This document shows positions 1 through 64,000 of a DNA stretch of 64,000 nt, in pieces. Source of the stretch: Marsupella aquatica (lineage: Eukaryota; Plantae; Marchantiophyta); NCBI GenBank assembly GCA_973895155.1, contig OZ316894.1:11067874-11131873 (forward strand), given 5' to 3'. A program made the position numbers and the translations under genes. Position 1 is the first letter of the stretch; the number at the start of each line of letters is the position of its first letter. Below the pieces are notes generated by a model. The model was not told where the DNA came from and did no database searches. It saw only the letters and a list, made by a program, of their open reading frames with translations.

Positions 1-59
1 GAGAGGTATGGGAGAGAGTTCAAGACCCTGATGATCCATTACAGTTTCTCCGATGTGGC

Positions 60-1727
60 ATGACCCGTTTATCTGCATTGTCACAGTTGCCATATTGGTC
101 AGAGATGCCCATTAATCACTTGTTGGATGCGATGCACATTGAGGGAAATGTGGGGAGATCATTGATTCATCATCTATATGGGGAGAAGAACCACAACTGG
201 AGAGAAAGTTGTGAGGAGATGGGGATGCATGGTCTTTTGGGTTTTTGGCCATCTTTGGACCCCCCTGGTGATCCCCCTAGCATCCATCCTCCTTGGGTTT
301 TGACCAGGGCAGAGCGCATAGAGTTTCGCAGACGGATTGGGTCAATGAGGTTTCCCACAGGTTATGGTGCCAATATTTGTAAGGCATTTGGGGGGGATGA
401 TTCTCCAAAATGGCCATCGTACCTGAAAACACATGATTATCATCGGTTACTAGAACATGTCATTCCAGTTGCGATTATTGGATTGGGTAGTGAGGAACTT
501 CGTGATGCTCTTTGGTCATTGGGCAAGTTTTTGAGATGGGTATGTCAGAAGGAGGTACCAGAGGATGACATTGTTGCGATGGAGATATTTGGAGTAGAGG
601 TTGTTTGCAAGTTGGAGAAGGCACTTCCACCCTCATTCTTTGATGGTCAGGTTCATTTCCTCATACATTTAGTGCGTGAGGTAGCAATTGCAGGCCCGGT
701 ACATTGTCGATGGATGTATTGGGTAGAGCGTTACATGGGGGTGATGAAGTCATATGTCTCTAATCGGGCTAGGGTGGAAGGTAGCATTGCAGAGCGTCAT
801 CTTGGAGCAGAGAGTATGTTTTATTGTACAAACATAGTTGCCACGCTAGATCCAAGGGCACCTAGGGGATGGATAGATGAGGCGGCACGAGAGGCAGACT
901 ATGAGGATGATAGACTCACTGGGGCATCAAGAGAGCATGGCTTAGGCTCAGCAGAGCGTTTGCAACTTACAACATTTATGTTGTATAACTCACCAGAGGT
1001 TGTAGGGGAGTGGACAACATTTTATGAGGAGAAGCAAAATAGTTGACAGCCACGGTTGTTTCCCAAGTTTCACCCATACATGAAATCAAAGTTGTTAGAA
1101 GTGGATGCCTTGGTGGGTACTGGAGACAGTATATTACATTACCCACAAGTGACTGATAAGCTTCGTACCTTGGTTCATGGTCCACTGCTTAAAGTCACGA
1201 CTTGGATGGCAATGTGGTCAAAGGGGAGACATTTCCGTGTGGAACGACTTGATGAGAAGAGAGTAGCTACACAAGATTGTGGGGTGATGGGTTGGTTCAC
1301 CCAGGATTCCCAGAGTAGCACGTCGGACATGAACCCCATTCGCTCCACCGTGGCCCATTATGGGAAGATTGATGAGATCCTGACAGTGAAGTACCATGCA
1401 CATACTAATTTGGAGGAGGTGGTATTTATGTGCAAATGGTTCAAGATGAATCTTGTAGGCAACAATCGAACATGTGAAGATGATGCGTGCGGATTTACCC
1501 GTTTGAAGACATCTGCAAATAGTGTCATTAGTTCCAATTGGAGGTCCTCAGATCCCTTTGCCTTCCCACATCACCTTGAGCAGTGCTTTTACCTACCCTA
1601 TCCAGATGACCCACATTGGTCCATTGTCATGCCATATATCCCTAGATCACGGTCTATAGTCCAAGAGAGACCCAATGTCGTTGTAGTGGAAGACAACGAC
1701 ATCCCCGACCCTCCACAAGCTAGTTAG
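60..1727 (+). pseudogene. CACTA transposase (TnpD/Tnp2) C-terminal part, split by one stop at 1044-1046
   Basis: HLLDAMHIEGN, LKTHDYHRL, FFDGQVHFLIHL, WMYWVERYM (DUF4218-like) and the same-frame ORF 1056-1727 with CKWF...DPFAFP...QCFY (DUF4216-like). Confidence 0.88.
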
Positions 1728-1934
1728 TATATTTTGTATGTAGCTAGGCCCCCCCAACCACACCACCTTCATGTTTTTTTTAATCGGCAATATAAAAGTT
1801 GGCATCATTACTTCTTTAATTGTCATGGTATGCACATGCCCAAAATCTCTTGGTTATATATAGAAGTGTCCTTACTTTATATACCCTTCCTAAGAACCCC
1901 CTGCCTTATGTCCCATTGACCGTCCCATGAAAAA

Positions 1935-2460
1935 GCCATCGGATTTCCATCGCACCTTCTAAAAACAGAAACCAGACTTTCCGATACTCCCAACTAAGGA
2001 CTATTCCATATAAAACCCATCGGACACACATTTTCGATCCTCTCCACAACAGACACCTTCTCCTCCTTTGTTGACGAGGTATCCGATCCAACATCCGACG
2101 GACAATGTCCGACATAACTTTTTACGCACAAAATATCCGACCCTAAACCCAACGGACACAAATATCCGATGCATTCCGTGACGGTCCCAGTCCGATACAA
2201 CTACCAACGCAAACATCTTGCGATGCATTAAGGTTCGGATGCATTATGCGGTCATGGCGACATAGTTTCCGATATGTTTAGCATCGGAGACTATCCGATA
2301 GTAGTACGATGGGACAGCGTATGCGATGGGTTTTACATCGGAATTGGCAGGTCCGATGGGATCAGGATCGGAAAATACATTGCAGGGCACATCGGATATT
2401 GTCCAAAGTGTTCGGCATGGGATGGGTGACGTTTGGCTCAAAAGGAGTATCGGAAAACTG
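1935..2460. repeat. CACTA subterminal repeats (TCCGA(T/C) / ATCGGA motif in both orientations)
   Basis: Many short TCCGAT/TCCGAC/ATCGGA motifs directly inside the terminal CACTA motif. Confidence 0.75.
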
Positions 2461-2477
2461 CCAAAAATGTACTAGTG

Positions 2478-2880
2478 TGAGTTCGTTTGCTTTGACTTCA
2501 GCTTCCAGTCTCACCACCTCAGCAATAGTAGAGTGACACGGGTTATCAGCTACCGCCCTCCGCTGCTGTTGAAGTTGAGTCACAATCTCAGGCTGTCGTT
2601 TCCTCAGCTCATCAACTTTCCGCTTTTCGGCAACCAGCACCTTTTTCATTATGTTGGCAGCTAAATCCCAGTGAATCCTAGCATCTATGTTAGGGTTGAG
2701 GTTATAGCCCCATGCAGCAATGGCTTGCTCTCTGATTTCTGGTTTGTCTAGCATTTTTGCATCCATCTTGAAGTAGCTGCTCTTCCTTGTTCTGGGTGCA
2801 TTGCTGATGTCTTGAAGCGCAAAAGACACAAGGACTGGGAGGTGGTCAGAAAGTGTTTGCCTGTCATCGTGATCAATCTG
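2478..2880 (-). pseudogene. LINE ORF2 fragment 3: end of APE endonuclease (SDH motif) and linker
   Basis: QTLSDHLPV...SYFKMDAKML...; continues in frame from fragment 2 once the gypsy element and one ATCTG are removed. Confidence 0.85.
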
Positions 2881-4374
2881 AGTGGTGGACCTCGCCACCC
2901 AGCGCCCTCACCAATCCCAGCACTTGCGCCTAAGTGCCCTTGGTGCCCGAACGCCTCCACGGAATACCTCGAGCAAGCATCCAAATGCCTCTAGCACCAC
3001 CCGCGGCCACTCCCATACGAAGCCGCACTTGCTCACCTACACAACCGCTACTCAACGGTCCTCACTGTCTGCACAAGCAACCAAGCACCTCGGTAAGTAA
3101 CCCCACCGGATCTAGAATTCACCAAGTCTAGCATCCTAACTCAAGCTCAACAGACATTGGTAAATAGGTCAGCGATAGGTCATCCCAATGCCATAAGCCG
3201 GAACCAGAACCCACGCCCACTGTTCGTCCAGGACAGCTCCTTCCTTGGGCGCGGCCCGGGTTCCCCCTCGTACCTATCCATCACCAACTAACCGCCCTGA
3301 CCTCAGGACATGCTCATGGCCCGATTAGCATAGCTTGTCCTAAAGCTTGTCCCAAGCTCGTCTCAACACGCCGGGACCAGAACGGCCCCGACTCTAACAC
3401 CGACTCCCGGTTCGCCCCACTGATGGTCTAGGAACCGAGCGCCCTTGGGACTCAGCCTCCACACCTACTTGGCCTTGCCTCCCCAACGCAAGCTCCCTTG
3501 GGAGGCTGAATGCGGCTTGGCTGCTGTTCGGCAGGATTTGGCAAATGGGCGAGCTAACACCCGCAAACCATGAGAACCCATGTCACCCCCAGACCCAGGT
3601 GAGCTCAGGAGAGCGTAGCCCTCTTCGAGAGCTTTCCAACGCACCTAAGAAGTCCTCCAACGGACTTCCCGTTGGGAAGATATCGCCGTTTCCGTTTGGC
3701 GGTTTTCCTTAGTGTCGCGACCGCCGGGGCTCACGACTTCGGGTCGCCCTTAGCCCCCAGGGAGACACCACTCCCCTCATATATGCTTCTGGAGACCTGC
3801 CACCCCCGGACCAGCTTTGGTCCCTAAACATTTGGCCCCCAACCCGGATCCCATCGCGCATAATGGGCGCGCCACCAACTGGCAACGCCCATAACTTTCT
3901 TGATAGGCATCCACAAGCGGAGTGCCTTAGCCCGTTGTGACCGGGCCGACCTAGTGCTCATGCCTAGGCCCTCAGGTCTGATCGCCGCTTGGGGCCCCTG
4001 ACCGGCCCAACCCGGCTCGGGCCACAACTTGCGCCCCAAGCGTCCGTTGCCAATGGCGTCAACTCCATTGGCCTTGGGCCCAAGAGGAGCTCACTTCCAA
4101 GCCCTCAGAACTCAAAGCCCATCCAACGGTCTGGACGGCCATCCATGAGCCCGACCCATTTCCCCTTGACCCGACCAGCCATAGGCTAGTCCAAGTCCTT
4201 AGTTTGTGTCCCCAGCTTGGCCCCTTGCCTCGCCAGTGCCACGTCTCATTGCCCACAAGTCTCCCCATGCTAAGTCCTCCCCGGATGGCCTATCCGGGCC
4301 TGGACCATAAGGGAGCTTGGCGTCGGAGTCAGCGATGTCGGAGCTAAGTGTTAAGGTAGTCGAGTTCTGCAACT
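2881..4374 (-). repeat. 3' LTR (about 1.49 kb) of the chromovirus
   Basis: Direct repeat of 10079-11017; starts AGTGGTGG and ends GCAACT; abuts the PPT. Confidence 0.92.
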
Positions 4375-4389
4375 TGCACCCCCCCTTAA
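4375..4389 (-). other. Polypurine tract of the chromovirus
   Basis: Minus strand TTAAGGGGGGGTGCA directly precedes the 3' LTR. Confidence 0.85.
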
Positions 4390-4813
4390 AAATGGTCACG
4401 TCCGCGTGACCTAAGTAAACGTTCCAACACGCCTAGACCACTTTGGGCCTTAAAAAATTTTATGAGGTAACAAATGGTTTGCCCATAAGGCTGATGCAAA
4501 CCAGGTTGGTATGCGCATTCCAAACTTAGGAAATTCCAACCTATCCCACTTATCCAAGTAGGATGCCAGTCCAAACGGGTAAGCTAACTCCAAACTTGTC
4601 GGACCCCTTGTCCTCCCCTTGGGGCACTCCCCTTTGGTTCGAACTAGCCCGCCCACAGATGTAGGGCGGGCACCATCAACTTCCACTCGCAAAAAGCAAA
4701 TCAGCCGCCCAACAACCTCTAGCCCCAACGCAATCCGACTTTATCCTTGAGAGGCCGAGAGGAGTGAAACTAGGATACAACTCACAAAGGTAGCTACAGT
4801 TGTATGTACCAGT

Positions 4814-7800
4814 TCACAACGGCGATAGGCCGCTCCGCTTATGATAGCTTCCAAGGATCTCTGAGGCATTACCCAAATTTTCTTTCGGCTCCCAAGTACT
4901 CTCGGCCTGGTCATAGCCAGCCCACTTCACCAAATACTCTAAGATTTTCCTTCCCAATTTGCGTTTGTAACGGTGGTCCAAAATTGCCTCCACCTCGAAC
5001 TCCTCAGCGTCCTCCACCAGCATGGCGTCCGGACGCAAGACCTGATCCCGATTGGGATCATCGTCTTTGACAAATTTCTTGAGCCGGCTAACATGGTAGC
5101 TTTTGCCTACGCCCATTTCCTTGGGTGTCTCCAACACCACCGAAGCCGGATTATCCTTGTGGGCCCATCATATGATGCGATAGGGCCCTGCATATCTGGG
5201 AGCCAGCTTCCTACTTATGTTCCCATGGTATTGCTCAGGTCTCAACTGCAACCAGACGCTCTCCCCAATTTCAAAGCTTACATGGCGTCGATGTTTATCC
5301 CCTTGCTCCTTGTACCGACTTTGGGCAAGGGTCATACCCTTGGTAGCCACTTCCACAACTAGGCGTCGCTCTCAAATAAAATTGTCCGCAGAAGGAACCT
5401 TGCTTTCCGTCCGCCAAGCTTCCGGATTTATAAACCAGGAGGGCGCCCTTGGCGTCCTCCCTGTGGCCAACACAAACGGCGCAAACCCCATCGCCGAATG
5501 CTTGGTCGAGTTATACCTGAACTCGGCCATTGTTAAATGCTTCGCCCAATCCTTCTGATTGGCTGTCACAAAGTGACGCAAGTAGTCCTCCACAATACCA
5601 TTAACCCGTTCTGTTTGGCCATCTGTCTCATGATGATATGCTGATCCCCTGGTCAAGTCCGTTCCGGATAACCGGAACAACGCCTTCCAGAAATGGCCTG
5701 TGAACTTGGTATCGCGATCGAACAGGATATGCAACGGCAATCCCCATTGTCGGAAGACATTGTCAAATACTAGACCGGCAACCTCTCGGGCCGAAACTAT
5801 CTTCATAGTAGGCAAGAAATACGCCATCTTGGGAAAATGATCCACGATTGTTAAGATGGAGTTACTGCCGTGGGACTCAAGTAATCCAACAATGAAGTCC
5901 ATGGAGATAGACTCCCAGGAGCCGCAACTACTAGTAAGGGTTGCAACAGCCCTCCTTTTGCCCTATAGACCGTTCGGTTCTTCTGGCACGAGTAACAACT
6001 TTGCACGTGTTGAAGGACCGACTGCTTCATGTCCGGCCAATACACATCTCGCGACATGCTGCAATACGTGGCGGCTTGTCTTTCGTGCCCTCCCTAGGGC
6101 GAGTCGTGGTACTTTTGCAGAACCTCTAACCTTAAAGACTCTGGTATGTACACACGCCTCTGCTTGTATCGCCATAACTGGTTATTATGCATCGTATCCA
6201 ACCCCAACGATACGTGCCTTACCTTGCCCCGGCTACCCCCATTGCTTTGCCAATCCTTAGCTAACCTGTCATCCCCATACGCCGCGGCCAGACCCTTTGG
6301 CCACTCGGATTTGAGCATCGTGATCCCGTTGACACGATGTTGGTCCTTACGCGATAACGCGTCCGCTGCCATATTTGTCTTCCCTGGAACGTGGCAAACT
6401 TCGAAATCGAAATCCGCCAAGAACATCTGCCAGCGCATTTCCTTGGAGTTCAGTCTTGGCTTAGAACTGAAGTACCCGGCCGGTGAGCTATCTGTGTGGA
6501 TTACCACTTTCGGACCGTTCTTAAGGTAAATCTCCCACTTCTTCAACGCATAGATCACAGCATACATTTCCCTTTCCGGCGTGATCCAGTGATTTTCCAA
6601 CTTACATGACTCAAAGGCCACAGGACGCCCATCTTGGTGAAGACAGGCGCCGATGGCATAATCACTTGCGTCTGTCCAAATCTTGAACGGCTTCCCCATC
6701 TTAGGTAACTTTAGAACCGGCGGCGTTATCATTAACCGCTTAAGTTCTAGGAATGCTAACTCGCAATCCTATGTCCACACAAACACTTTGTTTTTCAACG
6801 TTAGCGCATTTAGGGGCCTCGCGATCCTCGCATAGTCTTTCATGTATCTTCGATAGAACCCCGTAAATCCTAAGAAGGCTCTAACTTGCCTTACATTGGA
6901 TGGGCACTCCCATTCTTTGATCTCCTTAAGCTTGTCCTAACTAGGCGTAATCCCTTCCGGGGTAAAGGTATGGCCGAGGAACTGAATCTCGTTCATCGCA
7001 AACTCACACTTGCTAGGTTTAGCAAAGAGACGAGCCTTACAAAGGCGAGAGAATACTTCTCTGAGCAACTGCTCATGCTCCTCCAACATTTTCGAGTAGA
7101 TTAGGATGTTGTCAATAAAGACGACCACTCCTTGGTCCAACAAGTCATAAAAGATGGTATTCATCATCTTCATGAACGTTGCGGTTGCATTACACAATCC
7201 GAACGGCATAATCAAAAACTCATAGGATCCGAACCTTGTGCGCATCGCGGTCTTATACTCGTCTCCCTTAGCCATGCGGATCTGGTAATACCCAGACCGC
7301 AAGTCCACCTTTGAAAACTTCTTAGCCCTGGAGAGGCAATCAAAGAGGTCATCCATATGAGGTAACGGGTACTTGTTCTTTACCGTCTGCTTATTGAGGG
7401 CCCGGTAATCTGCGCACAATCTCAAAGTACCATCCTTTTTGGACACAAATAGTGCGGGCGCCCGTAAGGACTCTTACTAGGGCGAATGAACCCTTGGTCG
7501 ATCAACTCTTCCAAGGAGTTCTTCAACATCATTCGCTCGTTCAGGTTTAGACGATAAGGAGCTTTAGCCTGAGGAGCCAATCCCGGCTCCAACTCAACTT
7601 GGTGATCCACTTCTCTCCGCGGGGTAAACCTTTAGGTAGCTTCTGCGAGAGCATGCCATTGAATTCCTCTAAAATTTCAGGAATTTGACCACAGTCGGGC
7701 CCGACCTTAGCTGACTTGACCTTTGGCTGCGACGCAACCTCCTTAGTTGGATGGAGATGACAGAAGAAACATTCATGTCCACCCTTGAAGTCTTTCCACC

Positions 7801-9261
7801 ATTGCTTCGCCAATACACACGGAGACATCCACGACACTTTACTTACTTTAAGAAATCTTTCTTTATTTTTGGTAATTTCGTGTACAACGATGGGCTCACC
7901 GCCCTTATTGGGAAAATGGAGCACCTCACCCCCCGATTTTAAGGTAACATTGTGCTTTCTGAGATAACCACTCGACAAAATGAAGTCTATGACTAGACCG
8001 TCTAGAACGTAGAACATCTCCTGACTAACAAAATTTTGTTGTTCGCCTATGACCTCTACCCGAAGTCTACGCACTACTCTCGACACTATCCCCTTCATGT
8101 CGTTGGCGAACTTGCACACTAACGGTTGTAACAACTCTTGCACGTCCACCCCACGATGAGGTGCCACCTGCCCACTTATGAAGCAGGCGGTCGCGCCTGT
8201 ATCCACCAACGCAACACCCAGATTACCGTTAGAAGTGACATTCACAAAAATCAGTTTTTCAGGATCCATTGTCTTAACTTTAGGTATCTTTTCTCGCAAC
8301 AACACCCTCTCTCCGTCAGGGACATCCCCTACAGGGACCTTGTCAGCTACTAAGGATTTGGTTAGAGCGATACTTACCTTAATGCTCTTCTGCCCTCCAC
8401 CATCTCCATTCGGCTTGCCACCTTTCGTGGAACAATCCTTACTTTGATGGCCCATGGTGCCACATGTGAAGCACAAACCTTCAGCCCGCCTCTGCTCCAT
8501 GGTCGCCTGCTTCTTTGCTTTCTGCGCCGATGAGGCTCCTTTCTTAAAGTTGCCGGCCTTCCGGTTTCGCTTAGCTTCTCCATTCTGGGGCTGGGGATCC
8601 GAACCACCGGCCCCTGCCCCCTCAGGTTGCTTCCGCTTATTCCCGGGACCTTTTGCTTTCCCAGCTTCCCCTTCGGATCCCTTGCCACCCACCTTCACCA
8701 AGTCCGGTTGGTTATTCACCAACGTAGTGGCCTTGTCGAAGGCATCAGAAAGCGTTTTGAACTCATGACGCTTTTCCTGCAACTTTTCCCTGAGCAACGG
8801 CGGGAGCTTCACAATAAAGTTGTGAAGCTGTGTATGTAGGGTCTCTTGTCCCGCCGGATACATGCCAACTAGTTCTGGTAATAAGTGATGAACTTTTGGA
8901 TATCACCCCTGAAACTCATCTCCGTTACGCATTTCTAAGCATGCCGCTCCGGGTACTTAGTGGTGACATGAGCACGGAGACCCTCAACCAGGTTTTCCCA
9001 AGTTAACGGCAAGGAGGAGTCCTCTCGCGACTTCTTCCATGACTTGTACCAAGTCAAGGCATAGTCCTTCAGGTAAGGAGCTGCTGCGGTAGCCCAAGTG
9101 GAACGCTCAACGCACGCTTGGAGATGAATCTCCATCGTGGAGAGCCAACTCAGGAACTTTTGTCCACTTTGCTCGTAGGCCCCGTCGTAAGTTGGAGGAG
9201 TCGGTAGCTGGTTCACTTGGAACATACTCCGTCCAACTACCATTCCCCCCTCGGGACGCAA
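4814..9261 (-). pseudogene. gag-pol of chromovirus with stops and frameshifts (gag, CCHC knuckle, protease, RT, RNase H, integrase, chromodomain)
   Basis: CFTCGTMGHQSKDC; LVDTGAT; [11 protein letters not shown]...FIDNILI (YxDD degenerate); WTDASDYAIG; MDFIVGL...TDGQTERVN; FEVEAILDHR...YLVKWAGY...TWEP. Confidence 0.93.
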
Positions 9262-10064
9262 CGCACTCTGACTACCCAGACTAAGTAAGTACTTAATCTA
9301 GGCCCCCTTGTTGTGTTCCAACTGCTCATAGATGAGTCGTTGGTCTTGAGTCAACGGACCCAGACCGTCGTCAGCGGCCGGGCCCTTGCAGGTTGTATGA
9401 GGACGGTCCTCCAACCGTCTTTCCTTTGCGGGTCGCCTGTCCTTAGGTTCTCTTGTGGATTTTGGTGAAACACCCCGCATTTTGCGAGTACCATGACCTC
9501 CCAGGATTGAGGTATCACCCGCATCATCCTGGTTCTGCTTGGTCAACTTATCCACGATGATGTCCGGCTCGGCATCATCCTCTGGTTCCGCGTTCAACCC
9601 TCTCAAGGCTAGGATCAGTTCCTCTTCCGGGTCCAGACCCTCTTCCTCTGTCTCAGCGTCAGTGTTGTCGTCGCTTGCTGTTGCGTCGGAGTCATCATCA
9701 TCCGACCCATCCTCTGAAGGATCAGCCGCCTCCTTCCCTTTAAGTTGATGGCGCTCTGCACTTGACTTGTTTGCCGCAGCGGTCGACGGTTCGGCCGTTG
9801 CGTCTTTTTCATCCTACTTGTAACATCCGTCTAGGGAAGTCAACCCGTCCTCCTTCTGTTCATCGTGAACCTGGGCTCTCCCCTTGGTGGGGGCAGCCTG
9901 CTTGCCACTCTTTGCATGAGTGCTTTTCGCCATGTTCCCAGCAACCGAATCTGCCCGCAGTCGACCCGCCGGGCACGATGAAGCACTAAGTCCTCGCAAA
10001 AATCCGTTAAGATTTTTGGATTCCGACTTAGCACAACTCCGGCCCAGTGTCTATGCCAGCAATC

Positions 10065-10076
10065 GCTCTGATACCA
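10065..10076 (-). other. Primer binding site, tRNA-iMet
   Basis: GCTCTGATACCA = reverse complement of TGGTATCAGAGC, 2 nt from the LTR. Confidence 0.92.
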
Positions 10077-10078
10077 CA

Positions 10079-11017
10079 AGTGGTGGACCTTGGCACCCAA
10101 CGCCCTCACCAATCCCAGCACTTGCGCCTAAGTGCCCTTGGTGCCCAAACGCCTCCATGGAATACCTTGAGCAAGCATCCAAATGCCTCTAGCACCACCC
10201 GTGGCCACTCCCATACGAGCCGCACTTGCTCACCTATACAACCGCTACTCAACGGTCCTCACTGTCTGCACAAGCAACCAAGCACCTCGGTAAGTAACCC
10301 CACCGGATCTAGAATTCGCCAAGTCTAGCATCCTAACTCAAGCTCAATAGACGTTGGTAAATAGGTCAACGATAGGTCCTCCCGATGCCATAAGCCGGAA
10401 CCAGAACCCACGCCCACTGTCTGTCCAGGACAACTCCTTCCTTGGGCGCGGCCCGGGTTCCCCCTCGTACCTATCCATCACCAACTGACCGCCCTGACCT
10501 CAGGACATGCTCATGGCCTGATTAGCGTAGCTTGTCCTAAAGCTTGTCCCAAGCTCGTCTCAACATGTCGGGACCAGAACGGCCCCGACTCTAACACCGA
10601 CTCCCGGTTCGCCCCACTAATGGTCTAGGGACCGAGCGCCCTTGGGACTCAGCCTCCACACCTACTTGGCCTTGCCTCCCCAACGCAAGCTCCCTTGGGA
10701 GGCTGAACGCGGCTTGGCTGCTGTTCGGCAGGATTTGGCAAACGGGCGAGCTAACACCCGCAAACCACGAGAACCCATGGCACCCCCAGACCCAGTTGAG
10801 CTCAGGAGGGCGTAGCCCTCCTCGAGAGCTAGTCCAAGTCCTTAGTTTGTGTCCCCAGCTTGGCCCCTTGCCTCGCCAGTGCCACGTCTCATTGCTCACA
10901 AGTCTCCCCATGCTAAGTCCTCCCCGGATGGCCTATCCGGGCCTGGACCATAAGGGAGCTCGGCGTCGGAGATAGCGATGCCGGAGCTAAGTGTTAAGGT
11001 AGTCGAGTTCCGTGACT
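10079..11017 (-). repeat. 5' LTR of the chromovirus (about 0.94 kb, internally deleted)
   Basis: Matches 2881-4374 but lacks the segment equivalent to 3634-4187. Confidence 0.92.
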
Positions 11018-11337
11018 ATCTGTCTAATAACAGAGCACGAGTTGGCTCTATAATTACAATAGATTTTATCCAATCTAGCTTGGTCAAAACGTGAACCACT
11101 AATAGCTTGGCATGTAAACTTGGGTCCTTTTCTAATCGCAGCACACATGTACGAATGAACAAAATCTCCTTGATCAATGAATTTAGCCCACTTCCTGCAT
11201 TTGCTTCCATGTAAGAGTGGACTAGGTCCAATAGAGTCGTCAGGTTGTTTGACCATATTGAAATCTCCACCAATCACCCAATTGCCCACAGCGGGTTTGT
11301 TGCCCAGCCACCCCCACAAAAGCTTCCTCTAATATCT
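11018..11337 (-). pseudogene. LINE ORF2 fragment 2: APE endonuclease middle
   Basis: WVIGGDFNMV ... ARLDKIY motifs. Confidence 0.87.
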
Positions 11338-12234
11338 CACTAGTAGAAACCGGGGGGTATTTAGACCCCATTAAACGACTATTCAATACCGTATAGGACT
11401 TGGAAACGACTGGGAAGGACTCTAGTCCTTTATAGGACTGCGAGTCGTATGTTTTGTTACTATAATCAACTGAGTCCTTTATAGAACTGGTTTATAAGTC
11501 GTTTAATAGACTGGATTTTCAGTCTATTTTAGTCTTTGTGTGGGTAGCTTTGGTGAGTCTTTTTCAGTCTTTTATGGGCTGCGATGGTGAGTCGTTGGGA
11601 ACAACTCAAAAGGTTATGGAGGGTAGTCTTTAAATATACTTTGTGGGTTTATAAAATGACTAAAGTAGACACTTTGTGGGGGTTTATAAAACGACTAAAG
11701 TAGACACTTTGTGGGGTATGTACAAGTCTTTCATGTCAACTGGAAATGAGTGATGAAGACCCCACTATACTACTTGGAATGAATTCACTCTTGTGCACAA
11801 ATAACACATTTCATTCATGTTTTATTGTGTACTTGGAATGAACTCACTCTATAAGGTCACCATTCACCATGTTAACATTAGAACCTCACACAAATTTTCA
11901 GAAATCTTCTATACCATGTACACTAATATGAATTCACAGATTCAAACATCATAGACTACAAAGAAGGTCACAAAGCATTCGTCTATACCATACACACTAA
12001 TACTGAATTGATACAAAACAGATTCAAGTATCATAGACAATCACCATAGAGCCATAGTTTGACATCAATCACTTGTTTCATACATACAGAATTCAGAAAT
12101 ATCAATGTCACACACAACGGCTCCTTCATCCTCTTTACCAAATGGAAAAATTGGTACAGATATTTCTTGGATTTTTCCAAGGCAATGTCAAAATGTAACA
12201 CAATTCACATGATTCTATCTACACTTGTATTCAG

Positions 12235-15200
12235 TCACTGCAGACTAACACACTCTAATGGCCAGAGCACAAGAGATCCTACTGCATCTGCAATTATTTC
12301 TTGAGGTGGATCATCGTCTCTATTCGGAAATGGCAAATTACAATCAGATACAATCACTGTAGTCAACAACACTACTACATGGTCATCCGGGACCACTTTG
12401 CCATGGAATTTAGCATGATCCGGTCGCAAAATGCCTGTACCCACACATACCTGCGAGTCATTCTCCCATGATAGAAGATTATGGACTGGCTCTGCTGTGG
12501 CTATCACCTCCACCTTACCCTGGCTGTTTTTCTTGGCTTTCCTGGGTGGCTTATACATGACATTATTCATACCTTGGTTGCGAGTCATGACTTTGGCACG
12601 AGTGTTTTGTGCTGGTGATCGAGAATTGGCTACACTCTTCTTCAAAGAATCTGCATCCATATTTGACACTTCCGATTGTGTAGCAGGATTTCCCTGCGAC
12701 ATCATCTCAGTATCTGCTAACATTGTACTTGCTTCAATTGAAGCATCTACAATCTTACTTGCATCCAATGTTGCTCCCAAGTTTCGACGTCGCTTCACCC
12801 TGCTCCCACTTGGTTGAGAGTCTGTCAACTCTGCATCAACTACAATTCAATGCATTGTCCAACATAAGTGAATCACTCATCACATGTGCGCCATGTACAT
12901 GTCACCATCCACAAAGTTGTCACTATCTCCTTACCATTATGAACAGCCTTCTTCCCCTTCTTTGCCATTGCCATATCCTCCATGTCTGCTTCTGCTGATC
13001 AATAAACAGACCACAAGATTCAGGTTCAATCTATTAACCACTGAATTGTTTCTCAACAATGGTAGGAGAGGAATTTAAAGCATCAGCTTACCTGATACCT
13101 CCTTGGCTATGGTCACTGAGGCACTGGGCACATCTTTTTCATTGCTCTTTGAATCACCTGATACATCAATCATGATGTCACTTCAATTCCCAGTTTATCC
13201 AACCAATTCTTACAGAAAAGATTACCTCCAACCGGCTTAAGCTTCACAAAACTCCATGCACTTTTCAAATGTAATGTACTGGATCATAGCAGGTTACCTG
13301 TCTCAGCAACCTTTTTGCCATTCTGCTTACCGATTACAGGGTCCAGGTTCTCTGCCTCCACTCTTCCTGCATTCAAACCATTCACTCAATTCATGAAAAC
13401 TTACTTCTAACATTTGAACATAGGACACAATGAACAATGGGCCTCTCTTGTTTCAAAATCCTCATTGCATACCTGTGTCAGATTTGCCAATTCCCTTTTT
13501 TGTTAACAAGGGCACACTTTGTACAATGTTGCCCTCATTGTTTGGTTGGGAACCACCCAATTTTTCAATCACAAGCTTGAAATTAGATTCCACTGATGCA
13601 AGAAGGTTCGCTACAGATGCCTCCACAATATCCAAACGATCAGCCAATTTACTTTCCACTCGAGGGAGTCCACACTCTAATGACTTCAACCGTTCAGACA
13701 TCTTTGTGAGAGTTGTAACAGTTCCCTGTCATAACACAGTTTACATATCTCAGATAATTGTCCCCAAGAACTGGTTGCTTACTTCCTACTACAATTCTTT
13801 CTGATGCTCAAGGCCAAATAGTCACAGAACATATAGAATTACAACATAATCACCTGTTTGGAAGTCACACTTGTCACCTCACTCCTTTGTTTCATGAACT
13901 CCTCTCTCACTTCTTGTGCTGATGGTTCTTCACCTGTCAATTTCTTCTGCAGTCCACATCAACATACATATGAATGAAACCAAGTGTTGATTGTCAATGA
14001 AAATGTAATAATGGTAGCAAGATGATAAGTTTGAGGCTTACTATTAGGCATGTCACTGCCTTACCAATTGTTCTTTCACTGGAGCATAACTTCCTCTCCC
14101 AGCCTGTGAAAGGTGTTTCACTTTGCCTCGAGCATTTGACATCAGTTCACTCTTGCTCTGTCCAGCCTCCGACATGAACCCTTTGATTAACCGTGTCCAT
14201 TGATCCAGTTCCAATGATGGGGGTGGTGGCATTCTCCTGTTAGAACCATTGTCTATCCACATCCTTTTCAACCTATGCCTCTCTTGTTTCAAAATCCTCA
14301 TTGCATAATCTGATATGCAATCTTCAACTGGGCCCTTACCATCATTACCAACATAGTCCCACCGTTCAAGAATGTCCTTGCAGATAGCAGCCCAATCAGC
14401 TTTGTTCTGACTCCTAAACTCTGTAATGCTCAAATCTAACCAACGCAATACTTCTCCTCTTAGGTCAGAATGCCAACGGTTCTTACCATCACATGTGGGA
14501 GTTATCCAACCTTCGGAATTCACTTCTACTTTACCAAATTTGTTACTGTCTCCTGCCTTGGTACTCCCTGAAGCGCTACTAGGTGTCCCTCCACGGCCTG
14601 GTGTCCCCCCACGGCCTGGGGTCCCTCCACGGCCTGATCTCCCCCCACGGCCTGGATTGCATTGTCCAAACCTCCCTGGAGTCCCTGCACATTTACAGGA
14701 TCCATTTACAGTCACTTACATTAGGTAAGTATGAATCATAAATCCTGCTGCCAAATATACACTGGACTTCAGAGCAATTCTGCAATGACCAAGTTACCTC
14801 TCCCTTGGCGCATAGATGGTTCTGGACCACCTGTCCTATTGCTTTGTCTTGATGAATTAGGGCCGTTTCTCCCGCCTGTGAATGATTGCCGCCTATCTGA
14901 ACGTGGATGGCCTTTGTTGTTTTCGTGATTGTCCCAATCAGAGTCTGCATACCAACAGGTACATGCCACACTCATGGACCTGTAAGATAAACTCTTTGCC
15001 CTAGCTACACATCAGATAAGTCCATATTGAGCTAAATCTCTACTACCATCACAAAATCACTAGCACAAGGCACTTACTTGTCCAATCATCCTCCTCACCT
15101 GTCCATTGCCCTCTGTACCCGTCTCTACCACGCTCTGGGTGTTCATATTCATCCCATCCATCTTCTGCTCCATCATAGTCATCATCATAATTATCAGGCG

Positions 15201-15420
15201 TCCCTTGCCAATAACTCTGGCTCCTTCTAGGGTATGGATTATGTGATTTCTCTCTAGCTGCCCACCTACCTGGGACTTGATGAGGGCCCTGTGCATCCTG
15301 CACAGGTGCATTTTTCTGTGAGCCCCCTGCATCTGGGTCTCCATCCATATCCAATCTTTCCTCTTCACCCCACTCTCCAAGCCCCATGTCTGTCTCCATG
15401 TCATCACCCTCTTCCCCCAT
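12235..15420 (-). CDS. CACTA ORF2/TnpA-like multi-exon gene (exon boundaries approximate)
   Basis: Exon-like ORFs 15049-15420 (acidic), 14053-14715 (ERHRLKRMW...PPP...QWTRLIK...NARGK, Ptta/En/Spm-like), 13462-13701 (coiled-coil-like) and 12235-12828 (VGTG...FHGKVVPDDHVVV...VLWP). Confidence 0.7.
14582..14655 (-). repeat. 18-bp coding tandem repeat, about 4 copies (GGTPGR)
   Basis: TGTCCC(T/C)CCACGGCCTGG repeated within a TnpA-like exon. Confidence 0.85.
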
Positions 15421-15597
15421 AGCTTCTGCACAGCACCCACAACCAAACAGGGAGAATCAGCACACTAAATTCAAAGTATCAATCAATTTCATGCATATCC
15501 AACTATCCTAAACATCATTCCAGGCAGCAATTCCCGTTCTGTGACTCTGTGCAGGTAGTCATCCTCAACCTCATACTTGCCAATCGCCAGCTGTTGC

Positions 15598-18500
15598 CTA
15601 TTGCAAATCATCAACCTCATCATATTCCATTTGCCCAGGTTCATCATATGTCTCTCTCAATGTTAAGGGGATGTAGTCAGTCCCTGCCCGAGTTGGAAGT
15701 ACAGTCTCATGACTAGGATGCTCGAATGCAGCATGGTCATCCAAACTGAACTCTACTTTACTTCCATCCATCCGCCTGTTCCGTGCTTGGCTATGGCATA
15801 CCACCCTCCAGCCATGTGACTCCTCCACATCTGCAAAGAAAGCCTGTTCAACTTGGCTAGGGAAAACAAAAGGCTCAGACCATTCTGGTACTCTGGACCT
15901 AAAATTGGCCAACAAGAACCCATCATGATCACGCTTCATGGTGGCCCTTGGTCTCTGCCACTCTGATTTCACCCATGATCCCTTCATCAATATCACTGGG
16001 ACACTTGTGTTACCATAATTCAACACCCAAATGTCGGTCAACTCCCCCACGTAACCCATCTTCATCCACCCCCTCTGTTCTTCAGAGGTTCTCTGCTCAA
16101 ACACAGAAATCAAACCACAATCATATGATACACAATGGTCACCCTGCTCATCCCTCACTCGATAATGATTTCCATAAGCTCTCATCCGTTTGTAGGTCAG
16201 AATAGACAATCGTGGTGGCACAGATAGAAGATACAAATCCTTCTCCATATCTGGGTGATGTCTACTATGCTCTCGAATTGTCACCCGAATCCACTGCTCG
16301 AACTGTGGGAAGGGATCCTGCTGCCCAGAGTGTGCAGCTTTTTGCATATCATATTCCCTGCAATATGAGGTACAGGCATAGTTAGGTCTAAACAACACAT
16401 GACAACCTAAGATCACCCTTGGAACAGACAAGAAGCATCACAACAAAGGCAAGTCAATTCAATCACTCACCTCCACCATGGTTGCATAGGCTCTGTGTTT
16501 GCCAGCACATATGAATGAGCCTTGTCTCGAATCGCAACAGGCAGCTGAACAGCACGTCCCACACCTTCAACAACCTCGCCACTCACTCCATCATCTTCAC
16601 CAGATTTCCAAACTCTTGTCATAGCTTCACCAGACCCAGCCATGTACTCTGTTAGGAATCCCAACGTCTCATCCTTAATGTACCCCAATGCCATGGAAGC
16701 CTCTGGCCTGTAGTATGTTCTCACATGACCTTTCAACAACTTCATGTATCGCTCCATAGGGTACATCCATCTGGTACTGACTGGCCCATACTGCCCTAGC
16801 TCTTCTACCACATGGATTAGGAGATGAGTCATAACATCAAAGAAAGCAGGGGGGAAGTATATCTCCAAGTCACAGAGGACATAAGCAGCATCCTGCTTCA
16901 ACTGCTCCAATCCTTGGGGATCCCACACTTTCACACATATACGGCGAAATACATTGCACAGTCGAAGAATGACATTACGGACTGGTTTCTGCATGAGACC
17001 TCTGAGGCATAGGGGCAGAATGTGCTGCATCAACACATGGTAGTCATGTGTTTTCATACTGCCAAGTTTATTCTTTGTAATATGCTTCTTGAAGGCACCA
17101 GCATAGCCAGAGGGCACTTTCAGACAGCTCAATCTATACAAGAATGTCTTCCATTCATCCTGTGTGCACACATAGGGAGCTTGGAACTTGAGAAGTACAT
17201 TGGGATTGCTTGCATGGGGCTTCAACCAAAGGTGAGGGCGAATCCCCTTCTGTTGCATATCAGCTCGAACTGCTCCTGTATCTTTCTCACCCGACAAGAA
17301 CTTCAGCAAGCTCTCACAAATATTTTTCTCAATGTGCATGACGTCCACATTGTGTTTGCTGGGCTCGAATTCCTGCACTCCACAAAGCAAAGAATTCAAC
17401 AACAGAAACACTAATTAACCACATAGGAGGATTGTAACCAACATCAATCCACCATTGCTCCAATCTAAAATTGCAATCATACAGGGGCTGGAGGCTAAGT
17501 ACATTACCCTCCAGTACTCCAACTCCAAGTCCATCAAGGTCTGTCTTTTCACACCGTGTTTCACCACTGGATCCTCAGGTTCTCGATCAGTGGCACTTCT
17601 CTTGTCCCAATCAGCCTTCCTGGCTGCCCACCTCAGGACTTGCTCTCTGGTGACCCTCTGTGGTGGGCCACGAAGCTCTGTTTTGTTGTTGAAGTGTGCA
17701 ATTTGAGACCGTGTGTGCCTGTAAGGATGATCAACAGGCAGATACCTTCTATGCCCCTGAAATTTCATACTGTGCAGGGCATGCGACCACTCACTTGTCA
17801 CATTTTTCCCACATGGTGTGCACCCCACATAGCCCTTTGTCACTCGTCCAGATATGATGCCATGGCCTGGGTAATCTGCTATATCCAGCAAACAAATTGC
17901 ATGCAGTCTAAAGGGGCTGGGTCGAAGAAGCCCCTTCAGAACATCATGGGTTAACACCCCTTCTATCCACAAAGTCTTCCACTCTTCCATTGCTGGAGCC
18001 AACATGATATCTATGAATTGCTCGGTCACAGAAGCTGGTCCAGGGATTAACAGCACCATCATGACAAAAAACCTCTTTGTAGTCATCCATGGGGGAAGGT
18101 TGTAATTTAGCAGCGTAACCGGCCAACATGAATAACGGTTGTTTTTGTCTCCAAATGGGTTTACTCCATCCAGTGATAGACCAAATCGAAAGTTCCGCTT
18201 CTCTGCAGCAAACTGTGGCCACCTCTCATCAATAAATTTCCAATGGTTGGAATCTCCAATGTGACGCTGCAGGCCATCACTGCTCTTGTTATCAGGAGTC
18301 CATGTCATCAGCTTGGAAATGGCAGGGCATCTAAACAGACGTTGTAGTCTAGGAATGAGAGGAAAATGACGAAGAACCTTGGCAGGGTGTGTACATTTCC
18401 CTACATTCTTGTACCTGTGCTTACCACAATGAGGGCATGTCAATTTATCTGCATGCTCTTTGCAAAAGAGAACACACCCATCAGGGCATGCGTCAATAGA

Positions 18501-19298
18501 CACATAGTTCAGCCCAAGGTTAGACATCAATTTCCTAGCCTCGTACATATTTTTTGGAATTGAATTACCATCTGGTAACACATTTCGGCGCAGGAAGGTC
18601 AACAACTCTGTCACAAATATATTGGGAACATTGTGATTGCCACAGATGTTCAACAACAACACGACAAAACCCAGCTTGGAGCAGTTCGACCCCTCGTAGA
18701 TAGGAATGCAAGCTTCTTTGATGTGTTTTGGGCCCCCAAACACCCACTCCCTCTCTGCTGCACCTTCCCCAATGTCAAAGTCAGGTTCAGCTTGGCCGTC
18801 GCCAATGTGTGGCTGCGGTTCATTGTCCTCTTCTGATTCCACTGTGTCGTAAAAAGCATCAAGGTCTTCAAAAATCTCTTGAACCATTCTTGGGACATCC
18901 ATCCCACCGTCCTCAGTGACTGCCTCTGCATCTCCATCTTGGTCATCCACGTTCTCATGTTGGACCCCAGGACCATCCTCTACACAGTCTATGTCCTGCT
19001 CTACGTAGTCTCTACGCCTAGCTGTATTAGAATCCACAAAGTCAGCTCTCCACTCTTCATCAGAGGAGTCTTCTTCTGCTGGTACATTCCAAACCCTCCA
19101 CCGAGGGTGCCTTTCATGCCGCAGCAGGTGAAGGTGCACAGTGTTCAAACTCAATGACTTGAATCCTTGGCACTGTGTGCATGGGCATCTCATCCTCCTA
19201 CTCCTACCTTGGGCGGCCCGGGCTTGTTCACGCATCCACAATTTAGAATCATGATGCCTAATCCTAAATGGGTTGTGAAGAGGCAACCTTGGAGCCAT
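15598..19298 (-). CDS. CACTA transposase TnpD (three long exons, apparently uninterrupted)
   Basis: CPCTQC N-terminal domain; IDACPDGC; GLSLDGVNPF; DIADYPG; DVMHIEKN; WMYPMERY; EPFVFPSQVEQAFF; short GT..AG gaps near 17.4-17.5 kb and 16.4 kb. Confidence 0.92.
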
Positions 19299-19624
19299 CA
19301 CTATACACACGCACTCAGCACCCTGTCATTTTATTATGCAAGTGAAAAATACACTTCCTGTTAAGGATTTCACCCCTGACTGTACTTGCCAAAATACGTA
19401 ACGTTCCAAAAAAACAAAAAAACAAAAAATATAGGTGCCTGAGTCATGTACCTATTCTCAAGTGAATGAGACAAAATTCCTAAATGTTTGAGGATGTCAA
19501 CTCCTCCGCTGTCCTCACATGTACTGCCTCTGCACGTACATCCATGACCATATCAGAGTCCAATCATGTATAGTCATAGACACAGGTGCCAGGTGCGAGA
19601 CCGGTGTGAGATGTCCTCATCTTA

Positions 19625-20194
19625 CTACCACATCAAATACGGATACCAATCTTGTTGTCGATGCCACTCAGCCCTGAGGTACTCAAGCATGTACATTAAG
19701 TCATCAAGGTCTAAACCCTGCTCATGCCATGGTGGTCTTCGATCCGTGCCTACAAGCAGTGGCAGCAGTGCCCTCCATGGTGCACATGTTGCTACCAAGT
19801 CCCTCCACTGGGTACTAATTAGTCTATATTTGCAGATATCTTGTGCGCCAGACACCACAAGAACCCTCGGCCAGACATGTGTAAGAACTATATCATCTGC
19901 CAAATCAGGCAACAAGGAACCACCTACAGCATCGTGCTTGTCTAACTCATCTGCTGAAAAGTAAATGTCCTCTTCCGACTGTGCATCCTCATTCACCACA
20001 GCATTCACAACACATCCAAGGTCTGCAGGCATTATCTTGGATGGAGCTACACTCTGTCTGGTTACCAATCCACACAAGTAAGCCCAAGCAGTAGCCATGC
20101 ACGATGCAACCCGTAGGAGGACCCTACACAGGGCCTGACGGTCTGGAAGAGGCAGCATACCCACCAAAGTCTTCAGCCAAACAGAGCCCAGCAA
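19625..20194 (-). CDS. F-box-like protein (CACTA cargo)
   Basis: SLLPDLADDIVLTHVWPRV...YRLISTQWRDLV fits the F-box pattern LPxLxxDI...L.RVSxxW; start codon uncertain. Confidence 0.55.
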   Translation of the reverse strand: MLGSVWLKTLVGMLPLPDRQALCRVLLRVASCMATAWAYLCGLVTRQSVAPSKIMPADLGCVVNAVVNEDAQSEEDIYFSADELDKHDAVGGSLLPDLADDIVLTHVWPRVLVVSGAQDICKYRLISTQWRDLVATCAPWRALLPLLVGTDRRPPWHEQGLDLDDLMYMLEYLRAEWHRQQDWYPYLMW

Positions 20195-20334
20195 GTAGAT
20201 TCACAGTCACACCCCACGCAGCAGGAAACAACAATCACTTCAACTGCGACCAACCATGACAAGATGAGTTAGTTCAAGGATCACATTTATTACAAAATTG
20301 TGATTTATACAAAAATATGAGGGACTCCTACTCC

Positions 20335-21183
20335 TCACTCTCTCCCACCTTTGCTAAGCATACATCTCCGCTGAATCTTGGAGGGCCAGGCCTCAAAAAT
20401 ATCAAAGTCCCAAGCATTCTGTCGCTTCCCTCTAGCTGCTGATTCCAGAAGCCAATCAGGGGAAAGCACCCAAAGATTGTTGTTCATGACAAAATCACGC
20501 ACTGTTGTCTTAAAGAATTTTCTGCATATTTTCATGTATGACAGACCTACAACATGAGTGGAGGTTTCTGTTAGACTCTCCTCCACTGTCCCACCTAGCT
20601 CAACAACTATAGACTTGTACAGTCTGCACTTAGTCTCCCCAATTCCTTCTTCTGCAAATACCACACTGAACCCCTTCATAATGGTATTTCTCTCCTTGCC
20701 ATGCTCATTCAATATAGCATCTGCACGCATAGGATGGTGTCCTATGTTGACAACAGGTCCATATTGGACAGAAGCAAAGTTGGGTTTCTCTGCCGCTGCT
20801 TCATAGGCTTCCTTTTCAGCCAAAGCCTCTGCAGTGGCCTCCTCACTCTCCCACAACTCATATTGCTCAGTACTCTGTACACACCTATGCTTAACAGAAT
20901 CGGTCAGCCAAGAGACTTCAACTACTTTTAGACCTTGGTTGGTAATGGCAGAATCAATGAAGGACCATGACCACTTGTTCATCACATCCAGCCATGTCCC
21001 CGCAACAACATGTGTAGTCTGTGGAGTGATGTCCTTGACTTCAGTCCCATGGAACTCTGAGAATCGTTTTTGTACGATTGGCCAACTCACTTGGGTGAAC
21101 CCATAGTGGCCAGGAATCAAAATGGCTTTGATTCCAGCCAACAGAGGCGGGTGGTCAACATTTGTACGTTTCCTAGAGGCCAT
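20335..21183 (-). CDS. Tandem BRCT-domain protein (CACTA cargo)
   Basis: Two repeats with BRCT hallmarks: HG...TTHVV...VEVSWLTDSV and LGG...STHVV...LSPDWLLESA; basic N-terminus MASRKR. Confidence 0.8.
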   Translation of the reverse strand: MASRKRTNVDHPPLLAGIKAILIPGHYGFTQVSWPIVQKRFSEFHGTEVKDITPQTTHVVAGTWLDVMNKWSWSFIDSAITNQGLKVVEVSWLTDSVKHRCVQSTEQYELWESEEATAEALAEKEAYEAAAEKPNFASVQYGPVVNIGHHPMRADAILNEHGKERNTIMKGFSVVFAEEGIGETKCRLYKSIVVELGGTVEESLTETSTHVVGLSYMKICRKFFKTTVRDFVMNNNLWVLSPDWLLESAARGKRQNAWDFDIFEAWPSKIQRRCMLSKGGRE

Positions 21184-21783
21184 GTACACACGGGCCACCT
21201 AATCACTGCAGACCGGAAGATAATGCGTTCACCTGATAATCGGAGGGCCCTTAAAATGCTGCGTTTATAACTTGGTCCAGTCCAGTCGTCTGGTGAGTCT
21301 CTGCTCCGATTCCAAACGGGAGAAATATTGGGACAAACGTACTAGACACCTGCAAGCATGCACTTCATAGTTTGAATATGTGCCTTCACAATATTGAAGG
21401 TGACAAGTGCAATTGTTTTGTGATGCCACATACAGATGTTTCGTATGGGGGCAGACATTCAATGAGAATACAAAATGTTGGTACACTTTAAGGGAATTCT
21501 CGCAAATTAAATAGCCTTGTAACTTATATGCTCATAATGAGAAGTCCTGATTTAATTTAAGCAGTGTCATGTAAGTCGTGATCAAAATGATTGCAGAGTT
21601 AAAAAAGTTCCTAGAAGGCTTAAGGGGAGATTTTGAAGGCATGTACCCAGGAACAAGTAATGAACTTAGGGTACTTGTTGCCTAAGCATCCTCTCCTACA
21701 GAGGTCCTTCTTCTCAAAATTGGAATGTCTGCAATCTCCAAGGTATCCACATCAGGTGCACTATGCATGTACATTATTCAGGT

Positions 21784-22464
21784 TCAAAGCCAAGAAATGT
21801 GATCTCTCATGGGAGTGTGCAAAGTAGGATCTATGGCATGGCGATGACAATAGAAGATCCATCGATCAACACCATGTGCAGAGTGATCATAGATGTGTCT
21901 GTCACAAGCATAGCCTTCTGCTTGACGCTCCTTCAAACAATGAAAGTGCCACATGGTGGGACACCTAACACAGTGGACTATGTCCACCCAGAAATCTTCA
22001 TCGTGCTGACCACATGCCTTGCACTTATGAAGTGGGCAAGCTGTGGCAAGATCGGGCAAACATGAAAAACAAAAGAACCTCACACAATATCTGTCAGGGC
22101 ATTTCCTAACAAGTGGTGGAGCATCAACAGAGCCCTCATAAGACCCCAACTTCCCACACTGTGCACACTTAGCCTGCTTCTCCAAACAATCAGTGCACAT
22201 CCAGCCTCCTTGGTGTGCTGACGGGAGGCCCACCCCTGGACAGTTGTTTTCTGCAGCAAGGTCAGACTCCGGGTTGAGGTGGAAATGCCTCATGCAAGGG
22301 CCCTCACATATGGCTAAGTCACCACCATCATCACAAATGGCACAACAATGAGCTGCCTTCTGGAAAATCTGACTTGCGGAGAAGTTACTACCATCTGGCC
22401 CAACTACACCTGTGTTGCTCACCTCTGTCCCCCGCTTCTTGGCTCGGATTTTAGGGCGTGCCAT
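21784..22464 (-). CDS. EDM2/NSD-type multiple PHD-finger protein (CACTA cargo)
   Basis: CAICDDGGDLAICEGPCMRHFH...CTDC...CAQCGKLGS...CPLHKCKAC...CVRCPTMWHFHCL...IFYCHRHAIDPTLHTPMRDHI is collinear with the plant EDM2 PHD region as recalled. Confidence 0.85.
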   Translation of the reverse strand: MARPKIRAKKRGTEVSNTGVVGPDGSNFSASQIFQKAAHCCAICDDGGDLAICEGPCMRHFHLNPESDLAAENNCPGVGLPSAHQGGWMCTDCLEKQAKCAQCGKLGSYEGSVDAPPLVRKCPDRYCVRFFCFSCLPDLATACPLHKCKACGQHDEDFWVDIVHCVRCPTMWHFHCLKERQAEGYACDRHIYDHSAHGVDRWIFYCHRHAIDPTLHTPMRDHISWL

Positions 22465-23133
22465 GCCTACGCATGAGACAGATAGTACAATTTAGCAGAG
22501 TGCACAGACAATACAATTTAGTGCAGTGTACAAAAAGTACAGTATAGCATATAGACTAGAGTGGCAATTGCTACTGCAATGAAATGTTCACACACATGTG
22601 CAGAGTAGACATACTTTTTGGTTTGTTGAGCCCACACTAAAAACTGATCCCCTCGTACAATAGCTCCACCTACACCTCAATTTTGTGGCTATGATTCACC
22701 AAAGGAGATCTGCAACAAGATTTAATGCATTTGAATCACATATAACAGTCGTGACATGTAAAACAGGCATTTTTTGAACAGGATTGGTATCAAGCAGTGT
22801 GATCAGGGTTGTAATTTATACATCCTAAATAGGCTATGATAGTGAATGAGACAAATAAGTTAGGCATAAATCACTTTTTCCAGGTTATCACATGGCCCAT
22901 TAATTCCAGTCTTTGAAAGGAGACTTTTAAGTGAGCTTGCTAGCCTCTTAAATTAGGATATTGTACTTAGTGCAGCCATAATAGGATAAGTTATGTACTG
23001 TTGACCCTAAACCCTGGACCCAAAATTGGTCATAATTCAAAATCTTAAGTAAATATCCTCTCTGTTCAAGTCAAAGTGTTAAGTTATAGGTCAATGGTCT
23101 CTGGTTTGTGCATGCGGTGTGACAAGTGGTCCT

Positions 23134-23583
23134 CTAGAGCGTGTGATCCAAACATGTGTAGACACCAAAGTGACCGGTGGTGGGGTCTGGGAGGGCAGGA
23201 CAAGTGACATTGCCAGGCACACTGCAGGATGGCGAGTGGTTCCAGATGATACATTGTGCTCTGTGAAAAAACCGACATCCAAGAGAACGGTCATCCAACT
23301 CTAGGCCAGAAGCCCTACAGGCAGGACAGTCATATTGGCAACTGTGCACACACCCTTGGGCCCTAATTTGTGGCGGGTCATGTACAAGAGACAGAAATAC
23401 CAAGGATGTTGGGAAGGGTGGAGAAGCAGGTACAGGCCGACTGTAGTTGTTCCTGGCAACAACTGGGTACTCAAAGTACCATGCAGACTGGGCTGGAAGG
23501 ATCCCAAGTCTGACATACTCAAGGCGCAACATCTCTGCCTTGCGTGCAAGCCGCACATGTTCAGCGTTGCGGGTCCTCACCAT
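23134..23583 (-). CDS. Hypothetical Cys/His-rich protein (possible CACTA cargo)
   Basis: 149-aa ORF on the same strand as the other cargo ORFs, with CVHSC, CPAC and other Cys residues; no family recognised. Confidence 0.35.
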   Translation of the reverse strand: MVRTRNAEHVRLARKAEMLRLEYVRLGILPAQSAWYFEYPVVARNNYSRPVPASPPFPTSLVFLSLVHDPPQIRAQGCVHSCQYDCPACRASGLELDDRSLGCRFFHRAQCIIWNHSPSCSVPGNVTCPALPDPTTGHFGVYTCLDHTL

Positions 23584-26500
23584 AAGTGTTGCTTTTGTGG
23601 AGATGTCGTGTGTTCACGTCCTCTGATAAGCACCTTCGATCAGCAAGGTGAGCAGGAGCTGTACTTGCCTCACCAACAGCAACCAACCTTAAATTATCAG
23701 TTCCCACTCACTGTGTCATTCCATTGGTTCCAGCTAGGGGTCACAGTGTAAACATAGCATGAAACACTCCTAATCAACTTGCTTACAAACTACAATATCC
23801 AGAAAGAGTGAAAGTCTCACCCTCCAGTGAGCAGCAGAGAGGTAGTTCACTAGATGTGTTGATGTGCAGTTAAACCTCCACTATTGCTTACTTCTGGTGT
23901 ATGCTGCTCAGAAGAAGACATATTAGTAGCAGCAAATTGCAAATAATGGCCATAAGCAAACCGTGAGAGTTTGCAGAATGCTACGACAAATCCATCACAG
24001 CAGTGCTCCACAGGAATGAAACCAAGCAAAATTTGGTGACCTCGGCCAATGACAAGGCCAATGTAGTGAACAATCCTTGACCGATCAGGATATGGATTGG
24101 AATTACAATTAGTCAGCTCTTCTTCTTTGTTTTCTAACTCTGGGGGAAATGAGCATGACCAGGGAATTCTCTGAGAAATAGAAGTGCACAGGGAAAATGA
24201 AATTGGCTCATTCAGCTCTGCAAGATGGACCATTGCAGCATACTTGGACAGTTGTTCCGCAATACATAAAATACCCTGACTTACATGCAATTGATACAAT
24301 CTGCTTCTGTTGGCTGTCCTACAGCTCATGGCAGTGCCGTTGGGACAGGGTAAGTGAATATTGCCATAGCTGAAGCACATTGAGCTTGCAGCAACAAGTG
24401 AAGGAGCATGGCCAAAAGCAGAAAAGACAGACAGGTTTTACAAGAAGAAACTAACAACCGCCAATCTGCTCAAATCCGCTGCATAGATCAAACCCTCCGA
24501 ACTACACAGCCCTCCTTTGAAAACAATCCAATGTGCTTTGGCTGGTGGATGACAAGGACTGGGAGAAGAGGAAACGTCTGCACAATCAATCCAAATGACG
24601 GTACACAGAGACCAGGCACAGAGAGGATTTGTGCTTAGACAAAAACCACAAATTGTAGCATGGGCGCCATAGCATTCTAGACAAAGCACAAAACATAGAA
24701 TCTATGAATCTATGACTCATGGACTAACAAAATGATTGGGTAGCATGGCAAAAGGAAAGACAAATTTCAAAATGACAACATGGCCCATTTCCACCATTCA
24801 TTTGACGTTGCTAGGTGTCCGTAAGATGACTGACCCACAAACAATCCCGACAACCTCATCCGACAGACTGCTTTTCTAGTGTGAAGAAATACATGATTAC
24901 AAGCAACACCACGCCTCATCCAAGCAGGGAATTGAAAACATAACCATGTCATTCCTATATTGGACAGTGTCCTCTGCCATTGCACTGCATAGTTGTTATT
25001 CCATGTTGGTTGTCAACAGTTTGTTGGCTTGCCACAACCTAGATAGAACAATAAAATATTGTACATGAATACAACAAGAAAAATCTGCATACAGCGATGG
25101 CCCGGTCACTTGAGGAAAAAACAAAACTAAGAAGGCAGGCACACGGGCAACCGAGAAAAAAAGCTAGTGGCGCCTCGCGGAGAATCCAGAATGGTAATGC
25201 CCTCGCCCAGAAGCTTGGGAAACAAAAGAGAAAAAAGCAAAAACGAGCTACCGACCACCGTCTTGACCAGGCCTGCCACAAGGTATGGCTGGAGGCTGTG
25301 GTCCCCCCCTCAGTAAAGAAAAGGATGCAGGTTGGAGCACGGGGCACAAGGCATGTTTGGATCCAGGAGGAGCAAAACAGTAATGTCAAGCAGGAAGTGT
25401 GGAGAGACCAATCAGTAAACAAAAATAGGGGAGAACAAACATACATCAGCAGCAACAGGAAACGAGAAAGTTGATTTAGGAGGGATTGTAGGGAGAGAGC
25501 TTTTGGTGGGCTCGGCTGTGCGTGAAATATCGGGAGATAGATGCGCGAGAGAGTGAGGAGGGTGGCAAGCGGAAGACGGGTTGGGACTGGACCCTTGGTG
25601 CCGGTGGGTAATATATGGGGTTTCAGCAGACTTGGGGCCAGTTTGAGGAGGATTGAGAAGCGCGCACCCCACGTTCTTGGGTGGTGGTTGGGTGGGGTTT
25701 TGTTTGATTGAAGAAGAAATCACCATTCTCTTCTAGAAGAAAGAAAATCACAGGAAATAGTGGACGGGAGAACAAGGCATGTAATAGAGAAAAACAAGGC
25801 ATGTAATAGAGACAGTGCGCAGCTCAGCTCCGAGGTCACACTTTACGATGCACAGGGGGTCCTTGGTTGCACGTAGGAGAAGGACTGAATCACTGTGGCT
25901 GCTCTTCTCTACTATCGAAGCACCCGGCTGGCAGCTCCGCAAACACTGATCGTAGCTACAATCTCTACACCGTTGATTGAAGAGCAGCTGCAGCACAGTA
26001 AGGAGCTCCCACAGCCTCCCTCTTCAAAGCTCGGTTGACCTAGCTCTACGATCGACGGAGCATGGGCGCCAGACAAAGCACAAACTGTACCATGGAGCTG
26101 GAGAAAAACACAGAGTAATTGAAGCCTAACAATACCCTTCTCAGCTCCTGATTGAATGAGGAAAAACACATTACAAGACACATTGCAGGCAATAGGATTT
26201 TAACAATGAAGTCTCACCTGTGCTGACAGAATACCTGCTTACAGCCACGCGTTGCTCATCCTCCCACAGTTCGGTGGCACACTATCCAGATGGCATGACG
26301 CATGCCTTAACTTATGACGATTTGCGCAGCTCAAATCAAGTAGGTTGTCCCCACAAAAAGACAGAGGACAACAAAGAAAAGCAATGTAGCCGTGATGTCT
26401 TACCAGCCCTGACAATGGGAGCTTCAAAGGCGGTGCACTATGGCTGAAATGGCAGCACGCTGCTCGAACACTAAAGCAACACAAAACTTGGACTCTCACC

Positions 26501-26899
26501 TTATGCAACTCCTGGCTTGTATTCAGCTGGCGTTGGCCCACTCTAAGCTCCTGCGCCGCTCCGACTGCCAGTCGTTCTGTAGACGGTCTGTATCCTCCCT
26601 GACTGCAGCTCCTCCCCGCCCCCAGCTCGTCACCCGCGTCTTCTCCCCAATTTGTGGTGAGCTCCTCCTCGACCACAGCACCCTAAACTGCTTTGCCCAG
26701 CCTCTGATGGCCTTCACGTTGTTACCGATTGTCGCTCCCCACAAAGTCCACAATCCATAAACCAGGCAGATAGTGCGCCCGTAGAACAGATGCAACCCGC
26801 ATGCAGCTTCACCAGCTCAATGGCAGCTCAACAGCTTAAGGGTGCAGCAAAAGGGCGTTGAATAGGTTGTCTCACCTCACCCTTCGAGAGCCGGTCATT

Positions 26900-27150
26900 G
26901 CAGCATCCCTAAACTCCCGATCCCTCTTCTCGGATTCCACAGAGCCGACCACAAGAAAATGGGAACACTAAACCTCACTGTAGAGACGTTCCCACCAAGA
27001 TTACACGGAAAACCTTGCTCCGATCCCTAAGCTCCCAATCCCATCGAGAGAACACGATAAAACCTTGCTCCAATCCCTAAACTCCCGATCCCACCAAGAG
27101 AACACAATAAACCTTGCTCCGCAAGTTGGGAATGTGGCGGGATCCCTAAA
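26900..27150. repeat. About 50-bp imperfect tandem repeat in the CACTA 5' region
   Basis: Recurrent AAAACCTTGCTCC...ATCCCTAA(A/G)CTCCC(G/A)ATCCC units. Confidence 0.7.
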
Positions 27151-28389
27151 CACATCAACAACCTGCTAAGTGTAAGCAAAGTTGCATAACCGGCTTGTTC
27201 CCTTCCAACGGTCGCGCGACTCGGGTGTCCAAACGGTACTGCAAGCGGTACAGGCCCCTAGCTTGGGATACCCTTACCAAAGTCACTGGTGTTGCCGACA
27301 TGGTAACGGCAAGATTATCCTGACCCTCCATAAACCCCCTCCATTCACTCAAGTGTTGTGAGTGACAACTTAGTGTAGTGTCGCTAAACAAATACTTTGG
27401 CCTTAGCAAATATCTGTGGTGATCGAACTTCATTAAACCAAACCTCTTTTGGTCACAAATAAGGCCATTTAATGAGTGATGCCCCTTGTCATCACCCTCT
27501 TAATTTATGCAATTACCCCTCCTGAACACAATTGAACATTGTCCAAATTGCCTACCCTCATGAATAATTTGTCAATTATCTTTCCCGACATATATGATGT
27601 CAATGGACATGATGGGGAACATGATGTCAATGGACATGATGCCAACGATCCAATGGTTCCTAAACCCCCATCCCCTTAACATGCAACCCCCGACCCTTGA
27701 CATCAAACCCCCCTAAACCCCCTTTAGTGAAAACCCAGCCACCCCCTAGCCTTGACATATAAACCCCCTAAACGTCTTCACAACTCGACTGTGGCCAGAC
27801 TATCTTTGCAATGCCAAGGGCCATTTTTAGAGTGCATGCCGCTTGCAAGCTCAGGCTCTCAAGATCCTCCCAAGGCAGCAAACAAGTTAGGGTCCCTAAA
27901 CATGTTCCTTTACCCTAAACCATTGCGTCACTATTTCAATCGAGTGTTCTTTGCCTGGACAACCCCCTAACCCTAAACCCACACCCCCTTGAGACCGGTA
28001 CAAATCTACCTTTGTGCATCTTGGCCTTTTATTGATGGAGTTAGTAATCGATCCCTCCGTAGTCCACCCTCCATGAACCTCACTCCAAAACCTTTTTTGT
28101 CACAAATAAGGCCATTTATTGAGTTATGCCCCTTGCTATCTCCCTCTTTACAGAATTACCCCTCCTCAACATAAGTGAACATTACCCATGATGTGCTAGA
28201 CTATTCACCGTTCACAAAGTAGCAAGGTTACTTCTCATAGTCTTTTAGTGAACCATAAAACACTAATAGTCTTTTGTAGTCTTCAACAAAACTGGTGCAA
28301 TGGGTGCGAGTCGTTTCAAGTATGGAAAAAGGACTTAGTGGGCTTAGTCCTATAAGGTATGGTCTAAATTGCCCCGGTTTCTACTAGTG

Positions 28390-28764
28390 TCTGTTGCTTG
28401 GGCCATTGGGTGCATAAATGGATCCAATGTTGAGAGGCCCCTTGTTGGATTCAATAGTGATCCAAGCACAGGTTCTGTCACCCTTGCTACCCTTGCTAAT
28501 CACTTTGATCGAGCTTGGAGTGACCACCGCAGCTCCAACTCTTCCATCAGCTCCATAGTCTACAACAAAGTTTCCCCCTGGCAATAAATTAGACAACATG
28601 AAGTCACATTTATTCACTTTGACCTTGCATTCTTGAAGACAGAGTACGTGTATGTCAGGTTGAGCTCTTTTAATCCAATTCCCAAGAATTCTGGATCTGT
28701 TGGGATCGCCCAGACGATTAACGTTCCATGATCCGATCTTGATGTCATCAATCATCAAGCACAA
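28390..28764 (-). pseudogene. LINE ORF2 fragment 1: APE endonuclease N-terminus
   Basis: IGSWNVNRL, VLCLQECK, SIYAPN; joins in frame to fragment 2 (SNRY*RKLLWGW) after removing the CACTA and one TSD. Confidence 0.9.
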
Positions 28765-31145
28765 TTGTTGAGTGGCTTAACCTTTGCTGTGGGTTTTCTC
28801 ATAGTGGCTTTGACTCCAAGTTTGGTGATGATTTCTCCCTTGAGTCGTTCCTTGAAAGCACGTGGTGCTTTGTGAACATTTGGATCAAGCTTCTGTAACG
28901 TTGGGTCATTGACTGGTTCGGGTAAGAGTACAGGCGAAAGCAGCTTGTCAGGGATAGGGGATTCCACAGTGCTTGATTCCTGTGGTTCCACTCTAGCAAA
29001 ACCAGGCCGGTAATCTTCCATCAGTATCCTGATGCTAGAGTCTCCTTGCATAGTGTTGCCTGTCGAATCTGGAGGGTCAAGATCAAGGTCTTTCATGCTG
29101 GCGCTTCTGTCAGAGTGGGGAGAATGATGTTCTTCTTCATCCATCTGCATGGGGGATCCATCCGGGAGATCCGCTCCAGTTGCAGTCTTGATTTTCTTGT
29201 GAGGTCCGTGTGCGGGTGTGGTTGACCCAGGATCATTGAGAGCAACTGCTGTAGTGTTTGCTGGTGCTGCAAGTGCCTTTCGAGTGTTTTTGATGGAGGT
29301 TTGTTTTGCTGCTTCAACAGTTGATGCTGTCAGTTAGCTATCCATGGCTTGCTTGTGGTGTTTGATTGGTGTGAGTACAACGGTGCCCTGGGTGGGATTG
29401 ATGTCTCTCTGTTTCTGATTCTTCGTGGGTGTTCTGACGTCCATGTTGGTCAGTTTGCTTGGATGTGGCTTTGTTGGCGTCTTAGACTGATTCTCAGTAT
29501 CATTTATAGTATCTGTTGCTTCCTCCAGTGCTTCGAATGGGTTGCTTGTGGTTGCAGGTTGTATAATGCAAATAGTGTTAGCCCTGTCTCCCTTGTGCCC
29601 CTGTGCTTTACTCTTTACTGTCACGAATCCAGTGTCATCTCCTGTCATATCTCCAGCCAGGTTGGTCTTCGTGACGACTTGATCAGGAGACAGTTGTAGT
29701 TCAGCTTCAGGGTTCCTGTCAGCTGTTGTTGTTTTCTTCTTTGTGGGGCAGTATCTAGCCTGGTGTCCTTGTTTCCTGCATACAAAGCAAGCGTCTGGCA
29801 TTGATCTGTACTCAACTGCTATTTTAAAATCTCTAATCCCTGGTAAGCTAAAGATTATATATTCAATAAGATCTTGATTCAAATCAATCAGCACACATCC
29901 ACGTATGTGTGGAAATCTGCTCCGGGAACTAGTGGTGGCAGCATAAACTACTATGCCGACAGAGGCCAGCAGTTCGTTGGCATAAATCTCTAATGACGGA
30001 TGTACCATAGGCAGATCAATCCAGACGGGAGCCAGTGATCTCTACATTGACTGGGCGTCAAAATCAGCAGCCCATGGCATAGCCATAACGAGCTTGTTCC
30101 CCATGTGGAATGGTACCTCTGCTAGAATTTGATTTTGTTCTTCATGAGTTGAGACGACAAGTAAGAAAGTACAGCGCGCAATCACCTTTACTTGCTCAAC
30201 TCTGATGTTCATATTCTGTACTAGCACATCGTCTACCCAAGCTTCAAAATGATCTCTCGAGGGATTGAAATCAACAGTGTAGATTATAATACCCCTATCT
30301 TGGAGATGCAAGACTCTGCTTTTGATGGTCGTGGGGTTCCCTTCAAATCGCACGGCACGCATTCCGGGTGCAAGAGCTTCTGGTGGATCAGGTAGATGAT
30401 TGAGAGCCGCAATGAGTTCTCCATCGGAAATCATTTCTCCTGCCTTGATATCAAAGTTTCCATCTTCGTATGGATTAGCTGTAGCTTCAATTGATGGTGG
30501 GTTGCGTGTTGTGGGGTCATTTCTGCGAGCAATGTGGTTGTAAGTTTTGCCAGTAGCCGCGATTGCAACATACGATTTATCTGTGTGGCTTCTTCCTTGT
30601 TGGTGTTGCTGTTTGCTGTTCCTTGGTTCAGGCTGATTTAGCTGCGCTTGGAGCCATTCTCCGGATTGCCTGTGGGCGGTGAGAGCGTTGTGGTGGCTTT
30701 GCTGCTTAGTCTCGTCAATCTCCATTGCTTTTCCGGGGTGCTCCGTTTCCTCCATCTCGGTGCTCGATTTTTGCCCTAAATTGCTTTGTCGTGAATCTTT
30801 GATCTGCTGTTCAGAACAGAGGGCATCAGCGTCGTGGTTGAATACTGGAAGCAAATCGCATTGCTTTTTGTATACAATTTTAGCTTCCAGGTGTTGCCGG
30901 CCAGTTGCTTCAGATCCAATGGTCTGTTGCTTTTCTGCTTTTTCCATCTCAATGTCCATTGCCCTGCTGCAGCTTGGGAAGCGACGCTGATGCACTGCTG
31001 CCTCCGACTCACTCTGTTCTTTTCTGATGTGCGATCTATCATACCAATCTTGGTGTACTTCATCGTTCCACTGGTCATTATCGTATGCAGGTCCTGAGTC
31101 AACGAGAGTCTTTGGAGCTTTTTTGTTTGTGCTTGATTTTGCCAT
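28755..31145 (-). pseudogene. LINE (L1-type) ORF1 with zinc knuckle, disrupted
   Basis: PFHMGNKLVMAMPW, PVWIDLP, RGCVLIDL, CFVCRKQGHQARYC, SNPFEAL, typical of plant L1 ORF1; directly upstream of ORF2. Confidence 0.85.
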
Positions 31146-32561
31146 TTTGCGAGCTGCTTAGGTCGTTGATCAGTGTGAAGAGAAACTTGATAGGGCCACT
31201 GCTTGGCCTGCGTTTGATTTTTGTCTCTTTGTGTCTACGTTCCTGTTAGCAGTGTGCGTCTCAGTCGATCTGGCCATGACTACCATAGCCCGCAAGCTCC
31301 AATGCTGTGCCCATTCAGTTTTCCCTCAAGCACCTAATGTCTCATCCTAGCCATTCTTATGTGGGAACTGGCCACACTTCACTTTACATGAACTTGGGGG
31401 CACAATCAAACAAAAGCATTACCCAACCTAGTCATCTGTCAGTGAGCCCCTTGTGGGTCCCTTTTTTGCTGATGTGTGCAAGCTTTTTTGTCAAAAACTT
31501 AGACCTAGTCTTGAGGACTTGAGGTGGTCTAAAACCTGGAGCAAACGGCAGCTTAATTATTTGCAGAGAATTGCATTGATTACTTCCAAACCTGACACAT
31601 TTTGGCTCCGGCATTTTAATTTTTGTATAAGGAAATAGCCATCGGCTTTGCTTTGGATGGAGAGACACTGAACAGCCTCCACGTCTTGTAAAGTGCCCCT
31701 AAGGATAGCAGTCTGAGTAACGGGTGTGCGGCTAGGTGGGATGTAAAACTACAGTAGCCAATCTATGACAAAAATAGACTTGTCGAGAGGTAAAATTTAG
31801 CTAATTTATGCCAATATTAAAGAAGCTTCTTTACAGTACCAGGCTAATTTTAAAGTTTTTTTTGCCGGGTTTGCCAATGCCACCTTGTGTGAAGGAGAAC
31901 ATGCTGAGAATATCTTTTAGGTAATTTTATTCAAGGCTTCTTTCTGACTGTTGTATCCTGGCTATTGGAGAGAAAGCATTGTATCTAATGCAAGCAAAGA
32001 GTCTATAATTTTTGCCAAAAGTGGCAAGCCTCTTTTTTGTCTTGAACTTAAATGAGAAAGAACACTTATTAGTCTCTCCCACCCAAATAGTGACATACTC
32101 TCATTGTAGGGCAGGCTACGGACATACGCAAGAGGGGGATGCCTGGGAACGGGTAGTGTGTATGTACACACAAATTTGGCCCTAAACTAACCCAAAAACA
32201 ACAAATTTGGCCATTTTCAAAACCAAAAGACATAAGCTAGACACCTTGCTGGACTCCCAAGAAGAAAAGTGATAGCCACCAACAGGAACAAACACCTAAA
32301 ACATGTGAGAACAAACCCCTAAAATACTAAGTGGTTCCCCAAGGAATGACACAAACTTTGATTCATCCGCACCACGGATGAATGTGTGACCATCAACATG
32401 TTGTCTCGTTCAATCTAGATCATATCCCAACAGAAAGCCCTTGCACTAATCTATTTGCTAAGCCCATCACATCCAAGTTTCATGAGAAAAATCTCCAAAT
32501 AACTACCAACACTTAACACTAGAAAAATGTCACAATCTCCTAGGAATGCTCATATACCAAT

Positions 32562-33242
32562 CTTTGAGCAAAGATGGCATTCACCTTGACAAGCCCATGA
32601 TCATCCAATGCAGAACTAGTCGACCTAGAGAGGTATGTGGTTCACCTTGGCTAATGTTGAGCAAAGACGACATTCACAACGGCTTGCCCATAGTCATCCA
32701 ATGATGAAGTAGTCAACATAGAGAGATGTATGTGGTTCACCTTCTCATGAGGCTATGTCCAACAGAACACACAAGAGCTTTACTACACGATAGGGCGACC
32801 AACCATACTGAACATCCACAACACAAGCTCTCCTTATCTCTCAATTGGCCCCGTAGCAATGAGCCTGAGTTCCTCCTAACCAAGGAAACACCGCTTGGGA
32901 TATAGAGTGTGCAAAGCATGACTAACCTAGTCTGTGACTAAGGTTAGCCCAAGTAACTATGGTAAAGTCGTAACTCATAGCTAAGGCCACATTTCTGGGA
33001 ACACATGAGAGCTTTCCTGCACTCTAGGCCAGCCGGCCATACCGGGTCTCCACAACACAAGTTCTCCCTATCTTTCAACTGGCGCGGTAACAATGAGCCT
33101 GAGTTCCCCCTATCCAAGCAAACATCATTTTCATTGGATATAGTGTGCAACCTAGTTAGCCTAACCTACTCTGCAACTAAGATCACCCCTAACTATGCAT
33201 GGTTACAATCATAACCCTAGACCTAAAAGTAAATGTCTAATA
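32562..33242 (-). mobile_element. Degenerate copia-type LTR with adjacent PBS-like site, interrupted by a second LTR
   Basis: Similar to the LTRs at 40335 and 63488; GCTCATATACCA (32548-32559) resembles an iMet PBS with 2 mismatches. Confidence 0.7.
32655..32979 (-). mobile_element. Solo LTR nested inside a related LTR
   Basis: TGTTGAGC...CTCATA flanked by the 5-bp TSD GCTAA (32650-32654 / 32980-32984). Confidence 0.78.
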
Positions 33243-33244
33243 AT

Positions 33245-33384
33245 AACTCCCATTCACTACCCACAAACCTCATCCCACCCACACACATATACCCTCCACA
33301 CCCCTGTGTGTGGAGGGGGATTGAATCTGGGACCTTTGAGTTCCAAGCTAATCCCCTAGCCAACTGACCTAAGCCAACAGTGGC
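33245..33384 (-). mobile_element. tRNA-derived SINE-like sequence or tRNA relic
   Basis: Minus strand has A-box-like TAGGTCAGTTGG and B-box-like AGATTCAATCCC at tRNA-like spacing, followed by a non-tRNA body. Confidence 0.55.
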
Positions 33385-34211
33385 AAGACTTTTAGTGAGG
33401 TGTAGTTTGGCCAAAGCAAGACTTGATCATTGGCGCCATGAAACGTGCCAAGAATGCTCATACTTTTATAGAACAAAATATTTTACTGAACAACAAAATG
33501 AACTCTAATTGTGATTGTTTTGTGACAAAAGAAAGAAGTCTTGCACACTTCCCCCTCTTATATGGCTGCTGGCAGTTTAAGTCAAGCTACCTTTTGACAA
33601 AAATTGGGATATGTGGGACATCTCCAACACTCATCTTTTACCCTCACAAACCTTTTTTTCACAAAGTGTAATCTACAATTTGGCACTTTGCTTTAGTGAG
33701 CAAAGTTAGAGCCAAAACTAAGCTAGTGGCTGCTTCAAATAAGGAACACATTCTAAGTAAAGTGTAAGAGTATTATGTTCTTACGAAAGAAATTTCTAAG
33801 AAAAAAAAGTGCTCTTAAAGTGTTATTCCAGTTTGTGAAAAAATTATATTTGAGTATACAAAATTGAATGTTAGAGATGTCCAAAAGCCCCAATTTTCCC
33901 CATAGGTAGAAGCTTGCAATATTAGATTTAACAAAGTTTGCATTCTGCATGTTCAGTGATGCCCCAAGTTGCGGTGGGGCCATGTGTTGTGGAGGCAGAC
34001 CCAACAGTAGATGTTGTGGATTTCCTGTATCTTCAGTATTTAAAACTTCCTGGTCAAGTCACAAAATCCATATTTGATGTTTATCAAGTCCTAAAGATGT
34101 AGAAAAGGCCCGTTAAGTCCTTTGTAGTTTGGCAAAATTTTGTAATTAAAAAGAAGGCTAGTTTACACCCTCACGCTCTCCCACCAAGGACAAGGATTAA
34201 GGTACAGTGTG

Positions 34212-34404
34212 ACACAGTAACTAACTGCAGCCTTGATAAGAGGAATCCCTTTGTAACGTGCAAGGCCAGAGCTTCCTCCCTTTCACCACGGCAGTTAAAC
34301 AGTTACCTTACACAGTGATTAACTGCAACCTTGATAACAGGGATCCCTTTCTAACGTGCAAGGCCAGAGCTCTCTCCCTTTGACCACGGCAGCTAAACAG
34401 TTAC
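34212..34404. repeat. Tandem duplication of a unit of about 98 bp
   Basis: ACACAGT...TAACTGCA...AACGTGCAAGGCCAGAGC...CCACGGCAG...AAACAGTTAC occurs twice. Confidence 0.85.
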
Positions 34405-34598
34405 TACAGTACAACTTCATGACTGCAAAACCCCTTGGTAAAACACAAGTTCCTGTCTAAGAAGGTACTCTCGATCACTGTACTTTTTGGTGTTTCTTCT
34501 TTTTTTCCAGTGTGGCCAATGTCGCCTTGTGTGAAGAGAAGACACTTAATATTTGTTATCTGATCTTTCCTTATTACTTTCTGAAATCTCCCTCCATA

Positions 34599-34812
34599 TA
34601 TATATATATTTATATATTTATTTATATATTTTTGGCAAAAGGCCTAAAGCCCAAAACTTTATTCCATAACATTGGACCAAGAGAGCCAACAAAATGATTG
34701 CCTGGGAGGAGGAGGAGGCAGGAAAGAAACGAACAATTAAGGGGGCAAAAGAGGGGGCACCCCCGGAGAAACGGAGAATGAGACCCCCATCCAATCTGCC
34801 AATAGGGGAGGT
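34599..34812 (-). mobile_element. Short retroposed insert (SINE or LINE 3' end)
   Basis: A/TA-rich tail at left; TSD TCCCTCCATA (34589-34598 / 34813-34822); an uninterrupted paralogous site follows at about 34880-34950. Confidence 0.6.
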
Positions 34813-37110
34813 TCCCTCCATACATTTAAGGTTGATCATTAGATTTTGGCTATTTTGAGTCAGGGTAAAACTATCCTTATAACTTTCTAAAATCTCCCTA
34901 CATATATTTAAGGGTGACCATTAGATTGTTGCTATTTTGAGTCAGAGTAACACAAATTTTTGTCTGTTTTCAGAATATTTCTTTCCCACGTTTGTTCAGA
35001 TTTTTAGTAAAAAATGGGTGATGTTGATTCTAAAGTAACACTATTTCATTCCAAGGAAAGTAACACTATTTCATGAGCGCGGAAATAGTGTTATGACAAT
35101 ATTTAGGTTGACTAACAGTAATTCATGTGTAGACGCTGAAAATTGGCACTCTCAAATTAGTGTTAGTCACATTAATTAAGGTGAAAAGTGTAGCTAATTT
35201 TTGTCAAATGTGGCCGACACTTTTCACAAGGGACTAAACTAGTTTTTGTCACAAGTGGCAACTACTTTTTCACACAAGTGGAATCTAGTGAATTTTAGCC
35301 ACTAAAAAAATAGCTGCTCTGAGTAACCTGTAGCGTACATTGTGTATCACTGAATAGCATTTCATATTTTTTGGAAATCCTAAGTACCGTCTGACCTCAT
35401 TAGTTCACCATAGGGGTTGATCTACTGCTCAAAACATAGATCTATCTGAGATATACTGCCACTAAGGTCCTAAAAAATAAACAATTCATATTTTCTCACA
35501 AATCACCAAAAATAGGGTAAGAGGGTCCTATGATGCAAAGTGAGAGGGAGAGGCTGGAGGGGATTTCTGTTCACCTTGGCAAATCAACTATGGTGGGTTA
35601 GACTAATTAAGCTGTGGTTTGTAAGATAAGATATATGAGGACAAAACAACCCTCGTTTCTACTTTGTTTAGAATCATATTTCTGACTGATTATGGTAACC
35701 TGGATCCACTAAATTTTGGTTGAGGTTAGTGGCAGTGTTTTATAACAATTGTAAATTAAAGAGCTGTAAGCTTGGACTGGATCTACATCCAAACCTTTGG
35801 TCTTATTGGCTTTCTAACCTTACATGGGATCTGCCGAGATGTGGAACTAGCATGCCTATCAAGTGAGAATTTTGACTTCATACGAAGGACATTTTGGGAT
35901 CCAATCCAAGTTAAATGTTCCAAGAGCCAACTTAATAGAGACATTGTGAGAGATGGAGATAGAAAAGGGGCACGGCCCATATGAACTTTTTCCATACCTT
36001 ACCTACACTTTTCTCAGTCTGATAATTTGCTTAATGTGCTTTTGTATCGTACCAATTTAGAAACAAAGTTGGTGAAGTTGCTTTGATCACAAATATGAAC
36101 AGTGGTGGAGACAACAATCAAGACCATGGTTGTGAAAAAGGACCTCCATCATGGCTCTCATTGTCCATGCCAAACACCCAAATAGAGGACTCGCTACTCT
36201 TTGTATGGCCCAGACTTTTGGTTTTAGAGCCACTAGTCAAATTCCTCTTCATGACCCTCTCTGCATTTTTTTCTCTGAAGCATTACCAAACTTTTCAGTT
36301 TGGTGCTCAGCAAGGCCTTAGTTCTGACATTATTGGGGACTCGTGGGATTTTTGGCTCTGTGGTTGTTCTGTTTCTTTCCCTTGTTTTCACCCCTTTTTA
36401 GGTCTTGCCTGTGGATCATGTCACCTAGTTAGGCACTTCTTATTCCTTGGGAGTTTGTTATATGTAAGAGATGTGTCCGAAGCTTACAATTATGTTTCTA
36501 AGAGGGCAGAGTGTGTGAAAAATTTATAAGAGTTGGGCTTAAACCTTACACTTATGTCCTGGGGGTCACTATATGGAGGGAAACGGTTTGGGTTATGTAT
36601 GACACCCCTTAGTTACTTTAAATGAAGTTGACACCAATCATGTGATCAATGACATCTATTATTGTGTAATTTAGATACCTTATATTTTCAATTAAAATTA
36701 GTTTAAAAAAATTCTCTAAAATGACTAAAATGACCCTGTACTTTGGTGCACATGATGTGGACCTGACCCCCCAAGCTTATGGCTCTAAGAGGGCAGAGTG
36801 AACTTATCAAAAAATCAAACAATACTTACATAATAGTGCATTAATTGGAATATGCACACCCAATGCTACTATTCAGGTGTTGGGTGACACCCGGCAACAA
36901 TGAAGGTCACGTCCTATTTGCACAATAGTTTGCAAATGTTGTTTAGCTTTTTGTGGATACTGGCAATGAAGCATTAACACTAGCGCACATACCGACTTCC
37001 TATACATGGTACCATTTCATATAAGATTTGAAAATATTTGTCTAGCTACCTTTCCATCTAAGGAGCGCAAAATTACCCCAAAAGCATGTTAGATCATTCA
37101 GTGAGACATG

Positions 37111-38047
37111 CCCCTAGCCCCCAAGGAGACACCACTTAACTCATATATGGTTCTGGAGACCTGCCACCCTAGACAAACTTTTCTCCCCTATAATTGGCCC
37201 TCAACTTGTACTCCAACCCGATCACATGGGCACGCAAAACATTTGCTACACCCATAACTTTCTAGTTAGATGCCCATAGGTGAAGTGCCTTAGCCCATTG
37301 TAATCGGACCGACCTGGGGCTCATGCTCAGATCCACAAAACCCATTATATTGTCAATCAAGGGTTCTGGATGGCTCCATCGGCGCCGCATTGTATCTCAT
37401 GTGCCAAATCTCCATTGCGCATGAACTAAACTTCTTTGGCCTTGGGCCCAAGAGTAGCTCTCACTCAAGCCCTCAAGACTTAAAGTTTGCTCGGGGGTTT
37501 GGACACCCCTTCTCATTGGGAGCTTGGCCCTTCACATTGGGAGCTTGGCCCTTCCGATGACCCAACCAGCTCCCAATGCTAGTCTAAGTCCTTACTGTCG
37601 GTGTGTCACCGGCTTAGCGTATTGTCTTTGCTAGTGCAACACTTCAATGCCCACTAGTATCCCCATACTTAGTCCCCACTGGACGTTTGGAGGCCTGAAC
37701 CATAGAGGAGCTCGGCATTAGAGTCAACAAGGTGGGAGCTAAGTGGTATGGTAGTCAAGTTCCGTGACTTGCACGCCCCCCCTCCCCCTTAAAAATGGTC
37801 AATGTCCGCGTGACCCAAGTATACGTTCCAACACACCTAGACCACTTTGGGTCTGAAAAACATTGTGAGGTAACAATTGGTTTGCCTATAAGGATGATGC
37901 AAACCAGGCTGGAGTGCGCATTCCAGACTTAGGAAATTCTAACCTAACTTATCCAAGGAGCTAGTCTGTGCGAGTAACCCAACTGAGTTAGCCGCGCTGG
38001 AGCTAAGTTGTAGGGAGCTAAGTGGTAGGGAGTCAAGTTTTGCGATT
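37111..38047 (-). mobile_element. Degenerate remnant of the 2881-11017 chromovirus family (partial LTR, PPT, 3' UTR)
   Basis: Collinear with about 3747-4560, including the LTR end TTCCGTGACT followed by TGCAC and a C-run at 37760-37790. Confidence 0.85.
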
Positions 38048-40334
38048 GACAACCATAAACAAATTTCTAGAGACTGTTGCCCCAAATATTAGACCAATGT
38101 GGAGTTTGAGAGAAAATATGTTGAATCCATGTGAAGCATCTGCACAATTGCTTGATGCAGTGCCAGCACTACGTTAACGAGGGTTCACTTTCAATTCTAA
38201 AATCTTACTTAAATAAATACATTTGCAAGGGCACCAGTCTGGCGAGCTATCTGCACTAGTTTTCCTCTGTCATCTATATGGTAGGTCACAAGCATTATTA
38301 TGTGATTAATTTTAAAATTGTTTGCTCATTACTCATATACTTCTCAGAAGGTCAAAGTGGTAACCTCAAGTAACCCAGACCAGACCAGACCAGACCAGGA
38401 TGTGGAAGCAATTTAATACCCTAGTAGTAATTAGGTTTGGGCAAGAGAAATTGACAATGGCTCCCATTGCCAAAATGTGATGCTCCCAAATGCATGGCCT
38501 GGAAATATACTCAATCCACCACGGAAAGTGGGAAGGAGAAGAAGTCCCAGACAGGACAGCCTGAAAACTTTCTACTGGGAAAAATGCCCCGGAAACTTGT
38601 TTTCTCATGAAGTAGGCTGCAATTTTCCTCTTCAAGTAGGCTGCAAACACATATTTTGGATAGCTACCAAAAAAATACTGGAATAACTAGACTGATAAAT
38701 ACTTTTGGCTGGGAAAATTCTTTATGGTCACCTGCAAAAGTCTGGAAGCATGCTAAAATAGGATTTGGGGATCGAGGAGTAACTGTCAAACACATTGATG
38801 GACAACATTGGAAGAAATCCCCCAATAAATCCTTCATCAGAACACAATTTTGATTGATCTGACTATTTGTATTACTGCATTGATATGACCTACAATGTCT
38901 AACATGGAAGTTGGTATGATGCACACAAAAGTTGCTTTTGCCTTATGCAAGAAAGATTTTATTCCTGGAAGTTGGCACTTGGTAGTGAGCAAAGTCAATG
39001 TGATCTTTAATCATGACATGATTTTCATAGGAGTTACTTGCATTTTTAGTTGCCATTACTTTCTTGATGGTAGGATCTCATTTTGTGCCCCAGGTTGTTC
39101 AGCCTTTATAGGATTTCTCTCTCCCTTTGTCCAACAATAAGAAAAATCTTCTTTTGCACGGGTCAATCATTTGGCAAGCTTGAGAGTTAGGATGATAAAT
39201 CGTTGATATTGACAAGCTGCATAATTATGAACAAAGATAGGCCTTGGTAAAATATTAGGAGATAAATATTGGGTATAGAGGTCATAGTGGACATGTGTCA
39301 ATACCAGCCTGGTTTACAGATAAATAGGGAGGATTTGAGTTCCAGAAAAATATAATGTACAAAATTGATGACCACTAGGATGACAATTACAATGAATTCC
39401 AAAAGGTCGTTAAGAGGTATTTGTAATCAACTCAATCCCTGATTAGTTGAGATTTATAGTCTACCACTTGTCCAATTGAACACCTAATTTAATTTTAAGT
39501 TATTAAACTTTTTCCATTTTTTCAGAAGGTCATTTTTGGACCAATCAATCTCATCATACTACAGTATATAGTTTGTACATCTTCTTCATAAAGTAAAATA
39601 GTGCATCAATATTAAAAAGAGGGAATATTCTTAGAAAATTAAATTAAAAATATGAATTTATATTGAGTTGTTATGCAAAAGGTATGGCTAGCTTTAGTGA
39701 GTGTTAAGTGTCAACAAAACTTAATGTGTGAGTCATTCCACATATGCCACTTGGGTGCTTTCTCACTTATAAAGCCTCAATCATTGTCAAAAATCACAAA
39801 TGATTACACTTTTGCATCCTAGAGTGAACAGATGCTTGCAATGCAATTTGGCCACCGGACTCAACCATTGGTTGCATCTACATCTCAACTTAGGCACCGA
39901 CCTAAGGTGTTAACTAAGTTGCATGAACTATTGTATAGACATAGAGATACTAAAGTAAAAGTTTTGCATGGAGAATTACCCTTGGAAGTATCATGAATGT
40001 ACTCCTATTTGTCTTTAATGAAATTGTACTAACTACCTTTTAAATGTTTTTCATTTAGAGTCCTCCATGTAATATTTGTCCTCTCATCTATTTATTCCAA
40101 TGTGCAACTCTTCATGGCTCCAACCCGAGCATACATTCCCAATCTTGTGCAACCCTTTCTAATTCAGGGACAACTTTCCTCTACATTGATACAACGCTCA
40201 ATTTTTTGAATGCAAGAAATTGGGAGGCACAATGCTCTATTAATTTGGGTGAAAAATGATTTTCCATTTGAAACACACTTAGAATGAAAATACTTCATGT
40301 TGTGGGTGTTATGGTTCTCCTTCAATCTTAGAGG

Positions 40335-40681
40335 TGTAGAGCAAAGAAGACCTTCAGAATGACAAGCCCAAGAACCATCCAACACACAAGTAGTTGACAA
40401 CGAGAGATACATGGTTCACCTTAACTGCATGAGGCTACGTCCACAGGAACACTCGAGAGCTTTACAACACTCCAGGCCCATTGGCCATACCAAGTCTCGG
40501 CAATACAAGATCTCTCTATCTCTTAACTCACTCCGTAACAATGAGCCTGAGTTACTCTTATCCAAGCAAGCACTGCTTGGGATATAGTGTGTAGCCTAGT
40601 CAACCTAACCTAGTATGTGTCTACACTTAGCCTTAACTACAATTACAGTTGTAACCCTAGACTACGAGTAAATGCCTAACA
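40335..40681 (-). mobile_element. Solo LTR, copia-type
   Basis: TG...CA termini, 5-bp TSD AGAGG on both sides, homologous to 63488-63832. Confidence 0.9.
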
Positions 40682-40742
40682 AGAGGGAGATATAATGTTC
40701 AAAAATTAATCTAAGAAAATTATAAGGAAGGTTCAACATCTT

Positions 40743-40860
40743 TTTATTTCTTTTTCTGCATGAACCCCACAAGGGGGAGGACCAAAGAAGGCCATCAATA
40801 CCAAAAAAGCCCACAAGGACAGTTGAGTAAAGCCCAATTACAACCAGGGGTCTCAAACTC
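40743..40860 (-). mobile_element. Short retroposed insert (5'-truncated non-LTR 3' end)
   Basis: T-rich tail at left; 15-bp TSD AAGGTTCAA(C/A)ATCTT (40728-40742 / 40861-40875). Confidence 0.6.
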
Positions 40861-41261
40861 AAGGTTCAAAATCTTCTACTTCACACTAGGTGACATTCCT
40901 CACATTGGGACAAACTGAAAACCTTAAGAAATAGGCTGGTAGGGACACTAGGGTTGCTTGGTACCAGGCTGGTTGACAGTGGAGCACTCCAGGTGCTAGA
41001 GGGGCTGGGGTTGCAGAAGATGTGGAGGGGCGGCAGGGACTAGAGGCTGCAACAAGTCACCTTCAAACAAAGGGGCCTTGCGAGGCAGTTTTCCCCTGGA
41101 TGTCAAGGGACCCCATCAAGTGTTTTTCTCCTTGCTATTGTTTTGTCCTTTCGGTCTGGGAAGGCTTTAGGTCAAACTTGGTGACACATCTTAAACTGTT
41201 ACGGTCACCAAAGCTGTTACATGACAAAGTAATCACTAGTTGCCAACCACACTTATTTCTT

Positions 41262-42470
41262 ACTTGACTAATTATATATGGTAATCTAGATCACCAAGTT
41301 TTGCTTTAGGAATATTGGCAGTTTAAGCCACCACTGGCCCGCTATGGAAGGACAACAATGACAATTCTTTTCCATTGCTAACAACATTATTGACTAATGA
41401 TTGTAATATACGTCCACCAAGTTTTGCTTAGGGTACATGTAGAGTGAAAATTGTCTTATTTTCAAGCCGTCGAAGTAGACTGTAAAAGGGGAAACATTTT
41501 TGTCTGGTGTGGACCAATCCTACATGGCAAGCATTTGGCCCAAGTAACTGAAGTGGAGCGCTTATTTGCCTATGAGTTTAGACCACCACCTCCTGCGGTT
41601 CATCACAAACAATTCCAAACTTTGGCTCCTTCATTCAAGGGATTTGCATTTATTGAACTTCGTTCAAAATATCTTTGGTAAGGAGTCTATGTTTAGATTA
41701 AGAAGCGGCCCCACATGTTGCTCCACATGTTGCTTGGTGAAAAAAGTCCCCAAGAGTCTTGTAAAGACACCTTCAGGAGATAATGACAATTGTAATCACC
41801 AGTGTCCCTCAAGTTGTGGGAGGACAAGATAGACACTTTTTGCCCACCGTTAACTTTGTTAAGAACTTTATTGACTAATTATTGTAACCTAGAAGCATCA
41901 TTAGGGGCCGATTTTGGAGTTGAAGCCACCACTTTCCCTCTAGATATGGGAGGACGGAACAATCACTTTTTGCCCATTGTTTAGAACTTTATTGACTAAT
42001 TATTGTAACCTAGATCCACCAGGTTTTGCTGGGATAACAATAGCAGGTCAAACCACCATGGTCCCTAAAGCTATGGGGGGACAAAACACTCACTTTTGTC
42101 CACCTTTTTAATTTGGTAAGAACTTTATTGACTAGTTATTTTAACATAGATCCGCCAGGTTTTGCTTGGATGAAAATGGCACTTCAAACCACCATGGTCC
42201 ATGAAGCTCTTGAGACATCCATTTTTAGCCCACTTTTGTTGTTGTGAAGAACTTCTATTGACTAATTAGTGTTACCTAGATCCACCAAGTCTAGGAGACA
42301 CTGACAGTTCAAACCTCCACTATCCCTGACGCTGTTAGAGGGACCAGCTAAACACTTTTTGCACCCTTTTTACTTTGTCAAGAACTTCATTGACCAATGG
42401 GCTTCTTGTCCACTTTCTACTTTGTGAAGAACTTTATTGACTAATTAGGGTGACTTGGATCCACCAGGAG
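41262..42470. repeat. Degenerate tandem array, unit about 120-135 bp
   Basis: Core GAACTTTATTGACTAATTA..GTAACCTAGATCCACC recurs near 41264, 41390, 41863, 41983, 42120, 42249, 42381 and 42429. Confidence 0.8.
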
Positions 42471-45400
42471 TTGAACCTGGGCAATGACGGTTTATCATCA
42501 AGCCCACACAAATTACATCACATTACCCTATACATACCTACACTGCTAAGGGCCAACTCGCATGTCCAGACCTTTCAGAATGTCGCCCTTACCACTTGCG
42601 TCAACTCAACATTTGTAACTTATATGTGTTGTGTTTGCCAAGGGGCTCGTGTCCCTGCTGTGTGGTATGTGCAGCATATTATACAAGGCTGCACAAAAAT
42701 GTGAACCTTAAAATTTTGATTTATTCTCTAAATAAAGGTCAAGACTGCAAGGGCTTACCCTTGCTCGTGTGCCCATAAGACCTGCCGTCAGGCCTGTCTA
42801 ACAAATGGGATACGACATGGCAGTATTATCAACTCTAAGAATGACATGTAGCAGTTTAAGGGCAGCTTTCTGAAGGGCCAATAGCATGCAAGTTGGCCCT
42901 AAGTCTTGCAACTTTATCATGCATTAAAAACCCAAAATGAAAATAGTTTCCAATTAGTACTTCAGAGTTGTAGGTGCATCCTCGAGATTTAGTGGAAGAT
43001 GGCTGATCATATATAAAAGTTTCATGGAGAGGAATGCTATTGATCTTTGTGAACCAGAACATGGATGCCAACAGCATGCTTTTCAATTTTGGAAGATTCA
43101 CTCAATTTTCACTTGAAGGTAAATTCGTAGTCTCACTGCTTTTATTCATAGCTTGTGTCCACAGGAATCAAACAACTTTTAGGGATATGTGCACAAATGG
43201 ATGTGCATATGGATCATTTTGGCCCTTGTTGCAAGGATTGATATCTTTCCCATTAGCGAATCAGACCTTCTGGATTTAAATGATTGTGTTTCTTTAGTAC
43301 GTTAGTTGTTGATAAGGAGGATCTTTGGGCTTTGTTTTTTTATCGTCACTCGTAGTACCTATGTCACATGGCCTCCTCATTGCTTGGTTCAGGATAAATT
43401 TTGTTTTAATAGGAAGCTATATTAACCACTAATACAGCAGGCTCATCGTGGATCATGATTAATAATTTTGTCCTGTAGCAAAGTAAAAGTTAGGGCAATC
43501 TAGTGTCACCTAAGTAAGGTCTTGACCAATACGTTTCACTGCATCGTATGTATGAACATATACATATAGATACATAAGGCAAGTATGTGGTATCTTAGTA
43601 TATACACTAATTCAGTTAATCCTTGAGGTTGTACTTGATTTTCTTTTTACTTGTTGGGTGCTTGTCCTCTTTGGCCCTCTTTTTCTTCCACTTCGTGTAC
43701 TTTGGTTTTTCCTGTTTTATAAAATTTGGTGAAATGTTTTATAAATTTTGGTAAAAGTTCTTCTTGAGGTTAGCTCGGACTTGACACACTTTTGAATGAA
43801 AATCAATTGGCTGTAAGAATTGAAGTGTCATGGGGCTGGTTCTAGGGGCCTGTTAAGTCCAGCTTTGTCTAGAAAGGGCTGTTAAGTCTTATCATATTTC
43901 TCTTAGACATTTACTCTTGGGTCCGGAGTTATTATGTAACCACAATTAGCTAATCATAGTTAAGTACTTGGTGAAGGTTAGATGTACTATATTCACTAGC
44001 AGAACTTAGCTATAGAGTATAACTTAGGCTCATTGTTTATGGAGCCATAAGAGATAGGGGGCACATAGGGACAACTTAGAGTTTGTGGAGACATGGTCGA
44101 CTGGCTCAAAGTTCAATAAAGAACTCTTGTGTGTTCTAATAGACGTAGCCTTTCAAGAGAACCACATATATCTTCTGTCAATTATTTGTGGATCATTAGA
44201 TGTTACACATGTGCATGTCATCTTGAGTAGTACGTGGTTGTTTACTCAACAATCCCCGCAAGAAGCCATGCTTATGTGGTACGACTCTTTTGGCTTCATT
44301 CTATGGGTGAGAGCAACTTCAAAAGGCTCTGTCAATTATGAAGCTCCTATATCCTATATGCTGAATCCACCTTTCAAATTTGAATTAACTTTTGAACCCC
44401 TTCAAATTTTACTGAACTTTTCTGAACTTAAAGTATTTTGAATGTATTTGGCTCCCCTAAAAAAATGCTTAATCTTTCATTTAGAATCACTCCTTAGTGA
44501 ATTCTCTTTTTTTCTCAGGAGAGTGAGAGAAATGAATTTGAACAATGTGCACATCTAGTGTACTAAGTTCCCTTTGTGGTTTCCTTCACAAAATTTATGG
44601 TTTTAATTGAGTTGATTGTCATTACCTAGAAGCAAGTGAAAATCTGTACTGTATGTGCACAACTCTTCATTACCTTTTTACTTTCTTGGTCAAAATATGC
44701 TTTTCTTTCCATGTGTACTTATGGTTTTGTGTGTTATGTCACTCACTCTTAATTAAGATACATTAATTTCTTGGTATATAGTTTACATGTACCTACTTCT
44801 TTTATCATAAGTTTTTGAGCACACTGTTGCATTTAGACCATTGAGAAAATTTAGAAGTATGATTTTTGCAGAAGAAAGCAAGTGTTTGCATATTGGTATC
44901 ATTAGAGCATGAGTAAACATTGGGAAATAAAAGCATTGGAAAGGAAAACCCCAAGCAGCACGTGGCGCATTGCAAAAGCCCAATGCAACCATGTAAGTTA
45001 GTCACGTTCTCAAGTGTCATATAGATTTCCAATTATGACTCGGGCAAGGTTGAGGTACAGAGACAGGAGCACCTATATTGGCATGCATGGACCAAAATGG
45101 TTTCATGGGTACTCATAGCTTGGATGTCCGTTGGATGAACCCAAGAGTACAAATGCATCCGGGCTACTTGAGTGCTTGTCCAAGCCTGTCAATTTGTGCA
45201 ATCGGGCGTAAGGTTGGAGACCAAACATAGTGGATCAAAGTTGGCTAGGGGATGGCAGGTGCAAAGTATATATGAGGTGAGTGGTGTCTACTCAAGTGGC
45301 TCAGGGGCAAGCCCAACTAAGGTAGGGTCTCTCAAGAATAGGGTCTCTCAAGGGTGTTGTTCTCCATTAGTGTTTATCAGCCATAATGAGGAATTTCCTT

Positions 45401-46553
45401 CCACAACTGGTCAAAACTCAACTCTTGGGCAAACTTAACATGCCTTGGGGGGGGGGGGGGGTTTCAGTCCAGTTTTTTTGTTTGAGACAGGTCACAACAC
45501 TTGTTTGCAAGTTATCTAAGCATCATCAAATTTTGAAATCTAGTCATTTTTTAAGGGTGGTGGAGATTGTTGAAGAGTGATGATGCACTTGTATGGCCGA
45601 ATTTTTTGGTGCAAATGCTGGCGCACTAATTTCCCAAGTTAGTGGCCGTATAGATTTTTAAAAACCACACAATGTTTCCTGCAATGGGGCCTGCAACATT
45701 CCAATTGCGTAAAACATCCACAAAATACAAAGTTTGAGACAGCCTTATGTGATTGATTCTCATCCACCAGAATTCAGAGAAAGGAAAGGATGCGGCTCTC
45801 TCAATGTAGTGCCAAATGTACAATGTAGGGAGAACTTGATGACAGAGTATCACCAGTAAACAATTCACCCATATTCTGATTTGGTGGATTGTTGCGGTTT
45901 TTATTAATATTCCAATTTAAGTCACATCGCATTATCCAATCCCCAAACAATCAAATTAATGTGATTGGACCGAGATTGGACTTGTCCAATTGATCTAGTA
46001 TTGGAAGACGCATTTTGATTCAAAAGAAATGGCAAAAATGTTCTGATCATTTGAGAATGGCATAACCATTTCCAAGTATTTCCAGATCGGGAATAATTGT
46101 GCTATCGTGCTACTATTGGCCAAGGGGTCCCAATTAGAATCAAATTGGAAAATCATGAAAAAGTGAGCTTTCAAGAATTTACCCCAATGTGTAGGATCGA
46201 AACGGACAGCATGACGTCTCATAATCGTCAGTCATACAACACTCCGGTACACCGACACAAAGATACGTGGTTCACCCCATCTGGGCTACGTCCACGGCCG
46301 CACCAAGAGCTTCACTATGAACATGAAAAGTACATATCACCATAGCTCCATGGTCCAAGCTCTCTCTCTCTCTCTCTTTCTCACAAAGTTCTCAACTAAG
46401 TGTTCTCTCTCCATGGGACACCAAGAGGGTTATCCCTTCATGAAGAGTCTAGTCAACTAATATTAACTCTGGTTAACTAACTCTAGTTAACCTAGCCAAG
46501 GTTGAGTCAAAACCCTAACAAACTCCCCCTTGACTCTAGCCTTGAGCTAGCTG

Positions 46554-49500
46554 CTATCCTTCTGAAGCTAAGATCTGCAGTGAATTGCAATGTCTTGCAA
46601 AATCACCATGAGGGATAACCTTGGTTAACATGTCAGCTGGATTGAGTTTACCATCAATCTTGACTAGCTCAACCTTTCCTGCTGACACTGCCTCTCTGAT
46701 GAAGTGATACCGAATATCAATGTGTTTAACTCTGCCATGTGTCATTTGGTTGGCAGCAATGTGTAAAGCACTATTGTTATCACAATGGAGAAGCACAATG
46801 CGTTGTGTAATCCCTAAATCCTTCACCAAGTTGCTTAACCAAATTGCCTCCTTAGTTGCTTCAGCTGCTACCACATATTCAGCTTCAGTAGAAGACTGAG
46901 ATATGCATTTCTGCTTTGTGGACCTCCAACTCACACATCCACCCGCAAGAGTGAAAGTGTATCTTGAGGTGGACTTCTTCTGGTCCAAATCTCCTCCATA
47001 GTCAGAGTCCACATAGCCAATCAATGATTCTGCATCTTCACTGTGTGCATCAAACAACAGTCCAACAGTAGAGGTTCCCTGCAGATAACGTAGTATCCAC
47101 TTCACTGCTTCCCAATGTATATTTCCTAGATTAGCCATGTATCTGCTCACCAATCCAACAACATGTGCTATATCGGGCCTAGTATAAACCATAAGATACA
47201 TTAAACTGCCCACAGCACTATCATAGGAAACCTTAGACATATGACCTCTCTCAATTGCATCTGTGGGGCAGGATGCAGCTGAAAGCTTAAAATGTGACGC
47301 CAAAGGAGTACTCACAGACTTGGCGCTTGCCATATTGAACTTGGCAAGAACCTTATTAGTGTACTTACTTTGTGTCAACCACAATTTGCCATTTTGCCTA
47401 TCCCTATGAATCTCCATGCCCAATATGCACTTAGCAGCACCCAAATCTTTCATACTAAACTCAGAGCTCAATTGAGCTTTCAGCTTAGTAATGTCAGATT
47501 TATTCTTTGCTACTATGAGCATATCATCCACATAAAGAGCTAGCAAGATAAAACCAAAAGTTTTATCATTCACTCTCTTCATGTATAGACATCAGTCATG
47601 CACACTTTGAATAAATCCAAGTGACAATAGAAAGTCTTTGAACCTCTTATTCCACTATCTTGGACTCTGTTTCAATCCATACAAGGATTTTAACAGCTTG
47701 CATACCAGATGCTCCTTGCCTCTTTTGACATATCCTTCAGGCTGTCTCATGAAGATCACCTCTTCCAGCAAACCATATAGGAAAGCTGTAACAACATCCA
47801 TCTGTTCCAAGCAGAGATAAAAAATAACCATAAGTGCCATGAGTAAGCGAAGGGTAGCTTGTGTGATCATTGGAGAGAAGACATCACTATAGTCCACACC
47901 TTTGCGTTGTGTAAAACCCTTGGCAACCAGCCTTGCCTTGTAAATCTTCTCCTCATGATCACTACCTTCTTTTTTCACCTTATACACCCACTTGCAATCA
48001 ATTGCTTGCTTTCCTTGAGGCAGCTCTTCTAGTTGTCACGTCTTGTTGTCATAGAGTGACTTCATTTCCTTATTCATGGTGGCAATCCATTCTGGCTTCT
48101 CAAGGGAAGCCATGGCCTCTGAATAAGTGGACGGTTCTCCATCCTCAATGATCAACACATTCCCAGAATCGTCAGCATCTTCATCATCAATATCTATGTG
48201 ATCAGATGGAAACCAAGTTCCAAATTGTGTAGGCTCCTTGTGAGGTCTTGATGAAGATCTCCTTGATGATTTTGGCACTTCAGCAATTGGTTCTGATGTT
48301 GCTGGTACTGGTGTTGGCGCTGACACTGGTTCATGAGCATATTCATGCTCAATCCTGTCAACATTTGGAGTTTCCACCATTTTCTCCCCCTCTTTCAATG
48401 AGGAAACCTCATTGAATGAGACATCGATGCCGACTACCAGCTTTTGTGCCAAAGGGTCCCATAGGCGATACCCTTTCACTCCTTTCTCATAACCAAGAAA
48501 TATGCACTGCACAGACTTTGGATCAAGTTTAGTGCGTGATATTGGAGGCAAGAGAGCATATGCCTCATAACCAAACACACGTAGTTTGGTATAATCAGCA
48601 GGTCTTTGGTGCCACATCTCAAAAGGAGTCTTACAACCAATGCTGCTAACTGGAGATAAAGTTAGCAAATAAGCTATCGTATTAACAGCTTCAGCCTAGA
48701 AGATCTATGGAAGATCTGCTTGACTTAACATACTCCGCGAGTGCTCCAACAAGGTTTTGTTGAGCCATTCTACAACACCATTTTGTTGTGGAGTATACAC
48801 ATTGGTCAAATGTCGAGTAATGCCTTCATGCTCACAATAGAGGTTGAACTCGTTGGAAATATACTCACCACCATTGTCTGAGCGGAGATACTTCACCTTC
48901 TTTCTCGTTTGTGTCTCAACCTGTGTTTTCCACAGTTTCTTGAAGATTGGAAATACCTCTGACTTCTCACGCATGAAATAAATCCAAATCATGTGTGAAT
49001 AGTCATCAATAAATGAGACATAGTATTTCATGCCTGAAATGGAAAAAACTGGGGATTCCCACACATCAGAATGAATATAATCGAGTATATCTTTGGAGGT
49101 ATGATGAACAATGTTAAAACTTACACGATGCATGCTGCTTGCCAAGAATACAATGCTGGCAAAATTCCAGCTTGCAAGACTTTGCACCGGGCAAGAGTTT
49201 CTGCTTACATAGCATCGCCAATCCTTGTTCACTCATGTGACCTAGTCGTGCATGCCACAAGCGTATCTGGTCCTCCTCTGATGAAACCACATTAACATTG
49301 CCAAGGATGGTGTCTCCATCCAAGATATATAAATTTCCCTTCTTTTGGGCTTTCATGACATTGAGAGATCCCTTCTTCACTTGCAAAATGCCATCAACTG
49401 TACTCCACTAACATCTAATAGTGTCCAAAGCTCCAAGAGAAATCAAATTCCTTTTGAGATGAGGAATATGTTTGACATTTGTTAACATTCAAAGAACGCC

Positions 49501-50481
49501 ATCAGACATCTGAATTTTTACTGTACCCGTGTCAATTATCTAGCAGGGTTGATCATTCCCCATCAAGACACTTCCGGTAGTGGATTCATAGGAATGAAAA
49601 AAAGCTCTTGTCGGAGTCATGTGATAAGAACAAGCAGAATCCAAAATCCAATCAAGTTCATGCACGATAGAAGAATCGGTGCACAAAGCAAATCCTTCAT
49701 CATCAGACACAGCCAAACTAGCCTGATAAAAAGCAATCTTTGGTTTGTTTTTGCAATTCCTTTTGATGTGGCCTATCTTGCCACAATTCCAATACTCCAC
49801 ACCTTTTGAATCCAAAATCTTGGATCGAGAGCGTTGAGGAATTGATATTTTTGGTTTAAATTGACTCTTTGTTACTGATAAAGTAGAAGAGGAAGCATGA
49901 GAGGTTACATGCATTTTCTTCCTACTATCATCCGTAAGAAGAGTGCTCACCGTCTCATCATAGGAAATCTGATCCTTACCATAGAGTATGGTCTGAGTCA
50001 AATGCTCGTACGATTTGGACAAGGAGATAAGAAGAAACAAAGCTTTCTTCTCGTCTTCAACTTTTTTATCGAGAGTGGCCAACTCGGACACTATCAAGTT
50101 AAAGGTATCAATATGATCGGCAAGTTTTGTACCTTCCATCATGTGCAGTGTCATCAACTTCAAAGTAGTGTATAAGAGAGTTGCCAAGAATTTCTTTTGG
50201 TACATCTGTTTGAGTCGTTCCCACAGCTTTGTCGGTGAATCCTCAGTCAACACTTGGAGTAGAACATCAGATGCCAAGTGCAACCGGATTAAGCTGAGAG
50301 CTCGTGCACAGATGTCCTCCCAATCCTCCTCAAACATTGCCGATGGTTGACTTTTCAATGCTGCGCCCAAACCTTGCGAAACTAACACGTCTTGCATTTG
50401 AACTTGCCATAGCGTAAAATTATTGTGGCCGGTAAACTTCTCCACCTCATATTTGGCACTAGTAACTTTTGATGGAGCCAT
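46554..50481 (-). pseudogene. copia gag-PR-INT-RT-RH polyprotein with stops and frameshifts
   Basis: KYEVEKFTGHNNFTLW; WNCGKIGHIKRNC; WILDSACSYHM; LWHARLGHMSE; RSDNGGEY; [10 protein letters not shown]; LYVDDML; SSTEAEY; KHIDIRYHFIRE. Confidence 0.95.
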
Positions 50482-51785
50482 TGTACACCCCTAGGACCTT
50501 GAAGTGCCAAAAATCACTTTGCAGCTTCTCAATTTCACGCAAATTTGCACAACAGCACATGGCAGCACGACAACATCAACCACAAAATGACAAAAAATGA
50601 AAGTTGCTGAAATTGAAATCCAAGAGCACTCCTGGGTACCCTAGAAGGTATCGGATTTTGTCCCAAAATCCGTTTGGCAAAAACATCTCAGTTGAGATAT
50701 TTTTACCGCCGAGTAAGAGGGGGTCAAAACATCAAAATTGGACCCCCGAGGAGAATCAATTCACTCAAATCCGCAAGAAAAGTCGGTTTGACAAATAGTT
50801 TGCACAAGCCCCTACTCAACTCCCTCAAGTATGCCCTTGCAAAATATTGTGTTGATACAACATCGAATGATTTGCCGAAATTTTGATTCCGTCGCAAAAA
50901 TGAGCTTGCTGGAAAAGTATATTTTCCTTAAATTCCTGCAACCCTTGTACAGGCCTTGTGGGAAATTTTTCAGAGCTGCCCAAGGGCTGCCACGTGCCCT
51001 CTTGGCCCCCTCGAACCCCCTATCACCCCCCTTGACCCTTTTTTCGCGTCTGCGCGCCATCCCGGGCGAGTAAATACTCGTGACAGACTTTTCCCCCGGT
51101 GGGATATCTAAGATATCTTTTTGGGGTTTTAACAAAAAGAAAAACTGATTTCAGATTCTGAAACTAGACTTCAAGGCGCTTCAAATCGATATAAAGAACT
51201 CTGAAAACGGTGAAGAATTGAGGGAGATAGAATTCAATTAAGATCACTGATTTTGACCTAGCCACCATAGCCGGGAATTTCGAGCTCAACTCAATCCAAG
51301 AGTTCTTCGTGACAACTCAATGAAACACATTGATTTCTTCACCACCACATTCCATAGCAACACCACTCGCACCAACTTTCCTTCAACGATCATGAATGTC
51401 TTACAAGAAACCAAAATCATATCACGGAAGCCACGTTCCCCTCGGTAATCAAGTCGAGACCTCAAAAACCGTCAAAAAACCGTCTTATATAAAGATTAAA
51501 ATTGCTCAGCCATATGTGAACAATCTCTCGACTAAACATGCAAGTTTCTACTCCATAAACCTCCTTATCCGATCACCACTTTGTATGTCAACGTTCACAC
51601 TTCCATCGTGCCCCCAAAAATTGTCAATCAATCACAATAAACCGTTAAGACATCAGTTGATCCCGAACCGAAGCTCTGATACCAATTGTAGGATCGAAAC
51701 GGACAGCATGACGTCTCATAATCGTCAGTCATAGAACACTCCGGTACACCGACACAAAAATACATGGTTCACCCCATCTGGGCTA

Positions 51786-52114
51786 TGTCACACCATTTAG
51801 AGTGGTAGTAAAGTATATCGTACTATCTAGGTATAGAGGTTTTGTATGTGTGCTACATGAGCACTATGTTTAGTTTGAGTTGGTGTGAGGGATAGTTATC
51901 CCCTTGTGTTGGCTCAAAGGCCTCATCTTTCAATGTTGAGCCTTTGAGCATGAGCTTGGTGGCTATGGTGTAGCTGACCAGGTTGTGTACATGTAACGTG
52001 GATTCCTTGAAGCACAAGGTGCGTTGGGCTTGACATACATGTGTGATCGCGTCGGATGGGATCGTTGTTGGATTAGCATCGATCGTTGTTTGATTTGCAC
52101 TATTGAAGAAGATT
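51786..52114 (+). repeat. Terminal repeat A1 (329 bp)
   Basis: Near-identical to 60699-61027. Confidence 0.92.
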
Positions 52115-52777
52115 ACATTGAAAGATCAGCTTCGAATTCTGATGTACGGATCGTGCAAACAGAAGTTTGATTTCGTTGAGGTTTAGTTGTTGACGATTCG
52201 TGGTATCTCGGATTGGGTTTTGTTGTTGAACGGATCGCTGGTATCTCGATCTGTTACAAGTTGGTGTTGAGAAAGCTCGAGTGGATGCGGAGCTTTGAGT
52301 TGTTGAGTTGCGCGTTTGGAGTTGCGATTTGCATCGATCGACATTGCAGCATTTTGGAGGACTGAATGTGCGGTTGATGATCGGAAGTTGCCATCGATTG
52401 TTATGCGCGGATTGCTAAGAGTATTCGCTGCGGTTTTGTGAAGGCAAGTTGGTCGGACTTGTGATTGTTTGTGATTCTGGTTGGGGATGGTTCCAATCGG
52501 GGGTTGATAGTTGAAGTTGTATCTTGCGGATTTGAGATTTGTCAAGCTTAATGTTGACGGATAGTGCATTTCTTTGAAGAAAGCGACATTGGATGTTGAC
52601 GAATTGTGTCCCCTATGGCGACGTAGCGCACCGCGGAGAGGCGACGTAGTGCACCGCGGAGAGGCGAGGTGCAGCGATGACCTAGGGCACAAGGAAAACG
52701 ACAAAGTGAGTGAACAGTGACTTTGTCCGGGAATTGCGACGGGGTTTTCGCAGCAATAGGGTTGTGAAGGTCTTCCA

Positions 52778-53254
52778 CGGAACATTGTTCCGTTGAGAGG
52801 GCATATTGGAGATTGGTTGACTGCGGAACACCGTTCCATCGTGGTAGTTTTGGGAAGATTGGTCTTCCACGGAACACTGTTCTGTTGTGAGTGCATATTG
52901 GAGAACGATCGGGTACAGATTACCATTTTGTTGTGATAATTTTGGGAAGATTGGTCTTCCACGGAACACTGTTCCGTCGTGGGTGCATATTGAAGATTGG
53001 TCTGCCCCATTACACGTCTCATCTGCGTTGTGAAGAAGGGTTGGTTGCGGAACATTGTCCCGCAACTAGGCAGCTCACGGAACACTGTTCCGCCAATTAG
53101 CTTGGCTATTGGTGATGGAGGGTTGCAGAACATTGTCCCGCAACTAAGCAGTTTACGGAACACCGTTCCGTCAATTGTCTTGGAGATTGGTGGTGGTGCA
53201 TTACGGAACATCGTTCCGCGATTGAGTGATGGGTATCCGCGGAACACCGTTTCA
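52778..53254. repeat. Array of about 10 copies of the 15-bp palindrome CGGAACA-Y-TGTTCCG in the 5' leader
   Basis: Copies start near 52778, 52824, 52870, 52962, 53048, 53078, 53126, 53156, 53204 and 53240. Confidence 0.88.
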
Positions 53255-53287
53255 CCAATCGGTTGATTATTGATAGTGGTGAGTTGA

Positions 53288-56118
53288 TGGTGACCATTTA
53301 GGGAAAATTGGTCATCACGGAGTCCTCTGGTGATACGGGGCTACCCGAGGGACGACGGTCTGGTTTCACTCGAAGTGGAGTGCAATTTTGGCCGACGACA
53401 TTGTTAGTGGTTACAAGTGGGGTTTCAGATAGTGATTCTGATGAGGACTTAGTAGCCAGTTCTCCTCAACATCAAGTGACTGTGCCATTGTTGTGGGATA
53501 TGGAAGAGATGTATGGGGCCACGAAAGGACCGAGGAGATACTCTGGTGCAGTTGGCACGATTGATTTGGATGATTTCATCCAAGAGTTTGATACGTGGTG
53601 TGATATGCAGACAATGCGTAATGCCACATTGTTCACACCTTTTATGGCTTGGAAAGGGTTGTTTCAGCATTTGGAGGGGCCACCCATCGATGACTACCAT
53701 GAGTTTTGAAAGGCTCATTTAGTGGATATTGAGGCATGGAGACAGCATTGGTCACCAAACTATGTGTCCATCACTTATGGCACAAGTGCGGTTGCCCAAC
53801 CCATTGCTACAACTGCGGCTTCTTCTAGCAGCACTAGCTAGAGTGGCACTCCATCAACATCCACCGCTACTCCTACCGGTGTGATTGTGGCTGGGAGTGG
53901 AGCTGCGCCAACATTTAACCCTGTGATGAAGTTCTTTGAAGTATTGAAGCAGAACTACCAGGGTTTGAGAACCGATAAGTTGAAGGGTCTTCAGGAGTTC
54001 CAGCGCAAGACTAGAGAGAGCCTACGTGAGGCATACACTCGTATGCGAAGGTTGATTATGGTCACACAAGGAGTGACAGAGGCCCAAGCGGTCCAATTTT
54101 GGTATGCAATTCTGGATAGGGAGTTGCATCGTAGAGTGAGAGATGCCACTCTATTGAGGGATTCAGATCCCACATTGGCTATAGTTTTTGCACTTGCTGA
54201 GCGCATTGAGCTCAATATGGTGAATGAGATGGTGGTGACTTCCAGATTTGGCAAGGAAGCACCAAAGGTTGCATCAACGCCCACACCGCAACCTACTGCA
54301 CGTAAGAGCCAGAGAGAGAAGCCTACAACACGGGAATCTACTAGTCAAAGACATGTGCCTTCTTATGCTGGACAACAGTCAGGATGTTGGACTTGTGGTG
54401 GGGATCATGCACAAAGATATTGCCCGGATAATAGGGGGCAAGGAGGGGCATCTACACTTGATCAACGATAGTGTGATCATTGTGGAGTTTTTGGACACAC
54501 CAAAGATAGGTGTTTTGTACTTCATCCTGAACTACGACGGGGAGGACCACGTGCGTATGATCAGGGAAGAGGAGGTAGAGGTGGTGGACGTGGTCGAGGC
54601 ATGCCACATGCAGGAAGACAGGGAGGTGATGTTGCTCCTACCATTACCACAGATCCTAAGGATGCAAAGATTGCTCAATTGGAGTAACAACTAGCTGCAA
54701 TGGCTAGTTCTCAAGTTAGACCTACTGCTAGTGATGGAGCTTCTACATCCTATGGAGCTTCAACCTCTTATGGAGCTGATGAAGATCTTGCCACCATGGG
54801 ATTTATGTGTGGCACTGCGCATGTGAATGCATCAGCAGCTTTAACTCGAGGAGCAGCAAAAGCCCTTGAGCCTAGAGGAGCAGTGGTAGAGTTGGATCCT
54901 CAGAGAGGGGATATTCGTCATCAAACGAAGCTTCCCCAATCGTTTACATTGTTAGAGGTAGTTCAAACTACCTCTATGAATCCGGTTCGGACTAACCCAG
55001 GTGGGGGTAAGTTGGCGGATTCAAGTGATGTTGTGACAGGGATGACAAGTACCATGTTGGGGGCGGCCACTACTATACTGCGCATGCCATTATTTTCAGC
55101 TACGGATATGTTAACATTGGGAGTTAGTCCAGCAGAGGTGTTCAGATTGGCGGCCACATTATGCGAGGACACTCCAGCTGTTGCTTCGCGTGCAGAAGCA
55201 ACGCCCAATTCTGAAGCAGTGGAGTTGAATCCACCTATTGCCAGTAATGAAACATGGCATGCAGCAGCGGCAAGGTTGATAGATTTACCAGCGCGCCCTG
55301 CTTATGAGAGGACTAGGTTTAAACCTAGCGTCATATCATTGGATAATCGGAGTGGTATCTTCCGATTAGTTGGGCCTTCTGGAGCAATATACCAGCCAGA
55401 GCGAGTGTTACTAGATATTGGTGCTCAGCCCTTGATGTTGGGTAAGTCTGCAATAAGAGGATTAGGATTGCGTCCTGATGATTTGGAGTGTCCCTTTCCC
55501 ATTCAGACTTCATTGGGAGGACCTACACCCACACAGCATATCACTCGACAAGCACTTGAACTTAGGATTCAGGAGGATCATTCAAAGGATAACTCACGGA
55601 TCCAAGCTCGAGCTATTTTGACTAAGGCTGAGTCATATGATGTCTTGGTGGGATATACAGTTCTCTATCCTATGGGATTTGTTCTTGATTTTTGGAATGA
55701 ATCGGTGTCATATCGATCCGATTGGCAATCTGGAGATGCTCGATTGAGCCAATTGCCAGTGCGATTTAGTGGACCTATTGGAGGCCCCAAATTTGCACCA
55801 TTATCTTTGGCAGCATTTAGTAGTTTGATTACTGGAGTTGATGATTTGATTGAGGGTAACGCACATGCAGCAAATGTTCCTATGGTGGAGGAGACACATG
55901 AGGAACACTTGATGCATGGATTGCCCATTGATAGTGTTGTGACACCAGTATGGGGTACTGGACAGGCCTTGCCACAAAGTGCGCCCCGATTGATACATGA
56001 TGCATGGCGTCATACTTTTACACCGCAATCAGGAGCAGAGCAGTCAACTGCAAATGGACCGGTGACTCTTTCACCACTGGATACTACTCCTATTGCATGG
56101 CAATATCCACATGAGGGT
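53288..56118 (+). pseudogene. gag (two zinc knuckles) and aspartic protease region
   Basis: QKTRES-like gag motif (FQRKTRESLREAY); CWTCGGDHAQRYC and CDHCGVFGHTKDRC; VLLDIGAQ (degenerate D[ST]G) and YDVLVG; several in-frame stops. Confidence 0.82.
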
Positions 56119-57080
56119 ATTTGTTTGTTGGATTTATTTGGTGGAATTAGCACTGGATTGGCTGCCATTCTTCAAGCCGGCATTCCTGTGCGCCGTTATT
56201 TGTATGTGGAGACTGATGAGACAGCACGTAGAGTCTCATTACGTCATGTGGCATTGTTGGTCAAACGTTACCCACAATTGTTGCCCGTGGATGCCGTTCG
56301 TGGTTATCAACATGCATTGCCAGCTGATATTTCATTGTTGGGGGCGGATCATCTGGATCGCGTTGGCCCCATTGATTTGGTGATTGCGGGTTGGCCATGT
56401 CAGGGTCAATCTAGAGCTGGAGTTGGACATGGACTTCATGATCCAAGATCTGCATTGTTTTGGGAGATGTTACGGGTGTTGCATCATCTTCAGTTGCATC
56501 AGACACATTCCCTTGCCTACATTTTGGAGAATGTGCCATTATTGGGTGATGATCGTCATTGACTTGTTGCCAGCGTTCATCAGGTTACTTAAGTTTTGGA
56601 TTGGACCTGCTGTGTTATTGGATGCTGCACGTGTGGGTTCTCGTGCACATCGTCCACGCTTGTGGTGGACTAATTTGTTACCTTGTGAGGTGTTGAAGCG
56701 AGCATTTGATAGCATTCCTCACTCAGCAACCTTGGTGGTGGATGATATTTTGGATCCAGGGCGTCGTGCACAAGGTGTGATCCAGCCTGACAGACCTCCA
56801 TTGGCAGTGGTCAATGTAGTTGGTCGCCCACGTTGTGCATTACCCACTTTTGTGAGTCATTCTGCTTCATATGCATTCAGAATAGGTGGGCCTGGACTTG
56901 TCTGGGATACAACTCTACAGCAGTTAGTGGAACCTACTGCTGATGAAAGAGAGCGTGCTATGGGATTTTTGACTGGCACTACTGCGGTTGCCTCTGTGTC
57001 AGAGAGTTCATGCCGCCAAGTCCTTGGTCAAGCCATGGATTTGAATTGCTTGACTTGGATTATCAGCTTGGGATTAGCTG
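56119..57080 (+). pseudogene. DNA (cytosine-5)-methyltransferase domain, DNMT3-like, embedded in pol (one stop, one frameshift)
   Basis: Motif I LDLFGGISTG; II YVETD; IV DLVIAGWPCQG; V RSALF; VI ILENV; VIII SRAHRPRLWWTNL; IX ERERAMGF; X RQVLGQAMD. Confidence 0.92.
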
Positions 57081-57329
57081 AACAATTGCGGATGCGCTCT
57101 TTTGGTGTTACTGATCGTCCATTGGTGAGCTTGCGGTCTACTAAGACAGTAACGACCACAGTTGGGGGTGAGCAGACAGTCCATGGACCTATGGCAGGAT
57201 TGGCCAAGGTAGGACAGATTGTTGAGCAGGTTGGGACTGCTCAAATTGTTGCTAAATAGCAACCACCGACTATCTCTTCAACCCCAAAGGAAGACATCAC
57301 AGCTTTGATGGAGAGTTGGGAGCCACAAA

Positions 57330-60300
57330 TTGGCCCTAAGTTGACAGGGGATGAGAGACGTCGAATGCATCAATTCTTGAAGAGTTACTGGAATTGTTTT
57401 GCATTTAGCATGAAGGATTTGGGAACATTGAAGGGCCCTGGTATTCAGATTGAATTGGCTAGTGATGCGCCAATCTTTTGACGACCATATCGATATAGTG
57501 ATATGGAGAGGGCATTGATCCGGAGTAGAACTTAGGATTTGTTGGAAGCTGGTTTGGTGGAGATTTCATACGGAGAGTATGCATCTGCCACAGTGATGCC
57601 AGCCAAGAAGGATGTGCATGGCAATTACACGGATAGGCGAATGTGCGGTGATTATCGACCTATTAATCGTCAGACAAAATCTGATCGATATGCCATGCCC
57701 ACACCGGAGGAGATCTTTGATGCAGTGGGGCATGCAAGGATTTTTAGGTCGTTGGATCTCAGGGCGGGGTACCATCAGTTGCCAATTAGGCATTCTGACA
57801 AGTCCAAGACAACATTCTAGGGGATTGATTCTTATGGCAAAGATCGTTTGTATCAGTGGTTGTTCTTACCATTTGGGTTGAAGAATGCACCAGCTGAGTT
57901 CCAGAGAGTCATGGATCGAATCCTTGCAGGTTTGGATTTTGTCAGATGTTATATTGATGATATTTTGGTTTATTCTTCTACTGTGGAAGAACATCAGAGA
58001 CATTTGCAAATTGTGTTTGAGAGATTGAGGGAACATGGATTGAAGCTCCATCCCGGCAAGTGTAAGTTCTTTCAAGAGAAGATTGAGTATTTGGGCCACA
58101 CTATCTACCTAGGAGGATTGGGTGTGCAACAGACTAAGGTGGAGGCCATTACATAGATTCCTCGTCCTACTAATGTGAGCAGAGTTCGTGCATTCTTGGG
58201 ATTGGCGAGCTACTATAGGAGGTATGTTAAAGGATTTAGCCAGCTTGCTAAACCTTTAACTATACTCACTAAGTTGGATCAGGAGTGGATTTGGGGAGAC
58301 GACCAGGAGCATGCTTTCCAAGAGTTGAAGGAAAGACTGGCGTCAACACCTATTTTGAGAAGACCCATTTCAGGGTGACCATTTCAGCTTCACACTGATT
58401 GGAGTGGAGTAGGACTTGGAGCAGTGTTGACTCAGAAGGATGATGAGGGGAATGAGTTTGTTGTGGCGTATGCCAGTAGATCCAACAATTCAGCAGAGGC
58501 TAAGTATAGCTCTTATGAGGGAGAGTGTTTGGCAGCAGTGTGGGCTGTGGCACATTTCCGTTGCTATTTGTTTGGTAATTTGTTCACCTTGATCACTGAT
58601 CATCAACCTCTCAAGTGGTTAATGGAGTCTGACAAGCTTAGAGGGAAGCTTGCACGATGGGCATTGTTGTTGCAGGAGTATGATTTTCAGGTTGTGCATA
58701 GACCTGGAAAAGTGAATTTGGATGCGGATGGGTTGAGCCGCAATCCATGTACCAGTCAAGAGGATGAGACTGGAGCTCGATGGCATGATGAGACAGATAA
58801 GGAGATGGTGTCAGGATGGCATGCATCTGCTTTCCTTTGTTGGGTGCCAGCATGCAGTGGATCCGTACACTTTACTTCATTGGATGGAGTAGATGATGAG
58901 TCTTCAGATATGGATGTTGGTGATGTAGTTTTTGGACAGCAAGATATTCACAACGATGTGAGAGTGTTGGAATATTTGCATGGTGGCTCCATTGGTGGCA
59001 ATGTTGATGCTAAGGAGCGTGATAGGGTTCTACAACAAGCCAAGAGATTTCAATGGCAAGGAAACCATCTTTTGAGGGTACTACGTGATGGGAAGGTGTT
59101 GGTTGTACCAAAACCGTCACAACGAGTACATTTGGTGCGACATGCGCACGAAGAGTTAGGGCACTTTGGTGTAAAGCGCACTTATAGCTTGCTGCAGACA
59201 CAGTATTGGTGGCGTGGTATGCACACTGATGTCCAACAATTGATAGCTAAGTGTGTGGTTTGTGATCGAGTGCGAGCATCGTTCAATGCTAGATCTCCCC
59301 AGTTGCATCCGCTACCGATCATGGGTTTGGGATATCGATGGAGTTTGGACTTTGTTGGTCCATTGCCTCTTATCCAACGTCACAATCGGTATGTTTTGGT
59401 TATGGTGGAGCACTTCTCCAAATGGATTGAACTAGTGGCATTGCCAGATAAAGCTAGTGGAGGAGTGGCTACCATATTTTTGGATCGAGTACTCAATCAC
59501 TTTGGAGCACCAGCTGAGGTGTTGACTGATTAGGGCACGGAATTCCGTGGAGATTTTGAGGGTTTGTGTGAGCAAGCTCTGATTGATCATCGTACTACTT
59601 CTCGCGATCATCTTGAGGCAGATGGATTGGCAGAGAGAGTTGTACAAACTGTGAAGAGAGGATTGCGTAAGTATGGCTTGCAGGTTAGTCATTTGGGAGA
59701 CTGGGATCTTCAACTACCTTGGTTAGCTATGGGCTACCGTTTTAGTAGACAAGCATCACTTGCATCCTTTTCACCTTATTTCTTGCTCTATGGTAGAGAA
59801 CCAGATTTGCCAGCGGCTATTCGTCGTGATGTTGAAACTGTTGTGGATTTGGATGATCCAGATGTTTGGGTCAAGGTTTGTTCAGACAGGGCACGAGTTT
59901 TTGAGAGAGTCATGCCCATGGCCTTTGACAACCTTGCTATTGCCCAACATCGTGATACTTTGCGGTATGCTACTATTCGTGGAGGAGGTTATCGCACGAG
60001 GATTAGAAGATTTTATCCTGGCGATTATGTTTATTTGCAGCAGACAGCACCAACGACGCTTGATGTGACCGCAGGGCGGACAATCTTACGTGTGCGTGAA
60101 GTGTTGCCTTCTGGAGTCCTTATATTGGAAGGACGTGATGGTATGGTTTGGAAGGATCATGTGCGTAATTGTGCGCCATGTCATCTTCCAAACATTGATG
60201 GTACTGTGGATCCAAGCTTGGCACATGTTCGTGCTGGCTTGAAGTGTATATTGTGTGGGTCTGCTCAAGGAGCAGCTACTATGTTGATTTGTGATCGGTG

Positions 60301-60385
60301 TTCTAGAGGATGGCACATGTCGTGTTTGACACCACCCTTGCACATGATTCCTAGTGGATCATGGTTGTGTCCTCAATGTCGGTGA
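57330..60385 (+). pseudogene. RT, RNase H, integrase and C-terminal PHD finger
   Basis: RMCGDYRPIN, PFGLKNAP, YIDD; LHTDWS, SSYEGECLA, TDHQPL; HAHEELGH...CVVC, SLDFVG, DGLAERVV; PHD CILC...CDRC...H..C...WLCPQC. Confidence 0.94.
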
Positions 60386-60570
60386 TGCCGACTAGTTATC
60401 ATTCGTGTTCTCATGGAAGATATAGATTGCAGGTAGGTGATCGATGGGGCTCACTTGCACCCGGCCTCCTGATCTTCACACCTAAAAAGGTGTATATCAA
60501 CCTTGTAGAACTCATGGCTAGCTAGAGTTAGGGGACCTCACTTCCAGCTAGGGGGGCGATTGTGGGTTTT

Positions 60571-61153
60571 GGGCATGTATGGACATGGGTTCCATTTGTA
60601 GATCATTCTCTTAGGTTTGTGTCGTTAGATTGTGACTATGTTTGGATATGTGTGACAAACGATGTATGTTGTGTAGCGATGTGTATGTGCACGACAGCTA
60701 TCACACCATTTAGAGTGGTAGTAAAGTATATCATACTATCTAGGTATAGAGGTTTTGTATGTGTGCTACATGAGCACTATGTTTAGTTTGAGTTGGTGTG
60801 AGGGATAGTTATCCCCTTGTGTTGGCTCAAAGGCCTCATCTTTCAAAGTTGAGCCTTTGAGCATGAGCTTGGTGGCTATGGTGTGGCTGACCAGGTTGTG
60901 TGCATGTAACGTGGATTCCTTGAAGCACAAGGTGCGTTGGGCTTGACATACATGTGTGATCGCGTCGGATGGGATCATTGTTGGATTAGCACCGATCGTT
61001 GTTCGATTTGCACTATTGAAGAAGATTGGGTATGTATGAACATGGGTTCCATTTGTAGATCATTCTCTTAGGTTTGTGTCGTTAGATTGTGACTATGCTT
61101 GGATATGTGTGACAAGCGATGTATGTTGTGTAGCGATGTGTATGCGCACGACA
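60571..61153 (+). repeat. 3' repeat block B1 (60571-60696) - GC - A2 (60699-61027) - B2 (61028-61153)
   Basis: B1 and B2 are near-identical 126-bp repeats ending GCACGACA; A2 matches A1; purine run AGGGGGGCGA at 60550-60559 lies upstream. Confidence 0.9.
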
Positions 61154-63487
61154 GCTACGTCCACAGCCGCACCAAGAGCTTCACTATGAACACGAAAAGT
61201 ATATATCACCATAGCTCCATGGTCCAAGCTCTCTCTCTCTCTCTCTTTCTCACAAAGTTCTCAACTAAGTGTTCGCTCTCCATGGGACACCAAGAGGGTT
61301 ATCCCTTCATGAAGAGTCTAGTCAACTAATGTTAACTCTGGTTAACTTACTCTAGTTAATCTAGCCAAGGTTGAGTCGAAACCCTAACACAATGTTGCCC
61401 CCTGATCCTGGTCCTCCATGGTTGCATGACACCATTCAAGGTAACTAGTGTGTTAGTGAATTGTTTGGTTTTTGTATGAAGCTGGTTGTGGTCGCCCATC
61501 CCAAATGCTACTTCTTTCACCGTGTGCTTAACTTGCTAGTTCTTAGCTCTTGCATTGTACATGTAATCTTAGCCACATTTGATGTTTCTTATATAGTGTC
61601 TTGGGTTTTGAGTTCATTTAGAACCATAGTTTGGACCCATTCTTGATAGATTATTATGCATCATGACATTGGATTAATTCTTGCATGGCCTATTATCAAG
61701 GATCTATGCTGATCCGTATGCCTTGATCCGTATCAGGAAGGACCTTGGCCTTGGCACGGGCCTTGGCAAAGGTTCCAATTCAAAATGAGTTGCAAACACG
61801 CTTACAATAACAAAAGAATTGGACCACCAGGTCCGTTTCACCAACAATCAGACCAAGATCCCATTCTATCTGGATTGCAAATATGAATTCCATTTCCTAG
61901 CACTAGGAAACAATTGTCCAATCTTGCAAAACTTGGAATATATTACCAATCACTTTTGTCACGAAGACACCTTTTTGCTTAATTTCCCATTGCTCAACAA
62001 AAGATCCAATTCAATCCACATTGAAAACTTCCAATTTGTGTTGAATGGCAACATACGATTATAATTTGATTGGAAACACCTGCTTAAGCTTTTCTTTGGA
62101 AAGGGGTCTTCGATTCAATCAGGATCGGAGAAGAATTGGACCAAGCAATCCAATTGTTTTTGGCCTGGACAAGCAATCCAACATTTTGTAAATGACAATG
62201 ATGGTTTGTTTGTGATTGGGTTGGAATGGTGATAGGACTCCAATTGTAATTTAATGGCAAAGTCCAAGACGCGTTAAATTGGACGGTCAGGTCGTACATC
62301 CAATTATAATAGAATCATAAATCTTGGCATAATTGGAAGATGAGGATTGGACCAAGCCCCAAAATGTACTAGTGTATTCCACTGACCATGTAGAATCAGA
62401 TCAATGCTTTAGAGAAATTGTGCTTACCATGTGTTTTGATTTGTGTATCACCAAATGTAACAAATCACCAAAGGTCTTGTCCACTACAATTCTTTATTTG
62501 ATAGCTATCTTGCAAATGTGCCTCAAGCGGGGCCTCAAATTCAATCCCACCAAGTTGAATTCTGAATAGAATGTCCATTCAAGTCAACCATTTTCTACTA
62601 ACATGTCCCCCAATCGATTGTAATTTGGTCTTGAATTTGGCACATAATTACCTAGAGTTTGGTAAATGTTTTTGTGTATTTTTGTGGATGTAGCCTTTGG
62701 TGAGGTGAATCACTTATATCTTGTATAAACTACTTGTGTGTTTGTTGTATGTTGCACATGTGCATGTTGTCTTTGAGTAACAATCATTTACTCAACAACT
62801 TTGTGATTCAATTAATAAATTAGTTTTTGAGAAATATAGTGCAAGCTCGGATTTTGTGAATAGTGAGTGATGAGCGATCATGACATCTCACAAGGAAAGG
62901 GGGGGTTTGGCTATGGTGGAGTAAACACAGATGTCCCATATTCCACATAGTGTCATCCCTGCCAAATTCTCCTAGCCAAGAGCTATACGAAGGAGCTGGC
63001 CCATAGGGAACCCAACCTGAGTCTTGGTGAGTTGACAACTCTTAGGGTAATATTTTTAATCACACATTCTTGGGCTCAATTTACTTTAAATGTGTGATTC
63101 AATGCTCTACATATGTTAGGCTGTGTTTCTAGCTAACCTATTTACTTCTATAGTACTAGTTAGGCTTCAGTAGACTAGGATAGCACGTGGTTGAATTCAA
63201 GGCTCCCAATAGACTATGGGAGAGGGCATAGGCAAGGGAAATACAAACTTGTGCGCACACATGAAGATTCATTCTCTAGAAGCTAAAAGTGAGAGGGTGA
63301 GAGGAGGCTGGAGCTCTAGCACATTGGCGGTGGCGGGTGTAAATTTTGTTTTATATTATTGGATTCTCTCATGACCGTGGATGCCTAGACGCAGTGAGAG
63401 ATGTGCTTTCAATGCTGTTATTTAAATGGATGTTGTTCATATGTGTTGGCGCTGCCTTGTTTGGTCTAGATTATTTCCCAACAATTT

Positions 63488-64000
63488 TGTTGAGCATAGA
63501 CGACATTCGCAACTGCAAGCCCATGAACCATCCAACGCACAAGAGTTGACACAGAGAGATACGTGGTTCACCTCCACATGAGGCTACGTCCACGGGAACA
63601 CACAAGAGCTTTACTGCACTCTAGGCCGATCGGCGATACCAAGCATCCACAACGCAAGCTCTCCCTATCTCTCAACTAGCTCCGTAACAATGAGCCTAAG
63701 TTCCACTAGGGGCTGGCACCAGCCCTTGCAATATACACAATAGCACTACCGCTAACCTTAGCTAAGTCCTAACGCAAGTTAACCTAACTGTGGTTAGCTC
63801 ATGAGTCACAAGACTAAGAGCAATACCTAACAAAATCCCCCTTGACTCTTGTCTTGGGGATTGGACTAATTGCTACCATATGGAATCCTCAGTGGGAAGT
63901 TTTAGACAATCACCTAAACAGGTCTCCCCCTAAAAACCACAAGGGTTAACTAGAACTAAGCCGTAGCCAAACTAGAATGAGGAATCCATATACAAATAGT
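63488..64000 (-). mobile_element. 3' LTR (63488-63832), PPT and 3' UTR of another copia-type element running off the window
   Basis: TG...CA repeat homologous to the solo LTRs at 32655 and 40335; AAATCCCCCTTGAC (PPT, minus strand) follows. Confidence 0.82.

Follow-up and report, generated by a model that had tools for sequence, protein, structure and literature searches.

The window, as we term the whole 64,000-nucleotide stretch of Marsupella aquatica DNA analyzed here, harbors a CACTA/EnSpm element of 17,052 bp (11338-28389), all the genes of which lie on the minus strand. The element is delimited by a perfect pair of 18-bp terminal inverted repeats (TIRs), located at its 5' end (28372-28389, starting with CACTA) and its 3' end (11338-11355) and bordered by the two copies of a 3-bp target site duplication (TSD; 28390-28392 and 11335-11337, respectively). 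Among 30 CACTA-like end pairs, only this one combines a long TIR with a TSD. The target was an L1 element, the 5' part of which lies at 28390-31157 (minus strand) and continues at 10987-11334, with PF03372 halves on both sides; a single L1 endonuclease ORF was thus split by the CACTA, and the ends of the latter are confirmed by the fact that the two halves rejoin in a continuous reading frame. The TnpD transposase (15598-19298) is encoded by three exons (19298-17508, 17372-16471 and 16357-15598) and yields an open frame of 1150 aa once two GT-AG introns are taken out, with Transposase_21 (4e-59), DUF4218 and DUF4216 domains. Short TIRs starting with CACTA, a 3-bp TSD and TnpD domains are all hallmarks of the superfamily, and the element is an intact, autonomous CACTA transposon, in agreement with the TIR- and TSD-bounded CACTA of a preliminary description of this DNA. 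Candidate TnpA-like exons are present at 12235-14715 (14053-14715, 13462-13728 and 12235-12846, minus strand), with a PF03004 match (E 0.014) that falls under the cut-off.

Four minus-strand ORFs lie in a row between the 5' end and TnpD: a Cys-rich ORF of 149 aa (23134-23583) that matches no family, an EDM2-type triple-PHD accessory ORF of 226 aa (21784-22464), a tandem-BRCT ORF of 282 aa (20335-21183; PF00533, 6e-14, in two stretches) and a 177-aa ORF (19625-20158) with a weak, F-box-like resemblance (PF00646, E 0.1 only). Such a set is not expected by chance: five ATG-initiated ORFs of at least 149 aa are seen against 0.07 expected, and two such ORFs on the minus strand of 19301-28389 reach 226 aa or more, a length for which 200 shuffles gave a mean count of 0.0. 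The preliminary description had missed the three neighbors of the PHD ORF. The tandem-BRCT ORF has a single unnamed cluster of full-length homologs, at 61% identity, and hence appears to be a conserved accessory gene; it has no sequence match in the PDB. It might be argued from this arrangement and from the conservation of the BRCT ORF that the PHD, tandem-BRCT and F-box-like products form a joint substrate-adaptor module that engages repair or ubiquitin pathways where excision has left breaks, and not silencing. The F-box likeness is weak, the co-occurrence of these ORFs is established for the present element, and we regard that proposal as quite improbable. A complex prediction of the PHD and BRCT products, run without alignments, scored 0.00 and constitutes no evidence either way.

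Architecture of the PHD ORF

The plus strand of 21784-22464 is interrupted by stops, and the ORF is read on the minus strand from 22464 to 21784, unbroken from ATG to TGA, in line with the intact ORF described previously. The basic N-terminus noticed at the time can be traced to six Lys/Arg residues within the first 11 aa (22432-22464), starting with M-A-R-x-K. The multi-PHD module has likewise held up: Pfam returns three NSD-type PHD models (PF23011, 3e-5; PF22908, 6e-3; PF23004, 1e-5), all of them scoring under their curated cut-offs, and all 24 zinc-ligand positions are filled. PHD1 (C41-C93; 22186-22344) presents the long His-to-Cys spacer of EDM2 and carries Q35 and H39 in place of an acidic flank, PHD2 (C100-H146; 22027-22167) has its fifth ligand changed from His to Cys (C132), and the variant PHD3 (C148-H209), together with the C-terminal motif of the EDM2 family that follows it, spans 21790-22023. 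The four signatures quoted earlier as matching EDM2 are all found in the 226 residues.

The description of the ORF as intronless and stand-alone is correct for its coding part, but a 5' leader intron is possible, since a candidate 3' splice acceptor (yAG, 22467-22469, minus strand) lies just 2 nt upstream of the ATG, and a yAG occupies the same position ahead of the TnpD start codon. None of the four best donors upstream joins an ATG-bearing frame, which makes a leader intron likelier than a fusion to additional coding sequence. No splice-type skips were seen among the 15 contig joints listed (106 more were not), a count that has no bearing on expression.

The fold model of the PHD ORF is of moderate quality only (pLDDT 62, pTM 0.64, with PHD1 poorly predicted), an earlier model built from six alignment rows having been poor (pLDDT 51). 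The predicted fold resembles H3-binding tandem PHDs, with the PHDvC5HCH of NSD2 as its best match (Z 5.2, rmsd 2.6, 75 aligned residues). Among the PDB matches there is no solved structure that would define the specificity of the EDM2 PHDs.

A conserved family of cassette proteins

Among 94 candidates, five are full-length homologs of the PHD ORF (217-245 aa; 82, 75, 54, 40 and 36% identity). A profile search produced 549 matches, and 15 of the best 150, including the top five, were assigned by inspection to the cassette type; these 15 fall into as many separate clusters at 50% identity. Together with the query, four further homologs and three cluster members they make up the 23 cassette proteins considered here, 12 of which are partial or frame-shifted. 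Cassette proteins end where the module ends, and a clean start and stop are common to the family. The 12 cassette clusters that were looked up trace back to Logan, ENA or JGI entries, bear at most the label 'hypothetical' and in no case (0/12) come from an annotated genome; the CACTA context is established for the Marsupella copy. A metagenome scan found nine loci, none of the cassette type (eight plant EDM2-like and one PHD-repeat protein), and the pattern matches obtained in two scans of viral contigs (42 and 54) all proved unrelated.

Parts of the element are present in 11 of the 13 public runs listed. In four runs 6111, 14449, 734 and 205 contigs align to it, covering 30, 30, 30 and 29 of its 30 bins, respectively. 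A more distant organism contributes 31 contigs on the PHD ORF, all of them less than 95% alike and one at depth 4217, a figure that does not equate to copy number. Summed depth in run X6 is highest over TnpD and the PHD ORF; since genes cannot be ranked by depth and the two are not joined by any contig, this pattern is not proof of their linkage. Run X9 has no contigs on the PHD ORF, which is no proof of absence.

The pattern of substitution points to constraint on the protein. The zinc ligands are kept at 24/24 positions in four of the full-length homologs and at 22/24 in the fifth, as compared with 32-82% conservation at other sites (Fisher p from 0.012 to 4e-10). In a gap-free related contig of 227 bp, dN/dS is 0.30 (p=0.005; based on 28 of 30 differences), with no changes in 13 ligand codons. 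A 142-bp related piece at depth 2 shows a dN/dS of 0.83 (14 of 18 differences used) and carries a stop, and a third set of related DNA, with only five differences, is uninformative. This mixed pattern fits a selected gene within a family that contains dead copies. It also weighs on the idea of neutral Pack-CACTA cargo, or of a source of small RNA directed against a host gene. CACTA elements are known to capture gene pieces, as stated in the available part of PMC13317346, and one related piece has indeed decayed. However, ligand-specific conservation extends down to 36% identity, start and stop are shared across the family, and the closest host genes have merely 33-35% protein identity to the PHD ORF, which is too distant for small-RNA matching; both versions are therefore largely refuted and scarcely credible. 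By sequence comparison, the PHD ORF is a member of a conserved family and not the unique, neutrally decaying fragment that the preliminary description had named as its refutation, and it very probably represents a selected, element-borne chromatin protein. As an element-borne gene that is kept among related copies, with the CACTA linkage established for the present one, it is comparable to anti-silencing factors of the VANC and TnpA type.

Probable descent from the EDM2 family and departure from it

The best long matches of the PHD ORF, five among 3182 candidates, are Selaginella EDM2 and EDM2-like proteins, and the best named profile matches, among those listed, are a Calypogeia paralog (P0019, 145 bits) and Marchantia EDM2 (134 bits), a ranking that sets aside P0017, an unnamed protein with a duplicated module. 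The best named relatives hence belong to the EDM2 family, as the quoted signatures had suggested, with the liverwort proteins first. Human NSD2, also the best PDB sequence match (9e-11), scores 45 bits. The His-to-Cys spacer of PHD1 measures 11-12 residues in 18/20 cassette proteins, 8-13 in 108/120 other matches and 2 in 6/6 NSD-like proteins, and the EDM2 C-terminal motif is present in 11/23 cassette proteins (most of the others being truncated) and in 0/6 NSD-like ones. An Atlas placement assigns the PHD ORF to streptophyte NSD-type PHD clusters (0.93). Of the features of the NSD histone methyltransferases, the ORF lacks the SET and PWWP domains and the short PHD1 spacer.

In the phylogeny, the cassette proteins form a long-branched clade of their own, apart from short PHD-only host proteins, with support of 100/94 in a 57-row tree drawn from about 160 proteins and of 100/100 in a 36-row tree, from which 21 more long or redundant rows were dropped, including P0150, which had adjoined the cassette clade. 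The EDM2/ELP ingroup has 99/95 support in the 36-row tree, with animal NSD sequences lying outside the tree. The sister group is a clade of liverwort paralogs (96/88 under LG+G), but its support falls to 59/80 under a better mixture model. In AU tests, a position with the angiosperm EDM2 proteins is rejected (p=0.004), whereas positions with liverwort EDM2 (p=0.14) and with NSD-like proteins (p=0.25) are not. The comparison against EDM2/ELP and NSD proteins that had been recommended thus places EDM2-family proteins at the top of the named matches, but does not exclude an NSD-like position in the tree. On balance, we infer that the PHD ORF stems from an old capture of a liverwort-type EDM2 paralog. 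Judged from these nearest relatives alone, the host of the element would probably be an early, liverwort-like land plant.

EDM2-like paralogs ending after the PHD module constitute a liverwort clade (P0019, P0022, P0024, P0031, P0035 and P0063), and an M-A-R start is seen in several liverwort and Selaginella proteins of the EDM2 family. Short PHD-only EDM2-like proteins are also encountered in plants (L001 at 541-1662, L003-L007, P0037, P0045 and P0061), several of which start with M-A-R-x-K. The occurrence of such relatives in hosts, including the 280-aa Marchantia P0063 and the plant transcript loci L001 and L003-L007, would be compatible with the short proteins being mostly domesticated, host-serving genes, this copy having been picked up recently. 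That explanation seems very unlikely in view of the absence of any annotated genome among the sources of the 12 clusters, the many broken copies, the repeat-like depth on the ORF and the separate, long-branched position of the clade.

Resemblance to EDM2 is concentrated in the module. Arabidopsis EDM2, Selaginella P0007 and Marchantia P0021 share with the cassette an atypical module of three PHD fingers, the long PHD1 spacer and the C-terminal YCxxH..DH motif, and an alignment of nine proteins over the module has 33 invariant columns. Beside its PHDs, EDM2 has further parts, among them a methyltransferase-like domain and acidic domains, as outlined in the available part of PMC7529245. In contrast, the PHD ORF lacks the RFD, the acidic tracts and the methyltransferase-like (ELP) domain, that is, every non-PHD part of EDM2, and the protein stops at the module, as had been anticipated. 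Further differences from EDM2 are the Q..H motif in place of the acidic flank, the His-to-Cys swap in PHD2, the intron-free coding region and the location within a transposon. The liverwort paralogs (Calypogeia P0019 and P0035, Riccia P0022, Marchantia P0024, P0031 and P0063), the likely though weakly supported sister group under the mixture model, also stop after the module and in 3/6 cases start with M-A-R, but they are host genes of 280-770 aa that keep two to three acids before PHD1 and the His of PHD2. The PHD1-3 cassette of NSD1-3 is matched by the same three Pfam models; it differs in its short His-to-Cys spacer, the lack of the EDM2 C-terminal motif and a score some 90-100 bits lower, and the transposon cassette lacks the SET domain.

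The loss of the acidic flank is a property of the whole clade. The 8 aa before the first Cys of PHD1 contain no acidic residue in 20/20 scorable cassette proteins and at least one in 120/120 other scorable matches, not each of which is a verified EDM2-family protein, as well as in 6/6 liverwort paralogs. Within the cassette flank, Gln35 is invariant and His39 frequent. Similarly, PHD2 has Cys as its fifth ligand in 16/16 scorable cassette proteins and His in 117/118 other matches. Acidic residues ahead of the PHD1 of AIRE matter for H3 binding, and mutation of Asp297, Glu298, Asp304 or Glu307 costs in each case 5-8 units of binding free energy, according to the available part of PMC3471955. 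When aligned to AIRE PHD1, His39 and Cys40 take the places of Asp297 and Glu298, and the counterparts of Asp304 and Glu307 are Asp46 and Asp49; the acids of the PHD1 beta-strand are kept at position 54 in 14/14 proteins and at positions 46 and 49 in 11/14. From this mapping, the cassette has likely retained a portion of the H3 groove but altered its K4/K9 read-out.

The N-terminus follows M[AT]RxK in 10 of the 18 cassette proteins having an N-terminal part, residues 6-27 being mostly variable, and this start resembles the beginning of histone H3, although a plain nuclear signal could account for it. The basic M-A-R-x-K N-terminus is likely to serve as a nuclear signal, as an H3-tail look-alike or as both, and its A-R-x-K stretch may mimic the H3 tail.

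Judging from its lost acidic flank and missing effector domains, the PHD ORF is not a faithful EDM2 reader; with the defining domains of EDM2 absent, it is better regarded as EDM2-derived than as a member of EDM2. The proposal of a captured H3K9me reader operating through the ASI1-AIPP1-EDM2 complex is consequently unsupported as it was worded: the acidic flank is absent throughout, the nearest relatives are liverwort paralogs and the angiosperm position is rejected. The same observations bear on a possible read-through helper, in the sense of the EDM2 analogy drawn at the time, which would bring in ASI1/AIPP1 to keep transcripts from being polyadenylated prematurely; TnpD and TnpA, located 9-16 kb from the 5' end, would in this way be included in a long transcript. 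The AIPP1-binding part of EDM2 probably lies outside the PHDs, and neither the non-PHD parts nor the acidic flank are present here. Nonetheless, A-rich, polyadenylation-like words separate the tandem ORFs, both the PHD ORF and TnpD have a matching acceptor ahead of their start codon, and EDM2 acts in this manner at RPP7 and IBM1 (available part of PMC7529245); taken together, we consider this role unlikely.

Methylation footprint and putative anti-silencing role

The CACTA element presents a CpG observed/expected (o/e) ratio of 0.36 and a CWG o/e, dinucleotide-corrected and preferred over the raw CHG o/e, of 0.89, and is thus hardly depleted of CWG. Elsewhere in the window, CWG o/e is 0.67 in three LTR elements, 0.69 in another CACTA fragment and 1.02 in the L1. 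In 2-kb bins, 8/8 CACTA bins range from 0.78 to 0.96, against a median of 0.66 in the 22 outside bins, 3 of which reach at least 0.93, including a bin of the L1 target, which has no PHD gene; a control triplet revealed no difference between element and outside bins. The test was conducted post hoc on one element, the bins of which are for that reason not independent. With this qualification, the footprint suggests long-term CG methylation of the element with little CHG methylation. At the loci tested, EDM2 acts on H3K9me2 and CHG without affecting CG or CHH, and in Arabidopsis it raises H3K9me2/CHG at the DNA transposon Mu1 and lowers both at COPIA4, as reported in the available part of PMC3632883. 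Arabidopsis CACTA1 is mobile only when CG and non-CG methylation are both lost, in the account available from PMC10398659.

We favor a scenario in which the PHD ORF would be expressed from a spliced leader and its product imported into the nucleus, where it would behave as a small competitor that binds chromatin or host partners, acting as a dominant negative or decoy against host EDM2-family proteins, and thereby protecting the element against silencing through H3K9me2/CHG. We assign a probability of roughly 40% to such a competitor or decoy lowering H3K9me2/CHG silencing on the element. In more general terms, the cassette is likely to help its element evade one of the layers of silencing imposed by the host, and the CHG footprint lends indirect support to the decoy and anti-silencing roles mentioned in the preliminary description. 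Since the effect of EDM2 is reversed at COPIA4, a decoy need not activate, and the cause of the footprint could instead be TnpA, the neighboring ORFs or a different host mark. As a tentative extension, which we hold to be possible, a CACTA lineage of long standing in early land plants may have put a heterochromatin reader of its host to use against that host: an EDM2-derived, H3-mimic-tipped triple PHD, together with BRCT and F-box-like partners, would block the H3K9me2/CHG loop on the copies of the lineage, at the histone level and distinctly from the DNA-binding VANC and TnpA, leaving a CG-only footprint.

The retained fingers can also be read in terms of targeting, with the PHD module reading a histone state and tethering a TnpD/TnpA complex to preferred insertion sites, much as chromodomains tether chromoviruses to theirs. 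The intact fingers, the conserved beta-strand acids of PHD1 and the predicted likeness to H3-binding tandem PHDs would all be in keeping with this role, and a modulating effect on integration is ascribed to transposon accessory proteins in the available part of PMC13547354. Yet the module is encoded by a separate ORF and not fused to a transposase, its binding surface is putative and targeting leaves the CHG footprint unexplained, and we deem it rather doubtful.

PHD domains occur in other transposon groups. In the open-access literature, with subscription papers and Repbase lying outside the search, no description of a CACTA-encoded PHD or EDM2-like gene was found, and the term 'PHD' is absent from the main texts (supplements aside) of PMC13317346, PMC13547354 and bioRxiv 2026.08.24.746577. 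The plant transposon anti-silencing proteins VANC, TnpA and MURA are described, in the available sources, as acting on DNA methylation, VANC doing so through DNA motifs. VANC and KIU (VANC-Ulp1) of VANDAL elements and TnpA of Spm resemble the decoy envisaged here in being transposon-encoded anti-silencing accessories (available parts of PMC13317346, PMC10398659 and PMC13547354), and KIU also carries a captured host domain (available parts of PMC13317346 and PMC10398659). However, these proteins bind through DNA motifs and bring about a loss of DNA methylation, whereas the CACTA cassette is a module of the histone-reader type with a putative activity. Pack-CACTA elements and transduplicated fragments similarly hold host-derived sequence inside CACTA ends, but here the element is autonomous, the ORF intact and its conservation deep at the protein level. 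If the decoy scenario is true, a remodeled host histone-reader module on a transposon would amount to a second anti-silencing route, and the cassette to a natural separation-of-function version of EDM2.

Several other features were observed in the window. A Ty3/gypsy element with near-identical LTRs (51700-61389, plus strand) includes in its pol a frameshifted C-5 DNA methyltransferase (PF00145, 2e-9; 54688-57259), placed between the protease and the RT, and its integrase carries a PHD finger (PF00628, 7e-11; about 60245-60382) at the C-end; the terms 'PHD' and 'methyltransferase' are absent from the available part of a plant LTR survey (PMC6317226). The 3' part of another CACTA transposase, with DUF4216, lies at 1-1727 (plus strand), and the portion of this second CACTA within the window has no match to the PHD ORF. 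Finally, a chromodomain-bearing gypsy element spans 2881-11017, a copia element lies at 46190-51700 and two imperfect repeat families, with units of 120-135 bp and about 93 bp, occupy AT-rich sequence at 41266-42469 and 32564-33144, respectively.

Follow-up and report, generated by a model that had tools for sequence, protein, structure and literature searches.

The role of methyltransferases carried by retrotransposons has been a standing question since 2018. The closest described system is KnitGypsy-Dnmt3 of Klebsormidium nitens, a Gypsy element with an intronless, unpermuted Dnmt3-like domain under purifying selection and with repeats in the DIRS-like order A-coding-B-A-B (de Mendoza et al. 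2018, PMC5890265). Its authors proposed self-methylation of the cDNA, and the Klebsormidium enzyme, previously the Gypsy enzyme known from one alga, was inactive in yeast, where it left the DNA unmethylated; they term this result inconclusive. SymbioDIRS-Dnmt3 of the dinoflagellate Symbiodinium combines a Dnmt3-like domain with the same repeat order, encodes a tyrosine recombinase, and was shown to methylate CG de novo (PMC5890265). EpiLTRs are LTR elements that unite a DNMT with a chromatin reader; their DNMT is, however, DNMT4-related, they carry DAM and a chromodomain, and they have been declared distinct from streptophyte Gypsy-DNMT3 (bioRxiv 10.64898/2026.05.21.726589). Among chromoviruses, Tf1/sushi and Tcn1 are self-priming, with a primer-binding site (PBS) complementary to the 5' end of their RNA, and in Tj1, gag and pol are separated by a stop; they are described with ordinary terminal LTRs, a chromodomain as the typical integrase appendage, and no DNMT (PMC6317226, PMC4600332).

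We analyzed a stretch of 64 kb from Marsupella aquatica, referred to here as the window, which contains a decayed Ty3/gypsy element at positions 51786 to 61153 (plus strand, as are all of its features) with the domain order gag-PR-DNMT-RT-RH-IN-PHD. The element has (i) the gag-PR-RT-RH-IN order and DDE integrase of Ty3/gypsy elements, (ii) TG...CA ends, starting with TGTCA and finishing with ACGACA, and (iii) a 4-bp target site duplication (TSD), GCTA, at 51782 to 51785 and 61154 to 61157. In place of two complete terminal LTRs, its repeats are arranged as A-coding-B-A-B. The insertion is nested in one LTR of a Copia element, and the empty site is visible in the other Copia LTR (46184 to 46520), which holds a single GCTA. 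The Copia element itself occupies 46184 to 51785 and 61154 to 61389 on the minus strand, and its LTRs are ~3.5% diverged; the repeats of the Gypsy element differ from one another by ~3%. Zinc-knuckle-like motifs mark gag (53500 to 54687), which matches PF03732 weakly (E 0.06) and has four premature stops. The aspartic protease (55300 to 55749) matches PF13650 below the cut-off (E 0.019) and is 44 to 60% identical to metagenome loci. Reverse transcriptase and RNase H (57401 to 58747; PF00078, PF17917), also with premature stops, are followed by the H2C2 zinc finger and core of the DDE integrase (59132 to 59812; PF17921, PF00665) and by a PHD finger at the integrase C terminus (60239 to 60385; PF00628, E 7.3e-11), after which the frame stops. 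The 5' leader contains degenerate 46/92- and 78-bp tandem repeats (52769 to 53219). We regard the identity and anatomy of the element as near certain.

The element is thus real and conserved, its DNMT is integral, and it represents a variant, in land plants, of the type found in Klebsormidium, with a different ORF layout: KnitGypsy-Dnmt3 was described with RT, RNase H, and the DNMT together in one Pol ORF (PMC5890265), whereas a conserved stop precedes RT here. The DNMT halves are 35 to 50% and RT is 41 to 47% identical to K. nitens sequences. In the text of the KnitGypsy-Dnmt3 paper, which has no occurrence of "phd", we found no mention of a PHD finger, self-priming, a TSD, or a land-plant copy (PMC5890265). 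SymbioDIRS-Dnmt3 differs by its tyrosine recombinase and dinoflagellate host, whereas the window's element has a DDE integrase and a 4-bp TSD; a Pfam search of the element returned no tyrosine recombinase, the enzyme that, with the lack of a DDE integrase, defines DIRS, PAT, and Ngaro elements. Nor did Pfam detect a chromodomain on the integrase, which bears the PHD finger instead. A preliminary description, made from the window's sequence, had reported the methyltransferase; the stop at 57257 to 57259 between DNMT and RT, the PHD finger, the TSD, and the split arrangement of the repeats go beyond it. Its statement that the copy is dead, with a stop at 56560 to 56562 and a frameshift near 56590, was borne out, since we counted 11 premature stops and one frameshift in total, in addition to the stop at 57257.

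The DNMT3-like domain

The domain spans 56119 to 57097 and contains the motifs of a C5 cytosine methyltransferase from I to X in unpermuted order. In a six-frame reading, motif I runs from 56119 (LFGG at 56134), the catalytic Pro-Cys of motif IV lies at 56395 to 56400, and the ENV of motif VI is at 56527, whereas HRPRLWWTN, ERERAMGF, and LGQAM (motifs VIII to X) are all in the RT frame. This agrees with the preliminary description in place, order, and division between the protease and RT frames; the ORF it had given as ending at 56562 extends from stop to stop over 54688 to 56562, with its first Met at 54700. The search with PF00145 that it had called for gave a match in the protease frame (E 2.2e-9, 37.6 bits against a cut-off of 22) covering the N-terminal half of the domain. 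The C-terminal half alone had no Pfam match; it shares 87% identity with P0001, an intact relative, and 70 to 73% with three full-length liverwort proteins. Among PDB sequences, DNMT3A matches P0001 best (E 3.6e-11). The fold comparison rests on a second relative, P0002, whose predicted structure (pLDDT 92) has DNMT3A/B/C as top matches (E 5e-19), the model of P0001 (pLDDT 41, built with 24 close rows) being too poor for use. The domain is DNMT3-like, unpermuted, intronless, and integral to the element, as had been proposed.

Among 74 aligned metagenome loci, the catalytic Cys is retained in 72, the Pro in 73, and the three residues of ENV in 71, 73, and 72, respectively; in 54 diverse proteins, the Cys is the sole invariant column. 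A purely DNA-binding or structural role without catalysis, for which the inactivity of the Klebsormidium relative in yeast might speak, is hard to reconcile with this retention of Pro-Cys and ENV in 71 to 73 of 74 decayed copies and with the invariant Cys, and we consider it very improbable. The median dN/dS between the window and the metagenome loci was 0.20 for the N-terminal half (74 pairs) and 0.12 for the C-terminal half (46 of 47 unsaturated), as compared with 0.10 for RT, 0.19 for the protease, and 0.41 for the PHD finger, all at dS values near saturation (1.2 to 2.6). Inside the decayed moss-type family, the ratio for the DNMT (0.55 to 0.66) was higher than that for RT (0.45). Judged by these ratios, which are below 1 as the preliminary description had expected, the domain is under purifying selection.

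Host plant DNMT3s carry DUF3444 (PMC6453930). A Pfam search of the element DNMT proteins found no DUF3444, and the domain thus lacks the C-terminal DUF3444 and the stand-alone gene of a host DNMT3. The idea that the window's copy alone captured a host DNMT3 gene is refuted by the conserved position of the domain, both across 80 loci from metagenomes and in proteins of named liverworts and mosses, together with the dN/dS values; the missing DUF3444 also argues against it, and we give it practically no weight. CpG depletion was considered as a sign of self-methylation and dropped, since the observed/expected ratio of the element (0.50) is no lower than that of its neighbors in the window (0.32 to 0.84).

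Distribution of the family

With the N-terminal half as query, 55 relatives were retrieved among 2407 candidates. The named ones are from Marchantia polymorpha, Calypogeia fissa, and two Sphagnum species (at most 78% identity), and one further protein is 90% identical. A metagenome scan added 143 relatives, from which 80 loci were kept (63 clusters at 97% identity); because their linker matches that of the Sphagnum fallax protein P0047, we term these loci moss-type. The DNMT was matched in all 80 loci, with the same flanking domains wherever contigs reach, save for deletions in some, and the Marchantia, Calypogeia, and Sphagnum proteins also hold it at this position. A profile search yielded 433 clusters at E values up to 1e-30. 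The named organisms among thirty relatives that were looked up are Klebsormidium, Closterium, Mesostigma, and Scenedesmus. A search of IMG/VR returned one distant methyltransferase only. The family thus spans liverworts, mosses, and green algae and is abundant in mosses and liverworts.

The position of the DNMT varied among 177 RT-bearing proteins. It lies between RH and IN in 79 and before RT in one ORF in 21; another 66 begin just before RT without a DNMT, and 11 have a long N terminus without a DNMT. Proteins of the order RT-RH-DNMT-IN-PHD (P0213, P0246, P0137, P0162, and others) form a large sister group. Those of its members that have a name are chlorophytes (Scenedesmus), and the code Chrzof1 attached to P0246 is taken here to mean Chromochloris. 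The domain has therefore moved within the polyprotein. We found no paper on the RT-RH-DNMT-IN-PHD group in the literature searched.

In a FastTree phylogeny of RT-RH (143 rows), the window grouped with Calypogeia and the moss-type loci (support 0.99), while deeper branches were weakly supported. A clade of 48 rows (0.89) held three K. nitens Pol proteins, a fourth falling outside. A quick DNMT tree, midpoint rooted and with P0001 representing the window, contained a clade of 50 rows (SH-aLRT 96) that includes K. nitens P0209. The PR-DNMT and Pol proteins of K. nitens appear to fall in the same broad clades as the window's family in these trees, which were built from element proteins only and in which the K. 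nitens proteins may differ from the published KnitGypsy copies. Two more divergent DNMT-bearing Gypsy remnants (~40% identity) lie in L046 (700 to 5500, minus strand, and 18515 to 19547). The complete RT-RH-IN-PHD ORF P0314, whose RT is 67% identical, comes from a transcript assembly (EukProt TRINITY); a relative of the element is thus expressed in some species.

The preliminary description knew of no land-plant example. We also found no paper on a land-plant DNMT-Gypsy in the literature searched, but relatives do exist in land plants, and the supplementary trees of PMC5890265, PMC12344493, and bioRxiv 10.64898/2026.05.21.726589, two of which use the term "streptophytes," may hold bryophyte copies. 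In Marchantia, the Gag-PR-DNMT frames Mp4g09160 and Mp8g17980 are intact and have been annotated as genes of hypothetical status; the text available from the Marchantia methylome paper counts five DNA methyltransferases and leaves DNMT3 unmentioned (PMC5784723). Since the repeats are split, programs that search for a pair of terminal LTRs would likely overlook such elements, and inventories of bryophyte DNMTs may omit them. The role of such enzymes becomes testable because the intact frames sit in Marchantia, a model with methylomes and gene editing.

Repeats, priming, and ends

Repeat A1 (51786 to 52114; putative 3' part of U3 plus R-U5) is 98% identical to A2 (60699 to 61027). B1 (60559 to 60696; putative 5' part of U3) and B2 (61028 to 61153), which is without the first 12 nt of B1, both end in ACGACA. 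A polypurine tract (60547 to 60558) abuts B1. The 12 bases immediately after A1 (52115 to 52126) are the predicted PBS and are an exact complement of 51925 to 51936, the predicted self-primer and putative RNA 5' end, whereas control windows had a mean match of 5.7 and a maximum of 8. An exact match of at least 10 nt was found in 15 of 23 loci (control means near 6), at the expected register in 10, shifted along the same duplex in 3, and at a second site in 2; the complement is present in two subfamilies with different sequences. We therefore predict self-priming of the kind known from Tf1/sushi and Tcn1.

Together, the predicted self-priming site and the polypurine tract point to a reverse-transcribed LTR of B+A, with the ends used by the integrase in its middle. 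We infer that the cDNA is B-A...B-A, made by the standard LTR mechanism, and that its ends are without TG...CA, which lies at the B|A palindrome. In the window, this B1|A2 junction (60693 to 60702) is a near-palindrome, perfect in L004 and L020 (GACAGCTGTC), and is the predicted integrase attachment site. According to our proposal, the A-coding-B-A-B order arises because the cDNA ends are joined and the upstream palindrome is cut. Foamy virus provides a precedent, since its DDE integrase cleaves internal palindromic 2-LTR circle junctions; there, the palindrome derives from joined cDNA ends, whereas here it is encoded mid-LTR (PMC1180852). The A-coding-B-A-B order was seen in five metagenome loci, and the 4-bp TSD was exact in 7 of the 8 scored elements having both ends. 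GCTA as a fixed recombination core was rejected, as TSDs vary (CATA, TGTT, TTCA, ATTA, CACA, and TGTG) and the internal spacer has two bases. A more distant PHD-bearing Gypsy family (L015, 18060 to 18730; integrase 51% identical) has the order PPT-B-A-B with the junction TGACA-NN-TGTCA.

An alternative, which differs in the mechanism of the ends only, is a PAT/DIRS-like replication in which transcription covers the whole A-coding-B-A-B unit, the A2|B2 junction is copied from a template, and a circle is closed by pairing of B2 with B1. The repeat order matches that of DIRS-type elements (PMC5890265), the junction of A2 with B2 is precise (identical in L020, L044, and L046, with one substitution in L060), and such a route would explain why B-A-B is always 3'. 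The preferred route, by contrast, leaves this bias unexplained, since a symmetric circle predicts an A-B-A-coding-B form too, and 5' ends with B-A numbered 0 of 25. Against the alternative stand a conserved polypurine tract that abuts B1 and a co-varying PBS that abuts A1, as well as the DDE integrase, the 4-bp TSDs, the absence of a Pfam match to a tyrosine recombinase, and the junction variants, namely, the 12-nt loss in the window and the PBS-derived bases at the A|B junction of the rearranged insertion L031/L057. We consider it distinctly unlikely and retain the joining of linear cDNA ends.

Polypurine-preceded B repeats (n = 18) run into the flank in 12 cases, into A in 5, and into the contig end in 1. 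Single-B forms are thus commoner but may be secondary: L036 (one B) and L060 (B-A-B) share a common 3' flank and have bodies that are 91% identical, so that recombination or assembly collapse can yield the single-B form. Based on this comparison, single-B forms were dropped as proof of one-LTR-circle integration. Other copies have inverted or scrambled ends (L014, 7057 to 10481; L048, 6343 to 9757; L031; and L057), with the 3' end inverted in place of A1 or with internal inversions and an intact TSD; they resemble products of auto-integration or template switching.

A conserved stop and the proposed role of the enzyme

The preliminary description had inferred an integral PR-MTase-RT domain. 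The domain is integral, but the data do not support a continuous polyprotein: a conserved in-frame TAG followed by CAA CCA (57257 to 57265) marks the ORF1/pol boundary and a predicted readthrough site. Of 49 DNMT-to-RT rows, 13 were frameshifted, and a homologous stop codon was present in all 36 in-frame linkers. Upstream of 50 RT starts, TAG or TAA followed by CAAC was found in 46; the remaining four comprised one unrelated TGA and three without a match, one of them TAG TAG CCA. Random decay of the linker is excluded by these numbers, as the most-stopped column within coding domains reached only 23 to 38%. Marchantia, Calypogeia, and metagenome proteins terminate 98 to 120 amino acids past the DNMT domain, and because intact proteins end at the stop, ORF1 is Gag-PR-DNMT. 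The DNMT thus closes ORF1. This layout is not shared by all relatives, since the 21 proteins mentioned above hold DNMT and RT in one ORF; conversely, one K. nitens pair of neighboring gene models (P0209 and P0341) also looks split, as far as gene models tell.

Production of Pol probably depends on readthrough of this stop. The window's TAG CAA CCA fits the readthrough consensus CAR-YYA (PMC2194720), as do otherwise 2 of 50 rows in the strict form, while the common moss-type CAA CCC (43 of 50 rows) departs from it at the sixth base. Re-initiation or splicing is possible instead because of this prevalent CAA CCC and because the next codon in moss-type copies is ATG; in Tca2, a comparable stop reportedly gave no readthrough in yeast. 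We found no paper on readthrough or self-priming in the DNMT-Gypsy family in the literature searched. Given the stop after the methyltransferase, most product would be Gag-PR-DNMT, and if readthrough operates, each particle would contain more DNMT than RT or integrase. The stop thus predicts enzyme-rich particles.

We favor, with a probability of roughly 60%, the reading that the ORF1-terminal DNMT probably enters the particle in numbers close to those of Gag and probably methylates the cDNA of its own element ahead of integration. The cycle might proceed as follows. (i) The RNA would start inside A1, and its first 12 bases would prime reverse transcription at the PBS. (ii) Ribosomes would make mostly Gag-PR-DNMT, with occasional readthrough of the TAG giving the full polyprotein. 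(iii) RT would make the linear cDNA B-A...B-A, whose joined ends would create the A|B junction. (iv) The DNMT would methylate the cDNA in the particle or preintegration complex, so that it would arrive marked like host repeat DNA. (v) The integrase, tethered to nucleosomes by the PHD finger, would open the upstream LTR at its central palindrome and insert A-coding-B-A-B. As the DNMT lies between RH and IN in the 79 other proteins, it has been retained at two sites, each of which gives it access to the cDNA.

The enzyme might instead act after integration on host chromatin (the target site, flanks, or competing elements), guided by the PHD finger. The PHD finger is retained across the clade, the enzyme adjoins the integrase in the RT-RH-DNMT-IN-PHD group, and an ORF1 product made in quantity could work in trans. 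In the window's branch, however, the conserved stop parts the DNMT from IN-PHD, and the protease would probably cut the DNMT out. We judge this action on chromatin to be unlikely, though not negligibly so, and prefer methylation of the cDNA. A wider scheme is speculative: a green-plant-wide Gypsy lineage with a permuted route, a DNMT3 at Gag level, cDNA methylation as part of the cycle, possible shielding of the downstream palindrome, which would confine cutting to the upstream one, and a bryophyte methylome gain. Taken as a whole, we regard it as doubtful.

The window contains further repeats. A CACTA transposase (15598 to 22491, minus strand; PF02992, with DUF4218-type neighbors) is adjacent to BRCT and NSD-like PHD ORFs, which are perhaps cargo. 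Another Gypsy element (2881 to 11017, minus strand) has two LTRs that differ by an insertion of ~550 bp, and its CpG depletion is slight (0.84); a related LTR is located at 37110 to 37960. We also observed a LINE-like ORF1 remnant (28755 to 31157, minus strand), a degenerate tandem array of ~130 bp (41312 to 42466), and a dispersed repeat family at 32564 to 33243, 40335 to 40682, and 63488 to 63741.
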